Source of the DNA: Candidatus Margulisiibacteriota bacterium
Lineage (GTDB): Bacteria > Margulisbacteria > WOR-1 > O2-12-FULL-45-9
Reading direction: 5' to 3'
DNA: 64,000 bases
Assembly: GCA_041658745.1 (NCBI GenBank)
Contig: JBAZZP010000003.1
Coordinates: 3,811-67,810, forward strand
In this document: piece by piece, positions 1 to 64,000 of the stretch
How the letters are laid out: each line of letters starts with the position of its first letter
Numbering within the stretch: position 1 is the first letter of the stretch
Notes under the pieces: model-generated
Told to the model about the DNA's origin: nothing
Database searches by the model: none
Seen by the model: only the letters and a program-made list of their open reading frames with translations
Made by a program: the position numbers and the translations under genes

Positions 1-16
1 TTATAGGATACCGGGT

Positions 17-529
17 TTGACACTCGCCAATCAAATTACCTTTTTAAGGTTAGCGTTTATCCCTCTCAACGTAGTCCTTTTACTCTTAGGATTAAATGGT
101 CTAGCAGCTTTCTTATTCCTATTCTTATCGTTATCTGATATGGTCGACGGTTATATTGCCCGGAAATATAACCAAGTTTCTGAACTTGGTAAATTAATTG
201 ATCCCTTGGCGGATAAGATCCTTGTTATGACGGTTTTGATAGCACTAGTCGATCAGGGCCTAGCGAGCTCGATCCCTGTTATGTTAATTGTGGCCCGCGA
301 ATTTGTAATTTCGGGTGTCAGGATCATGGCAGCTAGAGCAGGCAGCATCCTCCCGGCTATTCCATCCGCAAAATGGAAGACAACTCTTCAGATGGTAGCA
401 ATACTAATGATCATGTTTAGCCTCCCTTTTGCGAACTTAGTCCTCTGGATGTCGGTCCTGCTGGCGCTATTATCAGGTGGTGAATATTTGTGGCAGAACC
501 GACAATTAATGCAACCGAAATCAAGCTAG
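17..529 (+). CDS. pgsA: CDP-diacylglycerol--glycerol-3-phosphate 3-phosphatidyltransferase
   Basis: CDP-alcohol phosphatidyltransferase signature 'SDMVDGYIARKYNQVSELGKLIDPLADKIL'. Hydrophobic multi-TM protein. Non-ATG start close to the window edge, so the N-terminus is uncertain. Confidence 0.85.
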   Translation: MTLANQITFLRLAFIPLNVVLLLLGLNGLAAFLFLFLSLSDMVDGYIARKYNQVSELGKLIDPLADKILVMTVLIALVDQGLASSIPVMLIVAREFVISGVRIMAARAGSILPAIPSAKWKTTLQMVAILMIMFSLPFANLVLWMSVLLALLSGGEYLWQNRQLMQPKSS

Positions 530-1047
530 AGGACTTTTTTACAAAGATTCTCTCGTCGATCGGTAATATTACCGATCAGCAAATTGCTGAGCTGCTCAAA
601 AAAGGCAACCAAACCATTGCAGTTGCCGAATCACTAACTGGCGGTTTAATCTCCGCGCGCCTTAGCTCTATCTCCGGCAGTTCCGCCTATTTTATCGGCG
701 GCATTGTTTGCTATCAGACCCGGATAAAAGTAACGGAAGTGGGTGTTCCCGCTGCCGTTATTAGCCAAAATGGAGTGGTAAGCAAAGAAACCGCCATTGC
801 CATGGCCGACGGTATTCGTAAAAAATTTCGAGCCGAAATCGGGATTGGGGCAACCGGGGCCGCCGGACCAATTGCCCAGCCACCAGCTCCAGTCGGCAGA
901 ATATATATTGCGCTCTCAGCCGAGAACGGGACTGAATGGAAAGAATTTAATTTGCAGGGAACGCGGGAAGAAATAAGGGAAAAAGCTTCCCAGGCAGCTC
1001 TTGGGATGCTTTGGTTGCACCTGGGAGGAAACGAAATTTTAGGGTAA
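490..1047 (+). CDS. cinA: CinA C-terminal domain / nicotinamide-nucleotide amidohydrolase (PncC-like)
   Basis: 'IAVAESLTGGLISARLSSISGSS' CinA/PncC signature. Sits between pgsA and recA as in Bacillus. The start (alternative codon, 40-nt overlap with pgsA) is uncertain. Confidence 0.85.
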   Translation: MAEPTINATEIKLEDFFTKILSSIGNITDQQIAELLKKGNQTIAVAESLTGGLISARLSSISGSSAYFIGGIVCYQTRIKVTEVGVPAAVISQNGVVSKETAIAMADGIRKKFRAEIGIGATGAAGPIAQPPAPVGRIYIALSAENGTEWKEFNLQGTREEIREKASQAALGMLWLHLGGNEILG

Positions 1048-1061
1048 ACATTTTTTTGTAT

Positions 1062-1089
1062 CTTGTTTCTTGTAACTTGTATCTTTATA
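1062..1089 (+). repeat. Heptamer array (CTTGTNN) x ~4, intergenic cinA-recA
   Basis: cttgttt|cttgtaa|cttgtat|ctttata, read directly from the sequence. Confidence 0.8.
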
Positions 1090-1107
1090 TTAAAGGAGGA
1101 AAATAAA

Positions 1108-2124
1108 ATGAGTGAAAGTAAAGTGACTGAAAAGCAAATAAACGAGACGAATAAAAGTAAAGCCTTGAATTTGGCCATTTCCCAGATCGAAAAGAATTTT
1201 GGTAAAGGTTCCATAATGAAAATGGGAGAACATTCAAAATTAAATGTTGAAGTAATCCCCACCGGTTCCCTGTCCCTGGACATGGCCCTTGGAGTTGGTG
1301 GATTTCCCAGAGGAAGAGTAATCGAAATTTACGGGCCAGAAGGCGGCGGAAAAACTACGGTTTCTCTGCATGCCATTGCCGAATGCCAAAAAAGAGGCGG
1401 CATTGCGGCCTTTATTGACGCCGAACATGCCCTCGATCCAGTCTATGCCAAAAAATTAGGGGTGGATGTTAACAATTTATTAATCTCCCAGCCAGATTAC
1501 GGCGAACAAGCCTTGGAAATTGCCGAAACCCTAATCCGCTCAGGGGCAATTGATATTATTGTGGTTGATTCGGTTGCGGCTTTGGTCCCCAAAAAAGAAA
1601 TTGAAGGCGAAATGGGCGATTCGCAGGTTGGTCTCCAAGCCCGCTTGATGTCACAAGCTCTGAGAAAACTTACCGCCTGCATTTCCAAATCCAAAACCGT
1701 TATGATTTTCATCAATCAATTGCGGGAAAAAATTGGGGTTATGTTTGGCAATCCCGAAGTCACCCCCGGCGGCAGAGCACTAAAGTTTTACTCATCCGTC
1801 CGTCTTGAAGTACGTGCCTCTGAGAAACTAAAAGAAAACGATGTAATTATTGGAACAAGAGTCAAAGTTAAAGTGGTAAAGAATAAAGTTGCCCCACCCT
1901 TCCGCGAAGCCTATTTTGTCTTAATCCATGGCAAAGGAATTGTTTCTCAAGCCGAGATTTTGGACCAAGGCGTCCAGCTCGATGTAATCAATAAGAGCGG
2001 AGCTTGGTTTTCCTACGGGACCGAAAAAATTGGTCAAGGCTTTGAAGGGGCTATTGCTTATCTAAAAGACAATCCAAAAATCGCTAATAAAATCGAGAGT
2101 GAAATTCGCCGGAAGGTATCGTAA
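1108..2124 (+). CDS. recA: Recombinase RecA
   Basis: '[16 protein letters not shown]' Walker A and '[22 protein letters not shown]' motifs. AGGAGG SD lies 8 nt before the ATG at 1108. The ORF-track start at 1063 was rejected because it has no SD and a non-RecA N-terminus. Confidence 0.97.
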
Positions 2125-2152
2125 TTAAACTGTTTAAAAAAGGAGAATTAGT

Positions 2153-3700
2153 ATGTTTGCAGAAATAATGTTTGGAATAGGAATAGTAACCCTCATCGCT
2201 GGTATCGCTAGTTTGGTTTTTATCGGTGGACGCCAAAAGGCCACGGACCTAAAATTAAAGATTGCCGAAGAGTCGGCCAAGCGTATCCTAGAAGACGCTA
2301 AAAAAGAGGCAGAGAGAACCAAAAAAGAAGGTTTATTAGAGGCAAAGGATATCGAGCTAAGACTCCGCTCTGAAGTTGAAAAAGAAAGCCGGGAGCGAAA
2401 AGGTGAGCTTTCGGGAGTCGAAAAAAGACTAGATGCCAGGGAAGATCGGTTAGACAACCGTGAAAAAGAAGTCCAAAAGGCCGAGGCTAGCAACAAAAAG
2501 ACTCAGGAAGAATTACAGCAAACCAAAGAAATTCTCGACAAATCCAAAGAACAATATATCAAGGATTTGGAAAGAGTAGCCGCCTTGTCCCGTGAAGATG
2601 CCAAAAAAGAATTGCTGGCTAAACTGGATGGCGAATTAACCAAAGAATTTGGCGAAAAGATCAAATTTAATGAAGAAAAAATAAAGAACGAATCCGACAA
2701 AAAGGCCCGCGAAATTTTGGCTACGACTATTCAACGCTGCGTAGTCGACCATGTGGTTGAAACTACTACCAGTATGGTAGAACTGCCATCGGATGATATG
2801 AAGGGAAGGATTATTGGTCGCGAAGGACGCAATATTCGGGTATTTGAAAGTTTAACTGGGGTTGACTTGATCGTGGATGATACCCCCGAAGCCGTCATTT
2901 TATCCAGCTTTAATCCACTGCGCCGTGAAATCGCCCGCCTCACCCTCCAAAAACTAATGGCTGACGGCCGTATTCACCCAACACGAGTAGAAGAAATGTA
3001 CAAAAAATCACAAGAAGAAGTAAAAGCGGCCATGTGGGAAGCCGGTGAACAAGCCGCCATTAAAACTGGCGTGCAAGGCTTACCTTCCGTCCTGGTTCAA
3101 CTCCTAGGAAGATTAAATTATCGCACCAGCTACGGACAAAATGTTTTGCAACATTCAGTTGAAATGGCCATGGTAGCTGGCATGTTAGCCGGTGAGCTCG
3201 GTGCCAATATTAACTTAGCCAAACGGGCCGCCCTGCTCCATGATATCGGCAAAGCGGTTGATCAAGAGACCGAAGGAACCCATACTCGGCTCGGAGTTAT
3301 GCTCGCCCAAAAAGCCGGCGAATCCCCCGAAATATTGCATGCAATCGAAGCTCATCACAATGACGTAGAACCCAAAACCATCGAAGCTATCATTGTGCAA
3401 GTTTGTGATGCTATCTCGGCTGGAAGACCGGGCGCCCGCCGTGATACCCTTGATGCCTATATTAAGCGCTTAGAAAAATTAGAGACCGTGGCAAAATCTT
3501 TTGCCGGGGTTGAAAAATGTTATGCCATCCAGGCTGGACGTGAAGTCAGAGTCATCGTTGAGCCAAACCGGATTGATGATAATGCCGCCGCTAAGATGGC
3601 TCATGATATCGCCAAAAAAATCGAATCTGAGCTCGAGTATCCCGGCGAGGTCAAAGTAACCGTCATCCGTGAAATCCGTGCTAGCGATATTGCCAAATAA
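2153..3700 (+). CDS. rny: Ribonuclease Y
   Basis: N-terminal TM segment, long Lys/Glu coiled coil, KH domain ('GRIIGREGRNIRVFE') and HD domain ('LLHDIGKA'). AAGGAG SD. Confidence 0.95.
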   Translation: MFAEIMFGIGIVTLIAGIASLVFIGGRQKATDLKLKIAEESAKRILEDAKKEAERTKKEGLLEAKDIELRLRSEVEKESRERKGELSGVEKRLDAREDRLDNREKEVQKAEASNKKTQEELQQTKEILDKSKEQYIKDLERVAALSREDAKKELLAKLDGELTKEFGEKIKFNEEKIKNESDKKAREILATTIQRCVVDHVVETTTSMVELPSDDMKGRIIGREGRNIRVFESLTGVDLIVDDTPEAVILSSFNPLRREIARLTLQKLMADGRIHPTRVEEMYKKSQEEVKAAMWEAGEQAAIKTGVQGLPSVLVQLLGRLNYRTSYGQNVLQHSVEMAMVAGMLAGELGANINLAKRAALLHDIGKAVDQETEGTHTRLGVMLAQKAGESPEILHAIEAHHNDVEPKTIEAIIVQVCDAISAGRPGARRDTLDAYIKRLEKLETVAKSFAGVEKCYAIQAGREVRVIVEPNRIDDNAAAKMAHDIAKKIESELEYPGEVKVTVIREIRASDIAK

Positions 3701-4486
3701 ATGAAAATACTTTTTATTGGAGACATCATTGGCAAGTGCGGGCGGAAGATTGCGGAAGCTTGTATTCCTGCCCTCTCGCGCGAATATTTGCCCGACTTCA
3801 TTATTGCCAATGGTGAAAACTCGGCTCATGGTTATGGCATTACCGAAAAAGTTTACAATGAATTGCTAGATGTTGGGATTGACGCCTTAACTATGGGAAA
3901 CCATATGTGGGACAAAAAAGAAATCACCAAAATTATGGATCGATTTCCCAAGATGGTTCGGCCTATAAATTATCCCGATATTGTCCCTGGCAAACCCTAT
4001 TTAATCCTTGAAAAAAAAGGGGTAAAAGTCGCCATCACCAATTTGCTGGGAAGAACTTTTATGCCCCCCATGGATTGCCCTTTCCAAGCGATTGAAAAAT
4101 TACTCCCTGTCATCCAAAAAGAGACCAAGATTATTTTAGTTGATGTCCATGCCGAAGCTACTTCTGAGAAATGCGCACTGGGCTGGTTTTTGGATGGAAA
4201 AGTTTCTGCCGTGGTAGGAACACATACCCATGTTATGACGGCCGATGAGCGCATCCTGCCGCAAGGCACCGGCTATATTACGGATCTAGGCATGGTTGGC
4301 TGCTTAGACTCAATTATTGGCATGCAAAAAGAGCAGATCATCAAACGCTTTATTACCCAAATGCACGACAAATTCGAGCCCGCCGATGGTGGCCCGGGAT
4401 TATTTAATGCAGTTTTTCTAGAGATTGATCCCGTTACTGGAAAAACATTAACGATCAAGAGGATTATTAAGCAAACTGAAGCTTAA
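3701..4486 (+). CDS. ymdB: YmdB-family metallophosphoesterase (2',3'-cyclic-nucleotide phosphodiesterase)
   Basis: 'ILFIGDIIGKCGR', 'ANGENSAHGYGIT' and 'GTHTHV' calcineurin-like motifs. ATG directly abuts the rny stop. The rny-ymdB pairing is conserved in Bacillota. Confidence 0.9.
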   Translation: MKILFIGDIIGKCGRKIAEACIPALSREYLPDFIIANGENSAHGYGITEKVYNELLDVGIDALTMGNHMWDKKEITKIMDRFPKMVRPINYPDIVPGKPYLILEKKGVKVAITNLLGRTFMPPMDCPFQAIEKLLPVIQKETKIILVDVHAEATSEKCALGWFLDGKVSAVVGTHTHVMTADERILPQGTGYITDLGMVGCLDSIIGMQKEQIIKRFITQMHDKFEPADGGPGLFNAVFLEIDPVTGKTLTIKRIIKQTEA

Positions 4487-5394
4487 AATTGATTAAGGAA
4501 TTCTAGAATTATTTTCGCTGTTTCCTCTGGTTGCGTAATCATCGGGATATGTGATCCATTATCAATGTAAGTAACATTTTGATGCTCAATTCCACTCAAA
4601 ATCAAAGATTTATCTTTTCTTCCAAATACGGCTCGCCAAGGTATGGTTAAATCATCTGGCCCCATTTCAATTGCTTCATTTGAGCCTTTAGCAAAAAGCG
4701 GAGTCATATACGGAAAAACATTTTCGACAAAATCATCTTTTTCAATTTGATCAGAAAAGAAGCTCCTTCTAGCTGTGGCTTCACCAAGGCTTATCTCTCC
4801 ACTAAAAGACCCACAAAACCTAGACCACATAAGGCCGGCATCAATTCTTACGCGGGATAAGCCCACTAGATTAGGATCACAAATAAACATTGCCCCAACT
4901 ATTTCGCATCTATTTAGATCGTTCTGCTTGATTAATGCCCTGGCAACGCTCCCCCCTCGCCCATGGCCGATCAAAACTACTTTACCCGGAAACAATGCTC
5001 CTTGAACATTGCTAACATATTGATCTAGTGAGGACTTGCCTTGCAGCTCAGATTCTTGGGACAGAAATTGACACCTATAATTAGGCAGTATTACCGTATA
5101 ACCAGCTGCTTGAAGTTGTAATGCCACTAAGCGATAAGCAAAACTCCCCAACATATCATCTGGGAGCATGACAACTAATGGTTTTCGGCTTTCAGAAACA
5201 CCGATAAGATGTTCATACTGCCTGCCTGTAACTTCTTCTTTAGTGCTAAATAATCGACCGTGAGCTGCTTTTCCTATTTGTTCGTGAAATTGCGCTGGCA
5301 AACCAGAGCACAAGACTGTTTTTCGAGATTCTCCTAAAAGTTGCCCCTTTGCTACTATTCCTCTTAATTGATACAGTTTAGATGATACTCGCAT
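4483..5394 (-). CDS. Alpha/beta-hydrolase-fold protein with a degenerate nucleophile elbow (GHGRGG)
   Basis: Fold-typical order: 'VVMLPD' strand, 'VVLIGHGRGGSVA' elbow, C-terminal 'DNGSHIPMITQPEE' His motif. The expected Ser is Gly; I re-read the codons on the minus strand to confirm. Confidence 0.6.
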   Translation of the reverse strand: MRVSSKLYQLRGIVAKGQLLGESRKTVLCSGLPAQFHEQIGKAAHGRLFSTKEEVTGRQYEHLIGVSESRKPLVVMLPDDMLGSFAYRLVALQLQAAGYTVILPNYRCQFLSQESELQGKSSLDQYVSNVQGALFPGKVVLIGHGRGGSVARALIKQNDLNRCEIVGAMFICDPNLVGLSRVRIDAGLMWSRFCGSFSGEISLGEATARRSFFSDQIEKDDFVENVFPYMTPLFAKGSNEAIEMGPDDLTIPWRAVFGRKDKSLILSGIEHQNVTYIDNGSHIPMITQPEETAKIILEFLNQF

Positions 5395-5447
5395 ATACGG
5401 GTTATCAGAAGATTAAGTAAATAATTTCAGTTATAGAGAGGTATATT

Positions 5448-8279
5448 TCATAAAAGATCAGCTAAACGGGAAGCAATAATCTTTTGCATTTCGGCTAATT
5501 CGAGCAAGCGGGCTCTTTGCTTTTCAACGGCATCGGGGGTTGCCTTGGCAACAAAATCGTTATTGGCCAACAACTTCTGCAATCTGGCCATTTCAGCACT
5601 AATTTTTTCTTTCTCTTTTGCCAAACGTTCTCTTTCTTTATTTATATCGATCAATCCCTTAAGCGGCACAAAGAATTGAACTTCCGATACCAGTCCACTG
5701 GCAGACTGTTCGGGTTTTGTTAATATTTTTTCAATCACCTCAATTTTAGAGGCTTTTGCCAGCATTTTAATAAGTGGCTGATTTTGACTGATAATTTCCC
5801 GCTCTTCTTTATTCGGCGCTTCAAATACGATTTCAATTTCGCTAGTCTGCACGCCCATTTCAGCTTTAATGTTTCTTAGTTTAGTCACAATCTCCATCAA
5901 TAGCCCTAACGCTTTTTCTGCAGCAGCATCAATCTTGTCTTCTTCCACCTTCGGCCACTCCGCCAGCATTATGCTTTGAGTATTGGAATTTATAGTTTGT
6001 TTGTCACTTGTATCTTGTATCTTGGAAATTATTGTCTGGTAGATTTCCTCCGTAATAAACGGCATAAAAGGATGCAGCAGCTTTAACGTTCCATCTAATA
6101 CGTAAAACAAAATATGGGATACTTTCTCTTTCTTTTTTGCGTCTTCTGAATAAAGATCAATTTTGGATATTTCAACGTACCAATCACAAAACTCTCCCCA
6201 CAAGAAGTCATACAGAGTCCGCGCCGCATCGCCAAAACTATAACTTTCCAACAGCTCGGTTACTTTCTTGATCGTCTGCTGATAGCGAGAAATAATCCAC
6301 TTATCTGCTAATCCCAAATCTTTTGGAATTTTAGAATTGAATTTTGTATTTTCCTTGTTACTTGTTTCTTGTGTCTTGTTACTTGCTTCCTGCCCGCCAG
6401 CCATCGCTGCGAACCGGCTAACATTCCAAATCTTGTTACAAAAATTGCGCGCTTCGGTAATTTTCTCTTGGGTCAACTTAATGTCCTGCCCCTGGCCAGT
6501 GATTAATGAAATCAGAGCGAAACGCAGAGCATCCGCTCCCACTTTATCGATAATCTCAATCGGGTCAATCACATTGCCAAAGGACTTACTCATCTTTTTG
6601 CCCGAGGCATCGCGCACCAAACCATGGATAAAAACGGTATGAAACGGGGCTTCTTTCATAAAATGCATCCCAGTCATGATCATGCGTGATACCCAGAAGG
6701 TAATAATGTCGTAACCGGTGACCAAAACACTTGTGGGATAAAAAGTTTTTAAATCTTTGGTTTCGTCAGGCCAGCCCAAGGTTGAAAAGGGCCACAGCGC
6801 CGACGAAAACCAGGTATCAAACACGTCAGGATCTTGCTCCAAATGCATTCCCCCGCATTTTGGACACTTTTCTGGTTTTTTTTCAGAAACGATAATTTCA
6901 TTACATTCATTTGTCATTTGACATTTGTCATTTGACATTCCACAACAGTACCACGCCGGTATCCGATGCCCCCACCAAAGCTGCCTAGAAATACACCAGT
7001 CTTTTAAATTCACCATCCAATCGATATAAACCTTGGTCCAGCGATCGGGAGCAAAATTTATTTTGCCTTCTTCCACAACGCGAATGGCTTCTCTTGCCAT
7101 ATCTTTTACTTTTACATACCATTGATCAGAAAGATAAGGCTCAATAATTGATTTGCAGCGATAGCATTCGCCCACCGAGTTTTCATAATCTTCGATGTTT
7201 TCAATAAAGCCGCCCTGCTCCAATTTTTCAACCAATTTTTCACGCGCTTTAAACCGATCAAGCCCAGCGATTTCTTCAACGCCCGTTCTCTCCGTTCCCG
7301 TCAGTTCATTCAGTGTAATCTTCGCTTCTGTGCTAAGAATATTGATCCGTGGCAATCCGTGTCTTTCGCCCATCTCAAAATCGTTGGGATCGTGAGCCGG
7401 AGTAACTTTTACCGCACCGGTTCCAAAAGCAGCATCCACATATTCATCTTTGATAATCGGGATCAAACGATTAACCAGCGGCAGCACCAGCATCTGTCCG
7501 ATCAAATGTTTATAACGGGAATCTTCGGGATTGACTGCTACCGCCGTATCTCCCAGCATCGTCTCCGGCCTAGTGGTAGCTACAATAATAAAGTTTGAAT
7601 TTTGTATATTGTGATTTGTAATTTCCTTGTTACTTGTATCTTGTCTCTTGTTACTTGCAAGATAATATTTGATATGCCAGAGCTTGCCTTTCTTCGTCTC
7701 ATGTTCTACTTCGATATCAGAAATGGCTGTCCCGCACTTAGGGCACCAGTTCACCAAGCGTTTACCGCGATAGATTAACCCTTCCTTATATAGTGTAACG
7801 AATTCATGGGTGACAGCCTTAGAAAGCCCAGCATCCATGGTAAAGCGCTCTCTGCTCCAATCTAGCGAGCTACCAAGCCGTCTTAATTGGCGGGTGATAT
7901 TGCCGCCGTATTCTTCTTTCCACTTCCATACTCTTTTTAAAAATTCTTCCCTCCCTAATTGCTCTTTAGTAAGCCCCTCTGCCCGCAAAGCTTTTACCAC
8001 CACGTTTTGAGTAGCAATTCCGGCATGGTCTGTTCCAGGAAGCCACAGAGTATTAAAGCCCTGCATTTTCTTGTAGCGAATCAAAACGTCTTGGATCGAA
8101 TTGTCCAATGCATGCCCCATGTGCAGATTACCGGTAACATTAGGGGGAGGGATAACGATGGTAAAGGGCGGCTTAGAAGAATCTGGGTCAGGCGCAAACA
8201 AATGCTTTTCTTCCCAGTTTTTATACCATTTTTTCTCGACTTCAGTTGGATTATAGATTTTAGCAATTTCTTCAGCCAT
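5448..8279 (-). CDS. valS: Valine--tRNA ligase
   Basis: 'PPNVTGNLHMGH' (HIGH) and 'KMSKSFGN' (KMSKS) motifs, a CPKCG zinc knuckle and a C-terminal coiled coil. Carries four in-frame heptamer-repeat insertions (see repeats). Confidence 0.97.
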   Translation of the reverse strand: MAEEIAKIYNPTEVEKKWYKNWEEKHLFAPDPDSSKPPFTIVIPPPNVTGNLHMGHALDNSIQDVLIRYKKMQGFNTLWLPGTDHAGIATQNVVVKALRAEGLTKEQLGREEFLKRVWKWKEEYGGNITRQLRRLGSSLDWSRERFTMDAGLSKAVTHEFVTLYKEGLIYRGKRLVNWCPKCGTAISDIEVEHETKKGKLWHIKYYLASNKRQDTSNKEITNHNIQNSNFIIVATTRPETMLGDTAVAVNPEDSRYKHLIGQMLVLPLVNRLIPIIKDEYVDAAFGTGAVKVTPAHDPNDFEMGERHGLPRINILSTEAKITLNELTGTERTGVEEIAGLDRFKAREKLVEKLEQGGFIENIEDYENSVGECYRCKSIIEPYLSDQWYVKVKDMAREAIRVVEEGKINFAPDRWTKVYIDWMVNLKDWCISRQLWWGHRIPAWYCCGMSNDKCQMTNECNEIIVSEKKPEKCPKCGGMHLEQDPDVFDTWFSSALWPFSTLGWPDETKDLKTFYPTSVLVTGYDIITFWVSRMIMTGMHFMKEAPFHTVFIHGLVRDASGKKMSKSFGNVIDPIEIIDKVGADALRFALISLITGQGQDIKLTQEKITEARNFCNKIWNVSRFAAMAGGQEASNKTQETSNKENTKFNSKIPKDLGLADKWIISRYQQTIKKVTELLESYSFGDAARTLYDFLWGEFCDWYVEISKIDLYSEDAKKKEKVSHILFYVLDGTLKLLHPFMPFITEEIYQTIISKIQDTSDKQTINSNTQSIMLAEWPKVEEDKIDAAAEKALGLLMEIVTKLRNIKAEMGVQTSEIEIVFEAPNKEEREIISQNQPLIKMLAKASKIEVIEKILTKPEQSASGLVSEVQFFVPLKGLIDINKERERLAKEKEKISAEMARLQKLLANNDFVAKATPDAVEKQRARLLELAEMQKIIASRLADLL
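5984..6027 (+). repeat. CTTGTNN-family element inside valS (copy 1)
   Basis: tggaatttatagtttgtttgtca + cttgtat|cttgtat|cttggaa. Encodes 'QDTSDKQTINSNTQS' in the valS frame. Confidence 0.8.
6325..6388 (+). repeat. CTTGTNN-family element inside valS (copy 2, 5 units)
   Basis: ggaattttagaattgaattttgtattttc + cttgtta|cttgttt|cttgtgt|cttgtta|cttgctt. Encodes 'SNKTQETSNKENTKFNSKIP'. Confidence 0.85.
6908..6939 (+). repeat. Heptamer array (CATTTGN) x ~4.5 inside valS
   Basis: catttgt|catttga|catttgt|catttga|catt (equivalently 14 nt x 2.3). Encodes 'MSNDKCQMTNEC' between the WYCCG and CPKCG knuckles. Confidence 0.85.
7594..7660 (+). repeat. CTTGTNN-family element inside valS (copy 3, 5 units)
   Basis: tttgaattttgtatattgtgatttgtaatttc + cttgtta|cttgtat|cttgtct|cttgtta|cttgcaa. 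Encodes 'SNKRQDTSNKEITNHNIQNSNF'. Confidence 0.85.
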
Positions 8280-8285
8280 AGCTTA

Positions 8286-8294
8286 ATTTTAGCA
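8286..8294 (-). promoter_or_regulatory. Extended -10 box TGCTAAAAT, 6 nt upstream of the valS ATG (leaderless-type)
   Basis: The minus strand reads TGCTAAAAT-TAAGCT-ATG. No SD is possible. The encoded N-terminus, 'MAEEIAKIYNP..KWY', is canonical for ValRS. Confidence 0.5.
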
Positions 8295-8349
8295 CGAAAT
8301 AACCTGCTCCTTAAGTGAAACTTTTGCCAAAAAGGGCGGATATAGACTT

Positions 8350-8925
8350 ATGAGGAGAATGCCCTTATTTATCAAAGCACCCATGATTGCCATTATTGCC
8401 CTATTTTGCTTTTTGGCCTTTTCGGGCAATATCAAAATAATCGATAATGAAAAAGAATATATTACCCTGCTTTTTCTCCAGCAAAGAGTCCTGGACTTTG
8501 CACAAAAGTACAGCGGCAGAGACGTAATCGTAGTTAGCAAAAAAGACCACCTACTTTTTTATTGCCGAGATGGAAAAATCGTAAAAAATGATTACTGGAA
8601 CGGTTTTAATGTTAGCTTCCCAGTCAAAGTATCCCTTGCCAGCCGCTATTTCTTTACTCCGGAAGGAGAGATGTTTATCGATGCTAAAAATGCCAATAGC
8701 CGTTATACTCTATTCCTTAAACTTAGCGTTCCCAGTGCTTATGGCATTCATGGGGCTTCAACTCGCCTTGCTTCCCATCTCGATAAGATGGAAACCATTA
8801 ACCCTAATTACAGTTTTGTAACCAAAAAAGATGATACCAGAGGCTGTGTCGCCGTTGAAAACCGGGTGATTAAATATTTATTTGCCAAAGTGGATGTAAA
8901 TACGCCGGTTTTAATTATGCCGTAA
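8350..8925 (+). CDS. Putative L,D-transpeptidase (YkuD-fold) with signal/anchor
   Basis: N-terminal hydrophobic segment. 'YGIHGAS...(x30)...TRGCVAVEN' resembles the YkuD H...(S/T)xGC(I/V) catalytic motif. Confidence 0.55.
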   Translation: MRRMPLFIKAPMIAIIALFCFLAFSGNIKIIDNEKEYITLLFLQQRVLDFAQKYSGRDVIVVSKKDHLLFYCRDGKIVKNDYWNGFNVSFPVKVSLASRYFFTPEGEMFIDAKNANSRYTLFLKLSVPSAYGIHGASTRLASHLDKMETINPNYSFVTKKDDTRGCVAVENRVIKYLFAKVDVNTPVLIMP

Positions 8926-8940
8926 TTAAAGGAGATTGTT

Positions 8941-10401
8941 ATGAGTGTTACCAATTTTCGTCCCCTTCCGCCCCGAAAAGTTTTTGTTGAAAGCCTAACC
9001 CGTCGGTGGAGAGCCAAACACTATCAACCAGACCAAACCTTGCCCCGCATCCCATTGCGAATGCATGTAATGCAAATGGTTTGTGCAGCAGCCATTTCTC
9101 TACTTGATGCCCCACATGCTACAAAAGATGCGATTCGCTCAGCCTTATTTCCTTTTGCTGGATTAGCAGTCGGCAAGACTCAAAATGAACATGACAGAAC
9201 AATTGATTTTAACAATATTACCACTCATGCCCAAGAGATAGAGTATGCTGACCCCAACAAAGCGACGCTTGTCCTCGGTGGGATTGAATGCTCAAAAACC
9301 AAAACCCGCCTGCTCTCTATGACCGGAAAAGAATTTTATATTGCCGAAATCCGATCAGAAAGCGGAGCTTTTAATGGCATAACGGTCCCCATGTTAGCCG
9401 GCATCGGTAATTCGGCAGAAGGTTTTTTTCATAATAATCTAATCCCTTTTCTGTTAGGTCTAGGTTGCCACATAATTTTAATCGACCAGCCAGGAATTGC
9501 AAAAAATTTACACTACGAGACAGAAAAGCCCAGGGTTATGGCACTAGTTGACGAAATCCTGCCGGTTGTCTGTAAATATTTGGCAGATAAAAAGTATAAT
9601 GTCCATTGGGTTGCATATAGCCAAGGAGGCATGACTTTTAAGATATTTAAAGCTAAATTTGAAAAATGTATTCACGAAAATCCCCGATTTGCAGATACTG
9701 TAAAATCTAGCAATTGTCTTGGTTCGCCTTATCTTATCCTCGCCAATGCCCATCCGCTTTACGCCATAATTTTGGGATTGTCCGAACTATTGAAACACTC
9801 CTCTTCAATAAGAAAATGGCTCCCAGCCGTCCCCTACCAGAAACTTTTGGAAATAATCGGAGATGAATGGTACAAAATTGATTTTGATAGTTTATTAATC
9901 GGCAATCATTGGGGGCTTAGCTTAATTTCATCAGAAAAAAACCCGTCTTTTAATAAAGCTCAATCAGCCGAGTGCATGAGAAATGGCTTCAAGCCAATAC
10001 CAACCAAAGAACTTCTTTGGTATGTGGAACGATCACGCCTTGGTTCTCTCCCTTACTTAAACGAAGGTCTTGCCACCGTTGCTGCAGACCAGCTAGATGT
10101 TGATATTTCTGGAGTAGAAGACCCCTTAAGCCGTGCACACACACTTGATTATATGTATGATCTCACTAATTTTTCTTCTTCAATTTTTGGGCTAACACCA
10201 AAAACCAAAGTTATTGTTGACACAACTTCTGCACGGCATAAAACTGCATTACAAGACGTTAAGGACGGGTATACACACCTTGGAATCGTGATACATGCCA
10301 GCCATATGGATCTTGTTTTTCATCCGGGGGTTCGCGAAATAATCAAAGCCTCGATAGATGCAAGATTAGCGCGATTAGCCGCGGCAAATGGAATGGCCTA
10401 A
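8941..10401 (+). CDS. Hypothetical alpha/beta-hydrolase-like protein (AxSxG lipase-type elbow)
   Basis: 'HWVAYSQGGMTF' nucleophile-elbow-like motif, 'ILIDQPG' strand and C-terminal 'ASHMDLVFHP' His motif. SD 'AAAGGAG' upstream. No closer family recognised. Confidence 0.45.
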   Translation: MSVTNFRPLPPRKVFVESLTRRWRAKHYQPDQTLPRIPLRMHVMQMVCAAAISLLDAPHATKDAIRSALFPFAGLAVGKTQNEHDRTIDFNNITTHAQEIEYADPNKATLVLGGIECSKTKTRLLSMTGKEFYIAEIRSESGAFNGITVPMLAGIGNSAEGFFHNNLIPFLLGLGCHIILIDQPGIAKNLHYETEKPRVMALVDEILPVVCKYLADKKYNVHWVAYSQGGMTFKIFKAKFEKCIHENPRFADTVKSSNCLGSPYLILANAHPLYAIILGLSELLKHSSSIRKWLPAVPYQKLLEIIGDEWYKIDFDSLLIGNHWGLSLISSEKNPSFNKAQSAECMRNGFKPIPTKELLWYVERSRLGSLPYLNEGLATVAADQLDVDISGVEDPLSRAHTLDYMYDLTNFSSSIFGLTPKTKVIVDTTSARHKTALQDVKDGYTHLGIVIHASHMDLVFHPGVREIIKASIDARLARLAAANGMA

Positions 10402-10405
10402 AAAC

Positions 10406-12391
10406 TCACGCCGTCTCGATGGGATCAACGTCGATGGCAATTTTAATATCGCGCGGAACAATCATTTTGGCTAAACTTTCCATTACAGCCGTTCGCATTT
10501 GCGAAAGATCCTGCCCCTTCAATAAAATATGATAGCGCCACTGGCCACGCACTTTTGATACTGCCGCAGGAGCCGGCCCCAATATCCCGCTTGTCAGCCG
10601 CTGGGAGAGCAAAGTTTTAAGGTCGCCGGCAATTTGTTGTGTCTTCTTTTCATCAATGCCACTTAGCATTAAAATAATCAGCTGAGCATAAGGCGGATAA
10701 CCTAGTTCTTGCCTGATCTTTATTTCTTGCTCATAAAATTGTTGAAAATCATGCTTAGCGGCGGTTTGGATCGCATAGTTTTCCGGATCATGGGTTTGAA
10801 TAATTACTTTCCCCGGCAAATGATGTCTGCCCGCTCGACCCGCTACTTGCGTTAACAACTGGAAAGTTCTCTCGGCCGCCCGGAAATCTGGAATTTTTAA
10901 AGCCGTATCCGCAGATACCACTCCGATTAGAGTTACATTGGCTACATCCAATCCTTTAGTTACCATTTGTGTACCAATTAAGACATTGGCTTTTCCTTCC
11001 GCAAAAGCAGCAAAGAAAACATCGTGCGATCCGCGCTTACTAGTGGCATCCCGATCCCAACGTAAGATTTTGGCCTGTGGGAAAACATCGGCCACCTCTT
11101 TTTCAATTCTTTGCGTCCCCGTTCCCACAAAGCGAATGTTGGTCCCATGACATTTTTGGCAGACTACATTACTGGCACAGGACCAGCCACAGCGAGTACA
11201 GCGTAAACATTTTTTACTAGTATCATAGTTGAGTGAAATAGAACAATGCGGACATTGGATGGTTGATCCACAAGCCTGACACATTAAAAAAGTAAAAAAA
11301 CCTAATCGATTAATAAATAAGATTGCTTGTTCGCCTTTGGATAAAGTGTCATACAGTTCTTCCCGCAATTTTTCTGATAATAAGAAGCTCTTATCTTTTC
11401 GCATATCGATAATTTCAACCGGCGGCAGCGGGCGGCTATCAATTCTTATCGGCAAAGATAATAATTTATACTCTCCCACTAAAGCCTTAAAATAACTCTC
11501 AAGCGCCGGAGTGGCTGACCCCAAGATGGTCACAGCTTGATGCAGTTTAGCTAGTTGCAGAGCGGCTTCTCTAGCATGATAGCGCGGGCTTTGGTCGGAC
11601 TTATAAGTATTTTCAAATTCCTCATCCACCACAATTAACCCCAAATTCTCCACTGGAGAAAAGATCGAAAGGCGAGTTCCTACAATAATGCGCGCTTTGC
11701 CCCTTTTGATGTCTTCGCCGGCTTCGCGGCGTTGTTTTAAAGTAAGATCACTGTGTAAAACCGCCACGATATCGCCAAACCGATCACGAAAACGATTAAT
11801 AATTTGGGGTGCCAGCGATATTTCGGGCACCAAAATCAGCGCCGACTTTCCTTTGTCCAAAACCTTAGCCGTCGCTTGCAAATACACCTCCGTCTTCCCC
11901 GAACCTGTTACCCCATGTAAAAGAAAAGTTTCTGTTCGCGTAGTATTAATCGCTACGTTGATCTGATCGAGAGCTTTTTGCTGATCAATTGTTAAATCCC
12001 GCTTCTTTTCTATCTTTGTTTGAATATTAGAATTTGTGATTTGTGATTTATTTGCATCTTGTTTCTTGTGTCTTGGATTCTTTACCCCGATTGGCAAAAT
12101 CGATCTAATCACCGTCCCCAAAAACGCACAATAGTATTCCGCCATCCATTTAACTAGCCCAGCCTGTTTTTCATTAAACAATGGCTGTTCACTAATCACT
12201 TCGCGGATTTCTTTAACTTCTGGCACATCGGCTTTTTCTACAAAACCAACAACATACCCCTCTTCGCTCCGTTTGCCAAAAGGAACCATAACTTTACTGC
12301 CAATGGCAACGTCAAATTCGGTCGGCAGCGAATAATGGTAGATTTTATCGGTAAATTTGGAAATTTTGGCAAGGATTACTTCGGCGAACAT
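10406..12391 (-). CDS. priA: Primosomal protein N' (replication restart helicase PriA)
   Basis: 'LLHGVTGSGKTEVY' Walker A, 'VVDEEF' DExx box, Cys-rich zinc region 'CQACGSTIQCPHCSISL...CTRCGW...CQKCHG' and 'AGRAGR' motif. Confidence 0.95.
   Translation of the reverse strand: MFAEVILAKISKFTDKIYHYSLPTEFDVAIGSKVMVPFGKRSEEGYVVGFVEKADVPEVKEIREVISEQPLFNEKQAGLVKWMAEYYCAFLGTVIRSILPIGVKNPRHKKQDANKSQITNSNIQTKIEKKRDLTIDQQKALDQINVAINTTRTETFLLHGVTGSGKTEVYLQATAKVLDKGKSALILVPEISLAPQIINRFRDRFGDIVAVLHSDLTLKQRREAGEDIKRGKARIIVGTRLSIFSPVENLGLIVVDEEFENTYKSDQSPRYHAREAALQLAKLHQAVTILGSATPALESYFKALVGEYKLLSLPIRIDSRPLPPVEIIDMRKDKSFLLSEKLREELYDTLSKGEQAILFINRLGFFTFLMCQACGSTIQCPHCSISLNYDTSKKCLRCTRCGWSCASNVVCQKCHGTNIRFVGTGTQRIEKEVADVFPQAKILRWDRDATSKRGSHDVFFAAFAEGKANVLIGTQMVTKGLDVANVTLIGVVSADTALKIPDFRAAERTFQLLTQVAGRAGRHHLPGKVIIQTHDPENYAIQTAAKHDFQQFYEQEIKIRQELGYPPYAQLIILMLSGIDEKKTQQIAGDLKTLLSQRLTSGILGPAPAAVSKVRGQWRYHILLKGQDLSQMRTAVMESLAKMIVPRDIKIAIDVDPIETA
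12021..12078 (+). repeat. CTTGTNN-family element inside priA (plus ATTTGTG x2.5)
   Basis: tgaatattaga + atttgtg|atttgtg|atttatt + tgcat + cttgttt|cttgtgt|cttggat. Encodes 'KKQDANKSQITNSNIQT'. Confidence 0.8.
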
Positions 12392-12397
12392 AAAATA

Positions 12398-12406
12398 AGT
12401 ATAGCA
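12398..12406 (-). promoter_or_regulatory. Extended -10 box TGCTATACT, 6 nt upstream of the priA ATG (leaderless-type)
   Basis: The minus strand reads TGCTATACT-TATTTT-ATG. Confidence 0.5.
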
Positions 12407-12433
12407 GAGAACCTAAATGGGTTTATAGCTTGG

Positions 12434-13810
12434 CTATATTTTCTTTCCCCATTTTACAATATGATTGGCAGTCATCCCACCAGCTTGAGTAAATGCTCCA
12501 CCAATATAAACATTCCCGGAATTGTCACTAACAATAGTGTTAACTATCCCATTCACCCCAGCTCCTAGCTCTTGCCAAGCACTGCCATTCCATTTGGCTA
12601 TATAATTAGAAAGATTTCCCTCAGCAGAAGAAAAATTCCCACCGGCATACAATGTCCCATAGCTATCTACACACAGAGCATTTAAAGATGCATTAAAAGC
12701 CCCTCCAACTGCTTCCCAGGTGTTTACGTTCCACTCCAAAACATGGTGCGAAGCGCCACTATACGTTTCTACCCCGCCAGCATATACTTTGGAATTTGTT
12801 GTATCATAGGCCAAGGAAGTAATTCTATAAAAGTTACACGACATGGCTTCCCAAGTACTTTCATCCTCAACCCATTTAACAATCCTATTGCTGCTCAAAG
12901 ACCCCACATTATTAAACCAGCCCCCGAGATAAAGATTGTTAGCGCCATCTTCTGCCAAACTAAAAACAATTGAATCAACCCCTCCAATTCCACTCCAATT
13001 TGTCCCATCCCATTTAGCTATATTATTAACCGTATTTCCTTCAATCGTTGAAAAAAACCCTCCAACATATAATTTTGTATTTTTCATCAACAGGCAAAAA
13101 GTCGCTCCTGATTGCTGTTGCTCAATTCCTCCTCCCAAAGCCTGCCAACTAGATCCATTCCATTTGGCAATGTAATTTGCAGTATTTCCATCAGCCGTTG
13201 TGAAATATCCTCCCGCGTATACTAAACCATTAGGGTTATCACAGATAATAGAATTCACAACATTATTAAATCCGCTGCCCAAGGCTTCCCAAGTTTGCAG
13301 TAAAGCGCTCCATTTTGCTATTCGCGTGGCGCCAACCCCACCAGCAAAAGAAAAGCTACCTCCGGCATAAAGATTCCCCGAACTATCTCTCGCTATCGCA
13401 TTTACATCACCATTGGTCCCACTTCCGATGGCTTGCCACCAATAAAGATCATACCAATTATTAACGATGGGGCTATTTGATAAACCCGTTTTAATAGCAA
13501 TAGCCTTAACGGTTTTCGAGCTTTCAAGCGAGATGGGTTCGGTATAAAGGGTTGAGGAAGCAGAGGGAGCTGTCCCATCTAGCGTGTAATAAATCGAAGA
13601 CCCTGCTGTACTACATTCTAGGGTGACATAGGTACTATTAACCTCATATGAACCAGAACTTTGCGAAAAGCTTGGGGCAGCAACTTGAGGAAGAGTGGTT
13701 GTTGTCGTTGTGGGGGTAGAAATTGTTTGACCACAGCCTACTAACCATAAACAAACCATCGTTAATCCGCATATGACCAAAGCCGGAAAAATTGCATTTT
13801 TGTTATTCAT
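12434..13810 (-). CDS. Lipoprotein with a chitobiase/hexosaminidase-C-like Ig domain plus a 7-bladed beta-propeller repeat
   Basis: Lipobox 'LVGCG'. 'SSIYYTLDGTAPSASSTLYTEPISL...VKAIAI' domain. Seven ~48-aa repeats of '(V)N(A)I..D..GNLYAGG.F..A.G..AN.IAKWNGS.W..LG.G'. GGGGGGAAGG SD. Confidence 0.7.
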   Translation of the reverse strand: MNNKNAIFPALVICGLTMVCLWLVGCGQTISTPTTTTTTLPQVAAPSFSQSSGSYEVNSTYVTLECSTAGSSIYYTLDGTAPSASSTLYTEPISLESSKTVKAIAIKTGLSNSPIVNNWYDLYWWQAIGSGTNGDVNAIARDSSGNLYAGGSFSFAGGVGATRIAKWSALLQTWEALGSGFNNVVNSIICDNPNGLVYAGGYFTTADGNTANYIAKWNGSSWQALGGGIEQQQSGATFCLLMKNTKLYVGGFFSTIEGNTVNNIAKWDGTNWSGIGGVDSIVFSLAEDGANNLYLGGWFNNVGSLSSNRIVKWVEDESTWEAMSCNFYRITSLAYDTTNSKVYAGGVETYSGASHHVLEWNVNTWEAVGGAFNASLNALCVDSYGTLYAGGNFSSAEGNLSNYIAKWNGSAWQELGAGVNGIVNTIVSDNSGNVYIGGAFTQAGGMTANHIVKWGKKI

Positions 13811-13825
13811 CCTTCCCCCCCATAA

Positions 13826-15049
13826 TTATTTGTTTTGATCTATTATCAATTCAACAATTTTATTGACAAGCACATTTGCAGCCTTTTCTTTAGGCTCCCT
13901 TGAATATTTCGCAGTTTTACCATTTTTATCAATTAGCTGATACTCCATATTATCCCCATCAAACGAATCAATCCCATTGGCTACAATAAAATCCAAATCC
14001 TTTTCTTTTAACTTTTGCTTTGCATTTTTAATTAAATCTTCGGTTTCCAGCGCAAACCCAACATGGATTTTCCCTTTACGCTCTTTTCTCTGCGCAAGGG
14101 TCATTAAAATATCTTGTGTAGGAACCAGCTCGAGTATTAAATTTTGTTTCGTTTTTTTAATTTTATATTTTGGTATTGTTTGGGATTTGGGATTTGGGAT
14201 TTGGGATTTATAGTCAGCTACTGCAGCCGCCATAACGACAATGTCTGCATGAGGATAATTTTGCAAAACGGCATCCAGCATCTCTGCCGCCGATTCAACT
14301 TTGATAATTTTTATTCCATCTGGAGCAGACAAATTAGTTGGAGCCGAAATTAAAGTAACCTCTGCCCCTCTTTCTCTCGCTGCTTCAGCAATCGCATAGC
14401 CCATTTTGCCTGATGAACGATTTGAAATATAACGAACGGGATCAATCGCTTCTCTTGTGCCCCCGGCTGTGACTAAAACCTTTTTCCCTTTTAAATCTTG
14501 TTCTTTGACAAAGTGACCGAGAACCATAGAAACAATTTCTTCCGGTTCCGCCATCCTCCCAATATCTTCCACCCCACAAGCTAACCTTCCCTCACATGGA
14601 CCAATCATCTCAAATTCCAACTTCTTTAATTTCTCAACGTTTTCTAAAACAATTGGATTGCGCCACATGTTAGCATTCATCGCCGGAGCAATTATTTTTT
14701 TAGCCATTGAGGCCATCACAATTGTGGTTAAAGCATCATCAGCAATGCCCCCCGCCAGTTTACCAATAACATTAGCCGTGCAAGGGGCAATTAAAACTAG
14801 TTCAGCTTTTTCAGCCACAGCAATGTGTGGGACGGGCATAGAAGCAAGAGCTGGGTCAAAAAGATTGGTAATAACTGGATTACCGGAAAGGGTTCGAAAA
14901 GTTAGCGGAGAAACCATTTCGGTGGCTTCACTAGTCATTACCACCCAGACATCGGCCCCTAACTTAACTAAACGTGAAACAATTTCGCAGGTTTTGTAAG
15001 CTGCGATTCCGCCAGTAACACCAACTAGGATGGTTTTGCCTTTTAGCAT
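13826..15049 (-). CDS. coaBC: Bifunctional phosphopantothenoylcysteine decarboxylase / phosphopantothenate--cysteine ligase
   Basis: N-terminal flavoprotein 'ILVGVTGGIAAYK' and C-terminal CoaB 'ISNRSSGKMG' and 'AAAVADYK...KIKK' motifs. Follows rpoZ as in Bacillota. Confidence 0.95.
   Translation of the reverse strand: MLKGKTILVGVTGGIAAYKTCEIVSRLVKLGADVWVVMTSEATEMVSPLTFRTLSGNPVITNLFDPALASMPVPHIAVAEKAELVLIAPCTANVIGKLAGGIADDALTTIVMASMAKKIIAPAMNANMWRNPIVLENVEKLKKLEFEMIGPCEGRLACGVEDIGRMAEPEEIVSMVLGHFVKEQDLKGKKVLVTAGGTREAIDPVRYISNRSSGKMGYAIAEAARERGAEVTLISAPTNLSAPDGIKIIKVESAAEMLDAVLQNYPHADIVVMAAAVADYKSQIPNPKSQTIPKYKIKKTKQNLILELVPTQDILMTLAQRKERKGKIHVGFALETEDLIKNAKQKLKEKDLDFIVANGIDSFDGDNMEYQLIDKNGKTAKYSREPKEKAANVLVNKIVELIIDQNK
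14179..14206 (+). repeat. Perfect heptamer array (TTTGGGA) x4 inside coaBC
   Basis: tttggga x4 read directly. Encodes 'SQIPNPKSQ' in the loop between the 'ADYK' and 'KIKK' CoaB motifs. Confidence 0.9.
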
Positions 15050-15093
15050 TCCGTTTGTCTTTTCCGTGTTGCACTTTCCGTGTTTATCCGTGT
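15050..15093 (+). repeat. Four spaced TCCGT(G/T)T boxes filling the rpoZ-coaBC spacer
   Basis: tccgttt (15050), tccgtgt (15063), tccgtgt (15077) and tccgtgt (15087). On the coding strand these are ACACGGA boxes ending at the coaBC ATG. Confidence 0.75.
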
Positions 15094-15450
15094 CTATTTC
15101 TTCTTCTTATCCTTAGCTGGGGCCTTTTTCTCTTTGGCCCCCCGGGCAAGACGATCAAGAGCATTGGGCCGCAGATCTTTTTCATCAGTAGCGGTCAATA
15201 ATTCTTGAGCTTTTTTACTAGAAGCTGTCGACATTTTAATCCTAAATTTTTCGGAAGCAATTTCGCGCAGGGCGGTTATAACAGGATTATTAGGATCAAA
15301 ATCATTGACATAAGGCAACGATCCATCAACAATTTGCTTTGCTCTGCCGGCAGCGGCATTTACCAATAAAAACTTATTTTTGGCCTTAATTAAAAGGTCT
15401 TCGATATCAATTTTGCCCGACTTAACGGTACTTTCTTCTTTTTTTATCAA
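15094..15450 (-). CDS. rpoZ: DNA-directed RNA polymerase subunit omega (with basic C-terminal extension)
   Basis: 'NKFLLVNAAAGRAKQI' omega-core motif. Position between gmk and coaBC. 4-nt overlap with the gmk stop. Confidence 0.85.
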   Translation of the reverse strand: MIKKEESTVKSGKIDIEDLLIKAKNKFLLVNAAAGRAKQIVDGSLPYVNDFDPNNPVITALREIASEKFRIKMSTASSKKAQELLTATDEKDLRPNALDRLARGAKEKKAPAKDKKKK

Positions 15451-16058
15451 TTTAATAACGTCCTCTCTTTTTCAACATTAATTATCGCCAAGATTTTCTC
15501 GGCGGCCGACTCTACTTTATCATTTACCACAATATAATCGTATTTTTCCATCACCTGCAGCTCGGCAATTGCCGCCCGCAACCGATAATTTACCACCTCC
15601 TGATCCTCTGTTTTTCTCTTCTTCAGCCTAAAGGCCAAAATATCCACCGAAGGTGGAATTAAAAATATAAAAACCGCTGCAGCTTTCAGTCTTTTTTCTT
15701 CGACAAAATTTTTAATCGCCGCCGCACCTTGCACATCTACTTCACAAACAACCGCTTTGCCCTTATTTAATTGTTCCTTAAGTGCCGAATAAGGCGTTCC
15801 ATAATAATAATTATGGACTTTGGCCCATTCTAAAAACTCATCTTCCCTTACTTTTTTGTCAAATTCTTGTTGGGTAACAAAAAAGTAATGCTCGCCATGT
15901 ATTTCACCCGGACGAGGCGGCCTTGTAGTAGCCGAAACTGACAAGGTGACACTTTTTTCTGATTTTAAGATCCGTTTAACAACGGTTGACTTCCCAACAC
16001 CGGAGGGACCAGAAACAACGACCAGTAAACCTTGCTTTCTTTTTGCCTTTTTGACCAT
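15447..16058 (-). CDS. gmk: Guanylate kinase
   Basis: 'VVSGPSGVGKSTV' P-loop, 'SATTRPPRPGEIHGEHYFFV' and 'YYGT' motifs. Confidence 0.95.
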   Translation of the reverse strand: MVKKAKRKQGLLVVVSGPSGVGKSTVVKRILKSEKSVTLSVSATTRPPRPGEIHGEHYFFVTQQEFDKKVREDEFLEWAKVHNYYYGTPYSALKEQLNKGKAVVCEVDVQGAAAIKNFVEEKRLKAAAVFIFLIPPSVDILAFRLKKRKTEDQEVVNYRLRAAIAELQVMEKYDYIVVNDKVESAAEKILAIINVEKERTLLN

Positions 16059-16072
16059 AAAAACAACAATTA

Positions 16073-16081
16073 ATTATAGCA
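16073..16081 (-). promoter_or_regulatory. Extended -10 box TGCTATAAT, 14 nt upstream of the gmk ATG
   Basis: The minus strand reads TGCTATAAT-TAATTGTTGTTTTT-ATG. The spacer contains no SD. Confidence 0.45.
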
Positions 16082-16086
16082 TGTTT

Positions 16087-16115
16087 TTGCTTCATAAAAC
16101 AACTTCTGTTATAAT
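16087..16115 (+). promoter_or_regulatory. Sigma70-type promoter TTGCTT-17-(TGT)TATAAT, 10 nt upstream of the GH57 ATG
   Basis: -35 at 16087-16092, 17-nt spacer, -10 at 16110-16115. The predicted TSS near 16122 would give a ~4-nt leader without an SD. Confidence 0.5.
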
Positions 16116-16125
16116 CGCAAAAGAC

Positions 16126-18300
16126 ATGTCGCATCGCCCGCTAAATTTAGCCATTTTATGGCACATGCACCAGCCTTTTTATAAGGACCTGGCCACCAAC
16201 GAATTTATCCTGCCCTGGGTACGCCTCCACTCCACCAAAGCATACCTTGATATGGTTGAAGTGTTAAAAAACTTTCCAGCTGTCAAAGCTACTTTTAACA
16301 TGGTTCCTTCCTTAATCATGCAAATCAATGATTATGCTGCCGGCCGCGGCAGCGACCGTTTCCTTGATCTTACCCTCAAAGACCCAAATGCTTTAAGCCT
16401 GGACGAAAAAGTGTTTATTTTACAAAACTTTTTCATGGCCAACTGGGAAAACATGGTTAAGCCTTATCCGCGTTATCACGACCTATTGATGAAGCGCGGC
16501 CGCTTCGTCTCCCAATCCGAAATTGGCCAAGTGGCGAAAAGATTTTCTGCCAAAGAATTGCTAGATTTGCAGGTCTGGTTTAATCTCACCTGGTTTGGCT
16601 TTACTTATAAATTTGGTGATCCGGCCATAGCCGAATTGTTTAAAAAGGGTAAAAACTTTTCACCAGAAGACAAGCTCTTGGTTGTCGAAAAACAAATGGA
16701 GGCCTTAAAGAAAATTATCCCAGTTTACCGGGAAGCTAGTAATCGCGGGCAGATTGAGCTTACCACTTCCCCCTTTTTCCATCCCATTCTACCCCTCCTT
16801 TGCGATACCAACGTAGCACTAGAAGCAATGCCCCACGCAGCATTGCCCTCCTCTCCCTTTCGTCATCCAGAAGACGCGGAGGAACAAATTCGCCAGGCAA
16901 TCAAATACCATACCGAAAACTTTGGGGCAGCTCCCAAAGGCATGTGGCCATCCGAAGGATCGGTTTCGGAGCAAATCCTGCCATTAATTGCCCGGGCGGG
17001 AATTAAATGGATCGCCACCGATGAGGCAATTCTCAGCCGCTCACTCAATAAGATTAATCAACACTGCCAAACCCTTTCGGCCGCTGACCTATACCAACCT
17101 TATCTTGCTGAAAAAGATGGACAATCTGTCGCCATGATTTTCCGCAATCATTTCATGTCGGATCAAGTGGGTTTTGTTTATTATCGCTGGCAGGTAGGAG
17201 ATGCTATCGATGATTTTATGGGACATTTAAATAATATCCGTCAATGCTTACCTGATGACAAAGAATATCTGGTTAGTGTTATTTTGGATGGGGAAAATGC
17301 CTGGGAATATTATCAAGATTCCGGCAAACAATTTCTCGAGGCTCTCTACAGTCGACTGCAACAAGACCCAATGATACGCACAGTAAAACCGAGCGAATTT
17401 ATTGAACAACATCCTCCACAAAATAAACTTACCCGCCTTTTTGCTGGTTCTTGGATTAATAATAATTTTCGCATCTGGATCGGCCACCAAGAAGACAATA
17501 CCGCCTGGGACTACGTCAATCAGGCTCGCTTAGCATTGGAGGGCATGGATAAAAATGAGTATGCTACCGCCTGGCAAGAATTATATATCACTGAAGGATC
17601 AGATTGGTGTTGGTGGTATGGCGATGATCATTCATCCGATAACGATGCGGCCTTCGACGCCCTTTTTAGAAAACATTTAAAAAATGTTTATCTGCTTTCC
17701 GGCAAAAATCCCCCCGCCTATCTAGAATCCCCCATCAAAAAAGCCAGTTTATTGCGGCCACTCAAAGAACCAGTTTACTTGCTTGATCCAATTATTGACG
17801 GAAAAGTAACCAACTATTATGAGTGGTTACCAGCAGGCAATTTTAGCATTGAGAAAGCCCGCGGTTCTATGCACCAAATTCAAACCGCCATAAAAGAAAT
17901 CTTTTACGGCTTCAGCCCCACCCAATTATTTGTCCGGTTGGATTTAAGCTTCCTCCCTTCTATCCCAGAAGCAAAAAGCATTTCATACGCTATTTTAATT
18001 TTAAATCCCCTTCCCTGCCGCGCTTTGCTCCATTTCAATGCTGAAACCAACCAGTTTGTTTTTGAGTTTGAAAAATTAGGCTGCCAAGACAGCAAAACAG
18101 CTATAACTTCATTTGGAATTGATAAAATCGTAGAAGTAGGTATCCCCTTTGCGCTCGTCGAAGCCAAACCCAGAGATAGGATTGAATTTGTTATTACCAT
18201 TGCCAAAGATGGCCAAGAATTAGAACGCTGGCCACGGGGAGATGTAATAACTATTTTTGTGCCCGATGAAAGTTATACTATGGAACAATGGAGCGTGTAA
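16126..18300 (+). CDS. Glycoside hydrolase family 57 protein (amylopullulanase/alpha-amylase-like)
   Basis: GH57 conserved regions 'LWHMHQPFY', 'GMWPSEGSVS' (nucleophile Glu) and 'ILDGENAWEYY' (acid/base Asp). The ORF-track start at 15946 overlaps gmk and was rejected. A promoter sits just upstream of the ATG at 16126. Confidence 0.85.
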   Translation: MSHRPLNLAILWHMHQPFYKDLATNEFILPWVRLHSTKAYLDMVEVLKNFPAVKATFNMVPSLIMQINDYAAGRGSDRFLDLTLKDPNALSLDEKVFILQNFFMANWENMVKPYPRYHDLLMKRGRFVSQSEIGQVAKRFSAKELLDLQVWFNLTWFGFTYKFGDPAIAELFKKGKNFSPEDKLLVVEKQMEALKKIIPVYREASNRGQIELTTSPFFHPILPLLCDTNVALEAMPHAALPSSPFRHPEDAEEQIRQAIKYHTENFGAAPKGMWPSEGSVSEQILPLIARAGIKWIATDEAILSRSLNKINQHCQTLSAADLYQPYLAEKDGQSVAMIFRNHFMSDQVGFVYYRWQVGDAIDDFMGHLNNIRQCLPDDKEYLVSVILDGENAWEYYQDSGKQFLEALYSRLQQDPMIRTVKPSEFIEQHPPQNKLTRLFAGSWINNNFRIWIGHQEDNTAWDYVNQARLALEGMDKNEYATAWQELYITEGSDWCWWYGDDHSSDNDAAFDALFRKHLKNVYLLSGKNPPAYLESPIKKASLLRPLKEPVYLLDPIIDGKVTNYYEWLPAGNFSIEKARGSMHQIQTAIKEIFYGFSPTQLFVRLDLSFLPSIPEAKSISYAILILNPLPCRALLHFNAETNQFVFEFEKLGCQDSKTAITSFGIDKIVEVGIPFALVEAKPRDRIEFVITIAKDGQELERWPRGDVITIFVPDESYTMEQWSV

Positions 18301-18301
18301 T

Positions 18302-20443
18302 ATGAAAAAAGTAAAGTTTTTATTTGGGGTACACTGTCACCAACCGATTGGTAATTTTGAACACGTTATCGCCGAAGCTTTTGAAAATTCTTACTTGCCA
18401 TTTATCCAAAGCATGGAACGCCATCCCAAGATCAAGTTTGCCGTACACTACAGCGGGATATTATATGATTGGTTTCTAGAAAAGCACCCAGAATTCATTG
18501 AATTGTTAAATAAGTTGGTGCGCCGTGGACAAATGGAGATCCTCTCCGCCGGCTATTATGAACCGATCCTGCCTCTTCTGCCAGATGAAGACAAAGTTGG
18601 CCAAATATTGCGCTCCAACCATTTTATTACTAAACATTTTGATACTGCCCCTCGCGGCATCTGGCTAACCGAGCGAATTTGGGAACCATCTCTTCCCAAA
18701 ACCCTTAGTACGATTGGCATCGAGTTTGTTACCGTCGATGATTACCATTTTATTTCTGCCGGTCTATCCCCCGACAAACTGCTCGGCTATTACATTACCG
18801 AAGATCAAGGCCATACTTTAAAAGTTTTTCCGATTAATAAAGAATTGCGCTACAAGATTCCATTTAGCCTACCAGAAGAAACCATCAAATATTTACACGG
18901 GATTGCCAGCAAAGGAACCCCAACCGCAGCGATTCTATTTGATGACGGCGAAAAGTTTGGCGTCTGGCCCGGAACACACAAATGGGTATTTGAAGATGGC
19001 TATTTAGAAAATCTTTTAACCCTGCTAGAGCAAAATTCTGATTGGATCGAGACCTCTAGTTTTTCAGATTATATCGACGACAATCCCCCACTGGGCCAGG
19101 TTTATCTCCCCACCGCCTCCTATTACGAAATGATGGAATGGTCGCTGCTGACTGAAGCTGGCAAAAAAATGGATAAAATTGTTGAAGAATTAAAAGCCAA
19201 CGGAAAATTTGATGAATATAGCCAGTTTTTTAAGGGTGGTTTCTTCCGCAATTTCCAAGTTAAATATCCCGAGTCAAATAATATGCACAAAAAAATGCTA
19301 TACGTTAGCAACAAACTGCAAACAGCTAAGAACGGCAAAAACTTCCTGAGCGAAAAACGTGCCGAAGAACAGCTCAAAAAAGCCACCACCGAGCTTTACA
19401 TGGGGCAATGCAATTGCGCCTATTGGCATGGGGTTTTTGGCGGATTATATTTAAACTATTTGCGACATGCCATCTACCAGCATTTGATCCAAGCCGAAAT
19501 TGAAATTGATAACTTTATCCGTGGGAAAAAAGAATACGTAGATTTAGCGGTATTGGATTTTGACAAAGACGGCCATGATGAATTTTTACTCTCTAATACC
19601 CTGCTCAATGTTTATTTATCGCCGGCTCGCGGAGGATCGATCTTTGAATTAGATTATAAGCCAAAGGCTTTTAACTTGCTTAACACCCTCGCCCGCCGCG
19701 AAGAAGTCTACCACCAAAAAATTAAAGCCGGGGAACAAGCACAAACTGGGGGACCAGCCAGTATACATTCGATTTCTAATACCAAACAAACGGGATTAGA
19801 TAAATTGTTGCATTATGATTGGCATCCCAGATTAGCCTTGCTGGATCATTTTTTAGGTTCAGAAACTACCTTAGAAAGTTTTAGCTCTTCCAGCTATCCC
19901 GAGATTGGCAATTTTACAGTTGAACCTTATTTTTGCCTGCCCAAAAAATCGGCCTCCGAAGTTTGCGCTAGGTGCTCACGCGACGGACTAGTTGCCGAAG
20001 CCCCGGTCCGGGTGGAGAAATCCGTTAGCTTGCTCGCCAAACAATCGATTATCAACATTGACTACCAGATAACAAATCTAGGAAAAACTCAAAAAGATTT
20101 TTGGTTTGGAGTTGAATTTAACCTGGCCATGTTAGCCGGAAATGCTCCCGACCGTTACTATGTTTTTCCTGATAAAAGCTTGTCCGATAAAAGCTTAGAA
20201 AGTACAGGAGAAATCACAAATGTTACTTGCGCTAAAGTGGTTGACGAGTGGTCGGGATTTGAGGTAGTATTTGATCTAGATAAACCGGCTCTTTTTTGGC
20301 GTTTTCCAATTGAGACCGTTTCACAATCCGAAAGCGGAATGGAGAAAACATATCAAAGCTCCGTTCTCTTTCCAAACTGGAAATTTAATCTAGCGCCACA
20401 AGAAAGCTGGATCGTAAAAATCTCGTTTCGGATCGAAGAATAG
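18302..20443 (+). CDS. GH57 4-alpha-glucanotransferase/alpha-amylase type enzyme (Thermococcus-like, with C-terminal beta domains)
   Basis: 'GVHCHQPIGNF', 'GIWLTERIWEP' and 'FDDGEKFGVWPG' GH57 motifs. The ATG at 18302 lies 1 nt after the upstream stop. Confidence 0.85.
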   Translation: MKKVKFLFGVHCHQPIGNFEHVIAEAFENSYLPFIQSMERHPKIKFAVHYSGILYDWFLEKHPEFIELLNKLVRRGQMEILSAGYYEPILPLLPDEDKVGQILRSNHFITKHFDTAPRGIWLTERIWEPSLPKTLSTIGIEFVTVDDYHFISAGLSPDKLLGYYITEDQGHTLKVFPINKELRYKIPFSLPEETIKYLHGIASKGTPTAAILFDDGEKFGVWPGTHKWVFEDGYLENLLTLLEQNSDWIETSSFSDYIDDNPPLGQVYLPTASYYEMMEWSLLTEAGKKMDKIVEELKANGKFDEYSQFFKGGFFRNFQVKYPESNNMHKKMLYVSNKLQTAKNGKNFLSEKRAEEQLKKATTELYMGQCNCAYWHGVFGGLYLNYLRHAIYQHLIQAEIEIDNFIRGKKEYVDLAVLDFDKDGHDEFLLSNTLLNVYLSPARGGSIFELDYKPKAFNLLNTLARREEVYHQKIKAGEQAQTGGPASIHSISNTKQTGLDKLLHYDWHPRLALLDHFLGSETTLESFSSSSYPEIGNFTVEPYFCLPKKSASEVCARCSRDGLVAEAPVRVEKSVSLLAKQSIINIDYQITNLGKTQKDFWFGVEFNLAMLAGNAPDRYYVFPDKSLSDKSLESTGEITNVTCAKVVDEWSGFEVVFDLDKPALFWRFPIETVSQSESGMEKTYQSSVLFPNWKFNLAPQESWIVKISFRIEE

Positions 20444-20451
20444 GAGGAAAT

Positions 20452-21489
20452 ATGCCAGAACTTAGAAAAGACCCGGTTTCTGATAGATGGGTTGTAATCT
20501 CGAGTGAACGCGGCCGGAGGCCATCTGATTTTGGCGCAGTTTCTGTTGCCGAAGAATCCGCCGGAGTAAAATTTTGTCCCTTCGATGAAGGCAACGAGGC
20601 CAAAACCCCACCCGAAATTACCGCCTGGCGAAAACCCGGCACTCTGCCCAATTCCGCCGGCTGGGATGTTCGCGTAATTCCTAATAAATTTCCAGCTTTA
20701 ATCATTGAAGGAGAAGTAAATCGCACCGGCATTGGTTTTTTTGATATGATGAGCGGAATTGGAGCCCACGAAGTAATTGTCGAAACTCCCAACCACAACT
20801 TATGCATTCCGGACATGGAAGATTCTCAAGTCGAAAAGATCTTATGGGCTTATAAACAAAGACTACTCGACCTAGAAAAAGATACCCGCTTTCGCTATAT
20901 CTTGGTTTTCAAAAATTATGGGACAGCCGCAGGCGCTTCTCTCACCCATCCCCATTCCCAACTAATTGCTACTCCCATCACACCACGCTACGTTAAGCTT
21001 GAATTATCCAATTCACGCGCTTATTTTCGCGAAAAAGAACGCTGCATCTTTTGTGATATCATCCGGCAAGAATTGGGAGCCGGCGTTCGCTTAGTCTATG
21101 AAAATGAATATTTTGTGGTTATAGCTCCCTTTGCTTCACGCTTCCCGTTTGAAGTTTGGCTGCTTCCCCGCCACCACGAGCATGGTTTCCAAATTATGCC
21201 CGATGAAGAAAGATTATTACTCGCCCGCTGCTTAAAGGACATTTTAAAAAGACTTAAGAAAACATTAAATGATCCTCCCTACAATTTTGTGCTGCACACC
21301 GCTCCTAACCCCGTTCCTCGCCCAGGTAAACCCGACTATTGGGGAACCGTACAATACGACTTCCACTGGCATATCGAAATTATTCCACGTCTAACCAAAA
21401 TGGCCGGATTCGAATGGGGATCTGGTCTTTATATTAATCCGACCTCGCCGGAAGAGGCGGCCAAATATTTAAGGGAAGTGGAGATTTAA
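20452..21489 (+). CDS. Galactose-1-phosphate uridylyltransferase-like (GalT/HIT superfamily; possibly NDP-glucose phosphorylase)
   Basis: 'CPFDEGNE' zinc-site remnant, 'NKFPAL' and the 'SLTHPHSQLIATP' HxHxQ active site. AGGAGG SD. Confidence 0.85.
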   Translation: MPELRKDPVSDRWVVISSERGRRPSDFGAVSVAEESAGVKFCPFDEGNEAKTPPEITAWRKPGTLPNSAGWDVRVIPNKFPALIIEGEVNRTGIGFFDMMSGIGAHEVIVETPNHNLCIPDMEDSQVEKILWAYKQRLLDLEKDTRFRYILVFKNYGTAAGASLTHPHSQLIATPITPRYVKLELSNSRAYFREKERCIFCDIIRQELGAGVRLVYENEYFVVIAPFASRFPFEVWLLPRHHEHGFQIMPDEERLLLARCLKDILKRLKKTLNDPPYNFVLHTAPNPVPRPGKPDYWGTVQYDFHWHIEIIPRLTKMAGFEWGSGLYINPTSPEEAAKYLREVEI

Positions 21490-22511
21490 TGATCAGGACC
21501 AAAGCACCGGCCAAGAAAAAAAGTGCTGCTGCAAAACCAAAGGCAGCTAAGGAAGTTAAAGACGTTAAAAAAGTAGTCCAAAAAGCTACTAAGAGTGCTG
21601 TCCCGCGCAAAACTCCCGTCCGTCGTACTCCACGCAAAAAATCTGTTCCCCAACTCCTAACTCCTAACTCCGAACTCCAAACTAGTATTCCCCTCCAAGA
21701 AAAAGCCGAAGAATCCAAATACTATGCAGGTCCTATCGTCCAAAAGTTTGAAGAAAAAACCGAATTTCAGTTCCCCGAAAAATACGGCGACAATAAAATT
21801 GTTTTAATGGTGCGTGATCCCAACTGGCTATTTACTTACTGGGAAATTAACGATAAAAGAATCACCGAAATAAAGCGCGAACTAAGTGAGAGCCTTTTTA
21901 ATCAATGCAAGATGGCACTGCGCGTCTACAATGTTGATAATTGGGATTCTTTTGATATTGAGGTAAATAGCAACTCCCAAAATTGGTACGTCCGTGTTTC
22001 TCCAGCTGCTTCTTATTGTGTCGACATTGGCTACAAAACTCCGGACGGACGCTTCATTGCTGCTGCCCGTTCAAATATTGTACGAACTCCGCTTGATCAC
22101 ATGTCGGAAGTGGTTGACGAACAATGGATGATCCCGGATTGGGAAAAACTATATTTACTCTCGGGTGGTTTTAGTGTTGGCACAAGCTCGGGCGAAGCAA
22201 AAGAACTGATGAAGATGCGACTCGAACAAGAATCCGCTTCTGGCTGGGTTTCATCGGGCTCAAATTTCAAAGAAGTTGGCCCGCGACCCTTTTGGCTCTG
22301 GGTTAAAACCGATGTTATTGTTTATGGAGCAACCGAACCTTCTGCCACAGTAACCATTCAAGGCAGAAAAGTAAATTTGCGCCCCGACGGCACATTTTCG
22401 ATCCGCTACGAATTGCCGGAAGGAAAGTTTTTCTATCCGGTTGAAGCTGTAAGGGATGATGGCAAAGAACGCCGCAAAATTACTCCTACCGTAGATCGAA
22501 AAACCGAGTAA
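21489..22511 (+). CDS. DUF4912-like protein with Lys/Pro-rich basic N-terminus
   Basis: 'LMVRDPNWLFTYWEI' motif, which I recall as typical of DUF4912 proteins next to GH57 branching enzymes. TAATG overlap with the upstream stop. Confidence 0.65.
   Translation: MIRTKAPAKKKSAAAKPKAAKEVKDVKKVVQKATKSAVPRKTPVRRTPRKKSVPQLLTPNSELQTSIPLQEKAEESKYYAGPIVQKFEEKTEFQFPEKYGDNKIVLMVRDPNWLFTYWEINDKRITEIKRELSESLFNQCKMALRVYNVDNWDSFDIEVNSNSQNWYVRVSPAASYCVDIGYKTPDGRFIAAARSNIVRTPLDHMSEVVDEQWMIPDWEKLYLLSGGFSVGTSSGEAKELMKMRLEQESASGWVSSGSNFKEVGPRPFWLWVKTDVIVYGATEPSATVTIQGRKVNLRPDGTFSIRYELPEGKFFYPVEAVRDDGKERRKITPTVDRKTE
21652..21686 (+). repeat. Heptamer array (AACTCCN) x5 inside the DUF4912 gene
   Basis: aactcct|aactcct|aactccg|aactcca|aactagt. 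Encodes 'QLLTPNSELQTS' in the basic N-terminal tail. Confidence 0.9.
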
Positions 22512-22516
22512 GCCTG

Positions 22517-24112
22517 ATGGAAAAAGGATATCTCTCAATCGTCCTGCACGCCCATCTTCCTTTTGTCCGCCATCCAGAATACGAAGATTTTCTGGAAGAA
22601 GATTGGTACTACGAAGCCATTACCGAAACCTACATCCCGCTCTTAATTGCTTTTGATCGGCTGGTGCGGGATGGCGTAGATTTTCGCGTAACTGTTTCCA
22701 TTTCCCCCACTCTTTTATCCATGTTTCTTGATCCTCTGCTCCAAAGTCGCTATTTAAAACATTTAGACAATTTAATTGAACTAACCTACAAAGAAATTGA
22801 CCGTACCCATTATTATCCCGAGCTTAATAAGTTGGCTCGCATGTATAATCAAAGATTTTTGGATGCTCGGGGATTGTTTGAATCAAAATATCATCGCAAT
22901 CTGGCCCAAGCTTTTAAGTATTTTGCGGATATGGGAAAGATAGAATTGATTACCTGCGCCGGGACACATTGTTTTCTGCCATTACAAGAGATGTATCGCC
23001 CCATTGTTCGCGCCCAAGTTAACACGGCGGTGGCTTTACACGAAAAAACTTTTGGCCGCAAACCTAAAGGCATGTGGCTTCCTGAATGCGGTTATCATCC
23101 CGGCGATGATGAGATGCTAAGAGATGCTGGAGTACGTTACTTTTTCGTCGACACTCACGGGATTTTACACGGAACGCCACGGCCCAAATATGGCATCTTT
23201 GCTCCCGTCTACTGTAAATCAGGTGTTGCCGCTTTTGGGCGCGACCTCGAATCTTCTAAAGCCGTTTGGAGTGCCAAAGAAGGCTATCCGGGAGATTATA
23301 ATTATCGTGAGTTTTATCGCGATATCGGCTTTGATTTGGATTACGATTATATCCGTCCCCACATCCACGAAGATGGAACCCGCATCCAAACTGGCATAAA
23401 GTATCATCGCATCACCGGACCAAACATTGATCTGTCCAATAAAGAATTGTACGTGCCAGAAAGAGCTACCGAAACGGCCGCCGATCATGCCGGCAATTTT
23501 ATGTTCAACCGCCAGAAACAAGTGGAACATTTATATAATTTTCTGGGCAAAAAACCGATCATCATTGCCCCTTATGACGCCGAATTATACGGCCACTGGT
23601 GGTACGAGGGTCCGGAGTGGCTCGAATTTCTTTGTCGTAAAATTCACCATGACCAGGGCGATATCAAGATGATTACGCCGGGTGAATATTTGGAAATGTA
23701 TCCTAAAAACCAAGTGGTAACCCCTTCTTACTCTTCTTGGGGCTGGAAAGGTTATGCCGAGTATTGGCTCGAAGGTTCTAATGATTGGATTTATAAACAT
23801 CTGCACAAAGCTGGGGAAAGGATGATTGAACTGGCCAACAATTATCAAAATGCTGATGGATTATTAAAGAGAGCACTCAACCAAGCCGCCCGCGAATTGA
23901 TGCTGGCTCAAGCCTCTGACTGGGCCTTTATTTTAAAAACTGGAACGTGTGTCCCTTATGCTAACAAACGTTTCAAAGACCACACAGAAAGATTTACTAA
24001 ACTATATGAGTCCATTAAGGCCAATGCGATTGATGAGCCGTATTTAGCAGAAATAGAATCTAAAGACAATTTATTTGCAGAGATCAATTATCTGGATTAT
24101 CAGACGAAATAA
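22517..24112 (+). CDS. GH57 1,4-alpha-glucan branching enzyme (DUF1957 type)
   Basis: 'LSIVLHAHLPFVRHPE', 'GMWLPECGYHPG' (nucleophile) and 'APYDAELYGHWWYEG' motifs, as in Thermus/Thermococcus GH57 branching enzymes. Confidence 0.9.
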   Translation: MEKGYLSIVLHAHLPFVRHPEYEDFLEEDWYYEAITETYIPLLIAFDRLVRDGVDFRVTVSISPTLLSMFLDPLLQSRYLKHLDNLIELTYKEIDRTHYYPELNKLARMYNQRFLDARGLFESKYHRNLAQAFKYFADMGKIELITCAGTHCFLPLQEMYRPIVRAQVNTAVALHEKTFGRKPKGMWLPECGYHPGDDEMLRDAGVRYFFVDTHGILHGTPRPKYGIFAPVYCKSGVAAFGRDLESSKAVWSAKEGYPGDYNYREFYRDIGFDLDYDYIRPHIHEDGTRIQTGIKYHRITGPNIDLSNKELYVPERATETAADHAGNFMFNRQKQVEHLYNFLGKKPIIIAPYDAELYGHWWYEGPEWLEFLCRKIHHDQGDIKMITPGEYLEMYPKNQVVTPSYSSWGWKGYAEYWLEGSNDWIYKHLHKAGERMIELANNYQNADGLLKRALNQAARELMLAQASDWAFILKTGTCVPYANKRFKDHTERFTKLYESIKANAIDEPYLAEIESKDNLFAEINYLDYQTK

Positions 24113-24126
24113 CAATTAATTATTTT

Positions 24127-25794
24127 TTAATGCGCACATTGTTTCGCTTCCTGGTCTTGTTTGATTGCAATAGAAACAATTTCCGCATCATTTTGCAACG
24201 CGTCCGAAGCCCAACACAAAGCAATTCCGTGCTTTCCTACCGCCCATCTAACAAAGTTTCTATCCGCACGCAAAGCATCACTGGCATTACTCAATGCTTC
24301 GCCGCTCTGCAATATTGCAACTCTAACAATCTCCTTGTCTTCCCTAAAAGCATCATTAGCAAAAAATAAAGCAGCTCTTCCGTTAATTTTTGCAGCTTCC
24401 AAAATAATCTCCCTGTCCCATCCCATTGCTGGAACAAATCTCAGCGCCTCCACATCTTGCCTAACCGCAGCTAAAACAACCTGCCGATCTTGCCGCAAAT
24501 TCGGATCGGCATATTGTAGAGCCATTCCATTTTGTCGAACGGCAGCCAAAACAAGCTCCCTATTCGCTTTTAATTCGTCGCTTGCATAGGCTAACTTATA
24601 TCCATCTTTTCTTACATCATTAAATATCCTTCTTTTTTCTTCAATCGAGCGTTTCTCAATCGCACGAGAGACCACAGACACTTCCCTCTGCAATAGCATC
24701 ACATCTTTCTTGTCCAGATTTGCCTCCACAGCTGCGTCAGCTACGGCTGTAATGGCCCGGAACCTTAAATCTAAGTTTTCGATCGTTTTAGCAATCATTA
24801 GCGAATCATATAAAAACCTTTTTGCTTCGCTTTTGTCTAAGCTTGCTTCCGGGATTTCATCAACAATCTTCTCAATCGCAGATGCTTTTAATCCTGGATC
24901 AACCGTTGAGGCAAGCGATACTGCATCAGCAAATGATTTATTTTCAACCAACACTTCAATTATGAGCAATAATGCTTCTTTTTGTAATTGCGGATTAGGG
25001 AATTCAATAGGATCAACAATAATATTGTTGACAAACTCAATCGCTTCGCTCAGCTTGTTTGCATTTACCATTATTTTTATAATTTCAAATGCTATTTCTG
25101 GCTGTCTTTGAAAAAATAGTTCGATTTTCTTGGCCTCAGCTAAAGCGCTGTCCTGCGAGCAATGCTCCTCCATAGCAATTAACGCCTGGATTATACATTT
25201 TCTTTTTACTGGTACGTTAATAATATTTCTTGTAGCGCCCAGAGCTTGCACAAATAATCCTGCATCAATCATTGCCGTTATGATCTTACTCACAATTTTA
25301 GAATATGCGTCTCTATCAAAAATGCCTTTGTATCCATTGATCTCGTCAGCTACAGTCATTGCCTCAGAAAAGACTTTGGACAACATCTTAGCTTTTACAC
25401 CTTCTTTGGCCATTTCACAGGCAATTTTATTGATTGTATTTGATTTAGCTATAGGGTCTTTGATTTTGCGGGCAACTTCCAGCTGTAAATTCAAAATCTC
25501 TACTCGTTCTGCTTGAACTAATGAATACTTGCTCTTGAGAGCCGAATCTACATTTCCCAATTGTTGCAGATAATACTTGGCTTCGGCTCTAACTATTTTC
25601 CCGTCACTATTAATATCGGCCTCTTTTATGTACCCTTCATCGCGTTGAAGCCATTTTTCTTTGACATCTATCTCTCCGTCTCCATTCTTATCCTCAAACC
25701 CTAAAGCATCATACAATTCTTTTGTGCTTTGTGGGACTGTCGAAGTACGCGAACAAGATAATGGCAAAAAGGCAAGAGCAGCAATTAATAACAT
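24127..25794 (-). CDS. Lipoprotein with EF-hand-like loops, helical repeats and C-terminal DUF4116 repeats
   Basis: Lipobox 'LPLSCS'. 'DKNGDGEIDVKE' and 'DINSDGKIVRAE' Ca-binding-like loops. Five or more tandem copies of 'R.DREIVLAAV.QNG.AL.YA...LR.D'. Confidence 0.65.
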   Translation of the reverse strand: MLLIAALAFLPLSCSRTSTVPQSTKELYDALGFEDKNGDGEIDVKEKWLQRDEGYIKEADINSDGKIVRAEAKYYLQQLGNVDSALKSKYSLVQAERVEILNLQLEVARKIKDPIAKSNTINKIACEMAKEGVKAKMLSKVFSEAMTVADEINGYKGIFDRDAYSKIVSKIITAMIDAGLFVQALGATRNIINVPVKRKCIIQALIAMEEHCSQDSALAEAKKIELFFQRQPEIAFEIIKIMVNANKLSEAIEFVNNIIVDPIEFPNPQLQKEALLLIIEVLVENKSFADAVSLASTVDPGLKASAIEKIVDEIPEASLDKSEAKRFLYDSLMIAKTIENLDLRFRAITAVADAAVEANLDKKDVMLLQREVSVVSRAIEKRSIEEKRRIFNDVRKDGYKLAYASDELKANRELVLAAVRQNGMALQYADPNLRQDRQVVLAAVRQDVEALRFVPAMGWDREIILEAAKINGRAALFFANDAFREDKEIVRVAILQSGEALSNASDALRADRNFVRWAVGKHGIALCWASDALQNDAEIVSIAIKQDQEAKQCAH

Positions 25795-25902
25795 TTGTTC
25801 CTCCTAAAAGACGCTTCGTTTATACTTTTCGACAATGTTCTTTCGAATGGATTAGGAATAAATTTCAACAAATCTTGAGGGGAAGGAAGCGGGCCCCTAA
25901 TA

Positions 25903-26535
25903 TTAAAAAGAAGCTTGAGGTGTCAGCGGGAAGTTATTGACACTAAATTCACCTTTTATGTTGTGATAGTAAGTATTTTTTCCGGTAAAGTCTCCAGCCA
26001 TGGTCAATTTATTTTTAACAATGGAAAGCTTCTTAACGTTAATAGTAAACTCTTCTCCCGCAAAAGTATCCAGATAGTTTCTCTCATTTACATATGTTCC
26101 TTTTTCAAGCAGCAATCCAACTATAGGGAATGAGGGGCTGTTGCGATAGTCGTTTCTGGTAAATACTAGGGGGAGAGGTTTATGGGCAACAGAATATGTG
26201 ACAGTTTTTCCTTTAGTCGTCGCAACCGTATTAATCTTATCAATGTTTAGCAAAGTTATAGTGAGAGCGTGCCTTCTTTCTTTATCGTTAAATATTAAGC
26301 CTAACCCGAAAGTATCGTTAGTATAAACAAATGCTTTTAAAAGTTTGAGTGAATATTTTTTGTCTTCAATTTTGGAACCGGCAGGCCATTCTATAAATGA
26401 AGGCGGCGGAGTAACCCCTTCAATTTTTGTTAGCTCAAATTGTGCCGAATTTATCAACACTGCACCAAAAGCCGGGGGAAAAGCAGCTCCATACAGTACA
26501 ATTAACAAAAGAATAAGTTTAAATTGTCTCTTCAT
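25903..26535 (-). CDS. Hypothetical secreted protein
   Basis: Start taken at 'MKRQFKLILLLIVLYGAAFPPAFG' (signal peptide). Co-directional with the DUF4116 gene. No recognisable domain. Confidence 0.5.
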   Translation of the reverse strand: MKRQFKLILLLIVLYGAAFPPAFGAVLINSAQFELTKIEGVTPPPSFIEWPAGSKIEDKKYSLKLLKAFVYTNDTFGLGLIFNDKERRHALTITLLNIDKINTVATTKGKTVTYSVAHKPLPLVFTRNDYRNSPSFPIVGLLLEKGTYVNERNYLDTFAGEEFTINVKKLSIVKNKLTMAGDFTGKNTYYHNIKGEFSVNNFPLTPQASF

Positions 26536-26650
26536 TCGCCCCCCCCTTATTCGCATTTTCACATATTATTCCATCTTTTACCGGTTTGAATAGTATATCT
26601 CATACGTTAATTAAATAAAACAATAATTGGTTTTTTTACTCCCCTATCTG

Positions 26651-26659
26651 TGCTAAAAT
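26651..26659 (+). promoter_or_regulatory. Extended -10 box TGCTAAAAT, 8 nt upstream of the nucleotidyltransferase-fusion ATG
   Basis: TGCTAAAAT-TAGGCACG-ATG read on the plus strand. Confidence 0.45.
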
Positions 26660-26667
26660 TAGGCACG

Positions 26668-29145
26668 ATGAAAGCCGTAGTATTGGCCGGAGGTTTAGGA
26701 ACTAGACTGCACCCGTTAACCGTCAACCTTCCCAAGCCCATGGTGCCGGTTGCCAACCGACCGCTCATGGAATACGTTATCGAACATTTAAAGAATCACG
26801 GTTTTGATGAAATCATTGTCCTGCTCTATTACCAGCCCGAAATTATCAAAAAGCATTTTGGCGACGGCAAAAAGTTTGGGGTTAAAATGTCTTACGTTTC
26901 TGCCCCCAAGGATTATGGAACAGCCGGAGCAGTTAAATTTGCGGCTAAAAATCTAACCGAGCCATTTTTGGTAGTTAGCGCGGATTTGATTTGTGATTTT
27001 GAACTTAAAAAAGTCGTCCAATTTCATAAAGACAAAAAGTCAATTGCCACAATGGTCCTAACACGAGTAGCTAATCCTCTCCCCTATGGCATAGTTATTT
27101 TAAACAAAGACAATAAAATTAAACATTTTCTCGAAAAACCCTCCTGGAGCGAGGTCTTTTCGGACACCATAAATTGCGGAATATACCTCCTCGAACCCAA
27201 AGCGCTGGATTATATTCCCCCTGAGAAGAATTTTGATTTCAGCCATGATTTGTTCCCTGCCCTGCTAAAAGAAAAACAGCCCTTATACGGGTTTGTCGCA
27301 ACAGGAACCTGGAAAGATATTGGCAGTTTACTAGAATATGGCAAGTGCCAAAAAGAATTAATCGACAAAGAAAAAAGCAAAATTGGAGAAGGCACCAAAA
27401 TCGCCAAGAGCGTAAAGAGTGAAGGTTCGATAGTAATTGGTGAAAAAACTTTTATTGCAGATGATGTTCAACTAACGGACTGCTCAATTGGCAAAAATTG
27501 CCAAATCGGCCGTGGCACAATTTTAAAAGAAGCTATCCTGTGGGATAACGTTATTGTTGGCCCTGAAGTAAAAGTTGAACGTGGCACCATCGCCTCCAAC
27601 ACTACCCTTGGCGATCGGACAATTGTCGAAGAAGGCGTTGTGATCGGCGAAGGCTGCACCATTGGCAAAGACGCCTTAATTAAAGCTTTTGTAAAAATTT
27701 GGCCCAATCGGATCGTAGAAGAAGGCGCCATAGTTTCTCGCTCTATGGTCTGGAGAGAACGTTGGACAAAAGGAATCTTTGGTCCGTACGGAGTTACCGG
27801 CCGTTGTAATATTGAAATCACTCCCGAGTTTGCCGCAGCACTGGGAGCAGCTTATGGCACCATTCTGGGCAAGGGAGCCGATGTAGTAGCTAGCCGCGAT
27901 AGTCACAAATCCTCTCGTATGATTTTTAGAGCCCTGATTTCCGGCTTACTTTCCAGCGGAGTTAACATTTCAAACCTGGAAGAGGTTCCCATTCCCATCA
28001 ACCGCTTCGAAATCCGTTCCCTAAAAAGTAAAGGCGGAATCCATGTTCGAAAATCACCTTATGACCCCGATATCATTGATATAAAACTCCTCGATGAAGA
28101 TGGCACGGATCTACGTCCATCCCGCGAAAAGAAAATAGAACGGCTTTTCTTTGGTGAAGACTTTCGGCGTGCTGGGATAGAAGAAGTGGGAGAGCTCACC
28201 TTCCCTTACCATCGCGTTGCCGAAACCTACAAAGCCGGTATTTTGGCCATTGCCAAAGCAGAAGTTATTCGTGCTGCTAATTTTAAAGTGGTTATCGACT
28301 ACTCTTATAGTTCAGCTTCCAAAATCTTTTCCTCAATTTTAGGGGAACTTGGAATTGAAGTAGTTTCCCTAAACGCCTATATTGATGAAACCAAAATCAC
28401 TAAAACCCGCAGTATGTTTGAGCGCGAACTCAGCCAACTCTCCGAAATTGTCAAATCACTAAAAGCAGATTTGGGCATCATGCTCGATACCGGTGCTGAA
28501 AAAATCTTTTTATGCGATGAAAAGGGACACATTTTGCTGGGAGACCTAGAACTAGGAGTAATTACCCTCCTCAATTTGAAAAGCCAGAAAGGAACAATTG
28601 CTGTTCCCGTTAAAGCTTCTCGGGTTATTAGCCAACTCGCCAAACAATACGGCAGCAGAGTAACTTTTACTAAAAATAGTTTTCAAGCTATGATGGATGC
28701 TGCCTCCAAGCCACCGGTTAGCTTCCTCGGAGAACCTTTGGGAGGCTTTATTTTTCCCGAATTCCAGCCAACCTTTGACGCCATGTTTGCTACGGTTAAA
28801 ATCATTGAACTGCTGGCTGAAAGTAAAATTAAATTAAGCCAGTTAGTCGATGAGATTCCTAAAATTCACATGGCCAGCAAAGAAATTTCTTGTGCCGCCG
28901 AACAAAAAGGCAAGATTTTGCGCAGTATTGTAGATAGCGTAAAGGACGAAGAAGTTGATTTAACTGACGGGGTAAAAGTATTCCATGGTGAAGGGAAGGC
29001 CACCGAAGCAGATTGGGTCCTTATCTTGCCCGATCCTGCCCGTCCCGTCATTCATCTTTACGCCGAAGCCGGCTCAGACAAAGATGCCAACAAATTAATC
29101 AGAGATTATGTCGAAAAAATCGATTCATTTGTCGATAGGAGATAA
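26668..29145 (+). CDS. Fusion protein: sugar-1-phosphate nucleotidyltransferase + left-handed beta-helix + phosphoglucomutase/phosphomannomutase
   Basis: 'MKAVVLAGGLGTRLHPLT...PKPMVPV' NTP-transferase motif, hexapeptide repeats (aa ~250-360) and a C-terminal PGM/PMM-like half. The stop lies 1 nt before the glgA ATG. Confidence 0.85.
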   Translation: MKAVVLAGGLGTRLHPLTVNLPKPMVPVANRPLMEYVIEHLKNHGFDEIIVLLYYQPEIIKKHFGDGKKFGVKMSYVSAPKDYGTAGAVKFAAKNLTEPFLVVSADLICDFELKKVVQFHKDKKSIATMVLTRVANPLPYGIVILNKDNKIKHFLEKPSWSEVFSDTINCGIYLLEPKALDYIPPEKNFDFSHDLFPALLKEKQPLYGFVATGTWKDIGSLLEYGKCQKELIDKEKSKIGEGTKIAKSVKSEGSIVIGEKTFIADDVQLTDCSIGKNCQIGRGTILKEAILWDNVIVGPEVKVERGTIASNTTLGDRTIVEEGVVIGEGCTIGKDALIKAFVKIWPNRIVEEGAIVSRSMVWRERWTKGIFGPYGVTGRCNIEITPEFAAALGAAYGTILGKGADVVASRDSHKSSRMIFRALISGLLSSGVNISNLEEVPIPINRFEIRSLKSKGGIHVRKSPYDPDIIDIKLLDEDGTDLRPSREKKIERLFFGEDFRRAGIEEVGELTFPYHRVAETYKAGILAIAKAEVIRAANFKVVIDYSYSSASKIFSSILGELGIEVVSLNAYIDETKITKTRSMFERELSQLSEIVKSLKADLGIMLDTGAEKIFLCDEKGHILLGDLELGVITLLNLKSQKGTIAVPVKASRVISQLAKQYGSRVTFTKNSFQAMMDAASKPPVSFLGEPLGGFIFPEFQPTFDAMFATVKIIELLAESKIKLSQLVDEIPKIHMASKEISCAAEQKGKILRSIVDSVKDEEVDLTDGVKVFHGEGKATEADWVLILPDPARPVIHLYAEAGSDKDANKLIRDYVEKIDSFVDRR

Positions 29146-29146
29146 C

Positions 29147-30565
29147 ATGAAAATCCTTTATGTCTCTTCCGAGGTTGTCCCGTTTGCCAAAACTGGTGGA
29201 TTAGCTGACGTCGCCGGCTCACTTCCCAAAGCTCTGGCAGAACTTGGCCATGACGTCCGGATATTTATGCCCCGTTACAAAATGATTGATCCAAACAAAT
29301 GGAATTTAACCAAAATAAACGATGAGGTGTGGGGAGGAACGCTTCCTGGTTCAAAAGTAAAAGTCTATTTTTATGAAAATGAAGCTTATTTTGGCAGCCG
29401 TGATGGCCTTTACCAAAAAAGCGGCGGGATTGATTATGAAGATAACCTCCAACGCTTCAGCTCTTTTTGCCAAGCAATTCCTAAATTTTTAAAAAGCATC
29501 AATTGGCAGCCAGAGACAGTGCATTGCAACGATTGGCAATCGGCTTTGTTGATAACTTATTTAAAAGTTACCTATGCTAATGATCCCTTTTTTAAAAATA
29601 CTGCGACAGTCTACTCAATTCACAACATGGCCTATCTGGGATTATTTAATAAAGAACTATTACCCCTAACCGGACTGGGCTGGGACCAATTCACCTCAAA
29701 TACGCTCGAATTCTGGGACAATCTTGCACTAGCCAAAGCCGGCCTAGTTTATGCCGATATTATCAACACTGTTTCTGAAACCTATGCCAAAGAAATTCAA
29801 ACCGCCGAATTTGGTTGTGGGCTAGATGGTTTGTTGCGCGCACGCAGCAAAGATGTTTACGGCATCATCAACGGATTGGATTATGAGGTTTGGAACCCGG
29901 CAACTGATAAAATTATTCCGCGCCGCTTCAGCGCCGCTACCTTGGATCTAAAAATGTTCAACAAGCTGGAACTGCAAAAAAAGAACGGCCTCCCGCAGAA
30001 AAAAGAAACTCCGGTAATTGGCATTACCACACGCCTAGCTGACCAAAAAGGTTTTGATATTTTATCTGAAGCTTTTGAGGCCATTATGGGACTACAATGC
30101 CAAATAATTATCCTTGGAACCGGCGACCAAAAATACCATGATCTGCTAAAAAAAGAAAAGAAACTTTATCCCAATCAATTGGGGCTTAATTTAGGATTTG
30201 ATGCTGCTCTGGCAGAACTAATTTATGCTGGAGCCGACATGTTCTTAATGCCTTCGCACTATGAGCCTTGTGGACTTGGACAATTAATTAGTTTTAAATA
30301 TGGGACAATTCCAATTGTCAGAAAGACTGGCGGTTTGGCAGATACCGTCCAAAACTTTACTTCTAAAACTGGGGATGGGACGGGTTTTGTTTTTGAAGAA
30401 TATAGCGCCAAAGCATTAATTGTGGCTATCCGTCATGCCTGCGAAACCTTTCACAAAAAGGCGGTTTGGAAAAAACTGCAAGAAAAAGTAATGCAACTCG
30501 ATTATTCATGGGAAGTATCAGCTAGTAAGTACGTTGAATTGTATAAAAAAGCCCATGCCGATTGA
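29147..30565 (+). CDS. glgA: Glycogen/starch synthase (GT5)
   Basis: 'MKILYVSSEVVPFAKTGGLADV' KTGGL motif, 'HCNDWQSAL' and 'PSHYEPCGLGQL' motifs. Confidence 0.93.
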   Translation: MKILYVSSEVVPFAKTGGLADVAGSLPKALAELGHDVRIFMPRYKMIDPNKWNLTKINDEVWGGTLPGSKVKVYFYENEAYFGSRDGLYQKSGGIDYEDNLQRFSSFCQAIPKFLKSINWQPETVHCNDWQSALLITYLKVTYANDPFFKNTATVYSIHNMAYLGLFNKELLPLTGLGWDQFTSNTLEFWDNLALAKAGLVYADIINTVSETYAKEIQTAEFGCGLDGLLRARSKDVYGIINGLDYEVWNPATDKIIPRRFSAATLDLKMFNKLELQKKNGLPQKKETPVIGITTRLADQKGFDILSEAFEAIMGLQCQIIILGTGDQKYHDLLKKEKKLYPNQLGLNLGFDAALAELIYAGADMFLMPSHYEPCGLGQLISFKYGTIPIVRKTGGLADTVQNFTSKTGDGTGFVFEEYSAKALIVAIRHACETFHKKAVWKKLQEKVMQLDYSWEVSASKYVELYKKAHAD

Positions 30566-30572
30566 CTCTCCT

Positions 30573-30603
30573 GGCTATGCATAGTATACTATACATAGCC
30601 TTT
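30573..30603 (+). terminator. 28-nt near-perfect palindrome + TTT after glgA (putative terminator or operator)
   Basis: ggctatgcatagtatactatacatagcc has one mismatched pair and is followed by ttt. It starts 8 nt after the glgA stop. Confidence 0.4.
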
Positions 30604-30626
30604 AACGCTCAAAAATACCTATAAAT

Positions 30627-32084
30627 ATGATAAAAAACGAGGATAGGATCAATCCGACCCAACTAAATAATGCGTTAAACACATACAATCCGTGGTGGGA
30701 ACAAACCACTTATGCTTGGGATAACCCAGCGTTTTTGCGGGAATATTTTGATCTTGGCGTTAAGCACCTCACGGAAAAGCATAGCTTGGCCTTGCTTATC
30801 AATGGCCCGCGACGCATTGGGAAAACCACCCTCATGCGGCAGTTAATGGAACATCTGGCAAAGGCAAAGAATGTCCCGCCAAAATCAATTTTCTTCTTTT
30901 CCCTCGATGACCCATTTATTCAGCAACTGCCGGCCAGTGAGCAGGGAAGCGGCTTCGAAAAATTAATGGCGGGATGGGAAAGCACTTTGAGGAACCGTTT
31001 GGCAGAAGCAAAAGAGCCCTTGTACTGTTTCTTGGATGAGGTTCAGCGGCTGCCAAGATGGGAACTATATATAAAACGCTATGTTGATTTGCACTATCCG
31101 GTTCGATTTATTATATCCGGTTCTGCTTCGCACACCATTTTTCGAAAATCTTTGGAAAGTTTGCTGGGAAGGGTTATCGAGATTTCTATGCCACCATTTT
31201 CCTTCCGTGAATGGGTCAGATTCCACCACCCCACATTTGCTGAACTGATAAATAGCCAAGCCCAAAAAAGGATTGATATTAAAGATCGATCAAGTCTAAA
31301 ACAATCGATCGAACAGATAATAAATGATTTACCGGCAGATGGCATATCGTTAATAAATCACTACGCAAATGAATATTCACAAGCAGGTGGTTTTCCACAA
31401 CTTTGGGAACAGGAAAACGTGGAACGCTCCCAATTTGTTGATTTACAATACATCCAACGGGTAACACTAGAAGATCTTCGCTTGATAAAAGAAATCCGCC
31501 GCCCGGAAATTTTCCACCAATTCCTCCGCTATGCCTTCGCTCGTACCGGGGAAGAGTATAATTTGGAAGAATTAGCCGGTAAAATCAAGACCACCAGAGT
31601 AACCCTTTCCGGCGCTTTACCCTTGTTATTTCAAACCGAACTTATCAGTAAAGTAGAAAGGTTCACCGGCAAACCAGTCCGCTTGCGCTCGACCCATGCC
31701 AAACTCTACGCCGCCGATACCATGCTTTACGAGGCCATTACAAAACTCCCTGCCGACCTAAATGGCCCTGAAAAAGGACGCCTGGCAGAAACACTGGTAT
31801 TTAATGTTTTACGCCGTTTTGCTGGAATAACCGATATTTCATATTTTCGTTCACAGGATGGATTAAAGGAAATCGACTTTATCGTTCGTATTGGCCGCGC
31901 GCTTGTTCCTATTGAAGTAAAGCTAAGGGCCGAAATAAACTCAAAAGACACTAGCGCTATCAATTCTTTTCTTCAGGAACATTCAGCTGAAAGCTATTTT
32001 GGCATTTTAATTACTGAAAACAACTTAGAACTATCTGGCGAAATATTACAAGTACCTTTGGGGATATTTCTTTTATTGAATTAA
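30627..32084 (+). CDS. AAA-family ATPase with DUF4143-type C-terminal domain
   Basis: 'LINGPRRIGKTTLMRQL' Walker A and 'CFLDEVQRLP' Walker B. The C-terminal restriction-endonuclease-like 'EIDFIV' segment is typical of AAA_14/DUF4143 proteins. Confidence 0.8.
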   Translation: MIKNEDRINPTQLNNALNTYNPWWEQTTYAWDNPAFLREYFDLGVKHLTEKHSLALLINGPRRIGKTTLMRQLMEHLAKAKNVPPKSIFFFSLDDPFIQQLPASEQGSGFEKLMAGWESTLRNRLAEAKEPLYCFLDEVQRLPRWELYIKRYVDLHYPVRFIISGSASHTIFRKSLESLLGRVIEISMPPFSFREWVRFHHPTFAELINSQAQKRIDIKDRSSLKQSIEQIINDLPADGISLINHYANEYSQAGGFPQLWEQENVERSQFVDLQYIQRVTLEDLRLIKEIRRPEIFHQFLRYAFARTGEEYNLEELAGKIKTTRVTLSGALPLLFQTELISKVERFTGKPVRLRSTHAKLYAADTMLYEAITKLPADLNGPEKGRLAETLVFNVLRRFAGITDISYFRSQDGLKEIDFIVRIGRALVPIEVKLRAEINSKDTSAINSFLQEHSAESYFGILITENNLELSGEILQVPLGIFLLLN

Positions 32085-32085
32085 T

Positions 32086-35000
32086 ATGAAAAAAGCTATT
32101 GCGCTTGCCATTCTTGGGAGTACGATCATTCTTACCTGTGGCTTTTCGCTCACTGGCTGGAAAGACGCGCTTTTTGACCAGATCAAGGCCGAGACTATAA
32201 AGGGTCTCGAAAGCAATTTTAAACATAAAGTTACCATTGGTCGGGCCGAAGGCCCGCTACTGGGAAAAATTGTCTTTTATGATGTAGTTTTTGCCGATTT
32301 TGTCCGAGCGGAAAAAGTTACAGTAAGCTACAACTTAGCCGAGTTTGCTCTAAAACGAGATATCGTCCCCACCATTTCCAAAATCAGCATCGAAAAGGCC
32401 ACTTTTAAAGTTGAACACAATAAAGCGGACAAATGGAACGTTTTGTCATTGCTTCCTCCCGCCGATCCCAAAGCTCCCCCTCCCCCAATTTTCAAGGCCG
32501 AGCTCCTTTTGTCCAATTGCACAGTTAATTATTCAGACCAACTAGGGTTTAGAAAAGAAAAATCCAATTTTGCCGCTGCAGTCAATAATATTGCGGGATC
32601 GATTAGCTTTAAAAAGAAAGATCTTATTTCTATCCAATTAGCTGGGCAATCAAGCGGAGCTCCGGTAAAGGCAAACGGTTATTTTAACCAGAAAAGCGGG
32701 GACTACGAAATCAACCTTTCAACCGGCAAATTAAATGCAGTCCCCTGGGCAAATTATGCAGTCGTCATTCCAAATTTTGTAGTTGAGAAAGGAATAGCTG
32801 AGGCAAAACTTAGAGTTTCCCCCTCCGAGATTAAAGGGTCGCCTGTAAAGTTTTCAGGGGAATTTGCACTGCAAGGTGCTTCAGCAATTTATAGTAAAAA
32901 TAGAATTGACCAATTTTCAGGTTCAATTAAAATTGAAGGAGTTGGTTCTAGCCCAACTGTCACCTGTAGAATTACCGCCACCAACGCTCAATCCTTTAAT
33001 CAAAAACTTTCAGGAGATGTTATCCTTGCTTTTAGAGGGCCCCATTTAACTGCCGATGTTTTAAGTCTAAAAATATTCCGGGGAAATGTTTCCGGTAAAG
33101 CTGAAATTGATTTATCTAAGCCTGCCCCCATTTTAAAAGCTAATGCCAATTTAGCCGGAATAAACATAGCCGCACTGTCGCAAAATACGGCTGGGCTGGC
33201 TGGTTTAGCTACCGGCCAAGCCTCTATCTCCGGCCCTCTCAATCAGCTACAAGGGTCTCTCTCTACTAGTCTCAAAAATGCCTCTCTCATGGGACAACCC
33301 ATAGAGAAATTGGCAGCTACTTTTAGGATTACAAACGGTGACACCCAAATTGAAAAGTTTTTGGCCAGCTCAAAACTATCTTCATTTTCTTGCAATGGAA
33401 AGATTAGCAAAGACCTATATTTTGATCTGCAAACAAGAGCACAAGGCATCAAACTTTCCGGCCAGGGTTTGCTGGGAAAAATGGAAGCATTGGTCGATCT
33501 GTTTGAAGGAAATATGCAGTGGCAGCTGGACAATAAATTCCTAACTTCGCCCCTAAAAAACCTAATCGCTTCTGGCACCATAAAAATGGGACATGGCCAA
33601 ATTGGCGAGCAGCACTTTGAAAAAGCAGAAGGCAAAATTAATATCGGCTCTGGGGTAATCCAAATTGATAATGTTGTAATCCGCGAAAAAGAGTCATTAT
33701 TGACTGCGTCCGGACAAACCGGCATTGGGTCGCCCACCAATCTTAAGATTAGTGGCGAAAAAATTAATCTGGCTGATTTCAAAATCGTTAACCATTTTCT
33801 ACCCAAAGAAGCTCGTGATCCAAGCGGATTAATTAATTTTGCAATCTCAATCACAGGAGAACTATCCAAAGAAACCACTTTACTAACCTTTGATCCATTG
33901 CTTGGTCTAAATCTTTCTGGCGAAGCCAGTGTATCTAATGCAAAAATAGCCGATGCCCCAATAAACAGCGGGAAAATAAAAATTACTTGGCAAGAGTTTG
34001 GCTTAAACATTAGCGATTGCCAACTAGAGATGCCTAACAAAAACTTTCTCACAATCAATTTTCAGAAAAACAAAGAGAACAGAATTGCAGGAAAAGTTTA
34101 CGGAATATTTGAGGCCGCAAACCTCAACCGGTTTATTAAAAAATACGGCGTTTTGGGCGGGCAAGTAGGAGTCAATACGATTATTGGCGGAAGTATGGAT
34201 GACCCAGAAATTACTGCCAGTTTCTGGGTACAAAATTTTGGCTATAATGCGGTTTTTATCGATAATATTCAAGGCCAAATTGCCCTTTCCGACGGATTTA
34301 TTTTAATTAATTCCCCCATCGTCTTTACCCGCGGCAACGGACGTCTTGAGCTTTCCGGTTCAGTGGATCTGGAACCAATCAAAGCCAACAAACCCGAAGA
34401 AATAGGCCTAAACTTAACCCTATCCATCCCCCAAACCGATTTTTCATCAGTAATAACCATTGCCGAAGAGCTCCAAACATTCATCTCAAAAAGGTTTCAA
34501 CTCGGCAGCACTGATAAAAAACAAAAAATAAATACTGCTATTTTTTCTCTCCCCAATATTCGGCAATTTATTGCCAAAGACAAGCTAAACCTTTTTGGAT
34601 CAGAAAAAAGCTTCCTCAAGACCTGGGGAAAAAGCATTGCAGAAACACAAAAGAATGAAGCTACCCGTCTAAGCAATAACATTGGGGGAACCCTTTCGGG
34701 CAATTTTCATATCACCGGAACCGTAAATGACCTTTCCGGTAATTTTGTTGGAGAAGTTAAAAATGGATATATTAGAGACTTTATTTATGAAAGCCTAAAA
34801 GCTGAAGCCTCATTAGACAATCAAGTTTTAAATATAAAAAGGGCTGAACTCTCTAAAGCTGGGGGATCCGCTCTTGCTACCGGCAAAATTGATTTTAAAG
34901 GTCCTCTCGACGTTGATATTTCTGCCAAAAACATGCCGCTGGATGTTGCCAAAATTGCTTTCAATAAAGACTTTCAAGGCACTTTTAACCTTGGGGCATC

Positions 35001-36786
35001 AATCGAAGGGACATTGCAAAACATTGATTTTACCGTCGCCGCATTTTCCAATAATGCCGTCTTAGCTGGAATTAGTTTTGATAAGATTGATCTCTCACTC
35101 TTAAAGGACGGCAACCTTCTCCAGTTAAACAACATTTCTTTTTATAAGGGAAAGGAAAGATCACAAATTAACGGGGATATCGATTTAGATAAAGACGGCA
35201 AAATCGACCTGCATGCCAGCTTAAAAAATGACACCCTTGGCTTATTTAACTTATTCACGGGCGATGCCCAGTGGCTGTCGGGCAAAGCTTCTGGAGAGGT
35301 TGATTTGACCGGCAATTTTGATAAATTGGTTGCCAATGGATCCCTTTCCATAAATGATGGGAAAATATATGTAAAACCAATTGATGCCGAAATAAAAGAA
35401 ATAAGCGGCGTAGCAAGCATTCAAAACAGCAAGATTACTCTTTCTCGCCTTTCAGGTGTTTGGCAAGGAAAAACTTCGGATGACAATCGCAACCATCTAA
35501 ATATCAACGGTTCAATTAATATAAGCCATATTTTGGCTGCTAATAAATCCTTGTCCTTAAATTTAACCATGGCCCCCACAAAAATATTTGCTAATCTTCC
35601 CAATCTCTACAATGGGATTGCAACTATTAAGGGGCTAACTTTGTCGGGTCCTTTCTTCTTTGATTATAGTTCCGGACCAACCCTTTCAGGAAGCCTTGAA
35701 CTAGAAAATGCCACCATTACTCTGGCCAAAGGGCCCTCTGGCAATAGTAAGCCTATGCCCCTTGCTTTCAACCTTAGTGTTGGTATCGGAAAAAATGTTT
35801 TTGTTAACTTAGGCAATGCTAATTTTGACATGAGTTACATATTGATGAACCTCGAAATCCAAAGCGACAAATTAAACATTGCGGGTAATCTGGCCTCCCC
35901 TTCTTTGCTTGGTAAAATATTTATCAAACAAGGAAGCATAAATATTTTTGGCCGTGAATTTAGTTTATTATCCGTCGATGAACAAAAAACCTTTTACCCC
36001 TATGGGCAAGAACAAGTGCGAGATAATTCGGCGGTCTTCTCTGGCGGGGAAGGGATTGAAGGCATAATGCCCAAAGTTGATATTATGGCGCGGGTGGACG
36101 TAGAAAACAGCGAAACAGACGCCAGCAACCAAATTACTAAGAAAAAAGTAATTATTGTTTCTAAGATTTATGGTTTATTAGGCTCACTAGACAAAGAACG
36201 CGGCCTCAATATTCTTTTCAGCAGTTTTACAGAAGACAAAACCAAGACCCCAATCGAGATGACTCCTGCCAGTTATAGCGAACAAGACATAAAAGTCATG
36301 CTGCTGCCGGATTTTATAAAATCTCTAACTGGGGTTTCTCAAGGATCTTCGACCGGGGTTGATACCAATGCCATCCTGGCTGATTATTTGGCTAGCCGCC
36401 TGCAAACCATGATTTTTAGCGGGATGCAGCGCAATCTTGCTCAAAGCCTTGGCCTGGAAAGTTTAACTTTGGAGTATAATTTTGGAAAAGATCTGCGCCA
36501 ACGCATGGGGGTATCCAACACTTCCGTAATCGAGGTAGAAAAACCCGACTGGCGAGTGGGAATTGCCAAAGGCTTTTTCGACCGCCTCTTTATAGATGTA
36601 AGATATGCTCAATACACGCCGGAAATATTAAATACGGGATTATATAGTTCATTTAATTATCAATTAACCTACAAAATAACACCAATTTGGTCTATAATAT
36701 ATTATCGAGAGCCAATGAGCCTAACAGATTTAACATCCGGTTATTCCAAAGTCACCTTAAAGGCTGGTTTAACGCTCTGGAAGTAA
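32086..36786 (+). CDS. tamB: Translocation and assembly module protein TamB-like (AsmA/DUF490 family)
   Basis: 1566 aa with an N-terminal anchor and a very long beta-rich, Gly/Ser/Asn-rich repetitive body. The C-terminal DUF490-like end is '...YQLTYKITPIWSIIYYRE...KVTLKAGLTLWK'. Lies immediately upstream of the Omp85 gene. Confidence 0.8.
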   Translation: MKKAIALAILGSTIILTCGFSLTGWKDALFDQIKAETIKGLESNFKHKVTIGRAEGPLLGKIVFYDVVFADFVRAEKVTVSYNLAEFALKRDIVPTISKISIEKATFKVEHNKADKWNVLSLLPPADPKAPPPPIFKAELLLSNCTVNYSDQLGFRKEKSNFAAAVNNIAGSISFKKKDLISIQLAGQSSGAPVKANGYFNQKSGDYEINLSTGKLNAVPWANYAVVIPNFVVEKGIAEAKLRVSPSEIKGSPVKFSGEFALQGASAIYSKNRIDQFSGSIKIEGVGSSPTVTCRITATNAQSFNQKLSGDVILAFRGPHLTADVLSLKIFRGNVSGKAEIDLSKPAPILKANANLAGINIAALSQNTAGLAGLATGQASISGPLNQLQGSLSTSLKNASLMGQPIEKLAATFRITNGDTQIEKFLASSKLSSFSCNGKISKDLYFDLQTRAQGIKLSGQGLLGKMEALVDLFEGNMQWQLDNKFLTSPLKNLIASGTIKMGHGQIGEQHFEKAEGKINIGSGVIQIDNVVIREKESLLTASGQTGIGSPTNLKISGEKINLADFKIVNHFLPKEARDPSGLINFAISITGELSKETTLLTFDPLLGLNLSGEASVSNAKIADAPINSGKIKITWQEFGLNISDCQLEMPNKNFLTINFQKNKENRIAGKVYGIFEAANLNRFIKKYGVLGGQVGVNTIIGGSMDDPEITASFWVQNFGYNAVFIDNIQGQIALSDGFILINSPIVFTRGNGRLELSGSVDLEPIKANKPEEIGLNLTLSIPQTDFSSVITIAEELQTFISKRFQLGSTDKKQKINTAIFSLPNIRQFIAKDKLNLFGSEKSFLKTWGKSIAETQKNEATRLSNNIGGTLSGNFHITGTVNDLSGNFVGEVKNGYIRDFIYESLKAEASLDNQVLNIKRAELSKAGGSALATGKIDFKGPLDVDISAKNMPLDVAKIAFNKDFQGTFNLGASIEGTLQNIDFTVAAFSNNAVLAGISFDKIDLSLLKDGNLLQLNNISFYKGKERSQINGDIDLDKDGKIDLHASLKNDTLGLFNLFTGDAQWLSGKASGEVDLTGNFDKLVANGSLSINDGKIYVKPIDAEIKEISGVASIQNSKITLSRLSGVWQGKTSDDNRNHLNINGSINISHILAANKSLSLNLTMAPTKIFANLPNLYNGIATIKGLTLSGPFFFDYSSGPTLSGSLELENATITLAKGPSGNSKPMPLAFNLSVGIGKNVFVNLGNANFDMSYILMNLEIQSDKLNIAGNLASPSLLGKIFIKQGSINIFGREFSLLSVDEQKTFYPYGQEQVRDNSAVFSGGEGIEGIMPKVDIMARVDVENSETDASNQITKKKVIIVSKIYGLLGSLDKERGLNILFSSFTEDKTKTPIEMTPASYSEQDIKVMLLPDFIKSLTGVSQGSSTGVDTNAILADYLASRLQTMIFSGMQRNLAQSLGLESLTLEYNFGKDLRQRMGVSNTSVIEVEKPDWRVGIAKGFFDRLFIDVRYAQYTPEILNTGLYSSFNYQLTYKITPIWSIIYYREPMSLTDLTSGYSKVTLKAGLTLWK

Positions 36787-36803
36787 GAAGGCGAAAAGGA
36801 TAA

Positions 36804-38507
36804 ATGTTTAAAAATAAATATTTGGTTTTATTCTTTCTGGCTGTACTTTTAGCTTGTGGGCTAAGCAATGCCGCTCTAGCTAAGGCAAGGACTTCTACTG
36901 GGAGCATCGAGGTTTCAGCCTCCATTATCGCCATTGAAGTCCGCGGCAATACCGTTGTCCCCTTAAAAAACATCGAAGATGTAATTTTTAGCCAGACCGG
37001 CGAAAAATTGCTCGAAGAAAAAGTAAACAGTGACGTCAAGGCAATTTATGCGATGGGTTTATTTCAAGACACCTCCGTCTCTTTTGAGTCTGAAAAAAAT
37101 GGGACAAGAATTATTTTCAATGTGACAGAAAACCCGATCATTAACGAGATTTCTATTGAAGGAAATACAGTTTATTCGACCAAAACTCTCCTCGGCAGCA
37201 TGGAGACCAAAGCTAACCAAATATTAAACTTTAATACCCTACGGGATGATATTCAGCGAATAGCCGATCGCTACAAAAAAGACGGCTATATCTTGGCTCG
37301 GGTTGCCGACGTGCAAACCGACCAAAAAACCCAAGTGTTATCCATAAAAATCATCGAAGGCGTAATCGAAGCCATCACTTTAAAAGGCACTGAACAAACT
37401 CAAGACTATGTGATTCTGCGCGAATTAACCACCAAACCAGGCAAACCGCTCAACGAAAACATTCTAAAAAAAGACCTGCGCCGGGTTTTCAACCTTGGCT
37501 TTTTCTCGGAAGTTAACCCCGTCTTTGATGCGGGTTCAACCCCTGACAAAGCAGTCTTACAGTTAAACATCAAAGAAACTAGAACCAGCACTGTAAACTT
37601 TGGTGGAGGATACGGCGAACGTGAAGGTTGGTTTGGTTTTACCGACCTTTCAATTAACAACCTTTTTGGCACCGCCCAGGGCCTACTAATCCGTGGCCAA
37701 GCCGGTCAACAACTATCTACCTATCAGTTCAAATATAACGATCCCTGGTTTCTACCTGACCACTTTGGCGAACGAACCGCCTTTACCGCTCGCCGCTGGT
37801 TAACAATTGGTCGTGATATTTATTTAACCGATCAAGACGCTGTTTATAATGGCTTTGATTTGTCGGTCGGTAAGACAATTAATGATAATTTTAGCTTAAC
37901 TTACACTCTTGGCAGTGAATTGGTCAAGCCGTACACCGATGCAACTTTTGAAGCTTACCAATCAGATACCATTGGTATTACTTTAGCTTACGACACCCGC
38001 GATTTCTGGCTTAATCCCAAAGGTGGAAGGTATTATACCCTCCAGCTAAAACAAGGTTGGAAGTACACCACCAGCTGCGCAGATTTCTTTAAGATCGTGG
38101 GTGACGTCAATCACTACTTCCTCGTCCGCGAAAACCAGGTTTTTGCTTTTCATCTTGGAGCCGGTCTTGGGTTTGGCTCAATCCCAATCGGCGAAGAGTT
38201 TTATGCTGGCGGCGCGAACAGTGTCCGCGGTTACAATCCAAGCGACGACCATCGCGGAACCCGTAAGGTTATCACTAACTTTGAATACCGCATGGATTTT
38301 GGCGATATGTTCCAAGGGGTATTATTCTATGACTGGGGTAACGCCTGGTATGCTGGAGCGCCTGATCCTTCGTCCTTTATTGCTGGCTGGGGCCCAGGAG
38401 TCCGGGTTACTACCCCTCTTGGTCCAATTCGCCTTGATTACGGTATGCCCGTCGGTGAAAACGCTGGAACCGGCATCCTCCACTTCTCCATTGGGCAAGC
38501 TTTCTAA
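36804..38507 (+). CDS. bamA: Omp85-family outer membrane protein assembly factor (BamA/TamA)
   Basis: Signal peptide, POTRA repeats ('IEVRGNTVVP', 'ISIEGNTVYS', 'ITLKGTEQT'), a beta-barrel with a 'VRGY' motif and a C-terminal aromatic '...HFSIGQAF'. Confidence 0.9.
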   Translation: MFKNKYLVLFFLAVLLACGLSNAALAKARTSTGSIEVSASIIAIEVRGNTVVPLKNIEDVIFSQTGEKLLEEKVNSDVKAIYAMGLFQDTSVSFESEKNGTRIIFNVTENPIINEISIEGNTVYSTKTLLGSMETKANQILNFNTLRDDIQRIADRYKKDGYILARVADVQTDQKTQVLSIKIIEGVIEAITLKGTEQTQDYVILRELTTKPGKPLNENILKKDLRRVFNLGFFSEVNPVFDAGSTPDKAVLQLNIKETRTSTVNFGGGYGEREGWFGFTDLSINNLFGTAQGLLIRGQAGQQLSTYQFKYNDPWFLPDHFGERTAFTARRWLTIGRDIYLTDQDAVYNGFDLSVGKTINDNFSLTYTLGSELVKPYTDATFEAYQSDTIGITLAYDTRDFWLNPKGGRYYTLQLKQGWKYTTSCADFFKIVGDVNHYFLVRENQVFAFHLGAGLGFGSIPIGEEFYAGGANSVRGYNPSDDHRGTRKVITNFEYRMDFGDMFQGVLFYDWGNAWYAGAPDPSSFIAGWGPGVRVTTPLGPIRLDYGMPVGENAGTGILHFSIGQAF

Positions 38508-38509
38508 TA

Positions 38510-39091
38510 GTGTTTGATCTCTATCTAAATGAGCTGATCGAGTGGAACAAAAAATTCAATCTGACAGCTATCACTGAGCCAGAAGCAATTAAAGTTAAAC
38601 ATTTTGAGGACTCGCTTACCATCTTACAATCTGTCAATCTCACCAGCCAATCTGTCGTTGATATCGGTGCCGGGGCGGGATTTCCCGGAATACCGCTAAA
38701 GCTTTCCTGCCCAAACATCAAACTAACCCTAATTGACTCCACCAAAAAGAAAACCGAATTTTTAAAACACATCATTACAACATTAAACCTATCAGATACC
38801 GAAGCCATTTGGGGTAGGGCTGAAGAATTGAACCAAGATTTTAGATATTATGGCAAATATGATCTGGCTGTGGCACGCGCCGTCGCCAAACTCGACAAAT
38901 TGGTCGGCTATGCTCTGCCCTTCCTAAAGTCTAAAGGACTCTTTATTGCTCAAAAGGGGCCGGTGGTTGAAGAAGAAATCAAACTTGCAGCTTCGGCTTT
39001 AAGCCAATTTGGCGGAAAAATAACTGAAGTTAAAAAACTTACTCTTTCCAACGGCGACCAACGCAGCCTAATTGTTATTAATAAGCTATAA
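38510..39091 (+). CDS. rsmG: 16S rRNA (guanine527-N7)-methyltransferase
   Basis: 'WNKKFNLTAI', 'KHFEDSL' and 'VVDIGAGAGFPGIPLKL' SAM-binding motifs. GTG start 3 nt after the bamA stop. Confidence 0.9.
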   Translation: MFDLYLNELIEWNKKFNLTAITEPEAIKVKHFEDSLTILQSVNLTSQSVVDIGAGAGFPGIPLKLSCPNIKLTLIDSTKKKTEFLKHIITTLNLSDTEAIWGRAEELNQDFRYYGKYDLAVARAVAKLDKLVGYALPFLKSKGLFIAQKGPVVEEEIKLAASALSQFGGKITEVKKLTLSNGDQRSLIVINKL

Positions 39092-39092
39092 T
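39085..39092 (+). promoter_or_regulatory. GCTATAAT box 5 nt upstream of the DUF4015-like gene ATG
   Basis: AGCTATAAT-ATAGT-ATG. Overlaps the rsmG stop codon. Weaker than the others because it has no TG. Confidence 0.3.
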
Positions 39093-39097
39093 ATAGT

Positions 39098-40189
39098 ATG
39101 CAAAACACCCTCAAAATTATCGTCGCCGCGCTAATAATTGTAGGCGTAATCATCCTCTCATCCTTTAGCCTCCATGGATTATTTGAGGAAGTTGTTCCGA
39201 AACAGAAAGTAACCTCCAATAAAGGAATATACATCACCGCCAATGTTGCCCAAAGCAGTAAAATGTTTGCTGCTATTCGATCCCGTGCCAAAGCCGCCGG
39301 CATAGATACGTTCGTTATCGACGGAAAAAGCGAGATCAGCAAACCACTTCTTGAATTGCTAAAAGCTAAAAAACTGTCTCCGACAACACCTTTACAAGCT
39401 AATCCGTGGCTTACAAAACTCTGCCAAGATTTGCACAAAGAAGGCTTTATCGTCACGGTACGTTTGGTGGTATTTAAAGATGATCGTCTGGCCTTGGCTC
39501 GTCCGGATCTTGCCGTCCATCTAGCTGGTAACCGTTTATACTCAGATTTAAAAGGCGGCCTATGGGCAGACCCCTATTCCGATGAAGTTCAGCTCTATAA
39601 TGCCTTGATCGCTGAAACGGCTGCCCTGTCAGGCGTAGATGAAATCCAATTTGATTATATCCGCTTCCCAGCCGAAGCCAGGTCCCACAACGCCCGCTAC
39701 CCTGCCCTCAAAAAAGGCATGAGCCGAGTCGATACTGTCTGCGCCTTCCTGGAAACTGTCCGCACTCGAACACAAAAATATAATGTTTCACTGGCCTTGG
39801 ACATTTTTGGAGTAACAGCCTGGCAAAGCAAAGTTGATATTGATAGTTTGGGACAAGATTTAAAACGGATGGCAAAATATTTAGATGTAATTTGTCCTAT
39901 GCTTTACCCTTCGCACTTCCATAGCGGCTATGATGGGTTTGCCAATCCTGGATCGGCTCCCTATTATTTTATCAATAAAGGGGTAAAACAATCATGGGAT
40001 ATTTTGTCAGGAGAAGCAACCATAGTTATCCCATGGATCCAAGGTTTTAACTTAAGATCCCCAAATTATGGTCCAAACTATATTAATGAACAAATTAGGG
40101 GGGCAAAAGAAGCCGGCTCTTCTCGCTACCTAATTTGGAACGCTCGCAATGATTATTCGGTCTCATTTAACGCCTTACATAAAAAGTAG
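39098..40189 (+). CDS. Membrane-anchored putative glycoside hydrolase-like TIM barrel (DUF4015-like)
   Basis: N-terminal TM segment. 'GVDEIQFDYIRFP' and 'MLYPSHF' motifs, which I associate with the PF13200 putative glycosyl hydrolase family. Confidence 0.6.
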   Translation: MQNTLKIIVAALIIVGVIILSSFSLHGLFEEVVPKQKVTSNKGIYITANVAQSSKMFAAIRSRAKAAGIDTFVIDGKSEISKPLLELLKAKKLSPTTPLQANPWLTKLCQDLHKEGFIVTVRLVVFKDDRLALARPDLAVHLAGNRLYSDLKGGLWADPYSDEVQLYNALIAETAALSGVDEIQFDYIRFPAEARSHNARYPALKKGMSRVDTVCAFLETVRTRTQKYNVSLALDIFGVTAWQSKVDIDSLGQDLKRMAKYLDVICPMLYPSHFHSGYDGFANPGSAPYYFINKGVKQSWDILSGEATIVIPWIQGFNLRSPNYGPNYINEQIRGAKEAGSSRYLIWNARNDYSVSFNALHKK

Positions 40190-40200
40190 GAGCAACTATT

Positions 40201-40725
40201 ATGAAAAGATGGTTAATTGTTTTGCTAACTTTCCTTTGTTTTTGGACTGCAACACAAAGTTATGCTTTAGATAAAGAGACCGAAAACTTTAAAGCTACCA
40301 TTGATCAATTACAACTCGCCCTAGTTTTTGCCGACATGGATTATGTTAACAAGCATCTTGCCCTCGACAGTATTTTACGCGCCAAGATTAAGAAGTTTTC
40401 TGGATTGGTACAAAAACAAAGCGGCTTTTGGAAAGGGACGGCTGCAAGAATAGTGGGAGCAGGAGATTCTGCCCTCGCCAAAACTGCATCATCGTTTATA
40501 ATGAGCCAATACAGCAAATCTCCCAAATCACTCCGCAAATCATATAAAAAAAGCCTTTCACTGACAAATTATTCGGTAAAGGGAGACCTAGGGATTGCTT
40601 CTGGTTCGTTTATGGGCAAATCCGCCTCCATTGCCGCTAAAAAAATCAATGGTGAATGGGTGGTCGTTTCAGCCGAAAGCCCGGTGATTGACGCCGAATT
40701 GAAGAAAATACTAAAGCTAAAGTAA
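40201..40725 (+). CDS. Hypothetical secreted protein
   Basis: Signal peptide 'MKRWLIVLLTFLCFWTATQSYA'. AGGAG SD. No recognised domain. Confidence 0.5.
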   Translation: MKRWLIVLLTFLCFWTATQSYALDKETENFKATIDQLQLALVFADMDYVNKHLALDSILRAKIKKFSGLVQKQSGFWKGTAARIVGAGDSALAKTASSFIMSQYSKSPKSLRKSYKKSLSLTNYSVKGDLGIASGSFMGKSASIAAKKINGEWVVVSAESPVIDAELKKILKLK

Positions 40726-40727
40726 AA

Positions 40728-41414
40728 CTAATACGGGAATTTTACCCCCAACTCATTCCACGTTATTTCAACATCCGGCATACCACTGACATAGGCACAG
40801 ATTTGATATTCCCCAAAAATAATCCGTAGTTTTTCTTGGTTAAAAGTAAAATATTGAAAACTCTTATCATTGGGTTGGATTCCCCGATTAACCCATTCAT
40901 CCGTTTTAATTTCTTGTTCAACTAATTTTTGTTTTGAAAGACTGACAAGAGATTGCAGATAGTTCTTCTTTCCCCTAAATAGATCCCTAAGCTGGATTGT
41001 TTTTCCAGTTTCTAAATTGTAGTTAAATGGTATTATCCAATGACTGGGGTGAGCCCCTGCCACAAAATACATAACAGAGCAATAAAGGCTGACATATTTG
41101 CTAGATATTCCAACAACTGAGTTATCAATCGCTAAACAGCTCTCAATCGAAATGGTTTTTGCTTTTTCTTCTTTCTTAAAGCTAGCTATTTCATTCATTA
41201 AGGCTTTTTTAATTGCGGAGTTAACTTTGTTTTGGATGGCAGTATTTTTTAATCCCTTTATAAGCGGGACGCTAACTTCGATTGAGTAACGCTCTGGCAT
41301 TCTTTCTGTAATTACCTGGGATTCAATAGTAGGGATAGCCACAGCCGCAACGGCTGACACAATGACATAGAAACACAGAAGCATAGAACCCAAGATAAAC
41401 TTTCGCAACGGCAT
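40728..41414 (-). CDS. DUF4163/DUF3298-like (RsiV/PdaC-type) exported protein
   Basis: N-terminal anchor, 'EVSVPLIKGLKNTAIQNKVNSAIK' and 'AGAHPSHWIIPFNYNLETGKTIQLRDLF' motifs typical of this family. Confidence 0.6.
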   Translation of the reverse strand: MPLRKFILGSMLLCFYVIVSAVAAVAIPTIESQVITERMPERYSIEVSVPLIKGLKNTAIQNKVNSAIKKALMNEIASFKKEEKAKTISIESCLAIDNSVVGISSKYVSLYCSVMYFVAGAHPSHWIIPFNYNLETGKTIQLRDLFRGKKNYLQSLVSLSKQKLVEQEIKTDEWVNRGIQPNDKSFQYFTFNQEKLRIIFGEYQICAYVSGMPDVEITWNELGVKFPY

Positions 41415-41420
41415 AAATAC

Positions 41421-41449
41421 ATTTTAACTTCTAGCAATGTTTATTACAA
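41421..41449 (-). promoter_or_regulatory. Promoter TTGTAA-17-TAAAAT, 6 nt upstream of the DUF3298-like gene ATG (leaderless-type)
   Basis: The minus strand reads TTGTAA-(17 nt)-TAAAAT-GTATTT-ATG. Confidence 0.45.
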
Positions 41450-41632
41450 GTTTGATCAGTCAATTTTTCGACGTCAGGTCTGACCAGAATATCGACACCT
41501 TCACCGACAAATCACGTATTTCATCCTGGCAATGAAATTGCTTGGAAAGGGAAATCGGGTGATCAGGGAATATGGGACTGGATATCAGGAGATTGGGATA
41601 GCAGGGACAAAAATAAAGGGGAGGGAAAAGCA

Positions 41633-41983
41633 ATGGCGTTTATGTTTGAGAATTTAGAAGTTTACAAAAAGGCAATGCACTTTATGGTTGATATCTTTAA
41701 GCTTAACTCTTCCATAAAAGACCGAAATATAAAGGATCAGTTGCAGAGAGCAGCATTATCAATCCCACTAAATGTAGCGGAAGGCCAAGGCAGAATGCAT
41801 GGAAGAGAAAAGAGACAATTTTACAATACTGCTCGAGGATCGTTAATGGAATGCATTCCTTTAATACAAGTCTGTCGCAGTCTTAATTATATTTCGGAAG
41901 AAAAATATCTCTCCCTTTATGCTTTAGCAGATAAAACAGGAAAAATGCTCACAGGACTGATTAAATCAGTAAATTGTGATTAG
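41633..41983 (+). CDS. Four-helix-bundle protein (23S rRNA intervening-sequence protein / Avd-like family)
   Basis: 'FENLEVYKKAMHF', 'QLQRAALSIPLNVAEGQGR', 'EKRQFYNTARGSLMEC'. GGGGAGGG SD. Confidence 0.85.
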   Translation: MAFMFENLEVYKKAMHFMVDIFKLNSSIKDRNIKDQLQRAALSIPLNVAEGQGRMHGREKRQFYNTARGSLMECIPLIQVCRSLNYISEEKYLSLYALADKTGKMLTGLIKSVNCD

Positions 41984-41985
41984 TG

Positions 41986-42062
41986 GATAGAAAGTGGACA
42001 GTAGACATTAGATAATAGGGTCAAGATTCACTGCCTATCATCTATTCTCTATTTTCTACTTG
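41986..42062 (+). repeat. Inverted degenerate heptamer arrays (AGTRGAY... / TCTAYTN...) downstream of the four-helix-bundle gene
   Basis: agtggat|agaaagtggac|agtagac|attagat|aataggg ... cctatca|tctattc|tctattt|tctactt. The central parts can pair (agataatagg / cctatcatct). Confidence 0.6.
42010..42056 (+). terminator. Hairpin + T-rich tract after the four-helix-bundle gene
   Basis: Stem agataatagg / cctatcatct (9 of 10 pairs), a 14-nt loop, then attctctattttct. Confidence 0.3.
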
Positions 42063-42132
42063 CTCCGAGCGAACTTGTACCGAGAGACATCGAGGTAGTC
42101 GAGGAGCTATCTACTTTCTAAATAGAATAACA

Positions 42133-42557
42133 TGGAGCTGAGGGGAGTCGAACCCCTGTCCGAAAAGGCAATTCCACCAGCCGCTACGAGCGTAGCTTTG
42201 ATTAAGTTTTCGTCCAGGAGTTGACCCAAAGCGGGGTTTTTCCCGGCCTATCCCCAATTTTGTTTTCCATCCTAGCCTTGAGAAACAACCAGGACAGTAG
42301 CCGTTAAAATAACGTCTTTATCTGGACCTAACAGCAAATCCAGGAGACGGGTCGCTTAATAAATTAAGCGGCGACTGCCGCTGCAACAGGTTGTACTGTG
42401 CACAGAGCTAAAAGCTGCTGTACTGTTCTTCCTGCTACTTTGGCGATTTGACTATCTGCATTTACAGATTTGCCACCTTTTTTAACGAGGTTATAGATGA
42501 CGTCCTCGGCTCGCAACTGATGCAACCACAACTTCCCGTCAATACCCTTACAGCCCC
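42133..42557 (-). ncRNA. ssrA: Transfer-messenger RNA (tmRNA, SsrA)
   Basis: The minus strand reads 5'-GGGGCTGTAAGGG...GGACAGGGGTTCGACTCCCCTCAGCTCCA-3'. The acceptor stem is GGGGCUG/CAGCUCC with a G3:U pair, followed by a T-arm and discriminator A. CCA is not encoded. The internal ORF ends ...PVAAAVAA-TAA. Confidence 0.9.
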
Positions 42558-42613
42558 AAACCGCTTCGCGGTAATGACCAAATTACAATTTCCAAGCAAC
42601 AAAGAAGGAGTAA

Positions 42614-43075
42614 CTATTTGAACTCTTTTATGGTTTCATTAAACATGGTCAACATGCTTTCGGCTTGTTCAGGACCCATGCGCTCTAAGAGCTCGGCAAA
42701 TTGTTGCCAGTCTTCGGCTTCTTCCATTAAGTCCTTATTGTCCTTAATCTTTTGCAGTTCGGTTTCGATTTCTTCTTGCAGTTGTTTAGAGGCCGCTTGC
42801 ATCGCCGCTTCCGGTTCTTTAAGTCCGGTTAAAGTGATCACCTCATCAAGGATACGTTTGAATTCATCCGCCGAGATTTCTTTTTTCTTGGCTTCAGTTG
42901 CCAGGGCACTTAAGCGCACCGCAATCGCATTGGCATCGAGTTCAGGACCGCGTCCAATCGATGACATTGCCTGCTGCGGACGAGAAGATTGTTGCTCGGT
43001 TTTTTCAGCTTCCTTGCTGCCTTCTTTGGGATTGATTTGGGGAACAAACGGCTTATCGCCTGGTACTCGCATCAT
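42614..43075 (-). CDS. Hypothetical acidic helical protein (153 aa)
   Basis: AAGGAG SD upstream. ATGA-type overlap with the preceding small ORF. Lies between smpB and ssrA. No recognised motif. Confidence 0.5.
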   Translation of the reverse strand: MMRVPGDKPFVPQINPKEGSKEAEKTEQQSSRPQQAMSSIGRGPELDANAIAVRLSALATEAKKKEISADEFKRILDEVITLTGLKEPEAAMQAASKQLQEEIETELQKIKDNKDLMEEAEDWQQFAELLERMGPEQAESMLTMFNETIKEFK

Positions 43076-43254
43076 ACTAATTTCATCTCCTTCAGAACCA
43101 TTTTTGATAGAGCTTTGGCCAGCTCATCCATTTTGGCCTCTTCGCTGGGAGAAATCCCACCTTTAATCTCTTTTACTTCTTTTTTTAATAGGAGTGCGGC
43201 CTCTTTATAGACATCGCCCACCGTAAACTTTCGATCTTCAACCTTTCCCAGCAT
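43072..43254 (-). CDS. Hypothetical small charged protein (60 aa)
   Basis: The ATG at 43254 is preceded by GAGGAGAAAGGA. The longer ORF-track version (to 43326) uses TTG and overlaps smpB by 89 nt, so I prefer the shorter one. Confidence 0.4.
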   Translation of the reverse strand: MLGKVEDRKFTVGDVYKEAALLLKKEVKEIKGGISPSEEAKMDELAKALSKMVLKEMKLV

Positions 43255-43711
43255 TCCTTTCTCCTCTAAAAGCTCTTTCAATTTCTCTTTCAGACTCTCT
43301 ACGTTTAATTTTATCACGTTTTTCAAACACCTTCTTGGCTTTTGCTAGAGCCAAATCAACCTTCGCCCAGTCCCCTGCAAAGTATAGCTTAAGTGGCACC
43401 AAGGTTAAACCTTTTTCGGCCACTTTGCCGGATAATTTCACCAACTCATTTTTCTGAACCAAGGCTTTGCGAGGCCGGGTAGGATTAGTTTTGGAAATAT
43501 CGGTAGTTTGATAAGGAGTGATATGAATTCCGTACAGCCAAACCTCGCCTTTTTCAATTCGTCCAAAACTATCTTGTAAATTAACCCGTCCGAGACGTAC
43601 CGCCTTGACTTCATTACCAGTTAATACCAAGCCAACCTTAAATACTTCTAGAATTGTATAATCAAAACGAGCTTTGCGATTTTCCGCTATTACTTTATAA
43701 TACGCGGACAT
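43238..43711 (-). CDS. smpB: SsrA-binding protein
   Basis: 'IAENRKARFDYTILEVFKVGLVLTGNEVKAVR' and 'LVPLKLYF' motifs plus a basic C-terminal tail. Confidence 0.95.
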   Translation of the reverse strand: MSAYYKVIAENRKARFDYTILEVFKVGLVLTGNEVKAVRLGRVNLQDSFGRIEKGEVWLYGIHITPYQTTDISKTNPTRPRKALVQKNELVKLSGKVAEKGLTLVPLKLYFAGDWAKVDLALAKAKKVFEKRDKIKRRESEREIERAFRGERNAGKG

Positions 43712-43712
43712 A

Positions 43713-44450
43713 TTATAACAAGTTTTCGAGGCCGTAAACCAGCCCTTTGAGCTGGCCCACCTTACGGATAGCTAAGATCACTCCCGGCATGAAAGATTCG
43801 CGCGAAATAGTGTCGTGGCGAATTTTAAGGGTCTGTCCCAAACCACCAAAGATAACTTCCTGATGGGCCACAAAGCCTTGCAGGCGGATACTGTGAATAT
43901 GGATATCGCCAATTTTACCGCCACGGGCATTTTTTATCTTTTCAATTACTTTTTTTTCGGGTCGTTTAACGTTTTTGCGGTCAGCTAAAATTAATTCGGC
44001 GGTCTTGATGGCCGTTCCCGAAGGAGCATCCGCTTTTTGATCATGGTGCATTTCAATAATTTCAACTTCGGGCATATAGTGCGCTGCTTCTCTGGCAAAC
44101 TTCATCATTAAAATTGCGCCAATGGCAAAATTGGGAGCCACCAGACAATTAACTTTATATTTGGCACATAGTTTTTTAATTTCCACCAAGTCGTCTTGCA
44201 TAATCCCGGTAGTTCCAACAATAGCATGGGCTTTATTTTGCAAAATGATTTTAATATTTTTTATAGCCGAATCGGGGTGGGTAAAATCAACCACCACTTC
44301 CGCTTTTGTTTCGACAATTAGGGATGCAAGATCATCCTGAATATCAGCCCGACCAACCAATTCGAGGTCAGCCGTATTTAAAATCGCTTTTACGGCTTCA
44401 TTTCCCATTTTCCCGTCTGCGCCATTAACGATAACTCTGGTTTTAGTCAT
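43713..44450 (-). CDS. dapB: 4-hydroxy-tetrahydrodipicolinate reductase
   Basis: 'RVIVNGADGKMG' NAD(P) motif and 'EIIEMHHDQKADAPSGTA'. Start moved to the ATG at 44450, which has a GGAGG SD and avoids overlap with dut. Confidence 0.92.
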   Translation of the reverse strand: MTKTRVIVNGADGKMGNEAVKAILNTADLELVGRADIQDDLASLIVETKAEVVVDFTHPDSAIKNIKIILQNKAHAIVGTTGIMQDDLVEIKKLCAKYKVNCLVAPNFAIGAILMMKFAREAAHYMPEVEIIEMHHDQKADAPSGTAIKTAELILADRKNVKRPEKKVIEKIKNARGGKIGDIHIHSIRLQGFVAHQEVIFGGLGQTLKIRHDTISRESFMPGVILAIRKVGQLKGLVYGLENLL

Positions 44451-44451
44451 A

Positions 44452-44898
44452 TTATGTCCTCCCCGTGTGACCAAATCCGCCGGCTCCGCGCTCGGTAGAT
44501 GGTAGTTCGATTACTTCTTCAAAAGTAATTCGTTCGATTTTATTAATAATCATTTGCGCAATGCGATCACCGCGTTTGACAACCAAATTTTGTTTGCTAT
44601 GGTTCATTAAGATAACTCCAACTTCCCCTCGATAATCAGCGTCCACTGTCCCAGGAGTGTTGAGGACTGAAACACCTTGCTTCAAAGCCAGTCCAGATCG
44701 CGGACGCACCTGCGCTTCATAACCTTCAGGCAAAGCCATTGCCAGTCCCGTAGGAACCAATTTCCAGCCGCTGGGCTCAATGATTACATCTTCGTTCACC
44801 GCAGCATAAAGGTCCATCCCGGCCGCGTGTTCGCTCATGTATTTAGGCAACGGCAAATCCATTCCGTGGGGCAAACGTTTTACTTGGGCTTTTAGCAT
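44452..44898 (-). CDS. dut: dUTP diphosphatase
   Basis: 'AAGMDLYA', 'RPRSGLALK', 'GTVDADYRGEVGVILMN' and 'GAGGFGHTG' dUTPase motifs 1-5. Confidence 0.93.
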   Translation of the reverse strand: MLKAQVKRLPHGMDLPLPKYMSEHAAGMDLYAAVNEDVIIEPSGWKLVPTGLAMALPEGYEAQVRPRSGLALKQGVSVLNTPGTVDADYRGEVGVILMNHSKQNLVVKRGDRIAQMIINKIERITFEEVIELPSTERGAGGFGHTGRT

Positions 44899-44904
44899 GG
44901 GTTA

Positions 44905-44912
44905 ATTATAGC
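44905..44912 (-). promoter_or_regulatory. GCTATAAT box 6 nt upstream of the dut ATG (leaderless-type)
   Basis: The minus strand reads AGCTATAAT-TAACCC-ATG. Confidence 0.4.
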
Positions 44913-44943
44913 TTTTCGGAGCTAGTGGGGCAAGGGCAGTTGC

Positions 44944-46203
44944 TTAGCAGCTAAGTTCAATTTTCGGCAATTCTTCGAGATCCCCAATCACCGCCAGAGT
45001 TAAATATTCATTTTTAAAGTAATCGTTGGCCATGCGGACAATGTCGTCGTTAGTAACTTTATCTACTTTTTCAAAGACTTCATCAATGGTTTGGATGCGC
45101 TGATGATAGAGCTGTGACTTAGCCAGCCAGCTCATACGGGAGGAAGTTGATTCTAGACCTAAAACCAAAGAACCTTTTAGGTTTTCACGAGCTTTTTCTA
45201 GTTCTGCTACCGAAATTCCCTCTTTCTTTAGCTTGCCTAATTCATTTAAAATTAATTCAATCACTTGTTGCATATTTTCTTTGCTGGTTCCCGCATATAC
45301 ATACGAAAGCCCAAAATCATAGAAGGGAGAAGTAGTTGAATAAATCGAGTAGACCAAGCCCCGCTTCTCGCGCACTTCTTGGAAAAGATGCGAGCTCATA
45401 CTACCCCCCAAGATATTGTCCAGCACTGCATATGGATAGCGATCTTCATCTTTTTGGGCAACCCCTTTCGCACCCAAACACAGATGAATTTGTTCGGTTT
45501 TTTTCTTTTTCAGGTATTGTCCACCTAATATGCTTGGAATTGCCCACTGCTCTCTACCCCCTACCCCCTTATACTCGCCAAATGCTTGCTTAATTCGGCT
45601 ATTAATATCTTTGGGGACTGCCCCAGCTAAAGCAATAACTGTATTTTTCGGCCCGTAACAACGATCGAGATAATTTAAGACTGCTGTCCGACTAAAAGAG
45701 CGAACTGTTGTTTCGTTACCAATAATTGGCTTAGCTAAAGTATGGCCGTGCAAAATCTTTTCGGCAAAATAATCGTGGATTAGTTCGTCAGGGGAGTCTT
45801 CATACATCTTAATTTCTTCCAGCACTACCCCTTTCTCTAACTCCATAGCATCATCGTCGTATAAAGAATGAACCACCATATCGCTCAGGACATCTATGGC
45901 TACATCAATGTGCCGATCCAGCACCACTCCATAATACATAGTAAATTCTTTGCCGGTATAGGCATTAATTTTGCCACCAATGGCATCAAAAGCATGGGCA
46001 ATTTCAAAAGCCGAGCGACGGCTGGTTCCCTTAAAATTCATATGCTCAATAAAATGCGAAATGCCACTTTCGATCGGACTTTCATTGCCAGATCCAGCCC
46101 CTACCATTATTCCCATCGCCACTGAACGCATGGCTGAAATTTCTTCGGTTACAATCGTGAGGCCGTTTTCAAGAATCGTGGTTTTTGAATTTGGTATTTG
46201 CAT
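44944..46203 (-). CDS. M16-family zinc peptidase (pitrilysin-like)
   Basis: 'GISHFIEHMNFKGT' HxxEH zinc motif. Start taken at the ATG at 46203, immediately after the nadD stop. The ORF-track N-terminal extension overlaps nadD. Confidence 0.85.
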   Translation of the reverse strand: MQIPNSKTTILENGLTIVTEEISAMRSVAMGIMVGAGSGNESPIESGISHFIEHMNFKGTSRRSAFEIAHAFDAIGGKINAYTGKEFTMYYGVVLDRHIDVAIDVLSDMVVHSLYDDDAMELEKGVVLEEIKMYEDSPDELIHDYFAEKILHGHTLAKPIIGNETTVRSFSRTAVLNYLDRCYGPKNTVIALAGAVPKDINSRIKQAFGEYKGVGGREQWAIPSILGGQYLKKKKTEQIHLCLGAKGVAQKDEDRYPYAVLDNILGGSMSSHLFQEVREKRGLVYSIYSTTSPFYDFGLSYVYAGTSKENMQQVIELILNELGKLKKEGISVAELEKARENLKGSLVLGLESTSSRMSWLAKSQLYHQRIQTIDEVFEKVDKVTNDDIVRMANDYFKNEYLTLAVIGDLEELPKIELSC

Positions 46204-46204
46204 C

Positions 46205-46819
46205 TTACTTGTATAACCTATGTTTGCGGATAAAAGTATCCACCACCGGCGGCACAACAGATCCAACCGATTTTCCTCCAGCAATCTTACCACGGATATC
46301 CGATGATGAAATATTTTCGCGCAGCTCCATTAGATGAATCTTATCAACCTCTTTCATCAGAGGAGGAAATTTTACCAGTCTTCTAAAAGTGCGAATCTTG
46401 CTGCCTGGACGGGTACCAACAATAAATTCACATAATTTAAATAATTCGAGGGGCTTTTTCCAATCCAAAATTTCATTAATTGAATCTAGCCCCATAATGT
46501 AAAACAATTTGGCTTTCTTGCCGTATTTTCTTTTCAGATCGGCAAAAGTATCAACCGCGTAAGATAATCCTGGCCGATCCATTTCGATGCGGGAGACAAA
46601 ATAGAGCTTTTTCCCTTTCACAGCCAGCTTGACCATTTTATAGCGTAATTCTTTATCAATGATCTCAGACAGTTTTTTGTGTGGAGGATTGCCGGAAGGG
46701 ACAAAGATTATTTCATCCAGCGCAAATTCTTTATGGGCGGCTCTTGCCAGCGCCAAATGACCCTTATGAATAGGATTAAATGTCCCCCCCATAATCCCTA
46801 TGCGTTTAAGGCGCTTCAT
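46205..46819 (-). CDS. nadD: Nicotinate-nucleotide adenylyltransferase
   Basis: 'IGIMGGTFNPIHKGHL' (T/H)xGH motif and a C-terminal 'ISSSDIR' motif. 4-nt overlap with proA. Confidence 0.93.
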   Translation of the reverse strand: MKRLKRIGIMGGTFNPIHKGHLALARAAHKEFALDEIIFVPSGNPPHKKLSEIIDKELRYKMVKLAVKGKKLYFVSRIEMDRPGLSYAVDTFADLKRKYGKKAKLFYIMGLDSINEILDWKKPLELFKLCEFIVGTRPGSKIRTFRRLVKFPPLMKEVDKIHLMELRENISSSDIRGKIAGGKSVGSVVPPVVDTFIRKHRLYK

Positions 46820-48072
46820 ATAACTCGAATTTGACCGTTGCCTTCAATCAAATATTTATAAGAGGTTAATTCGTTGAGACCCATCGGGCCTCTGGCGTGT
46901 AGCTTCTGCGTTGAAATCCCAATCTCCGCACCGAAGCCAAATTCAAACCCATCTGTAAACCTGGTTGAAGCATTAACATACACAACCGCCGCATCCACCT
47001 CGGCTTGAAATTTTTCGGCCGCTTTTTTATCTTTTGTGATAATTGTTTCAGAATGCTTAGTATTATATTTATTAATGTGCCCAATAGCCTCCTCAACCCC
47101 AGAAACCACTTTGATGGCTAAAATTAAAGATAAATATTCGGTTTTCCAATCGTCCTCAGTAGCAGGTAGAATCAACGGTAAAACCTTTCTTGTCTTTTCA
47201 CAGCCGCGTAGTTCAACCTTAGCCGTTTTTAGTTTTTCAAAAAGTAGGGGGAGAAATTTATCTGCAATAGCTTCGTCAACTAGCAAGGTTTCAATCGCGT
47301 TACAAACTGAAGGGCGACTGACTTTAGAATTATAAACAATCTCAACTGCCATTTTGAGATCAGCCGTTTTTTCAACATAGGCATGACAATTGCCTTCGCC
47401 GGTTTCAATGGTCGGAACTTTAGCCTTTTGCACCACGGTTTGGATTAGACTTTTTCCACCGCGCGGGATTAAGACGTCCAAATATTCGCGAGCCGCCATT
47501 AATTCTTCAGCCGTCTCACGACTAATATCTTCAATTAATTGAATTGCTCCATTTGGAATCCCGGCAGAATAGGCTGCTTCGCTGATTACCTTAGCAATGG
47601 CAATATTTGAATTAATGGCATCTGATCCGCCACGCAGAATAACGGCATTCCCTGCCTTAAGACATAGAGCCACAGAATCAACGGTAACATTTGGCCTGGC
47701 TTCGTATATTATCCCGATCACTCCCAAAGGAACGCGAATTTTTTTAATCTTTAATCCATTCGGTCGCTTCCATTCTGCTAGTTTTTCTCCCACCGGATCC
47801 GGCAAAGATTTAACCACTTTTAAACCTTCAATCATCCCATCTAGACGGTTATCATCGATTTTAAGACGATCAAGCAGAGCATCAGAAAGGCCTTTTTCTT
47901 GGCCGGCATCAAAGTCAATGGCATTAGCAGTTAAAATATTTCTTTCATTTTTGTTTAGCGCCATCGCCATCGCTTCGAGGGCAGAATTTTTAACCTTCGT
48001 AGATAGGGTTGCCAGTTTTAAAGCCGCTTGGCAGGCTTCTTGCCCCTTTCGTGCGATTTCTTGAGAGCTCAT
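46816..48072 (-). CDS. proA: Glutamate-5-semialdehyde dehydrogenase (gamma-glutamyl phosphate reductase)
   Basis: 'IYEARPNVTVD', 'ILRGGS', 'GEGNCH' and 'NASTRFTDG' motifs. Start at the ATG at 48072 ('MSSQEIARKG'), supported by the upstream TGCTATAAT box. Confidence 0.93.
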   Translation of the reverse strand: MSSQEIARKGQEACQAALKLATLSTKVKNSALEAMAMALNKNERNILTANAIDFDAGQEKGLSDALLDRLKIDDNRLDGMIEGLKVVKSLPDPVGEKLAEWKRPNGLKIKKIRVPLGVIGIIYEARPNVTVDSVALCLKAGNAVILRGGSDAINSNIAIAKVISEAAYSAGIPNGAIQLIEDISRETAEELMAAREYLDVLIPRGGKSLIQTVVQKAKVPTIETGEGNCHAYVEKTADLKMAVEIVYNSKVSRPSVCNAIETLLVDEAIADKFLPLLFEKLKTAKVELRGCEKTRKVLPLILPATEDDWKTEYLSLILAIKVVSGVEEAIGHINKYNTKHSETIITKDKKAAEKFQAEVDAAVVYVNASTRFTDGFEFGFGAEIGISTQKLHARGPMGLNELTSYKYLIEGNGQIRVI

Positions 48073-48081
48073 AGTAGCCGT

Positions 48082-48090
48082 ATTATAGCA
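48082..48090 (-). promoter_or_regulatory. Extended -10 box TGCTATAAT, 9 nt upstream of the proA ATG
   Basis: The minus strand reads TGCTATAAT-ACGGCTACT-ATG. Confidence 0.45.
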
Positions 48091-48117
48091 AATTAAAGTC
48101 AATTTTGTGGATAGTTA

Positions 48118-48756
48118 TTAAAAACTTGGTATAGTGGGCAAGGTGGTATCGTTATAGGGCGTTAAGACCAAATTAACAATTTTACTCTCACCGGCAACCA
48201 AAGTGGCTTCGCTAGAGGCGGAATAATAATAAGAGGATGAAGTATAGACATGATACGTCCCAGCGGGAACATTAGAAATCGAATAATTTCCACCGGATGT
48301 TGAATAAGTTTCAAGGGCCGTTCCTTGAATCAGAACCTGTACACCAGAAAGGAGTTGTCCGGTGGTTGAACTAACAATTCCGGTAATCCAGCCATTAGAG
48401 GTAATGGTAACCGTTGCCGTTGCCGTAAGACCCTCAGCGCTAGCAATCACCGTCCCTGAGCCGGCCGAAGCTCCTGCCATTAACAAACAAGTAGAACCAT
48501 TGGTGGTAAGAGTACCAATCCCTCCGCTCACACTCCAGGTAGGAGTTACAGTTACAATTTGCCCAACAGAATTGTGTCCATAGACTGTAAAGGTTTGGCT
48601 TTGATTAACCCCTACCGTGGCACTAGTGGGAGAAAGGGAAATACTGGTTAGACTTCCGGGAGCATCACCGCAGCCCGTGTAACAAATTGCTAACAGCAAA
48701 CAGCTTACAGCAACAATGCAACTGGCCGTTAGCCGTAGGCCGTTAGCTCTTAGCAT
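48118..48756 (-). CDS. Lipoprotein with Big_2-like Ig domain and carboxypeptidase-regulatory-like domain
   Basis: Lipobox 'YTGCG', 'ISLSPTSATVGVNQSQTFTV...TVTIT' (Big_2-like) and 'GIVSSTTGQLLSGVQVLI...GNYSISNVPAGTYHV'. The longer track ORF overlaps pyrC. Confidence 0.6.
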   Translation of the reverse strand: MLRANGLRLTASCIVAVSCLLLAICYTGCGDAPGSLTSISLSPTSATVGVNQSQTFTVYGHNSVGQIVTVTPTWSVSGGIGTLTTNGSTCLLMAGASAGSGTVIASAEGLTATATVTITSNGWITGIVSSTTGQLLSGVQVLIQGTALETYSTSGGNYSISNVPAGTYHVYTSSSYYYSASSEATLVAGESKIVNLVLTPYNDTTLPTIPSF

Positions 48757-48761
48757 AAACT

Positions 48762-50051
48762 TTAACCAACCAACTTCCCGTCCCTCACCACAACTCTCCC
48801 CCCAACTATCGTCCACAAGACCTTGCCCTTCAGCTTCCATCCATCAAAAGGAGTATTTTTACTCTTTGAAGCTAATTTGGTTGCATCAACCGTCCATTCA
48901 GCTGACGGGTCAACAATGATAACATCAGCATCCCAGCCGGTTTTTAAACAGCCCTTATTTAAGCGCAATATCTTGGCTGGATTAACGGCCAATTTTTCAA
49001 TTGCCTTCTGGAGGGTTAAAGCCTTGGTGCTGATTAATTTGGTAAAGGTTAAAGCTAGCGCCGTTTCCAGACCAATCATGCCGGAGGACGCCAAATTAAA
49101 TTCCAACGCTTTTTCCTCAATATTATGCGGGGCATGATCAGTCGCGATAACATCAATTGTGCCGTCAGACAATCCTTTGATAATGGCTTTGACATCTAGG
49201 GCAGTTTTGAGTGGGGGATTAACTTTAGCATTAGTATTATATTGCCGCACAGCTTCTTCGGTTAAACTAAAATAGTGAGGAGCGGTTTCACAAGTTATCA
49301 CTACTCCTCTTTTTTTGGCCTGGCGAATTAATTCTACTGAACGCGCCGAAGATACATGGGCAATATGTACCCTGCCATATTTTTCGGCCATCAAGATATC
49401 ACGGGCAACCATTATTTCTTCTGAAAGTGACGGAATACCGGGAAGACCGATTTGGGTAGAAACAGACCCCTCATTCATTGATCCCCCGCTCGACAGATTG
49501 GTATCTTCGCAATGAGAGATAATAGGGACATCAAATTGGCTGGCATACTCGAGGGCTTTGCGCATCACATCCGCCCGCATAATGGCTTTTCCATCGTCCG
49601 AGAAAGCTACCGCACCTTGCTCAAGCATTAATCCCATTTCGGCTAAAACTTCACCTTTTAGCCCCTTCGTTACCGAACCAATCGGAAAGACATTGACTAC
49701 GCCTTCGCTTTCAGCTTTGGAGCAGATAAATTTAATTACGGCTAAGTTATCCGCCGGTGGTTCAGTATTAGCCATACAACAAACCGAAGTAAATCCACCC
49801 AAAGCCGCCGCCCGTGTCCCGGTTGCAATCGTTTCTTTATCTGGCCGGCCCGGATCGCGCAAGTGGGTATGCATATCAATTAATCCTGGCAGTACCAACA
49901 TTCCTTTGGCATCAATCGTTTTACTCCCTGACCCCTGCATCCTATTCCCTATCTTTTTTATCTTCCCATCTTCAATTAATACATCGCAAACTTGGTCGAA
50001 GTTACTGGCTGGATCAACCACCCGCCCGTTCTTAATTAATAATTTTGCCAT
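48762..50051 (-). CDS. pyrC: Dihydroorotase
   Basis: 'LPGLIDMHTHLRDPG', 'VHIAHVSS' and 'IATDHAPH' amidohydrolase motifs. Confidence 0.93.
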   Translation of the reverse strand: MAKLLIKNGRVVDPASNFDQVCDVLIEDGKIKKIGNRMQGSGSKTIDAKGMLVLPGLIDMHTHLRDPGRPDKETIATGTRAAALGGFTSVCCMANTEPPADNLAVIKFICSKAESEGVVNVFPIGSVTKGLKGEVLAEMGLMLEQGAVAFSDDGKAIMRADVMRKALEYASQFDVPIISHCEDTNLSSGGSMNEGSVSTQIGLPGIPSLSEEIMVARDILMAEKYGRVHIAHVSSARSVELIRQAKKRGVVITCETAPHYFSLTEEAVRQYNTNAKVNPPLKTALDVKAIIKGLSDGTIDVIATDHAPHNIEEKALEFNLASSGMIGLETALALTFTKLISTKALTLQKAIEKLAVNPAKILRLNKGCLKTGWDADVIIVDPSAEWTVDATKLASKSKNTPFDGWKLKGKVLWTIVGGRVVVRDGKLVG

Positions 50052-50851
50052 TATATCTTTATGCTCCTTCTCACCTGACTGATAATTGCCCCGATTCCTC
50101 GGGTGGAACGCTCTTTTTTACGGGGAATTTTTTCTTCACTTTTTAGTTTGCGCAAGGCTTGCATCGCCGCTCTTTGCTCAGCCTCTTTTTTGTTCCTTCC
50201 GCGCCCTACCCCAAAGCTGCTCCCTTTTACTTTTACTTCCATCCAAAATACCCGGCGATGTTTGGGGCCAGTTTCCTTAACCACTTTATAACGGGGCAAT
50301 TCCCAACGCCGTTTTTGGGCAAATTCTTGCAAAGTTGATTTATAGTCGCCAATGAAATCCGCCTTGGAAGTACGGTCAATTTCATCCGATAAACAGGCAA
50401 GAATTAGTTCTCGCGATTTGCCAAGACCCGAATCGAGGAAGATGGCACCAAGTAAGGCTTCTAAAACATTGGCTAGATTAGATTTGCGGCGATGCCCGCC
50501 TGTCTTTTTTTCATTTTCGGAGAGAAGCAGATACTCACCAATCCCCAAATCACGCGATATTTTAGAGAGGGTATCGTCAGAGATAACACTGGCCCTAATT
50601 TTGGTTAGGGCGCCTTCATCGCGTTCCGGAAATTTGAGATAAAGGTGTTCGGAAACAACCAATTTCAAAACCGCATCACCCAAAAACTCTAAGCGTTCGT
50701 TGTCTGGCAGATTTCTCTCGTGCCCAAAAGAGCTATGGGTTAGTGCCTGGTTGAGAATGTTTTTGTTGATGAAAATTGTGCCAATTTTTAACTCGAGGAT
50801 TTGCAGTTCGTCTAAGCGCTGGGGAGAAATTTGCTCCATTTGACAATACAT
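50051..50851 (-). CDS. rnc: Ribonuclease III (with basic C-terminal extension)
   Basis: 'ERLEFLGDAVL' signature, a dsRBD ('KSTLQEFAQKRRW...PRYKVV...GPKHRRVF...GRGRNKKEAEQRAA') and a ~30-aa Lys/Arg-rich tail. The start could be the internal 'MEQIS' at 50839. Confidence 0.92.
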   Translation of the reverse strand: MYCQMEQISPQRLDELQILELKIGTIFINKNILNQALTHSSFGHERNLPDNERLEFLGDAVLKLVVSEHLYLKFPERDEGALTKIRASVISDDTLSKISRDLGIGEYLLLSENEKKTGGHRRKSNLANVLEALLGAIFLDSGLGKSRELILACLSDEIDRTSKADFIGDYKSTLQEFAQKRRWELPRYKVVKETGPKHRRVFWMEVKVKGSSFGVGRGRNKKEAEQRAAMQALRKLKSEEKIPRKKERSTRGIGAIISQVRRSIKI

Positions 50852-50895
50852 TCTACATTATTTATAATCAATTATCAACCAAAAAGGGGGATCTA

Positions 50896-51819
50896 ATGGG
50901 AATTTTATCGCCGGTGATGAGTTATGTGGTAGATAAAGAGCTGGGTTTCCCTATCCCCTCCGAAAAAGAAAAGATCAATAAGGCTATTAAGCGCTATCGC
51001 TATATCCTTTCCCAGCACCCCAACCGAGCCGATGCTCCCGAAATCCTGTTTGGAATTGCCGATTTACTAGTTGGACGCAATGAAGCGAGCGACTATGGTG
51101 AAGCTACCAAAATCTTTGATTCGATCCTGCACCGCAACCCACCGGAATATTTAAAAGCCAGGGCCCTAGTTGGAAAAGCCGAGCTAATGATTGGCTCTTC
51201 CTCCGATTTTAACGACGCTATTGCCCTCTGCGAAAAAGCCCGCAAAATCCTAGATGCAGACTATATCGATTTTTTTGCTGCTAAGACCGTGGCGGTTGAA
51301 GCCGAACTGCGTTTATCACGCAATGATAAAGGCGACTGGGAAAAAGCGGTCAAACTAATCGATGAAGTTATCCGTGAAAAGAAAGCCAATTGGTATTTTA
51401 AGGGTCGCGCCCTTTTAACCAAGGCCGAGATCTTACTTTACAAAAAACCGCAAGATCTGCGCACCCCACTCAAAATGATTGATGCTTGCTTAATTCAATT
51501 AAAGTCGCGCCCGGATGATTATTTCTCTCACAAAGGCAGATTGTTGCGAGCCGAAATCTTGATCCGCCGCGAAATTAAAGGTGATTTTGAAAGGGCGGAG
51601 AAGTTGCTCACCGAAGTTATCAGGATGAAATTTGCTTACAAAGACCTGGTGGCCCGCGCCAAGATTGATCTGGCTCAAATTGCCAATCACCCCAAGGCTT
51701 CTAAATTAATCAGCGAAGTGCTGGAGATGGAAGGACTTGATCCCTACCTACAAGAAAAAGCCCGCAATTCACAGCAAACCATTAACGATAAAAAAAGAAA
51801 GGGCAAAAAAGACGAATGA
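50896..51819 (+). CDS. Hypothetical TPR-like helical repeat protein
   Basis: The ATG at 50896 has an AAGGGGG SD. Five loosely repeated '(K)(G)RALL.KAEILL' helical units. The stop overlaps the leuC-type start (ATGA). Confidence 0.5.
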   Translation: MGILSPVMSYVVDKELGFPIPSEKEKINKAIKRYRYILSQHPNRADAPEILFGIADLLVGRNEASDYGEATKIFDSILHRNPPEYLKARALVGKAELMIGSSSDFNDAIALCEKARKILDADYIDFFAAKTVAVEAELRLSRNDKGDWEKAVKLIDEVIREKKANWYFKGRALLTKAEILLYKKPQDLRTPLKMIDACLIQLKSRPDDYFSHKGRLLRAEILIRREIKGDFERAEKLLTEVIRMKFAYKDLVARAKIDLAQIANHPKASKLISEVLEMEGLDPYLQEKARNSQQTINDKKRKGKKDE

Positions 51820-53078
51820 GCCCTTCCGCTAAAACCTGCGCTGAAAAAATTCTCTCTGCCCACTCTGGCAAAGATGCCAAAGCCGGCGATATTGTTATCG
51901 CTAATTTAGATTATTTGATTGGCCAAGACGGAACCTCCGGCGTAGCCATTGATTCCTTTAACAAGCTAGGGGTTAGCAAGGTTTTTGATCCATCCAAAAT
52001 TGCCATTATCATTGACCATAGCTCCCCTTCCCCCAATCTGGGAGTTTCAGCCATTCACAAAAAAATCCGCGATTTTGCGGCCGCGCAAGGCTTTAAGCTG
52101 TATGACATTGGTTGTGGAGTGTGTCATCAAATTACCCCCGAGCAAGGGCATGCCGTACCAGGCGATCTGATCATTGGCGCTGATTCACACACCTGTACTT
52201 ACGGAGCAATTAATGTTTTTTCCACCGGAATTGGATCCACCGATCTAGCAGCTGGCTGGGCATCTGGCAAACTATGGTTTAAAGTGCCCGAGACAATTAA
52301 AGTTACTTATTCTGGCAAATTACCCAAAGGTATCTATTCAAAAGATTTAATTTTAAAATTAATCGGCGACATTACCGCCGACGGTGCAACCTACATGGCA
52401 CTCGAAATTGGCGGACAAGCAATTCTAGATCTTTCGGTAGATGCACGCTTTACTATTTCCAATATGGCCATTGAATGTGGCGCCAAAATCGGGATTATGC
52501 CGGCCGATAAAAAAGTGCTGGAATGGGTGGGGCAACATTCTAAACGTAAACCGCAACCGGTGGAAGCCGATCCAGGCGCAACCTATGCCAAAACTCTCGA
52601 AATTGATGTCGCCAAATTAGAGCCCCAAATTGCCAAACCGCATCAAGTAGATAATGTTTGCCCAATTTCACAAATTGGCGAAGTGCCCATCCAACAAGGA
52701 TTTATTGGGACTTGTACTAATGGGCGGCTAGAAGATTTTCAAATTGCAGCTAAGATTTTAAAAGGCAAAAAAGTAAAAGATGGTTGCCGCCTAGTTATTG
52801 CTCCAGCTTCCAAAACCATTATGCTGGATATGATTAAAGACGGTACTTTTCAAACCTTGGTAGAAGCCGGCGCCGTTCCAGTTACTCCAGGCTGTGGCCC
52901 CTGCGTAGGAACCCATAATGGAGTTCCATCGGATGGTGAAAATGTGATTTCAACGGCCAATCGCAACTTTAAAGGACGAATGGGCAATCCCAATTCGTTT
53001 ATCTATTTATCTTCGCCAGCTACCGTAGCCGCTTCTGTACTTGCAGGTAAAATTACCGACCCTCGCCAGTATTTGTAA
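51816..53078 (+). CDS. leuC: Aconitase-family dehydratase large subunit (3-isopropylmalate/homoaconitate dehydratase, ~420-aa type)
   Basis: 'IDHSSPSP', 'GADSHTCTYGA', 'GTCTNGRLED' and 'PGCGPCVG' Fe-S cluster-ligand motifs. The LeuC versus HacA assignment cannot be settled by eye. Confidence 0.88.
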   Translation: MSPSAKTCAEKILSAHSGKDAKAGDIVIANLDYLIGQDGTSGVAIDSFNKLGVSKVFDPSKIAIIIDHSSPSPNLGVSAIHKKIRDFAAAQGFKLYDIGCGVCHQITPEQGHAVPGDLIIGADSHTCTYGAINVFSTGIGSTDLAAGWASGKLWFKVPETIKVTYSGKLPKGIYSKDLILKLIGDITADGATYMALEIGGQAILDLSVDARFTISNMAIECGAKIGIMPADKKVLEWVGQHSKRKPQPVEADPGATYAKTLEIDVAKLEPQIAKPHQVDNVCPISQIGEVPIQQGFIGTCTNGRLEDFQIAAKILKGKKVKDGCRLVIAPASKTIMLDMIKDGTFQTLVEAGAVPVTPGCGPCVGTHNGVPSDGENVISTANRNFKGRMGNPNSFIYLSSPATVAASVLAGKITDPRQYL

Positions 53079-53582
53079 TTATGCCCTAAGGTCTACTAGT
53101 AATAGTATATGAAACATATTATCTGGTGGAGACCAGCTATATTCGCTAACCATGGGTCTAATCCCTTCAGGTCTATTGCTATTGCTAAGAATTTGCACCC
53201 CGTCAGGTCTCGCCCACTCTCCTTGAGCCTTTGCTTTTAGCCATGCTCGGGCAGCCGTTAATAATGTTGGGTCTGATATCTCGGTTTCTTTATTTTTGCC
53301 AGAGCGCTCAATATTTGCACAAACCAACGCTTTGCCAGTTGCTTCATTAAATCGCACGGTTACTGTACGCAGCCTAATTGATATTCCCTTTTCCCCAGCT
53401 GCAAGTTTTTCGCCCGATGTTTGCACTTGCATTAAATGTGCTTCTAACCGACTAACCTTGGCATCTCTAGCTGCACTTTGCGCAGCTGATATCCCTTGTC
53501 CTTCTCTTCCTTGAGTCCCTGATTTCCTCCCGACTAGATTATCTATTCTAGAACATCCTCTTCGTCCAATTACGACACTCAT
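53079..53582 (-). CDS. Orphan hypothetical protein (167 aa)
   Basis: AAAAGGAGAAAAGAAAG precedes the ATG at 53582. Lies 70 nt downstream of, and co-directional with, the 1377-aa orphan. No recognised motif. Confidence 0.45.
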   Translation of the reverse strand: MSVVIGRRGCSRIDNLVGRKSGTQGREGQGISAAQSAARDAKVSRLEAHLMQVQTSGEKLAAGEKGISIRLRTVTVRFNEATGKALVCANIERSGKNKETEISDPTLLTAARAWLKAKAQGEWARPDGVQILSNSNRPEGIRPMVSEYSWSPPDNMFHILLLVDLRA

Positions 53583-53652
53583 CTTTCTTTTCTCCTTTTC
53601 TTTAATTTTTCTTTACAAGTTTATATCACAACTATTTTAAAATAATTTCAGT

Positions 53653-56600
53653 TTATTTTTTTATTGTGGGACTAGTAACCCCATACTTTATTTTAAGTGC
53701 TCTTTGAGCTTGTGGATCCATTTCTTTAATAAAAGTCGATTGTGGATCAATAAATGTTCTCCCCACCGGTAAAACACAAAGCGACATCCCTGTAATTGGT
53801 ATGTTTGCCAAAGCATTTCTCCTCTCGGCATCTTCAACCTGACCTAACTCATCCGGTATCCTTCCAGCCGCCAACCCATTTTGCCACTCCCTAATGGCGG
53901 CTTGAACCGTTTCCTGGGCAACTAATTCCTTTGCTAATGCCTCTGGAACCGATGGATGGAATAGTAATCCTATATTAAGATCCCTACTAGAAACTACAAA
54001 ATCTCTTTCGAGTAAAGCCCTTTTACTTATTTGAGCTGGAACAATTACTCCCGGCCTTATCACTGACAATCTGCGCCAAATACGCCCTTCCCCTTCTCCA
54101 AAATGGGTGGCCACAAAAACGGCTGCACCAGCAGTTAAATCTAATCCCATTCTTACTGCAGCGCTTAATTTGCCAGAATCAGCTTCCTTCGGTTGCAGTT
54201 GTACTCCATTGCTACTGCCATTGCTAAAATAGGGTGGCAAATTAACCGGTATGGGAGGGCGAACAACAATTTGAACATCAGCATAATAATCTCTCAACAT
54301 TGCCATTTTTTCTTCCGGTGTACTCGCTACCCGATAAATTCCACTCCTTTGTCTTATAAAAAACAGGGCATTTACAGGAATCTTTCCGGCTGCGATGGCT
54401 GTTTCCATTGTCCTGAGGGCCAATTGGGGAATTGCCTCTCTAAAAGTTGGCGCAACCTTCCTGGCCGTTAGCTCGGGAGCTAAAGCCGCAAAAGCTTTTG
54501 TAGAAAGAGAACCATCACTGGCTTCTGTGGATCGTGCCCAATCACCAATAATCCCCTTCCAGTCTTCCGGACCCGGATGCTGTATTGCCCGATGCAAACA
54601 AGCCAGAGCCGGTATAGCTCCCACCCCAATTGCTTGCAAAGCAACTTCTAGTAAATTATCTACAAATTCATCTTCTACTTCCCCTGCTCTAAATCCAAGA
54701 ATATCAGCCGTGGCTGCTTGTAAATCTAATACAAAAAAGACATCATTTTTCCCCTCACCAGTTAAACATAAACGGATCAACAATCGGCCCTTTTCGTCAA
54801 GCTTTAATGCAGTAACTTTTTCTGGGATTAATCCCCAAGCTGTTAGGCTTTTTGTTGCCGTCCCTGCATTAAGAACCACAACATCAGCAACAATTCCATC
54901 AAGATTTTGGGTGGTTGCGGCACTAAAAGAGCGGCCCACAATATCGCGGCGTCTTAAATAATCCAACAAATACCTTGCCAAATCATTTACCGCCACTTTT
55001 CTTGCCTCGCTGCCACCTTTATAGTCAATTCTTTTCTCCATTACTCGCAGTAGAAGAGTTTCGAAACGATCACGAACTGCCCTTAAAAATTTAGTCTCTG
55101 GATCAACTTCAACTGTAGGGGCAACTTCAAGCGGAGCTGTAGCCGCTTTCTTTGATCCAGAAAGAGGAGCAGAAATGACTTTAGTTACTGGCGGCTGCCA
55201 AACTGGAGGGGAGACAAAGCGTGCTGCCGGTGCTGGCTTTGAGACTGGCGCAGATCTTGTCACCGGTTTGGCTGGCTCTTTCTGTAAAGCATCACTAACT
55301 AAATCATATTGTCCAACTTCATTTTCTAATTCAGCTAATATGGTTTCAAGAATAGCGGCATTTAAGAAACAATGGATTGCCCATTCAGTCGTTCCTCCCC
55401 TTCCTGGGACTGGAAATTGGAGAGAACTTGCTGTCCAGGCAAGTGGAATTTCAAAATATCTCTCATCTTCCATAGTTAAACGGACAACCAGTCTTCTTTG
55501 TAGACCGCGGCCACCATTGGCTTCTTCCGTTGCAGTAATTGAAACTTCTCGAATTCCAAACGATTGGATGGCTGCTTCCACGGCAGCTGAAAAACCCAAA
55601 ACCGTTCTGCTTCCCTGGTAGCGAGAAAATGCGGCATCAAAGCTTTCTGTTTGAATTGCAACTTCAAAATCTTGACCAGCACTATAAAGTGCGTTTTGTC
55701 TAGCGTCATAAACTGCGCCTTCGCCTAAAATTCGAGCAACCAGTGAGCTCGCTCTTCTTAAAAAATTATCTCTACATAAGTTCATCGCGATTATGAGGGA
55801 TTCTTTTTCTTTGGCTGCAGCGGCGTTTGCTTCAGCTACTATTTTAGCTGCGGCGGCTAATGCTGCTGCGGCAGCTTTTTTTTCATCTTTTTCTACTCTA
55901 TCAATCCTACGATCGATATGGCTCATTAATTCCTCTGCTAATTTTCTTTCATTACAAATAATGGGAAAGCAATGCCCTGGTTTTATCAAAGTTTCTTCAC
56001 CGGCAGGTCGAACTGCCAGGGCCAAACCAATTGCCTCTTTGGCTCCTCGTAATTGTCCAGCATCCGCTAATAATTGAGATCGCGTAAAATGATAATAAAA
56101 TGGATCAACCCCAACAGGAACTTCTATCATTCCGGCCAAAGCATCCTCTGGTTTGGCTTGTTCGGCTCTCACTAAAAACAAAGCTCGCAACGGTCGGCGG
56201 GCTTCCCATTCCGAGATCCTCACCCCAAGCGAAAAAGTTTCTCCTCGTCCAAAGGCTTCCCCAACTACTTGGGCTGCATCAGCCGCTTGAGCCGCTACAT
56301 TGCGAACGTTTATTCCCCGAAAATATGTCGCGGCAAAACAAACAAAAGCGAGATAACGCAAGACTAATTGCCGAGAAGGATTCGTGGCAAAAGCAGGAAT
56401 GGCCTCCTGAAGAGGAGTAGAACTAATTTGTGGCTTGCCAACAGCGATGCAGGCTTCAACCACAGCTAAGAATAAACCGTGTTGATCTACTTCTTTTAGG
56501 TTAGAAAATTGGGCATGGCATTTAAGTGCTCGCAATCCCCAGGTCAAAACTTCCTTATGATCATTTTTCTCTTGTAGTTCACCAATTATCCGCAACGCCC

Positions 56601-57786
56601 AGTTTTGTAATGCTTTGGCTGTGCTTTCATCCATAGAAGCCTTGGCATCAGCAACCATGTTGAATGTTCTTTTTGCGTTTTCAATATCACCGGAAGCAAG
56701 ATAAAACTGGAAAATCAAAATCAAAGACATCTCTTCCCTAGAACTAAGGGAAGCGAGATGCTTAGCAGAAAAAAGACTTTTGAATTCCGTCAGGCGACCA
56801 AATATTCTTAGTGCTTCAAAATCGGCAGGGCTCAAATCATTTTCATCGCGAGTTGCCAACATAGTATTAAATCTATCATCCGCTTCTGCCCTTGTCAGGG
56901 TACGAGCAGCAATTGCCCTAACCGCCAGAGAATAGCGCTCTTGTGAGGCTTGTGCCATGTGCATAAAATCTTCCGCTTCCGGAGATCTCCCATCACCAAA
57001 CAACTCGCCACACAAACGGCGCTCTTCTCCAATCTGCAGCTCATAATATACCGACGTAGCCGGCCACAGAGTTAACAATGCGCCACCTTCCAAGGCAACA
57101 GAAAATTGGTTTTTCCCTCTTGCTAGTAGCAGAGAGAGCCAATTTCTATCTGACAAGATACACAAACTATCCATTAACTCCATCCAAAGGCTAAAGGGCA
57201 GCGGATTAATAGAAAGAGCCCTGGCAGCAATTCTTAATATTTCAATTTTGGCAAGTTGATAATTTTGAGAACTTGTCGTTTCGGCTTGAGCGTTTTCTGA
57301 CAAATTATTTCCACAAATAGAAGCCATAAGCAGTACTCCAGTCAACTGTTCACTCAAGCAAGAAAGATAGGGAAACAAAAATTGGTCTTCCGAAACATCC
57401 TCGCTTTTCCCGCTAAGAATTAAATATAGGAGCCGACAAAAGATTGGATAAAAATTAGCTGGATCTTTGCGGCAAGCTTCTTGGGAGAGCTCGTCCGCAT
57501 TTTTAAAATCTCCGCGATGGCAAGATAACATACTTAGGTCAGCTATCTGCACCGCCAAAAGATCCTCGCCAGCATTGTAGCGCTCCATCAACTGAACAAG
57601 ACGAGCCGAAGCAATAATTAATTTATCATGCAAATCAACAATTCTGGGATGGGCAGGAGCAGCCATAAAGAGCCTCTCACCAACTGCAAAACGCAATCTC
57701 GCCGATGTTCGAGCACGATCCATGGAAAGCGGCATTGCTTGACCGAGCACCGCCCTCCCTTGTCCAGGCAATATAGTGGATGACAT
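53653..57786 (-). CDS. Orphan giant protein (1377 aa), Ala/Leu/Arg-rich, no recognised domain
   Basis: Uninterrupted 4.1-kb ORF. GCTAGGAGAATTT precedes the ATG. Lies 56 nt downstream of radA on the same strand. Helical-repeat-like N-half, a poly-Ala segment 'KKAAAAALAAAAKIVAEANAAAAKEKE' and a Pro-rich linker 'KEPAKPVTRSAPVSKPAPAARFVSPPVWQPPVTK'. Confidence 0.7.
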   Translation of the reverse strand: MSSTILPGQGRAVLGQAMPLSMDRARTSARLRFAVGERLFMAAPAHPRIVDLHDKLIIASARLVQLMERYNAGEDLLAVQIADLSMLSCHRGDFKNADELSQEACRKDPANFYPIFCRLLYLILSGKSEDVSEDQFLFPYLSCLSEQLTGVLLMASICGNNLSENAQAETTSSQNYQLAKIEILRIAARALSINPLPFSLWMELMDSLCILSDRNWLSLLLARGKNQFSVALEGGALLTLWPATSVYYELQIGEERRLCGELFGDGRSPEAEDFMHMAQASQERYSLAVRAIAARTLTRAEADDRFNTMLATRDENDLSPADFEALRIFGRLTEFKSLFSAKHLASLSSREEMSLILIFQFYLASGDIENAKRTFNMVADAKASMDESTAKALQNWALRIIGELQEKNDHKEVLTWGLRALKCHAQFSNLKEVDQHGLFLAVVEACIAVGKPQISSTPLQEAIPAFATNPSRQLVLRYLAFVCFAATYFRGINVRNVAAQAADAAQVVGEAFGRGETFSLGVRISEWEARRPLRALFLVRAEQAKPEDALAGMIEVPVGVDPFYYHFTRSQLLADAGQLRGAKEAIGLALAVRPAGEETLIKPGHCFPIICNERKLAEELMSHIDRRIDRVEKDEKKAAAAALAAAAKIVAEANAAAAKEKESLIIAMNLCRDNFLRRASSLVARILGEGAVYDARQNALYSAGQDFEVAIQTESFDAAFSRYQGSRTVLGFSAAVEAAIQSFGIREVSITATEEANGGRGLQRRLVVRLTMEDERYFEIPLAWTASSLQFPVPGRGGTTEWAIHCFLNAAILETILAELENEVGQYDLVSDALQKEPAKPVTRSAPVSKPAPAARFVSPPVWQPPVTKVISAPLSGSKKAATAPLEVAPTVEVDPETKFLRAVRDRFETLLLRVMEKRIDYKGGSEARKVAVNDLARYLLDYLRRRDIVGRSFSAATTQNLDGIVADVVVLNAGTATKSLTAWGLIPEKVTALKLDEKGRLLIRLCLTGEGKNDVFFVLDLQAATADILGFRAGEVEDEFVDNLLEVALQAIGVGAIPALACLHRAIQHPGPEDWKGIIGDWARSTEASDGSLSTKAFAALAPELTARKVAPTFREAIPQLALRTMETAIAAGKIPVNALFFIRQRSGIYRVASTPEEKMAMLRDYYADVQIVVRPPIPVNLPPYFSNGSSNGVQLQPKEADSGKLSAAVRMGLDLTAGAAVFVATHFGEGEGRIWRRLSVIRPGVIVPAQISKRALLERDFVVSSRDLNIGLLFHPSVPEALAKELVAQETVQAAIREWQNGLAAGRIPDELGQVEDAERRNALANIPITGMSLCVLPVGRTFIDPQSTFIKEMDPQAQRALKIKYGVTSPTIKK

Positions 57787-57842
57787 AAAATTCTCCTAGC
57801 GTAATTGAACTATCTCATTATCGGCAGGAAAAAAAGAAAATT

Positions 57843-59207
57843 TCAGTTTTGCAGGGCTTCTTGGATCGATCGAACCGCTATAATTTGAATTTTAATTTTG
57901 TTTACTGACTTATTATTAGCCTTCGGTATAATCGCTTTTTTAAAGCCCAATTTCTCAGCTTCTTTCAATCGCTGTTCAATTTGGCTGACCGAGCGGACTT
58001 CGCCGGTTAATCCTACCTCACCAATCACCAAACAATCCGGTTCAATTGGTTTATTTTTGTAGCAAGAAGCAATGGCTAAAGCCATCGGTAAGTCCATGGC
58101 GGGTTCTGTCACTTTAACCCCACCCGCTGCATTCACAAAAACATCCGCGGTAGATAATTTTAAACCTAACTGCCGCTCCAGTACCGCAATTACAATCGAG
58201 AGGCGGTTGAAATCAACCCCAGAGGCCTTACGCGTGGGATAAACCATCTTCGTAGGAGCCACCAACGCTTGAATTTCAACCAGCAATGGTCGCGTACCTT
58301 CTATCGCAGCCGTAACGACTGAACCGGAAGCATCTTTGGGCCGCTCAGATAAAAACACTTCTGAAGGATTGGGAACTTCAACTAACCCCTGCTCTTTCAT
58401 TTCAAAAATGCCAACTTCATTAGTTGAGCCAAAACGGTTTTTCTCGGCCCGCAGGATCCTGAACTGCTTATGTCTTTCGCCTTCAAAATAGAGGACAACG
58501 TCAACCATGTGTTCTAAAATTCTAGGCCCAGCAATGTTGCCTTCTTTGGTAACGTGGCCAACGATAAAAATAGGGATACCGCTTGATTTAGCAATGCCCA
58601 CCAGGTAATTGGCGCATTCTCTGACTTGTGATACCGAACCAGCAGCAGAAGATACATCTTCGCGAAACATAGTTTGGATCGAATCAATAATTAGATATTT
58701 GGGGTTACTATCACTGACGGCTTTTTCAATGGCAAACAGGTTTGTTTCGGGAAAGAGGAGCAAATTTTTCGACAGAGTTCCTAATCTTTCGGCTCGCAGG
58801 CGGATTTGCCGCGCCGATTCCTCTCCGCTTACATATAATACCTTGGAAGCTTTGCTCAAAGCTTCCGCTACTTGGAGGAGCATGGTTGACTTTCCAATCC
58901 CCGGCTCCCCTGACACCAAAACTACTGATCCAGCAACAATCCCACCGCCTAACACTCGATCAATTTCAGCAATGCCCGTTTCCGCCCTACTTTCATCATT
59001 GTAGTTAACATCGACAATTGATATCGGCTTTTCCGTTTGTATCTTGGAATTTGAATTTTGTAATTTATTTATAACTTGTGTCTTGTTACTTGTAACTTTC
59101 TCCTCGGTGAGACTATTCCACTCCCCACACGATTGGCACTGCCCACTCCAACCTGGAAAATCTTGCCCGCAAGATTGGCACACGAAGATAGTTTCTGATT
59201 TGCTCAT
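57843..59207 (-). CDS. radA: DNA repair protein RadA (Sms)
   Basis: N-terminal 'CQSCGQDFPGWSGQCQSCGEW' zinc finger, 'VSGEPGIGKSTMLLQ' Walker A, a 'KNRFG' motif and a Lon-like C-terminal domain. Confidence 0.95.
   Translation of the reverse strand: MSKSETIFVCQSCGQDFPGWSGQCQSCGEWNSLTEEKVTSNKTQVINKLQNSNSKIQTEKPISIVDVNYNDESRAETGIAEIDRVLGGGIVAGSVVLVSGEPGIGKSTMLLQVAEALSKASKVLYVSGEESARQIRLRAERLGTLSKNLLLFPETNLFAIEKAVSDSNPKYLIIDSIQTMFREDVSSAAGSVSQVRECANYLVGIAKSSGIPIFIVGHVTKEGNIAGPRILEHMVDVVLYFEGERHKQFRILRAEKNRFGSTNEVGIFEMKEQGLVEVPNPSEVFLSERPKDASGSVVTAAIEGTRPLLVEIQALVAPTKMVYPTRKASGVDFNRLSIVIAVLERQLGLKLSTADVFVNAAGGVKVTEPAMDLPMALAIASCYKNKPIEPDCLVIGEVGLTGEVRSVSQIEQRLKEAEKLGFKKAIIPKANNKSVNKIKIQIIAVRSIQEALQN
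59036..59098 (+). repeat. CTTGTNN-family element inside radA
   Basis: tttgtatcttggaatttgaattttgtaatttatttataa + cttgtgt|cttgtta|cttgtaa|cttt. Encodes 'TSNKTQVINKLQNSNSKIQT' in the linker after the zinc finger. Confidence 0.85.
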
Positions 59208-59214
59208 TGGGTCA

Positions 59215-59223
59215 ATTATAGCA
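59215..59223 (-). promoter_or_regulatory. Extended -10 box TGCTATAAT, 7 nt upstream of the radA ATG (leaderless-type)
   Basis: The minus strand reads TGCTATAAT-TGACCCA-ATG, within the 29-nt clpC-radA spacer. Confidence 0.5.
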
Positions 59224-59236
59224 AAAGCGGTAGAAG

Positions 59237-61714
59237 TTAGCGCGAAATGTCGGCTTTCTCTGGAGCTTTGGTGGCTGTTTTCCCTTTTGTACCCGAGAAA
59301 ACCAATTTACCTTTTTCGGTTTTAAGTTTAATTTTACTGCCAAAGCCATAATGGCCTTTTAAGATTTCTTCGGAAAGTGGATTTTCGATACAGTCCTCAA
59401 GAGTGCGGCGCAAAGGACGCGCTCCGAGCTTCGGATCAAAAGCTTTATCGACTAAGAATTCTTTGGATTTTTTATCAATGCTCAGCGTCATCCCCTTTTC
59501 TTCTAAGCGAGTATTTACGTCTTTTAGCATAATATCAATAATCACAAACAAATCTTCCTTTGTGAGAGGACGAAAAACAACTTTCTCATCTACCCGATTC
59601 AAAAATTCGGGTTTAAAAGCTTTCTTTAATTCATCCAACACCGTAGTCTTCATCCGGTCGTAGGAGGATTCGGCATCATTGCGTGCCATAAATCCCATCG
59701 AAGTTTCTTTGCGAATTAGTTCAGCCCCCACATTGCTGGTCATGATAATAACTGTGTTGCGAAAATCAATCTGGCGACCTTGAGCATCCGTAATATGCCC
59801 TTCGTCCAGTATTTGCAAAAGCACATTCATCACATTTAGATGTGCCTTTTCAATTTCATCAAACAAAACTACCGAGTGGGGCTTACGCCGCACCGCTTCG
59901 GTTAATTGTCCACCTTCACCAAAGCCAACGTACCCCGGGGGCGACCCCATCATCCGAGAAACAGTATGCTGTTCCAAATATTCGGACATATCGATGCGGA
60001 TCATGGCATCAACATCCCCAAATAAAAATTCGGCAACTCTCTTGGCTAGTTCAGTTTTGCCTACCCCTGATGGGCCCAAAAAGATAAAGGAGCCCACTGG
60101 CCGCTTGGGGTCTTTTAGCCCGGCACGTGCCCTCCGAATCGATTTGGCAACCGCCACAATGGCCTCATCTTGCCCAACCAAGTATTTTTTTATTTCGGCT
60201 TCCATTTGGAGTAAACGCGCCGTTTCTTCGGCCGTTAGCTGTGTCACCGGAACACTCGTCCAAGCGGACACAACCTGGGCAATAATCTCAGAGTTAACTT
60301 CGGGTAACTTCTCACGCGCCATCCCGGATAATTTTTTGGAAGCCGCTTCATATTGAAGACGCAAAGCTTGTTCTTTATCCCGCAATTGGGCAGCTAATTC
60401 AAATTCCTGATTTTCAATCGCTTTATCTTTGGAGGCTTTTATTTCTTCGATCTCTTTGGTAATTTCGACTAACTCTGGGGGAGCAACTGAAGATTGCAGC
60501 ATCACTTTTGACGCTGCTTCATCGATTAGATCGATTGCCTTATCAGGCATAAAACGATCGGAGATATAACGCGCAGCTAGGCGCGCCGCTGAGACCAGAG
60601 CCTCATCGGTAATTTGCACCTTATGAAAATCTTCATAGCGGCTGCGTAAACCTTTTAAAATCTCGATGGTATCTTGCACAGAAGGCTCGAGCACCATCAC
60701 CGACTGAAAGCGGCGCTCAAGGGCGGGATCTGATTCAATTCTTTTGCGAAATTCATCAATCGTAGTAGCACCAATACACTGTATTTCACCCCGCGCCAGG
60801 GCCGGCTTCAAAATATTAGCCGCATCCATCGCCCCTTCCGCTGCTCCTGCTCCAATTAAGGTATGCAATTCATCAATAAATAAAATGATATTACCGTCTT
60901 TAATTACTTCATCCAGCAATTTCTTTAACCGCTCTTCAAATTCACCGCGATAACGCGTACCAGCCACCAACAAGCCCAAATCTAAGGTAACTACACGCTT
61001 GGTTAACAAAGATGGCGGCGTATTACCACTATTAATTCTTTGTGCCAGCCCCTCTACAATGGCCGTTTTCCCAACCCCTGCTTCACCAATTAGAACCGGG
61101 TTATTTTTTTTGCGCCGGGACAAAATCTGGATGACACGTTCAATTTCCTTGGCACGACCAATTACTGGATCCAATTTTCTTTCACGGCCAAGCACCGTTA
61201 AATCACGACTAAAACTATCGAGTATCGGTGTGCGGCTGGAGCGGGCAAATTTACGTTGGCCAACCGTGGTTTCTCCCACTAGAGTAATGATTTGCTGCTT
61301 GGTGGACGCAATTGTAATCCCAAATGACTTTAAGATTTCACCGGTTAAGCCGGTTCCCTCGCGTAATATCCCTAGAAAAAGATGTTCAACCCCAACGTAA
61401 CTGTGCCCCAGTCCACGCGCCTCATCCCAGGCCAATTCAATCACTTTTTTTACCTGGGTATTGAATGGAATTTCGCTGCCTGGCTCTCCCACCCCACCCT
61501 CCAGAGTTAACCCATCTTCTAGCTGGTCTTTTAGTTCGGCGGGACTAACACGAAAAGATTCGATCGTTTTGATAATCGCCGGCTCGCCTTCGCGCAACAT
61601 CCCAAGCAATAAGTGTTCAGATCCCACAAAATTGGAATTAAGGCGTTTGGCTTCTTCTTGGGCCGCCATAATAACCCTAACCGCTTTTTCGGTAAAGCGC
61701 TCAAACATTGCCAT
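59237..61714 (-). CDS. clpC: ATP-dependent Clp protease ATP-binding subunit ClpC
   Basis: Two Clp_N repeats, '[15 protein letters not shown]' and '[15 protein letters not shown]' Walker A motifs and a UVR-like '[18 protein letters not shown]' segment. ClpC-radA adjacency as in Bacillota. Confidence 0.95.
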
Positions 61715-61723
61715 ATGCTTTTG

Positions 61724-61752
61724 ATTATAGCAACCGGCAATGGACCACGCAA
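61724..61752 (-). promoter_or_regulatory. Promoter TTGCGT-17-(TGC)TATAAT, 9 nt upstream of the clpC ATG
   Basis: The minus strand reads TTGCGT-GGTCCATTGCCGGTTGC-TATAAT-CAAAAGCAT-ATG. Confidence 0.5.
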
Positions 61753-61798
61753 GTTTTTCGTCATTAAGAACGATAATAATAGTGTAGGAGACAACCTA

Positions 61799-61996
61799 AT
61801 GCCCAAAGAGACTCAAGAAGTCCTAGAAAGCACTACAATTACCATTGGCGATACTACGTTTAAAACTGGTGGTAATATTATTTTTGAGGATAACACTGAC
61901 AGCCCCTATGTTATTGCCAGTAACCCGATGCTAAGTAAAATGGAAGCTTACCTTGAACATGGCATTGATGTGCTAATGAAGCGGATAAAACCCTAA
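61799..61996 (+). CDS. Hypothetical small protein (65 aa)
   Basis: The ATG at 61799 has an AGGAG SD 10 nt upstream. Divergent from clpC. The longer ORF-track version overlaps the clpC start. No motif recognised. Confidence 0.3.
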   Translation: MPKETQEVLESTTITIGDTTFKTGGNIIFEDNTDSPYVIASNPMLSKMEAYLEHGIDVLMKRIKP

Positions 61997-63933
61997 GCGT
62001 TTTTGATCGGCAAAGTTATAATAAAAGTCGTCCCCTTCCCCTCTTGGCTACGAACCTTAATTGACCCCCCATGTTCTTCAATAATGCGCAAAGTTATGGG
62101 CAATCCCATTCCGGTTCCCGTCATTTTGGTGGTAAAAAATGGGTCAAACAAACTCTTCAAATGATCTTCGGGAATCCCTTCTCCTGAATCTGTGACTTCA
62201 ATAAAAACCACCGGTTGCGGTTTGGTCAATTCTTCTTCGCCTTCACCCCAAACCATTTCTTCGCCATGACGGTTTCCTTCCTTGGACACTTTGCCCAGTT
62301 TTATTACTTCGCCAACGTCCGTTTTAACAATTAATTCTCCACCTTTTTCATGCATGGCTTCAATGGCGTTTTTCACAATATTAACAAAGACTTGCTGCAA
62401 CTGGCCGGCATCACCGGTCACTTCGGGGATTTGGGCAAATTTTTTGGTCACCCGCACATTGTATTTTTTCGTTTCGCTCTCAAACAACAATAAAACTTCA
62501 TCTAGCAAAGAATTTACATCAGCTTGCGTCAATTCTGGTTTCATCGGCCGGCCAAATTTTAGTAAACTTTCAGCAATTCGGTTAATCCTTTCAATTTCGG
62601 TAGGTATAATTTTAGAAAATTTATCCCTAAATTCCTTATCGTCCCATTTTTGCTGTAATAATTGGGTAAATGTTCTCAAGGACACCAGTGGGTTTTTGAT
62701 CTCGTGCGCCATACCGGCGGCCATCGTACCAAGTGATGCTAATTTTTCAGACAAAATTAAACGCTCCTGGCTATCGCGCAAATCCTTGGTCATTTGGTTA
62801 AAGGCGACAGCTAGTTTTCCTATTTCATCCGAAGAATCAACCGCAATTTTCCAATGCAGGTCACCACGCGCTACGGCCTCGGTTCCAATAGTTAATTCCT
62901 TGACCGGCCGCTCCAGCGAACTGGCAAAGAAAATACCAACCATAGTAGTTAATATAATTCCGGCAATTACAAAGAGCAGTGAATTGGTTTCCAGCCGACG
63001 CATTTCAAAATAGGCCGAATTCATCGGTTCTTGTACTACAAGCAGCCAGCCATATTTACTGATTGGGACATAGGCTCCCACCATCCATTTTCCCAGCTCT
63101 CCCATAAATTCTCCGCCGCTTGGCATGGGATTAGCTAATCCTTGGCGGACACTCTCGTTGCTTAAAATATTTTCATGCTGTAGCGCCAGCTTCTCATCAG
63201 GATGCGCAATCACCGTGCCTTTTTTATCTACAATAAAAGCAAAGGCAAAACTGCTCCCTTTGGTTTCGCTGACTAATTTTTGTAAATATTCATGGGATGG
63301 CTGCTTTGGCGATAAATTGATTTTTTCAGCCATTTCCTCAGCTGTGCGCAGATAGCTGTTAATAATTGATTTTGACAAAGCTTGTTTGCTGATATTTATA
63401 GTTGCTAGAGTTGTGGCTTCAAATAAAATAACAATTAATAGAACAAAAATCAGCAACAACTTAAACAATAAGCGCGTACGTAAAAAACGTAAAGGTCGAA
63501 TCGCCTCGGGCGAATCGGGCGGAATAATTTCCGCCAGCAAGAAAACCAGGGTGGCCAAAAGCAGCAAGAGCCAAACACCAAGCAAAAAAGCACTTTCACC
63601 AAAACGGATATAGAAAAAATTAAAGAGCATTGATAAAAAGTATAATAACCCAGCCGCTGCCAACCAAAGAGCCAAAATTCGCTCCCCTTTGATCTTGCGC
63701 AAAGCATAAATAATTGAAAAAATAGCCAGCATTAAGCAAACTATGGCGAATAATGGTTTGCCGGGAACAATTTGTGAAAATAAAACTACCGGCTCTAAGA
63801 TTCCTTCGCGATAAATTAGATTAACGGATGAGATAATAATCTGATAAACAAAAAACGCTCCGCCCAAAAGAATTGGGACAAACGTCCAACGCATTATGCG
63901 GGCATTGATTCTCTCAAAAATAAAACACCACAA
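61993..63933 (-). CDS. Sensor histidine kinase (multi-TM, extracytoplasmic sensor, HAMP, HisKA, HATPase_c)
   Basis: About six N-terminal TM segments, HAMP 'DEIGKLAVAFNQMTKDL', H-box 'MAHEIKNPL', N-box 'NIVKNAIEAM' and G-boxes 'TDSGEGIP' and 'GTGMGLPI'. The N-terminus lies near the window edge. Confidence 0.85.
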   Translation of the reverse strand: MWCFIFERINARIMRWTFVPILLGGAFFVYQIIISSVNLIYREGILEPVVLFSQIVPGKPLFAIVCLMLAIFSIIYALRKIKGERILALWLAAAGLLYFLSMLFNFFYIRFGESAFLLGVWLLLLLATLVFLLAEIIPPDSPEAIRPLRFLRTRLLFKLLLIFVLLIVILFEATTLATINISKQALSKSIINSYLRTAEEMAEKINLSPKQPSHEYLQKLVSETKGSSFAFAFIVDKKGTVIAHPDEKLALQHENILSNESVRQGLANPMPSGGEFMGELGKWMVGAYVPISKYGWLLVVQEPMNSAYFEMRRLETNSLLFVIAGIILTTMVGIFFASSLERPVKELTIGTEAVARGDLHWKIAVDSSDEIGKLAVAFNQMTKDLRDSQERLILSEKLASLGTMAAGMAHEIKNPLVSLRTFTQLLQQKWDDKEFRDKFSKIIPTEIERINRIAESLLKFGRPMKPELTQADVNSLLDEVLLLFESETKKYNVRVTKKFAQIPEVTGDAGQLQQVFVNIVKNAIEAMHEKGGELIVKTDVGEVIKLGKVSKEGNRHGEEMVWGEGEEELTKPQPVVFIEVTDSGEGIPEDHLKSLFDPFFTTKMTGTGMGLPITLRIIEEHGGSIKVRSQEGKGTTFIITLPIKNA

Positions 63934-64000
63934 CAGAATAATACAAAGAATTAGGCCAACTGAAATAGCTTTATGGATTTGGATTAATTCGGCTAGGCCC

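What the first reader, a model, noticed from the sequence alone, without database searches (positions are those of the whole stretch)
5984..7660. A family of short heptamer-array elements (GAATTTTGT box + (CTTGTNN)3-5) inserted in frame into essential genes: three copies in valS, one each in priA and radA
Five coding copies lie at 5984-6027, 6325-6388, 7594-7660, 12021-12078 and 59036-59098. They share a flank resembling (G)GAATTT(T)GT followed 10-25 nt later by 3-5 tandem CTTGTNN units.

In every coding copy the sense strand carries ACAAGNN. Because 7 is not a multiple of 3, the peptide cycles through all three frames. The result is related low-complexity peptides: SNKTQETSNKE..., QDTSNKEITNHNIQNSN, QDANKSQITNSNIQ, TSNKTQVINKLQNSNSKIQ. 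Each insert totals a multiple of 3 nt and sits in a linker or surface-loop position: after the RadA zinc finger, between the PriA N-domain and helicase, and in ValRS between conserved blocks.

This resembles two known phenomena. One is in-frame insertion of Rickettsia palindromic elements into protein genes. The other is the heptanucleotide STRR repeats of heterocystous cyanobacteria. I know of no description of an STRR-like heptamer element colonising aaRS, PriA and RadA coding sequence. Gain or loss of one unit would frameshift an essential gene, so either selection is strong or slippage is suppressed.
Basis: partly seen in the sequence, partly recalled or inferred. Interest (0 to 1): 0.75.

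Follow-up and report, generated by a model that had tools for sequence, protein, structure and literature searches.

The report
In-frame heptamer repeat arrays in essential genes
Short tandem 7-base repeats sit in frame inside essential genes of this Margulisbacteria genome and its relatives, encode floppy hydrophilic loops, and change much faster than the genes around them, a habit not described before for repeats of this kind.

Summary
CTTGTNN arrays lie at all five stated coordinates, plus a sixth copy between cinA and recA. The window has 8 period-7 runs against 0.48 expected, with no excess at other periods. The organism is a Margulisbacteria/Saganbacteria (WOR-1) MAG.

The interpretation needs revision.
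- The "GAATTTTGT box" is a degenerate second heptamer array, (AAATTCC)n on the sense strand, not a separate flank.
- valS carries four arrays, not three. coaBC and a DUF4912 gene carry other heptamer families.
- The arrays are not insertions private to this lineage. Orthologues across the phylum carry different heptamer-encoded peptides at the same loop or linker positions.
- In RadA a 9-unit (63 nt) array fills the native linker in the four relatives whose DNA was read, and nearly all 120 orthologues carry a linker peptide of the same class and length.
- A relative with about 91% nucleotide identity has different unit families at both shared sites. Array identity is 53-56% against 87-91% in the flanks.
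- Nothing suggests a transposon: no hairpin, no terminal repeats, variable length.

Best reading: resident STRR-like heptanucleotide microsatellites are remodelled at the DNA level by slippage and/or gene conversion. Selection keeps the reading frame, an A-rich sense strand and permissive loop positions. I found no prior description. I rate it a new variant of a known kind, of moderately high interest.

The parts
5448..8279 (-). valS (valine--tRNA ligase, 943 aa), host of four heptamer arrays
   Evidence: E = 6.7e-247 to 1GAX. Best non-self homologues are Margulisbacteria/WOR-1 proteins.
7594..7660 (-). valS site 1 array (aa about 208-230, LASNKRQDTSNKEITNHNIQNSN): ACAAGNN x5, then AAATNNN-type units ending ACAAAATTCAAAC
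   Evidence: It aligns to a gap in 1GAX and is coil with pLDDT below 50. L110 carries a CAGANNN array here; identity is 53% against 87-91% in the flanks.
6906..6939 (-). valS site 2 array (aa about 446-457, GMSNDKCQMTNEC) in the loop between the first two Cys of the zinc-knuckle insert. Unit is CAAATGA/CAAATGT (14-nt period)
   Evidence: Relatives carry SEIRNPKSE..., IKNEKLKIKNEG... and similar peptides at this site.
6325..6388 (-). valS site 3 array (aa about 630-650, EASNKTQETSNKENTKFNSKIP): ACAAGNN x5 plus AAATTC-type units
   Evidence: It lies between helices 604-629 and 657-678 with pLDDT below 50. 41 of 45 nt are identical to the site 1 copy. P0002 has a shorter peptide of this class here (QDTSNKRQETNT) and L107 has an ACAAG-type run in valS (8903-8927).
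5984..6027 (-). valS site 4 array (aa about 752-768, SKIQDTSDKQTINSNTQ): CAAGATA x3 plus degenerate units
   Evidence: It aligns to a gap in 1GAX. Residues 756-767 are coil with pLDDT below 50.
10406..12391 (-). priA (primosomal protein N', 661 aa)
12021..12078 (-). priA linker array (aa about 105-124, NPRHKKQDANKSQITNSNIQ): CAAGANN x3 plus AAATCAC x2 plus degenerate units
   Evidence: The linker is hypervariable across the clade. L110 has a different array here; identity is 56% against 88-89% in the flanks.
57843..59207 (-). radA (454 aa)
59036..59098 (-). radA linker array: 9 heptamers = 63 nt = 21 aa (VTSNKTQVINKLQNSNSKIQT), ACAAGNN x3 plus a conserved AATAAA plus AAATTCC-type units
   Evidence: The same 63-nt architecture occurs in L106, L108 and L109 with other unit families. 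Nearly all 120 orthologues carry a linker peptide of the same class and length.
1056..1085 (.). Intergenic copy (TTGTATC TTGTTTC TTGTAAC TTGTATC) between the cinA stop (1047) and the recA ATG (1108). CTTGT lies on the transcribed strand of recA
   Evidence: There is no promoter-like match. It is absent from the same spacer in L081 and L083.
14177..14211 (-). (TCCCAAA)4.4, 100% matches by TRF, in frame in coaBC (…ADYKSQIPNPKSQTIPK…): a different heptamer family in the same genome
21648..21683 (+). AACTCCN x4.6 in frame in a DUF4912 / glucodextranase-B-like protein (PQLLTPNSELQT)

Best explanation
These are resident heptanucleotide microsatellite arrays, of the STRR / long-SSR type, embedded in frame in protein-coding genes of a Margulisbacteria/Saganbacteria genome.

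Each array is a run of about 6-9 degenerate 7-nt units. In this genome the units are mostly ACAAGNN grading into AAATTCC/AAATNNN on the sense strand. Because 7 is not divisible by 3, the array is read through all three frames and yields K/N/Q/T/S/E-rich peptides.

Shown:
- Arrays occupy a small set of permissive loop or linker positions.
- The same positions carry heptamer arrays of many different unit families across the phylum.
- Arrays diverge about 4-5 times more than their flanks while staying in frame and heptameric.
- The sense strand is almost always the A-rich one.

Inferred:
- Periodicity is kept alive by a DNA-level process. Candidates are replication slippage in a 7-nt register and/or length-preserving gene conversion between arrays. 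This process homogenises and replaces units faster than point mutation erases them.
- Purifying selection removes every outcome that breaks the frame, puts the hydrophobic CTTGT strand in a soluble loop, or lands outside a tolerant loop.
- The encoded peptides are most likely neutral, disordered spacers rather than functional motifs.
For: Period-7 specificity:
- 8 runs against 0.48 expected in the window, with no excess at other periods.
- 18 runs in 132 kb of relatives' valS loci against 26 in 1.33 Mb of unrelated bacteria.

Coding location:
- 39 of 41 runs in 273 kb of Margulis/Sagan DNA lie in open frames of at least 150 codons. One of these, at 1061-1081, is really intergenic, leaving 38 coding and 3 intergenic.

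Orientation filter:
- 34 of 35 coding arrays have the A-rich strand as sense (p = 2e-9).
- Three-frame hydropathy is -1.44 for sense and +1.21 for antisense.

Loop placement.

Phylum-wide hot-spots with many unit families.
- Exact 8-aa translations of perfect heptamer repeats occur in 16/120 RadA, 8/120 PriA and 15/120 ValRS orthologues.
- Apart from 4 of about 80 matching windows, they lie at these positions, and there are none in shuffles.

DNA-level concerted change:
- The RadA linker is 9 units in 5 genomes.
- Between the window and L106, position 1 of units 1-4 changes A to G in all four, at codon positions 1, 2, 3 and 1.
- IRN..IRN against ILN..ILN variants occur among orthologues.

Fast turnover:
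- L110 has about 91% nucleotide identity to the window but carries different unit families at both shared sites.
- Array identity is 53% and 56% against 87-91% in the flanks.

No mobile-element anatomy: the minimum free energy is about 0 and z-scores are not negative for all six copies.
Against: - The mechanism itself is not observed. No read-level data were available to show unit-number variation.
- Slippage by 1 or 2 units would be lethal in these genes, so slippage alone is an awkward engine for rapid turnover.
- Some features hint at copy-and-paste rather than purely local evolution. The same composite (ACAAG array plus ACAAAATTC) occurs at five sites here and in 21 metagenome contigs, but in 0 of 86 viral ACAAGNN arrays.
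- valS copies at sites 1 and 3 are 41/45 identical.
- Two sites in L083 valS carry 32-mers that differ only at the first base, and the site 2 copy is identical to the one in L001.
- Statistical support for that paralogy is modest: p = 0.013 for the NN pattern, uncorrected for 15 pairs.
- Selection on the peptide or on an RNA/DNA-binding function cannot be fully excluded.
- The AF2 model is only of moderate quality (mean pLDDT 64.8).
Confidence: 0.6

Rival explanations
1. A small non-autonomous mobile element (MITE-, RPE- or cyanobacterial SDR-like), made of an ACAAG heptamer array plus an ACAAAATTC box, transposes or homes into genes. It survives only when it lands in frame in loops.
For: - The composite architecture recurs at 5 coding sites in 64 kb and in 21 metagenome contigs of varied GC content. 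It is absent downstream of 86 viral ACAAGNN arrays.
- valS site 1 and site 3 copies are 41/45 identical.
- In L090/L098 an inverted pair sits in a membrane protein.
- In sister lineage L107 a true dispersed palindromic element of about 95 nt occupies the same valS and radA sites in both orientations. Copy-and-paste colonisation of these sites therefore does occur in the clade.
Against: - There is no hairpin or inverted termini, no visible target duplications, and copy length and unit content vary.
- The box is in heptamer phase and is itself a degenerate array.
- The RadA array is phylum-wide and 63 nt in all five linkers read as DNA.
- In the 91% relative the sites are not empty. They hold other arrays of similar length. 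Under insertion this needs precise replacement at the same spot.
- No transposase or reverse transcriptase was seen among the 10 window proteins scanned against Pfam.
Confidence: 0.2
2. The arrays are functional cis-elements. They would be binding sites in DNA or mRNA for a protein that reads 7-nt units, for example a cold-shock or S1-like protein. Alternatively the peptides themselves are selected linkers. Either way, periodicity is kept by selection and not by repeat dynamics.
For: - Periodicity and length persist at the RadA site across the phylum.
- The central AATAAA (N-K) is conserved.
- One copy lies in the recA leader.
- The literature notes that CspB binds heptamer repeats one protein per unit, and proposes a regulatory role for TAACTGA repeats (PMC4679880).
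Against: - Unit sequence differs between and within genomes: at least 8 families at the RadA site alone, and ACAAG against CAGA between 91% relatives. This argues against a sequence-specific reader.
- Many orthologues lack arrays at the ValRS sites.
- Concerted changes include a synonymous position, which peptide selection does not explain.
- The recA-leader copy is not conserved in relatives.
Confidence: 0.1
3. These are phase-variable contingency loci. Unit gain or loss deliberately switches the genes off and on by frameshift.
For: The unit length is not a multiple of 3 and the arrays lie inside ORFs, which is the classical layout of frameshift switches (background in PMC4692102 and PMC8262952).
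Against: - The hosts are single-copy essential housekeeping genes (valS, priA, radA, coaBC), where an OFF state is lethal or severely costly.
- The arrays are short (3-5 units per family) and imperfect, which lowers slippage.
- All genes are intact in every assembly examined.
Confidence: 0.03
4. Chance, compositional bias or assembly artefact.
For: The genome is moderately AT-rich (42.8% GC). Lys/Asn-rich low-complexity peptides are common in such genomes.
Against: - Dinucleotide shuffles give 0.48 runs against 8 observed, and only at period 7.
- The same phenomenon occurs in independent assemblies from JGI, ENA, NCBI and Logan, at homologous sites.
- All reading frames are intact.
Confidence: 0.02

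Closest known systems
Cyanobacterial STRR sequences and heptanucleotide long simple sequence repeats (Mazel et al. 1990 from my own knowledge; Mrazek et al. 2007 as summarised in PMC4679880 and PMC4692102)
   Same: Both are tandem 7-nt units with several unit families per genome. Over-representation is specific to period 7, taxonomic distribution is patchy, and the mechanism is unknown. Slippage with a 7-nt polymerase footprint has been proposed. The host phylum here is the sibling lineage of Cyanobacteria.
   Different: Known examples (Nostoc GGGGAYT, Xanthomonas GGGAATC, Beggiatoa/cyanobacterial TAACTGA) are concentrated in intergenic regions and under-represented in coding DNA. Here about 93% of arrays (38 of 41) are inside genes, including essential ones, and in frame. 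The unit sequences differ from STRR1-3. The arrays are short, imperfect and composite.
Rickettsia palindromic elements (RPE) inserted in frame in protein genes (from my own knowledge)
   Same: Both add extra, lineage-variable peptide segments at surface loops of conserved housekeeping proteins, encoded by repeated DNA. The same sites in sister lineage L107 do carry an RPE-like palindromic element.
   Different: RPEs are 100-150-nt palindromic elements of fixed length with recognisable copies. The window's arrays have no palindrome and no fixed length. They are tandem 7-mers that turn over in place.
TAACTGA repeats inside ORFs of Beggiatoaceae and Microcystis (PMC4679880)
   Same: These are heptamer repeats read in three frames, giving a 7-aa periodic peptide (LSVISYQ). 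Orientation is constrained by stop codons, and the authors noted tolerance mainly at the protein periphery.
   Different: Those are rare exceptions, mostly in hypothetical proteins or at termini, with one unit family. Here arrays sit at internal loops of aaRS, PriA, RadA and CoaBC, at homologous hot-spots across a phylum, with many unit families and measurable rapid turnover.
Asn/Lys-rich low-complexity inserts in Plasmodium housekeeping proteins (from my own knowledge)
   Same: Both are hydrophilic low-complexity insertions between conserved blocks of essential enzymes, including aminoacyl-tRNA synthetases. They are generated by A-rich repeat DNA and are thought to be largely neutral.
   Different: Those occur in a eukaryote and are mostly trinucleotide or codon repeats. 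They have no 7-nt periodicity and no three-frame reading.

Membership tests
Heptanucleotide long SSR / STRR-type tandem repeats | Head-to-tail tandem copies of a 7-nt unit | tested here: met
   TRF reports period 7 (or 14) at all sites. The heptamer register is visible through each whole element.
Heptanucleotide long SSR / STRR-type tandem repeats | More frequent than composition predicts, specifically at period 7 | tested here: met
   8 runs against 0.48 in shuffles, with no excess at other periods. The rate is about 7-fold that of 1.33 Mb of unrelated bacteria.
Heptanucleotide long SSR / STRR-type tandem repeats | Dispersed at many loci with several unit families in one genome | tested here: met
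   9 arrays in 64 kb, of families ACAAGNN, AAATTCC-like, CAAATGA, TCCCAAA and AACTCCN. Only 64 kb plus 3.8 kb of the genome could be read.
Cyanobacterial STRR in the strict sense | Unit sequences STRR1-3 (CCCCAGT, TTGGTCA, CAACAGT), heterocystous cyanobacterial host, mainly intergenic location | tested here: not met
   The units differ. The host is Margulisbacteria/Saganbacteria. 38 of 41 arrays are coding. The unit sequences are recalled from my own knowledge.
RPE-like / REP-like in-frame palindromic elements | Palindromic sequence able to form a stable hairpin | tested here: not met
   The DNA fold of all six copies gives an MFE of 0 to -1.2 kcal/mol and z-scores of -0.3 to +1.2.
RPE-like / REP-like in-frame palindromic elements | Dispersed copies of similar length and recognisable full-length similarity | tested here: inconclusive
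   Copies span 44-67 nt with different unit content. The best pair is 41/45 identical. Other pairs share only 7-18-nt words.
RPE-like / REP-like in-frame palindromic elements | In-frame location at surface loops of conserved proteins | tested here: met
MITE | Terminal inverted repeats and target-site duplication | tested here: not met
   There is no inverted repeat within the elements. No flanking direct repeats were seen on inspection of the alignment with L110. Inspection was by eye only.
Phase-variable contingency SSR | Long perfect tract in a dispensable surface, restriction-modification or virulence gene, with frameshifted alleles in populations | tested here: not met
   Hosts are valS, priA, radA and coaBC. 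Tracts are short and imperfect. All orthologues are intact. Population reads were not available.

The most novel reading that the evidence does not exclude
Margulisbacteria/Saganbacteria, and possibly the whole Cyanobacteria-sibling group together with other uncultivated lineages, may possess a dedicated or at least specific DNA-level process that writes and rewrites 7-nt tandem repeats. Candidates are a polymerase or repair activity with a 7-nt step, or templated gene conversion between arrays. This process would act even inside essential genes. Loops of housekeeping proteins would then be continuously re-encoded by whichever heptamer family is currently active in that genome. It would also be the long-sought origin of cyanobacterial STRR sequences.
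Probability: 0.2. Interest if true: 0.85.

Novelty: new variant of a known kind. Interest (0 to 1): 0.62.

Why it matters
Heptanucleotide repeats have been known in cyanobacteria since 1990 and were shown in 2007 to be the most over-represented long SSR class in many bacteria. Their origin is still unexplained, and they have been treated as intergenic features.

Here they are embedded in frame in essential genes of the sibling phylum of Cyanobacteria, at homologous sites in dozens of lineages. That gives a natural experiment. The flanking conserved codons provide a clock and an alignment anchor. Rates and modes of array turnover can therefore be measured directly, including unit replacement, concerted change and frame-preserving indels.

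The finding also shows that bacterial housekeeping proteins can carry rapidly evolving, repeat-encoded disordered loops, much as in Plasmodium. This matters for annotation, for orthologue alignment and phylogenomics of candidate phyla, and for structure prediction.

Tried and rejected
- Rfam scan of the window gave only a tmRNA at 42130-42557, with nothing at the arrays.
- The promoter and terminator scan of the cinA-recA spacer found no promoter-like site through the intergenic copy.
- DNA folding of the six copies showed no structure, so the palindromic-element idea was dropped for this genome.
- The exact 10-aa test for perfect heptamer translations was too strict, with only 2-6 proteins per family. 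An 8-aa test with shuffled controls replaced it.
- The viral-contig scan for ACAAGNN x4 returned at least 120 hits. These are mostly perfect single-unit microsatellites without the AAATTC part, so they say little about this family.
- I tried to extend the window along its own contig. Look-ups for ClpC and RadA were not on record. The RecA look-up gave only 3.8 kb more, with no further arrays.
- Literature searches for Margulisbacteria or Saganbacteria repeats, STRR in coding regions, and the peptide SEIRNPK found nothing relevant.
- The genome-contig scan with ValRS returned mostly distant phyla. Only L001 and L002 were from the clade. The remainder served as a control set.
- The statistical test for paralogy of valS copies 1 and 3 is only marginal once multiple pairs are considered. 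I therefore do not claim copy-and-paste for the heptamer arrays.


Full report
**1. What is in the sequence**

The five stated segments exist as described. (CTTGNNN) in three or more tandem copies occurs on the + strand at 6007-6027, 6354-6388, 7626-7660, 12058-12078 and 59075-59095. There are none on the - strand. GAATTTTGT occurs at 6339, 7597 and 59053.

The host ORFs are:
- valS, 5448-8279 on the - strand, 943 aa, E = 6.7e-247 to T. thermophilus ValRS 1GAX.
- priA, 10406-12391 on the - strand.
- radA, 57843-59207 on the - strand.

The translations give the quoted peptides. Tandem Repeats Finder reports period 7 at all sites. It also reports further period-7 arrays:
- 6906-6939, CAAATGA/14-mer, a fourth array in valS.
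- 14177-14211, (TCCCAAA)4.4, perfect.
- 21648-21683, AACTCCN x4.6.

The last two lie in frame in coaBC and in a DUF4912 protein. The copy at 1056-1085 lies between the cinA stop (1047) and the recA start (1108, preceded by AAGGAGG), so it is intergenic.

**2. Is it more than chance?**

Yes, and only at period 7. The window has 8 period-7 runs (at least 3 units, at least 85% self-match) against 0.48 +/- 0.73 (maximum 3) in 100 dinucleotide-preserving shuffles. Periods 5, 6 and 8-15 show no excess.

**3. Whose genome is it?**

The best homologues of ValRS, RadA and PriA are all from Candidatus Margulisbacteria / Saganbacteria (candidate division WOR-1), the sibling lineage of Cyanobacteria. The window is positions 3786-67785 of contig ena:ERZ27247322:k141_143239, which is 221,984 bp.

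**4. Anatomy: the "box" is a second heptamer array**

Written on the sense strand, each element keeps a 7-nt register along its whole length. The RadA copy reads ACAAGTA ACAAGAC ACAAGTT ATAAATA AATTACA AAATTCA AATTCCA AGATACA AAC.

GAATTTTGT is the reverse complement of ACAAAATTC. That places it inside a run of degenerate AAATTCC-type units, and (AAATTCC)3 translates exactly as KFQIPNS. The elements are therefore composite degenerate heptamer arrays of about 6-9 units, not a box plus an array. None of the six copies has any hairpin potential: MFE is 0 to -1.2 kcal/mol and z-scores are not negative.

**5. The phenomenon is phylum-wide and site-specific**

*ValRS.* In an alignment of 28 ValRS from the clade, the four array positions of the window are the four indel hot-spots of the protein.
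- Some relatives are empty there (for example P0079, P0094, P0110).
- Others carry quite different low-complexity peptides: SEIRNPKSE..., the exact translation of (TCCGAAA)n; KSEILNPKSEQ at two sites of one protein; ENPKSKIQNPNKIPNPNN; IKNEKLKIKNEG.

*RadA.* Nearly all 120 orthologues have a linker peptide of about 21 aa of the same class after the zinc finger. Examples are IRNPKSEIRNKFQIPNSKTQ, ILNPKSEILNK... and LQTSKLKIQNKLQIPNTK. Against S. pneumoniae RadA (5LKM) the window has only about 5 extra residues there. The array therefore occupies the native linker rather than being a net insertion.

*PriA.* The linker between the 3'BD and the helicase is hypervariable and often of the heptamer type.

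*DNA of relatives.* There are 18 period-7 runs in 132 kb of relatives' valS loci, against 26 in 1.33 Mb of unrelated bacteria. By inspection of those run positions, only one of 78 control valS genes (L053) contains arrays, while 8 of 9 clade valS genes do.

*Peptide test.* A stretch of at least 8 aa that is exactly the translation of a perfect heptanucleotide repeat occurs in 16/120 RadA, 8/120 PriA and 15/120 ValRS orthologues. None occur in shuffled proteins. Apart from 4 of about 80 matching windows (three near the ValRS N-terminus, one at PriA about 620), all lie at the hot-spots. At least 8 different unit families are seen at the RadA site alone.

**6. Location and orientation**

Of 41 period-7 runs in 273 kb of clade DNA, 39 lie in open frames of at least 150 codons. 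One of these is the cinA-recA copy, so the split is about 38 coding to 3 intergenic, with no depletion from genes.

In 34 of 35 coding arrays the sense strand is the A-rich one (binomial p = 2e-9). Translated in all three frames, the sense strand is hydrophilic (mean Kyte-Doolittle -1.44) and the antisense strand is hydrophobic (+1.21). In metagenome loci L090 and L098 an inverted pair sits in an O-antigen-ligase-like membrane protein. There the CTTGT-sense copy is read as FVCILYLVSCIL next to a predicted membrane stretch.

In ValRS the arrays align to gaps in 1GAX. In the AF2 model, residues 211-227, 452-457, 630-648 and 756-767 are coil with pLDDT below 50, lying between modelled secondary-structure elements. 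The model is only moderate (mean pLDDT 64.8), and other regions are also of low confidence.

**7. Dynamics**

L110 (GCA_964544645.1) has about 91% nucleotide identity to window 7318-12900. It covers two arrays, and at both the flanks are conserved while the array belongs to another family of similar length.
- valS site 1: ACAAGNN... in the window against CAGATAG CAGAAAG ... CAGACAA in L110.
- priA: KNPRHKKQDANKSQITNSNIQ in the window against KIRMTNSECRRNEQSPKINE in L110.

Identity is 33/62 and 23/41 within the arrays, against 87-91% in the flanks.

In the RadA linker, the window and L106 (81% aa identity) align unit by unit. They differ by A to G at position 1 of each of units 1-4, which falls on codon positions 1, 2, 3 and 1, and one of these changes is synonymous. 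Peptide selection does not predict that, but unit homogenisation does.

Periodicity therefore persists at the same site across a phylum, while unit identity changes quickly and in concert. This calls for a DNA-level process. I infer slippage in a 7-nt register, as proposed for heptamer SSRs by Mrazek et al. 2007 (summarised in PMC4679880), and/or gene conversion between arrays. Conversion has the advantage of preserving length and frame.

**8. Is it a mobile element?**

Evidence for a copy mechanism exists but is modest.
- The ACAAG-plus-ACAAAATTC composite recurs at five sites here and in 21 metagenome contigs. None of 86 ACAAGNN arrays in viral contigs has it.
- valS copies 1 and 3 are 41/45 identical. 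Their variable NN positions match at 8/10 (p = 0.013, not corrected for 15 pairs).
- The 32-mer TAAATCCGAAATCCTAAATCCTAAATCCGAAC occurs in L083 valS and in L001. A second L083 valS site carries a copy that differs only at the first base.

Against a mobile element:
- There are no termini and no palindrome, and copy lengths vary.
- The RadA array is ancient.
- The sites are filled in close relatives, not empty.

Notably, sister lineage L107 carries a genuine dispersed palindromic element of about 95 nt (CCCTCACCCGC...CCCCTCTCCC...GGGAGGGAGAGGG...). It lies in frame at valS site 1 (reverse orientation), at valS site 4 and in the radA linker.

**9. Comparison with the literature**

Known heptamer repeats are described as intergenic and under-represented in coding DNA. 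These include STRR, Nostoc/Xanthomonas GGGNATC (PMC4692102) and Beggiatoaceae/cyanobacterial TAACTGA (PMC4679880). In-ORF cases are rare, peripheral and mostly in hypothetical proteins.

Searches for such repeats in Margulisbacteria or Saganbacteria, for STRR within genes, and for the SEIRNPK peptide returned nothing relevant. The library covers only part of the literature, so absence is not proof.

**10. Verdict**

It is partly wrong on three others: it is not a box-plus-array insertion element, it is not lineage-specific, and RadA shows no net insertion.

The best explanation (confidence about 0.6) is resident in-frame heptanucleotide microsatellites under rapid concerted turnover and strong selective filtering. 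I rate the finding a new variant of a known kind, with interest 0.62.

Noticed in passing
L107:7620-7780, 9195-9355, 9936-10095 (GCA_030018645.1 JASEHX010000011.1): A GC-rich palindromic element of about 95 nt (CCCTCACCCGC…CCCCTCTCCCATCCTCCTTCGTCCTTCGGACTTCGGCGGACAGGGAGGGAGAGGGG…) is inserted in frame three times in a sister Margulisbacteria lineage. The sites are valS site 1 (reverse orientation), valS site 4 and the radA linker. It is read in different frames (SPHPLPLSLPVRRSPKDEGGWERGAGH / PLSHPPSSFGLRRTGRERE / LPPSPILLRPSDFGGQGGRGVRGE). This is an RPE-like case at the same permissive sites.
   Followed up: partly
L090:about 3371-3404 and L098:about 1011-1044 (metagenome contigs Ga0180015_1002880 and Ga0180732_1045990): An inverted pair of ACAAG/CTTGT arrays lies inside an O-antigen-ligase-like membrane protein. 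It is read as KDTRYKIQGYKQIQNNKFKISN and then NLNFVCILYLVSCIL. The same protein also has GIRNYELGIRNNELGIRNN, another heptamer-encoded repeat.
   Followed up: partly
L050, L051, L057 (Selenomonadaceae/Selenomonadales), L030 (Bacterium BMS3Abin06), L053: In the control set of unrelated bacteria, heptamer arrays are concentrated in a few lineages (AATTAGG, TAGTGAT, CAGCTAT, AGTCAGA...). The uncultured bacterium L053 has two arrays in opposite orientation inside its valS (941-967 and 2810-2841). In-frame heptamer arrays are therefore not confined to Margulisbacteria.
   Followed up: no
window:42130-42557 (-): A tmRNA gene (Rfam RF00023, 148.6 bits). A weak period-7 run at 42041-42061 lies just beside it.
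   Followed up: no
window:53653-57786 (-) and 8941-10401 (+): Large ORFs of 1377 aa and 486 aa have no Pfam match at E <= 0.001.
   Followed up: no
window:6906-6939 (valS aa 445-458): The 14-nt-period array contributes Cys codons (CCGMSNDKCQMTNEC) inside the zinc-knuckle insert of ValRS. P0003 and P0052 have near-identical peptides (KMTNDKCQMTNEC, MSNVQCPMSNGC). This array is therefore older than the ACAAG ones and may add or shift potential metal ligands.
   Followed up: partly
L083 and the window contig: L083 (the ValRS P0055 organism, 52.6% GC across the locus, AAATCCG/T arrays) comes from the same ENA sample (ERZ27247322) as the window contig. Two Margulisbacteria with different dominant heptamer families therefore co-occur in one community.
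   Followed up: no

Follow-up and report, generated by a model that had tools for sequence, protein, structure and literature searches.

In Bacillus, clpC and radA belong to the operon ctsR-mcsAB-clpC-radA-disA, in which disA and other genes follow radA. In the window (the 64-kb stretch of DNA that was analysed) radA is followed on the same strand by a large orphan gene, here called BIG (53653..57786, minus strand, stop codon included, 1377 aa), and a small one, SMALL (53079..53582, minus strand, 167 aa), whose stop codon abuts the stop of a convergent leuC-like gene. As the radA stop codon lies at 57845-57843, the gap between radA and BIG is 56 nt. A Shine-Dalgarno sequence AGGAG (57793..57797, minus strand) stands 6 nt 5' of the BIG ATG at 57786, and AAGGAG (53592..53597, minus strand) stands 9 nt 5' of the SMALL ATG at 53582, so that the two reading frames, their ribosome-binding sites and the spacing after radA are as the original prediction had them. 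The chance of a 1377-codon open frame in this window is about 1e-31 and homologues were found for both proteins (P0005 for BIG; P0003 and P0004 for SMALL, 84% and 72% identical respectively); BIG and SMALL are real coding genes. The compositional contrast with their neighbours that had been noted by eye was also borne out against the 45 genes of the window: Ala+Arg+Gly+Pro content is high in BIG and SMALL (z +2.3 and +2.7), as is Arg/(Arg+Lys) (z +2.0 and +1.9), and GC3 is low (z −1.7 and −2.3), while total GC is ordinary. BIG is like disA of Bacillus in its position and strand relative to clpC-radA, but the pair contains no DisA (DAC) or other known domain (Pfam, NCBIfam) and its position is not conserved within the phylum. 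Unlike the ClpC adaptors MecA, McsB and YpbH, the pair has no MecA or McsB (ATP:guanido phosphotransferase) domain and no conserved linkage to clpC.

Searches with the whole proteins and with five domain pieces, for both family members, gave nothing consistent in Pfam, NCBIfam, PADLOC or PHROGs. Against PDB sequences, single-sequence and profile queries returned noise only, and when 5.8 billion clusters were searched through a word index with the same two kinds of query, nothing but the query itself came back. Scans of metagenome contigs and viral contigs and tblastn against phages and plasmids gave no match, and Rfam identified only the tmRNA over the window. One true distant homologue, P0005, emerged when 1.8 billion representatives were scanned exhaustively with HMMER; it is colinear with BIG over its full length at 25% identity (E=4e-75). 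A HMMER match to a eukaryotic SRCR-repeat protein (P0006) was rejected as spurious, since it matched 'GEGEG(R/K)IW' only. Both proteins are orphans, and this part of the original prediction survives sensitive sequence and profile searching, the novelty of the pair being one of sequence-family placement only. The family is represented by four loci among ~15 billion predicted proteins. Similarity between BIG and P0005 reaches 42% identity in the block 1301-1350 of BIG, where the invariant residues include W1301, PDEL 1311-1314, RR 1322-1323 and TF-DP 1344-1348. The P0005 gene lies on a contig from the same phylum, 58 nt 3' of priA (63% identical to the priA of the window) and on the same strand; a Fic/HTH gene with a sigma-70-like promoter of its own adjoins it and no relative of SMALL was found next to it.

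The domain layout of BIG was drawn from its sequence and from the predicted secondary structure. The N-terminal half (aa 1-634; 55885..57786, minus strand) is predicted to be all-helical and TPR/PPR-like by DSSP of a low-confidence AF2 model and by Foldseek. It is followed by a poly-Ala low-complexity helix or linker (aa 635-660; 55807..55884, minus strand), a middle alpha/beta module with a predicted helix, three strands and a long helix (aa 661-835; 55282..55806, minus strand), a Pro-rich linker with 12 Pro in 60 aa and no secondary structure in the model (aa 836-894; 55105..55281, minus strand) and a C-terminal alpha/beta region (aa 895-1377; 53656..55104, minus strand) that holds the best-conserved stretch of the family (aa 1301-1350). 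The poly-Ala and Pro-rich segments quoted in the original prediction map to aa 636-662 and 836-869. Both linker positions are kept in P0005: its second linker is likewise Pro-rich, while a different, Lys/Ala/Pro-rich linker takes the place of the poly-Ala segment. Terminator-like matches within the poly-Ala region are artefacts of the GCN repeat. SMALL (53079..53582, minus strand) consists of a Gly/Arg-rich N-terminal 50 aa, basic as had been predicted (net charge +5), and an alpha/beta core.

AlphaFold models were built for BIG from residue 178 to residue 1377, with an alignment of 2 sequences, and for SMALL, with one of 3. As the mean confidence was low (pLDDT 38.4 and 44.5), folds are not assignable and only the secondary-structure content of the models was used; for the same reason a hidden enzymatic fold is possible. 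Foldseek of both models against PDB and BFVD gave nothing at E<=0.001, and the matches to BIG were generic PPR, TPR and Rap proteins only (E>=0.018, TM 0.1-0.31, with a pLDDT-38 model). Pfam TPR_2 was likewise sub-threshold in BIG (E 0.23, 12 bits vs a cutoff of 27) and in P0005 (E=0.056), so that no profile of the Pfam TPR clan matches either protein significantly; internal repeats were not found in BIG, and its middle module scanned alone gave no Pfam match. The N-terminal ~630 aa are predicted to be all-helical as in the TPR/PPR scaffolds (Rap/NprR receptors, PPR proteins), although these have no counterpart of the C-terminal 700 aa of BIG, which itself lacks the HTH and phosphatase parts of RRNPP receptors. 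The absence of catalytic motifs from the original reading was confirmed by regular-expression scans for Walker A/B, HExxH, HxxEH, DEAD, HD, PD-(D/E)xK and CxxC; Walker A and B are absent from P0005 as well and the sole GxSxG match, GSSNG at 1190, is not conserved. In P0005 the region matching the single hydrophobic peak of BIG (KD19 1.83 at 1045) lacks hydrophobicity, and therefore no conserved transmembrane segment is evident, in agreement with the earlier reading. BIG is thus probably a soluble, non-enzymatic helical-repeat scaffold or binding protein, a view argued from absence. That SMALL might duplicate a module of BIG as a separate protein was considered and rejected (hhalign E=0.44; best pairwise E=0.08, at inconsistent positions in BIG and P0005).

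Relatives in the same phylum keep the synteny clpC-radA ... leuC-like-TPR-rnc-pyrC, with unrelated cargo or none at the junction. In L010 the insert is absent, radA and leuC abutting, and a Fic homologue lies between clpC and radA; in L003, L004 and L006 the junction carries a 192-aa ORF, an ECF sigma factor with an LTXXQ protein, or a 441-aa ORF. The pair is absent from the clpC-radA loci of all four. It is kept in the same order at the same site in two further contigs from close relatives (L081 and L082), so that conservation of the pair holds to this extent; the genes are not always together, as P0005 has no adjoining SMALL relative, nor always next to radA, as P0005 follows priA. BIG and SMALL look like an accessory insertion, restricted to one Saganbacteria clade, in a slot whose content varies.

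Evolutionary rates set the two genes apart from this neighbourhood. Between the window and L081, which is near-conspecific, the leuC-like, TPR, rnc and pyrC genes are 95-99% identical (dN/dS 0.02-0.07, dS ~0.4), whereas the C-terminus of BIG is 78% and SMALL 72% identical (dN/dS 0.29-0.44). For BIG the comparison with close relatives covers the last ~230 aa; over its C-terminal 204-228 aa, identity to L081 and L082 is 74-78%, dN/dS 0.37-0.44 and Z(pS-pN) 3.5-4.2, pN being significantly below pS. For SMALL dN/dS is 0.29-0.57. Its N-terminal tail is present in L081, though divergent; a 'short' 117-aa SMALL in this contig is not genuine but results from a stretch of N in the scaffold. Both genes are under weak purifying constraint, with change at the protein level 10-20 times faster than in the neighbours. 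A dN/dS of 0.3-0.45 is compatible with relaxed-constraint passengers, once functional or horizontally acquired and now drifting towards loss, and low GC3, expected of weakly expressed genes, and the extreme rarity of the family would fit such a fate. We nevertheless consider it unlikely: the 4.1-kb frame is intact, the three available BIG C-termini have no stops or frameshifts at dS ~0.4, pN remains below pS, the architecture has been retained across 75% sequence divergence and the DNA upstream of the genes (see below) is more conserved than the coding DNA. The dS of the pair (0.38-0.55) is similar to that of the flanking genes, which indicates vertical descent rather than allele swapping. This also bears on whether BIG and SMALL serve in biological conflict, be it in anti-phage defence or counter-defence or as a toxin-antitoxin or toxin-immunity pair; the helical repeats would then be a rapidly evolving sensor and SMALL a modulator. 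A large repeat protein, a variable slot and a raised substitution rate are shared with defence islands and STAND/Avs-like TPR sensors, the distribution is patchy, the codon composition atypical, and Fic homologues occur beside P0005 and in the clpC-radA region of L010. However, BIG has no P-loop NTPase, nuclease or other effector motif or domain, neither protein matched any family of the PADLOC defence models at E<=1, and the phage, plasmid and viral collections and PHROGs contain no homologue of the pair. The Fic gene beside P0005 has its own promoter, and, in contrast to polymorphic toxins with their always-present immunity genes, BIG is most conserved at its C-terminus and P0005 has no SMALL homologue downstream. 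A role in conflict is therefore, like drift towards loss, an improbable account of the pair.

An invariant element, ACTGAAATT-N15-nnCGATAw, stands 5' of each gene of the pair. The copy 5' of BIG (57817..57849, minus strand; 26.1 bits) has ACTGAAATT at 57847-57839, a 15-nt spacer after CTGAAA and GCCGATAA at 57825-57818, and the radA stop codon lies inside it; in the copy 5' of SMALL (53621..53654, minus strand; 28.4 bits) ACTGAAATT (53652-53644) comes directly after the BIG stop and is followed by TGTGATAT at 53630-53623. A third copy in the window (5401..5432, minus strand; 26.2 bits) lies 5' of a 303-aa gene. Exact CTGAAATT-N16-GATA occurs three times in the window, upstream of these three genes, and among 83 loci in L081, L082 and L083 only, at homologous genes. 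Scored with a sequence model, these sites reach 24-29 bits and new ones found in L007 and L003 reach 18 bits; 1.08 Mb of control DNA from Firmicutes lacks the element, its highest score being 11.5 bits. Within the phylum the element is also present 5' of P0005 and of several unrelated, lineage-specific genes, including those for orthologous Cys-rich proteins of 82-88 aa in L007 and L012. At SMALL the window, L081 and L082 have in common an identical 35-nt block containing the element; identity in the flanking DNA is ~82%.

This conserved element appears, from its sequence, to be a promoter read by a sigma-28-type factor. The sigma-28 −10 consensus is GCCGATAA (PMC12784957), which the octamer matches at 8/8 positions for BIG, 7/8 in L010 and 6/8 for both P0005 and the 303-aa gene, although at only 4-5/8 for SMALL. 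The spacing GAAA-N15-octamer is that of sigma-28 and in four genes the octamer ends 7-9 nt 5' of the ATG, the distance at which transcription by sigma-28 would be expected to start. As in sigma-28 (FliA/SigD/WhiG) regulons the genes downstream are unrelated and lineage-specific, but in the −35 part only the AAA core matches TCTAAAG / TAAA, the invariant box being ACTGAAATT. Flagellins and FlgV, which is co-conserved with sigma-28, have been reported in Margulisbacteria; the 64-kb window and the compared loci showed no gene for FliA or for flagellar parts, a flagellin search of the same DNA gave no match, and neither Pfam searches of 20 less obvious window genes nor reading of the end regions by eye revealed a sigma factor. 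Alternatively, the element may act as an operator or as a signal at the RNA level, or may be the footprint of recombination. In a version of the last of these the genes would be mobile cassettes, with the ACTGAAATT element an attachment site targeting the 3' ends of housekeeping genes: its start often falls directly on or behind a stop codon (radA, BIG, the L010 phosphoesterase, L006 radA) and unrelated cargo follows it at different loci. This we regard as very unlikely, given that no recombinase, transposase or flanking repeats are nearby, that no copy lies 3' of SMALL, that the element is kept 5' of orthologous genes in L007 and L012, and that its two boxes, fixed spacing and fixed distance to leaderless ATGs are promoter-like.

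The original prediction had seen in the position after clpC-radA a functional link, and the pair might on this ground serve ClpC as substrate or adaptor, or act as an accessory in recombination, and be co-transcribed with clpC-radA in the manner of disA. Besides strand and spacing, no terminator is predicted between radA and BIG, and the placement of P0005 after another DNA-transaction gene, at a near-identical distance, is a suggestive coincidence, but one of two cases only. This link was not upheld and seems highly improbable, since relatives with intact clpC-radA carry other cargo or none in the slot, P0005 is near neither clpC nor radA, a separate promoter-like element is conserved 5' of each of the two genes, evolutionary rates are wholly decoupled from those of the neighbours and MecA, McsB and DisA-type domains are lacking (Pfam, NCBIfam). 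The variable slot, the fast evolution and the sigma-28-like element of their own therefore argue for accessory genes rather than partners of ClpC or RadA, and correct an inference from guilt by association: position after clpC-radA does not imply shared function here. The reading we prefer, with a probability of roughly 0.42, is of a lineage-restricted, independently promoted, fast-evolving accessory pair in which BIG is a helical-repeat scaffold. The pair would have been inserted between the convergent radA and leuC-like genes in one Saganbacteria clade, and each gene would be transcribed from its own alternative-sigma-type promoter, with ACTGAAATT at −35 and nnCGATAw at −10 in the register of sigma-28/FliA promoters, other lineage-specific genes of the phylum being driven likewise. 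BIG would comprise a ~630-aa helical-repeat half and alpha/beta modules joined by low-complexity linkers, and SMALL, with its basic disordered tail and small alpha/beta core, would be a clade-specific add-on that may bind BIG.

A 1377-aa protein that has stayed colinear and intact over 75% sequence divergence with no known domain is family-level dark matter, although such orphans are by themselves common in candidate phyla. What the sigma-28-like element adds is a tie between the pair and a few other lineage-specific genes: a search can be directed at a single motif and a single sigma factor, and could reveal the cellular programme to which the orphans belong. A bolder proposal, which we hold to be unlikely, is that BIG founds a new family with new folds and is part of a hitherto unseen sigma-28-like regulon, along with SMALL, the pseudo-hydrolase of 303 aa, the 82-88-aa Cys-rich proteins and the other slot ORFs. 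Nearly all proteins of such a regulon would be specific to the phylum; they might, for instance, make up an apparatus of Saganbacteria for motility, attachment or development, with BIG as its structural scaffold. The 303-aa alpha/beta-hydrolase-like gene (4483-5394, minus strand; Abhydrolase_6, E=7e-8) lies after valS and has the lowest GC3 in the window; in all three window genes with the element GC3 is lowest or near-lowest and Arg/(Arg+Lys) is high.

The two ORFs that follow clpC and radA lie where the original prediction had placed them, BIG (1377 aa) at 53653-57786(-) and SMALL (167 aa) at 53079-53582(-), and the chance of a 1377-codon open frame in the window is about 1e-31. The Shine-Dalgarno sites (AGGAG 6 nt upstream of the BIG ATG, AAGGAG 9 nt upstream of the SMALL ATG), the 56-nt gap between the radA stop and BIG, and the low-complexity stretches quoted from BIG (poly-Ala, aa 636-662; Pro-rich, aa 836-869) were likewise as described. 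Regex scans bore out the reported absence of Walker A/B, HExxH, HxxEH, DEAD, HD, PD-(D/E)xK and CxxC motifs; GxSxG, also said to be missing, has one match (GSSNG at 1190), although this is not conserved. BIG was said to lack a TM segment, and its one hydrophobic peak falls in a region that is not hydrophobic in the homologue. The contrast in composition with the neighbouring genes is real though subtle: total GC of the pair is ordinary (0.445), and relative to 45 window genes GC2, Ala+Arg+Gly+Pro and Arg/(Arg+Lys) are raised and GC3 is among the lowest. The SMALL stop (53079-53081) directly abuts that of the convergent leuC-like gene (53076-53078), a 0-nt spacer that leaves no space for a terminator on either strand; the arrangement is identical in L081, a contig from a close relative.

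Both proteins are orphans as far as searches reach, in keeping with the lack of homology signals noted before. Nothing matched in Pfam, NCBIfam, PADLOC, PHROGs or PDB sequences, whether the query was a whole protein, a profile or a domain piece from either family member; searches of phages, plasmids, viral contigs and metagenome contigs gave no match either, and a word-indexed search of 5.8 billion clusters with BIG returned the query alone. HMMER, run exhaustively over 1.84 billion representatives with BIG residues 178-1377, found one real relative, P0005, a protein of 1397 aa with 25-27% identity, colinear over residues 19-1370 (E=4e-75) and carrying low-complexity linkers where BIG has its two. 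Another match, P0006, was discarded as it is a eukaryotic SRCR-repeat protein aligned only over a short Gly/Glu string. Placed by sequence, the sense in which it is new, the family has nothing known close to it, which would be little surprise to a specialist, as candidate phyla commonly have large orphans. Each alignment contained just 2-3 sequences, and the AlphaFold models built from them are poor (pLDDT 38.4 over BIG residues 178-1377, 44.5 for SMALL); only their secondary-structure content was used. At these confidences BIG is modelled as helical throughout until about residue 720 and beyond this as helix/three-strand/helix modules split by an unstructured segment of about 60 aa, and SMALL as a disordered tail followed by a long helix, a beta-hairpin and a helix. 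With these models Foldseek gave no match at E<=0.001 and only noise in a viral structure library; the best PDB matches, on the helical half, were designer PPR, TPR and Rap proteins (E>=0.018, TM 0.1-0.3). No internal repeats were found in BIG, and similarity between SMALL and BIG was not significant.

RadA relatives (63-74% identity) assign the window to Saganbacteria/Margulisbacteria (WOR-1), and the near neighbours of the pair are housekeeping genes: clpC, radA, the leuC-like aconitase-family gene, a TPR protein, rnc, pyrC and proA. The order clpC-radA ... leuC-like-TPR-rnc-pyrC is retained in four loci of the same phylum, L003, L004, L006 and L010, and the cargo between the convergent radA and leuC-like genes differs among them: a 192-aa ORF without known family (L003), an ECF sigma factor and an LTXXQ protein (L004), a 441-aa ORF without known family (L006, 11301-12675(+)) and nothing at all (L010, where the two stops abut). 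The pair thus sits in a variable slot, and tblastn found no trace of BIG or SMALL in any of 80 radA loci. P0005 is encoded on L083, a contig of the same phylum with a priA 63% identical to that of the window, directly after priA and followed by a Fic/HTH gene, which has its own sigma-70-like promoter, and rlmN; no SMALL-like protein occurs among its neighbours, and convergent genes, none of them BIG-like, come after priA in the window. P0005 thus does not share the position next to radA, and the idea that the pair is an operon member and functional partner of clpC/radA is contradicted by the synteny in relatives, the placement of P0005 and the separate putative promoters described below. The Fic-domain/winged-HTH gene beside P0005 (L083 5682-6707(+)) has a Fic homologue of 35% identity in L010 (8897-9817(+)), present there as an insertion that separates clpC from radA; this is a second sort of variable cargo near these housekeeping genes. 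In L083 rlmN (6724-7690(+)) apparently consists of two overlapping ORFs (RlmN_N, 147 aa; Radical_SAM, 182 aa); it may be frameshifted, misassembled or a pseudogene.

Conservation of the two genes together stood up inside one narrow clade and failed at depth, P0005 having no SMALL-like neighbour. SMALL is closely related to two proteins, P0003 (84%) and P0004 (72%), and in both of their contigs the gene immediately upstream, cut off by the contig end, encodes the BIG C-terminus (74-78% identity over 204-228 aa). The gene order of L081 is that of the window (BIG, SMALL, convergent leuC-like gene, TPR, rnc, pyrC); an apparent 117-aa short form of SMALL there is spurious, caused by a run of N, and its Gly/Arg-rich basic N-terminus exists but is divergent. 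Four flanking genes compared between the window and L081 show 95-99% protein identity, dN/dS of 0.02-0.065 and dS of 0.38-0.45. For the BIG C-terminus dN/dS is 0.37 (window versus L081) and 0.41-0.44 (two other pairs) and for SMALL 0.29-0.57, at underlying dS of 0.15-0.55, and BIG and SMALL are therefore maintained, under weak or partly diversifying constraint. Decay of mere passengers is contradicted by the intact frame, by pN < pS and by the conserved architecture and upstream element. A conflict system fits in part, as the slot is variable and evolution fast, but an effector is absent, defence models gave zero matches and the C-terminus is conserved; dS similar to that of the flanks also indicates vertical descent with them and speaks against allele replacement.

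The radA-BIG, BIG-SMALL and priA-P0005 spacers share a promoter-like element, ACTGAAATT followed at a fixed distance by GATA. The exact pattern CTGAAATT-N16-GATA has three sites in the window, with no extra sites when one mismatch is allowed, and among 83 fetched loci it occurs only in L081, L082 (another close relative) and L083, at homologous positions. A 35-nt block with the element is identical in the window, L081 and L082, in surrounding DNA that is about 82% identical. The third window copy (5401-5432(-)) precedes a 303-aa alpha/beta-hydrolase-like gene (4483-5394(-)) attached to the valS 3' end (Abhydrolase_6, E=7e-8; PHROG esterase/lipase, E=5e-6), a singleton cluster whose nucleophile elbow is GHGRGG, without Ser. 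Its GC3 is the lowest of any window gene, and all three element-bearing window genes share lowest or near-lowest GC3 and a preference for Arg over Lys. Slightly altered copies stand immediately 3' of stops in L006 (TAAACTGAAATT, between radA and the 441-aa slot ORF) and in L010 (20997-21350(+), CTGAAA-N14-CCCGATAA, right behind a metallophosphoesterase-like gene), each upstream of an unrelated ORF; downstream of the L010 copy come GGAGG and an ORF (MVVLGRTVRV...) that extends beyond the fetched stretch.

A sequence-only model trained on eight copies, which themselves score 24-29 bits, scored further sites at 18 bits in both L007 and L003 and at about 12 bits in L012, L006 and upstream of the L003 slot ORF; the best score in 1.08 Mb of Firmicutes loci taken as control was 11.5 bits. 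L007 and L012 represent two further Saganbacteria lineages, and their sites stand before orthologous Cys-rich proteins (88 aa, 12047-12350(+), and 82 aa, 9713-10075(+); 47% identity, E=3e-20) 0.7-1.5 kb 3' of radA, with the motif C-x-FYK-x3-CNP...C-x-KC, so that orthologous genes of different lineages retain the element. The 18-bit copy in L003 (18390-18548(-)) is followed by a leader of about 155 nt with a strong hairpin (GGGAACGT...ACGTTCCC), which may be a regulatory RNA or attenuator, and then by a 301-aa gene.

In register the element reads GAAA-N15-nnCGATAw, with the same spacing as the sigma-28 consensus (−35 TCTAAAG, −36 to −30; −10 GCCGATAA, −15 to −8; PMC12784957). Its octamer matches the sigma-28 −10 at 8/8 positions for BIG, 7/8 for the L010 gene, 6/8 for P0005 and the 303-aa gene and 4-5/8 for SMALL. 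In four genes the octamer ends 7-9 nt from the ATG, where a sigma-28 start site is expected, and their messages would be leaderless; for the 303-aa gene ACTGAAATT...GATAA lies only 7 nt from the ATG. BIG, SMALL, the L010 gene and the L003 slot gene have leaders of 31-41 nt with Shine-Dalgarno sites. No sigma-28 or flagellar gene was found in the window and fetched loci; flagellins and FlgV, which is co-conserved with sigma-28, have been reported in Margulisbacteria (PMC7018530, PMC11607428), making a FliA-type sigma plausible in the phylum. A rival reading, that the genes are cassettes and the element their recombination site, has against it the absence of a recombinase and the promoter-like layout. 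The account we tentatively prefer, at a probability of roughly two in five, takes the pair for an accessory insertion restricted to its lineage, with predicted alternative-sigma-type promoters of its own and a function unrelated to clpC-radA, in which BIG would be a soluble helical-repeat scaffold carrying alpha/beta modules and SMALL, with its basic tail, a clade-specific add-on. A sigma-28-like element common to a set of phylum-specific orphans offers a concrete handle for follow-up.

More distant genes of the window include valS, priA, recA, TamB, tmRNA (42130-42557(-); Rfam RF00023, 148.6 bits) and SmpB (43238-43711(-)). The 182-aa ORF between the last two (42618-43166(+)) may not be a genuine gene, given its odd composition (GC2 0.57) and lack of a Pfam match. 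A 240-aa Ser/Thr/Gly-rich ORF (48118-48840(-)) overlaps the pyrC end by 79 nt; its L081 orthologue, with CarboxypepD_reg domains, is annotated at 212 aa, and the window ORF therefore probably begins further downstream. Three other ORFs have no Pfam family (8941-10401(+), 486 aa; 25903-26562(-), 219 aa; 40201-40725(+), 174 aa), and 24127-25794(-) encodes a 555-aa DUF4116-repeat protein.
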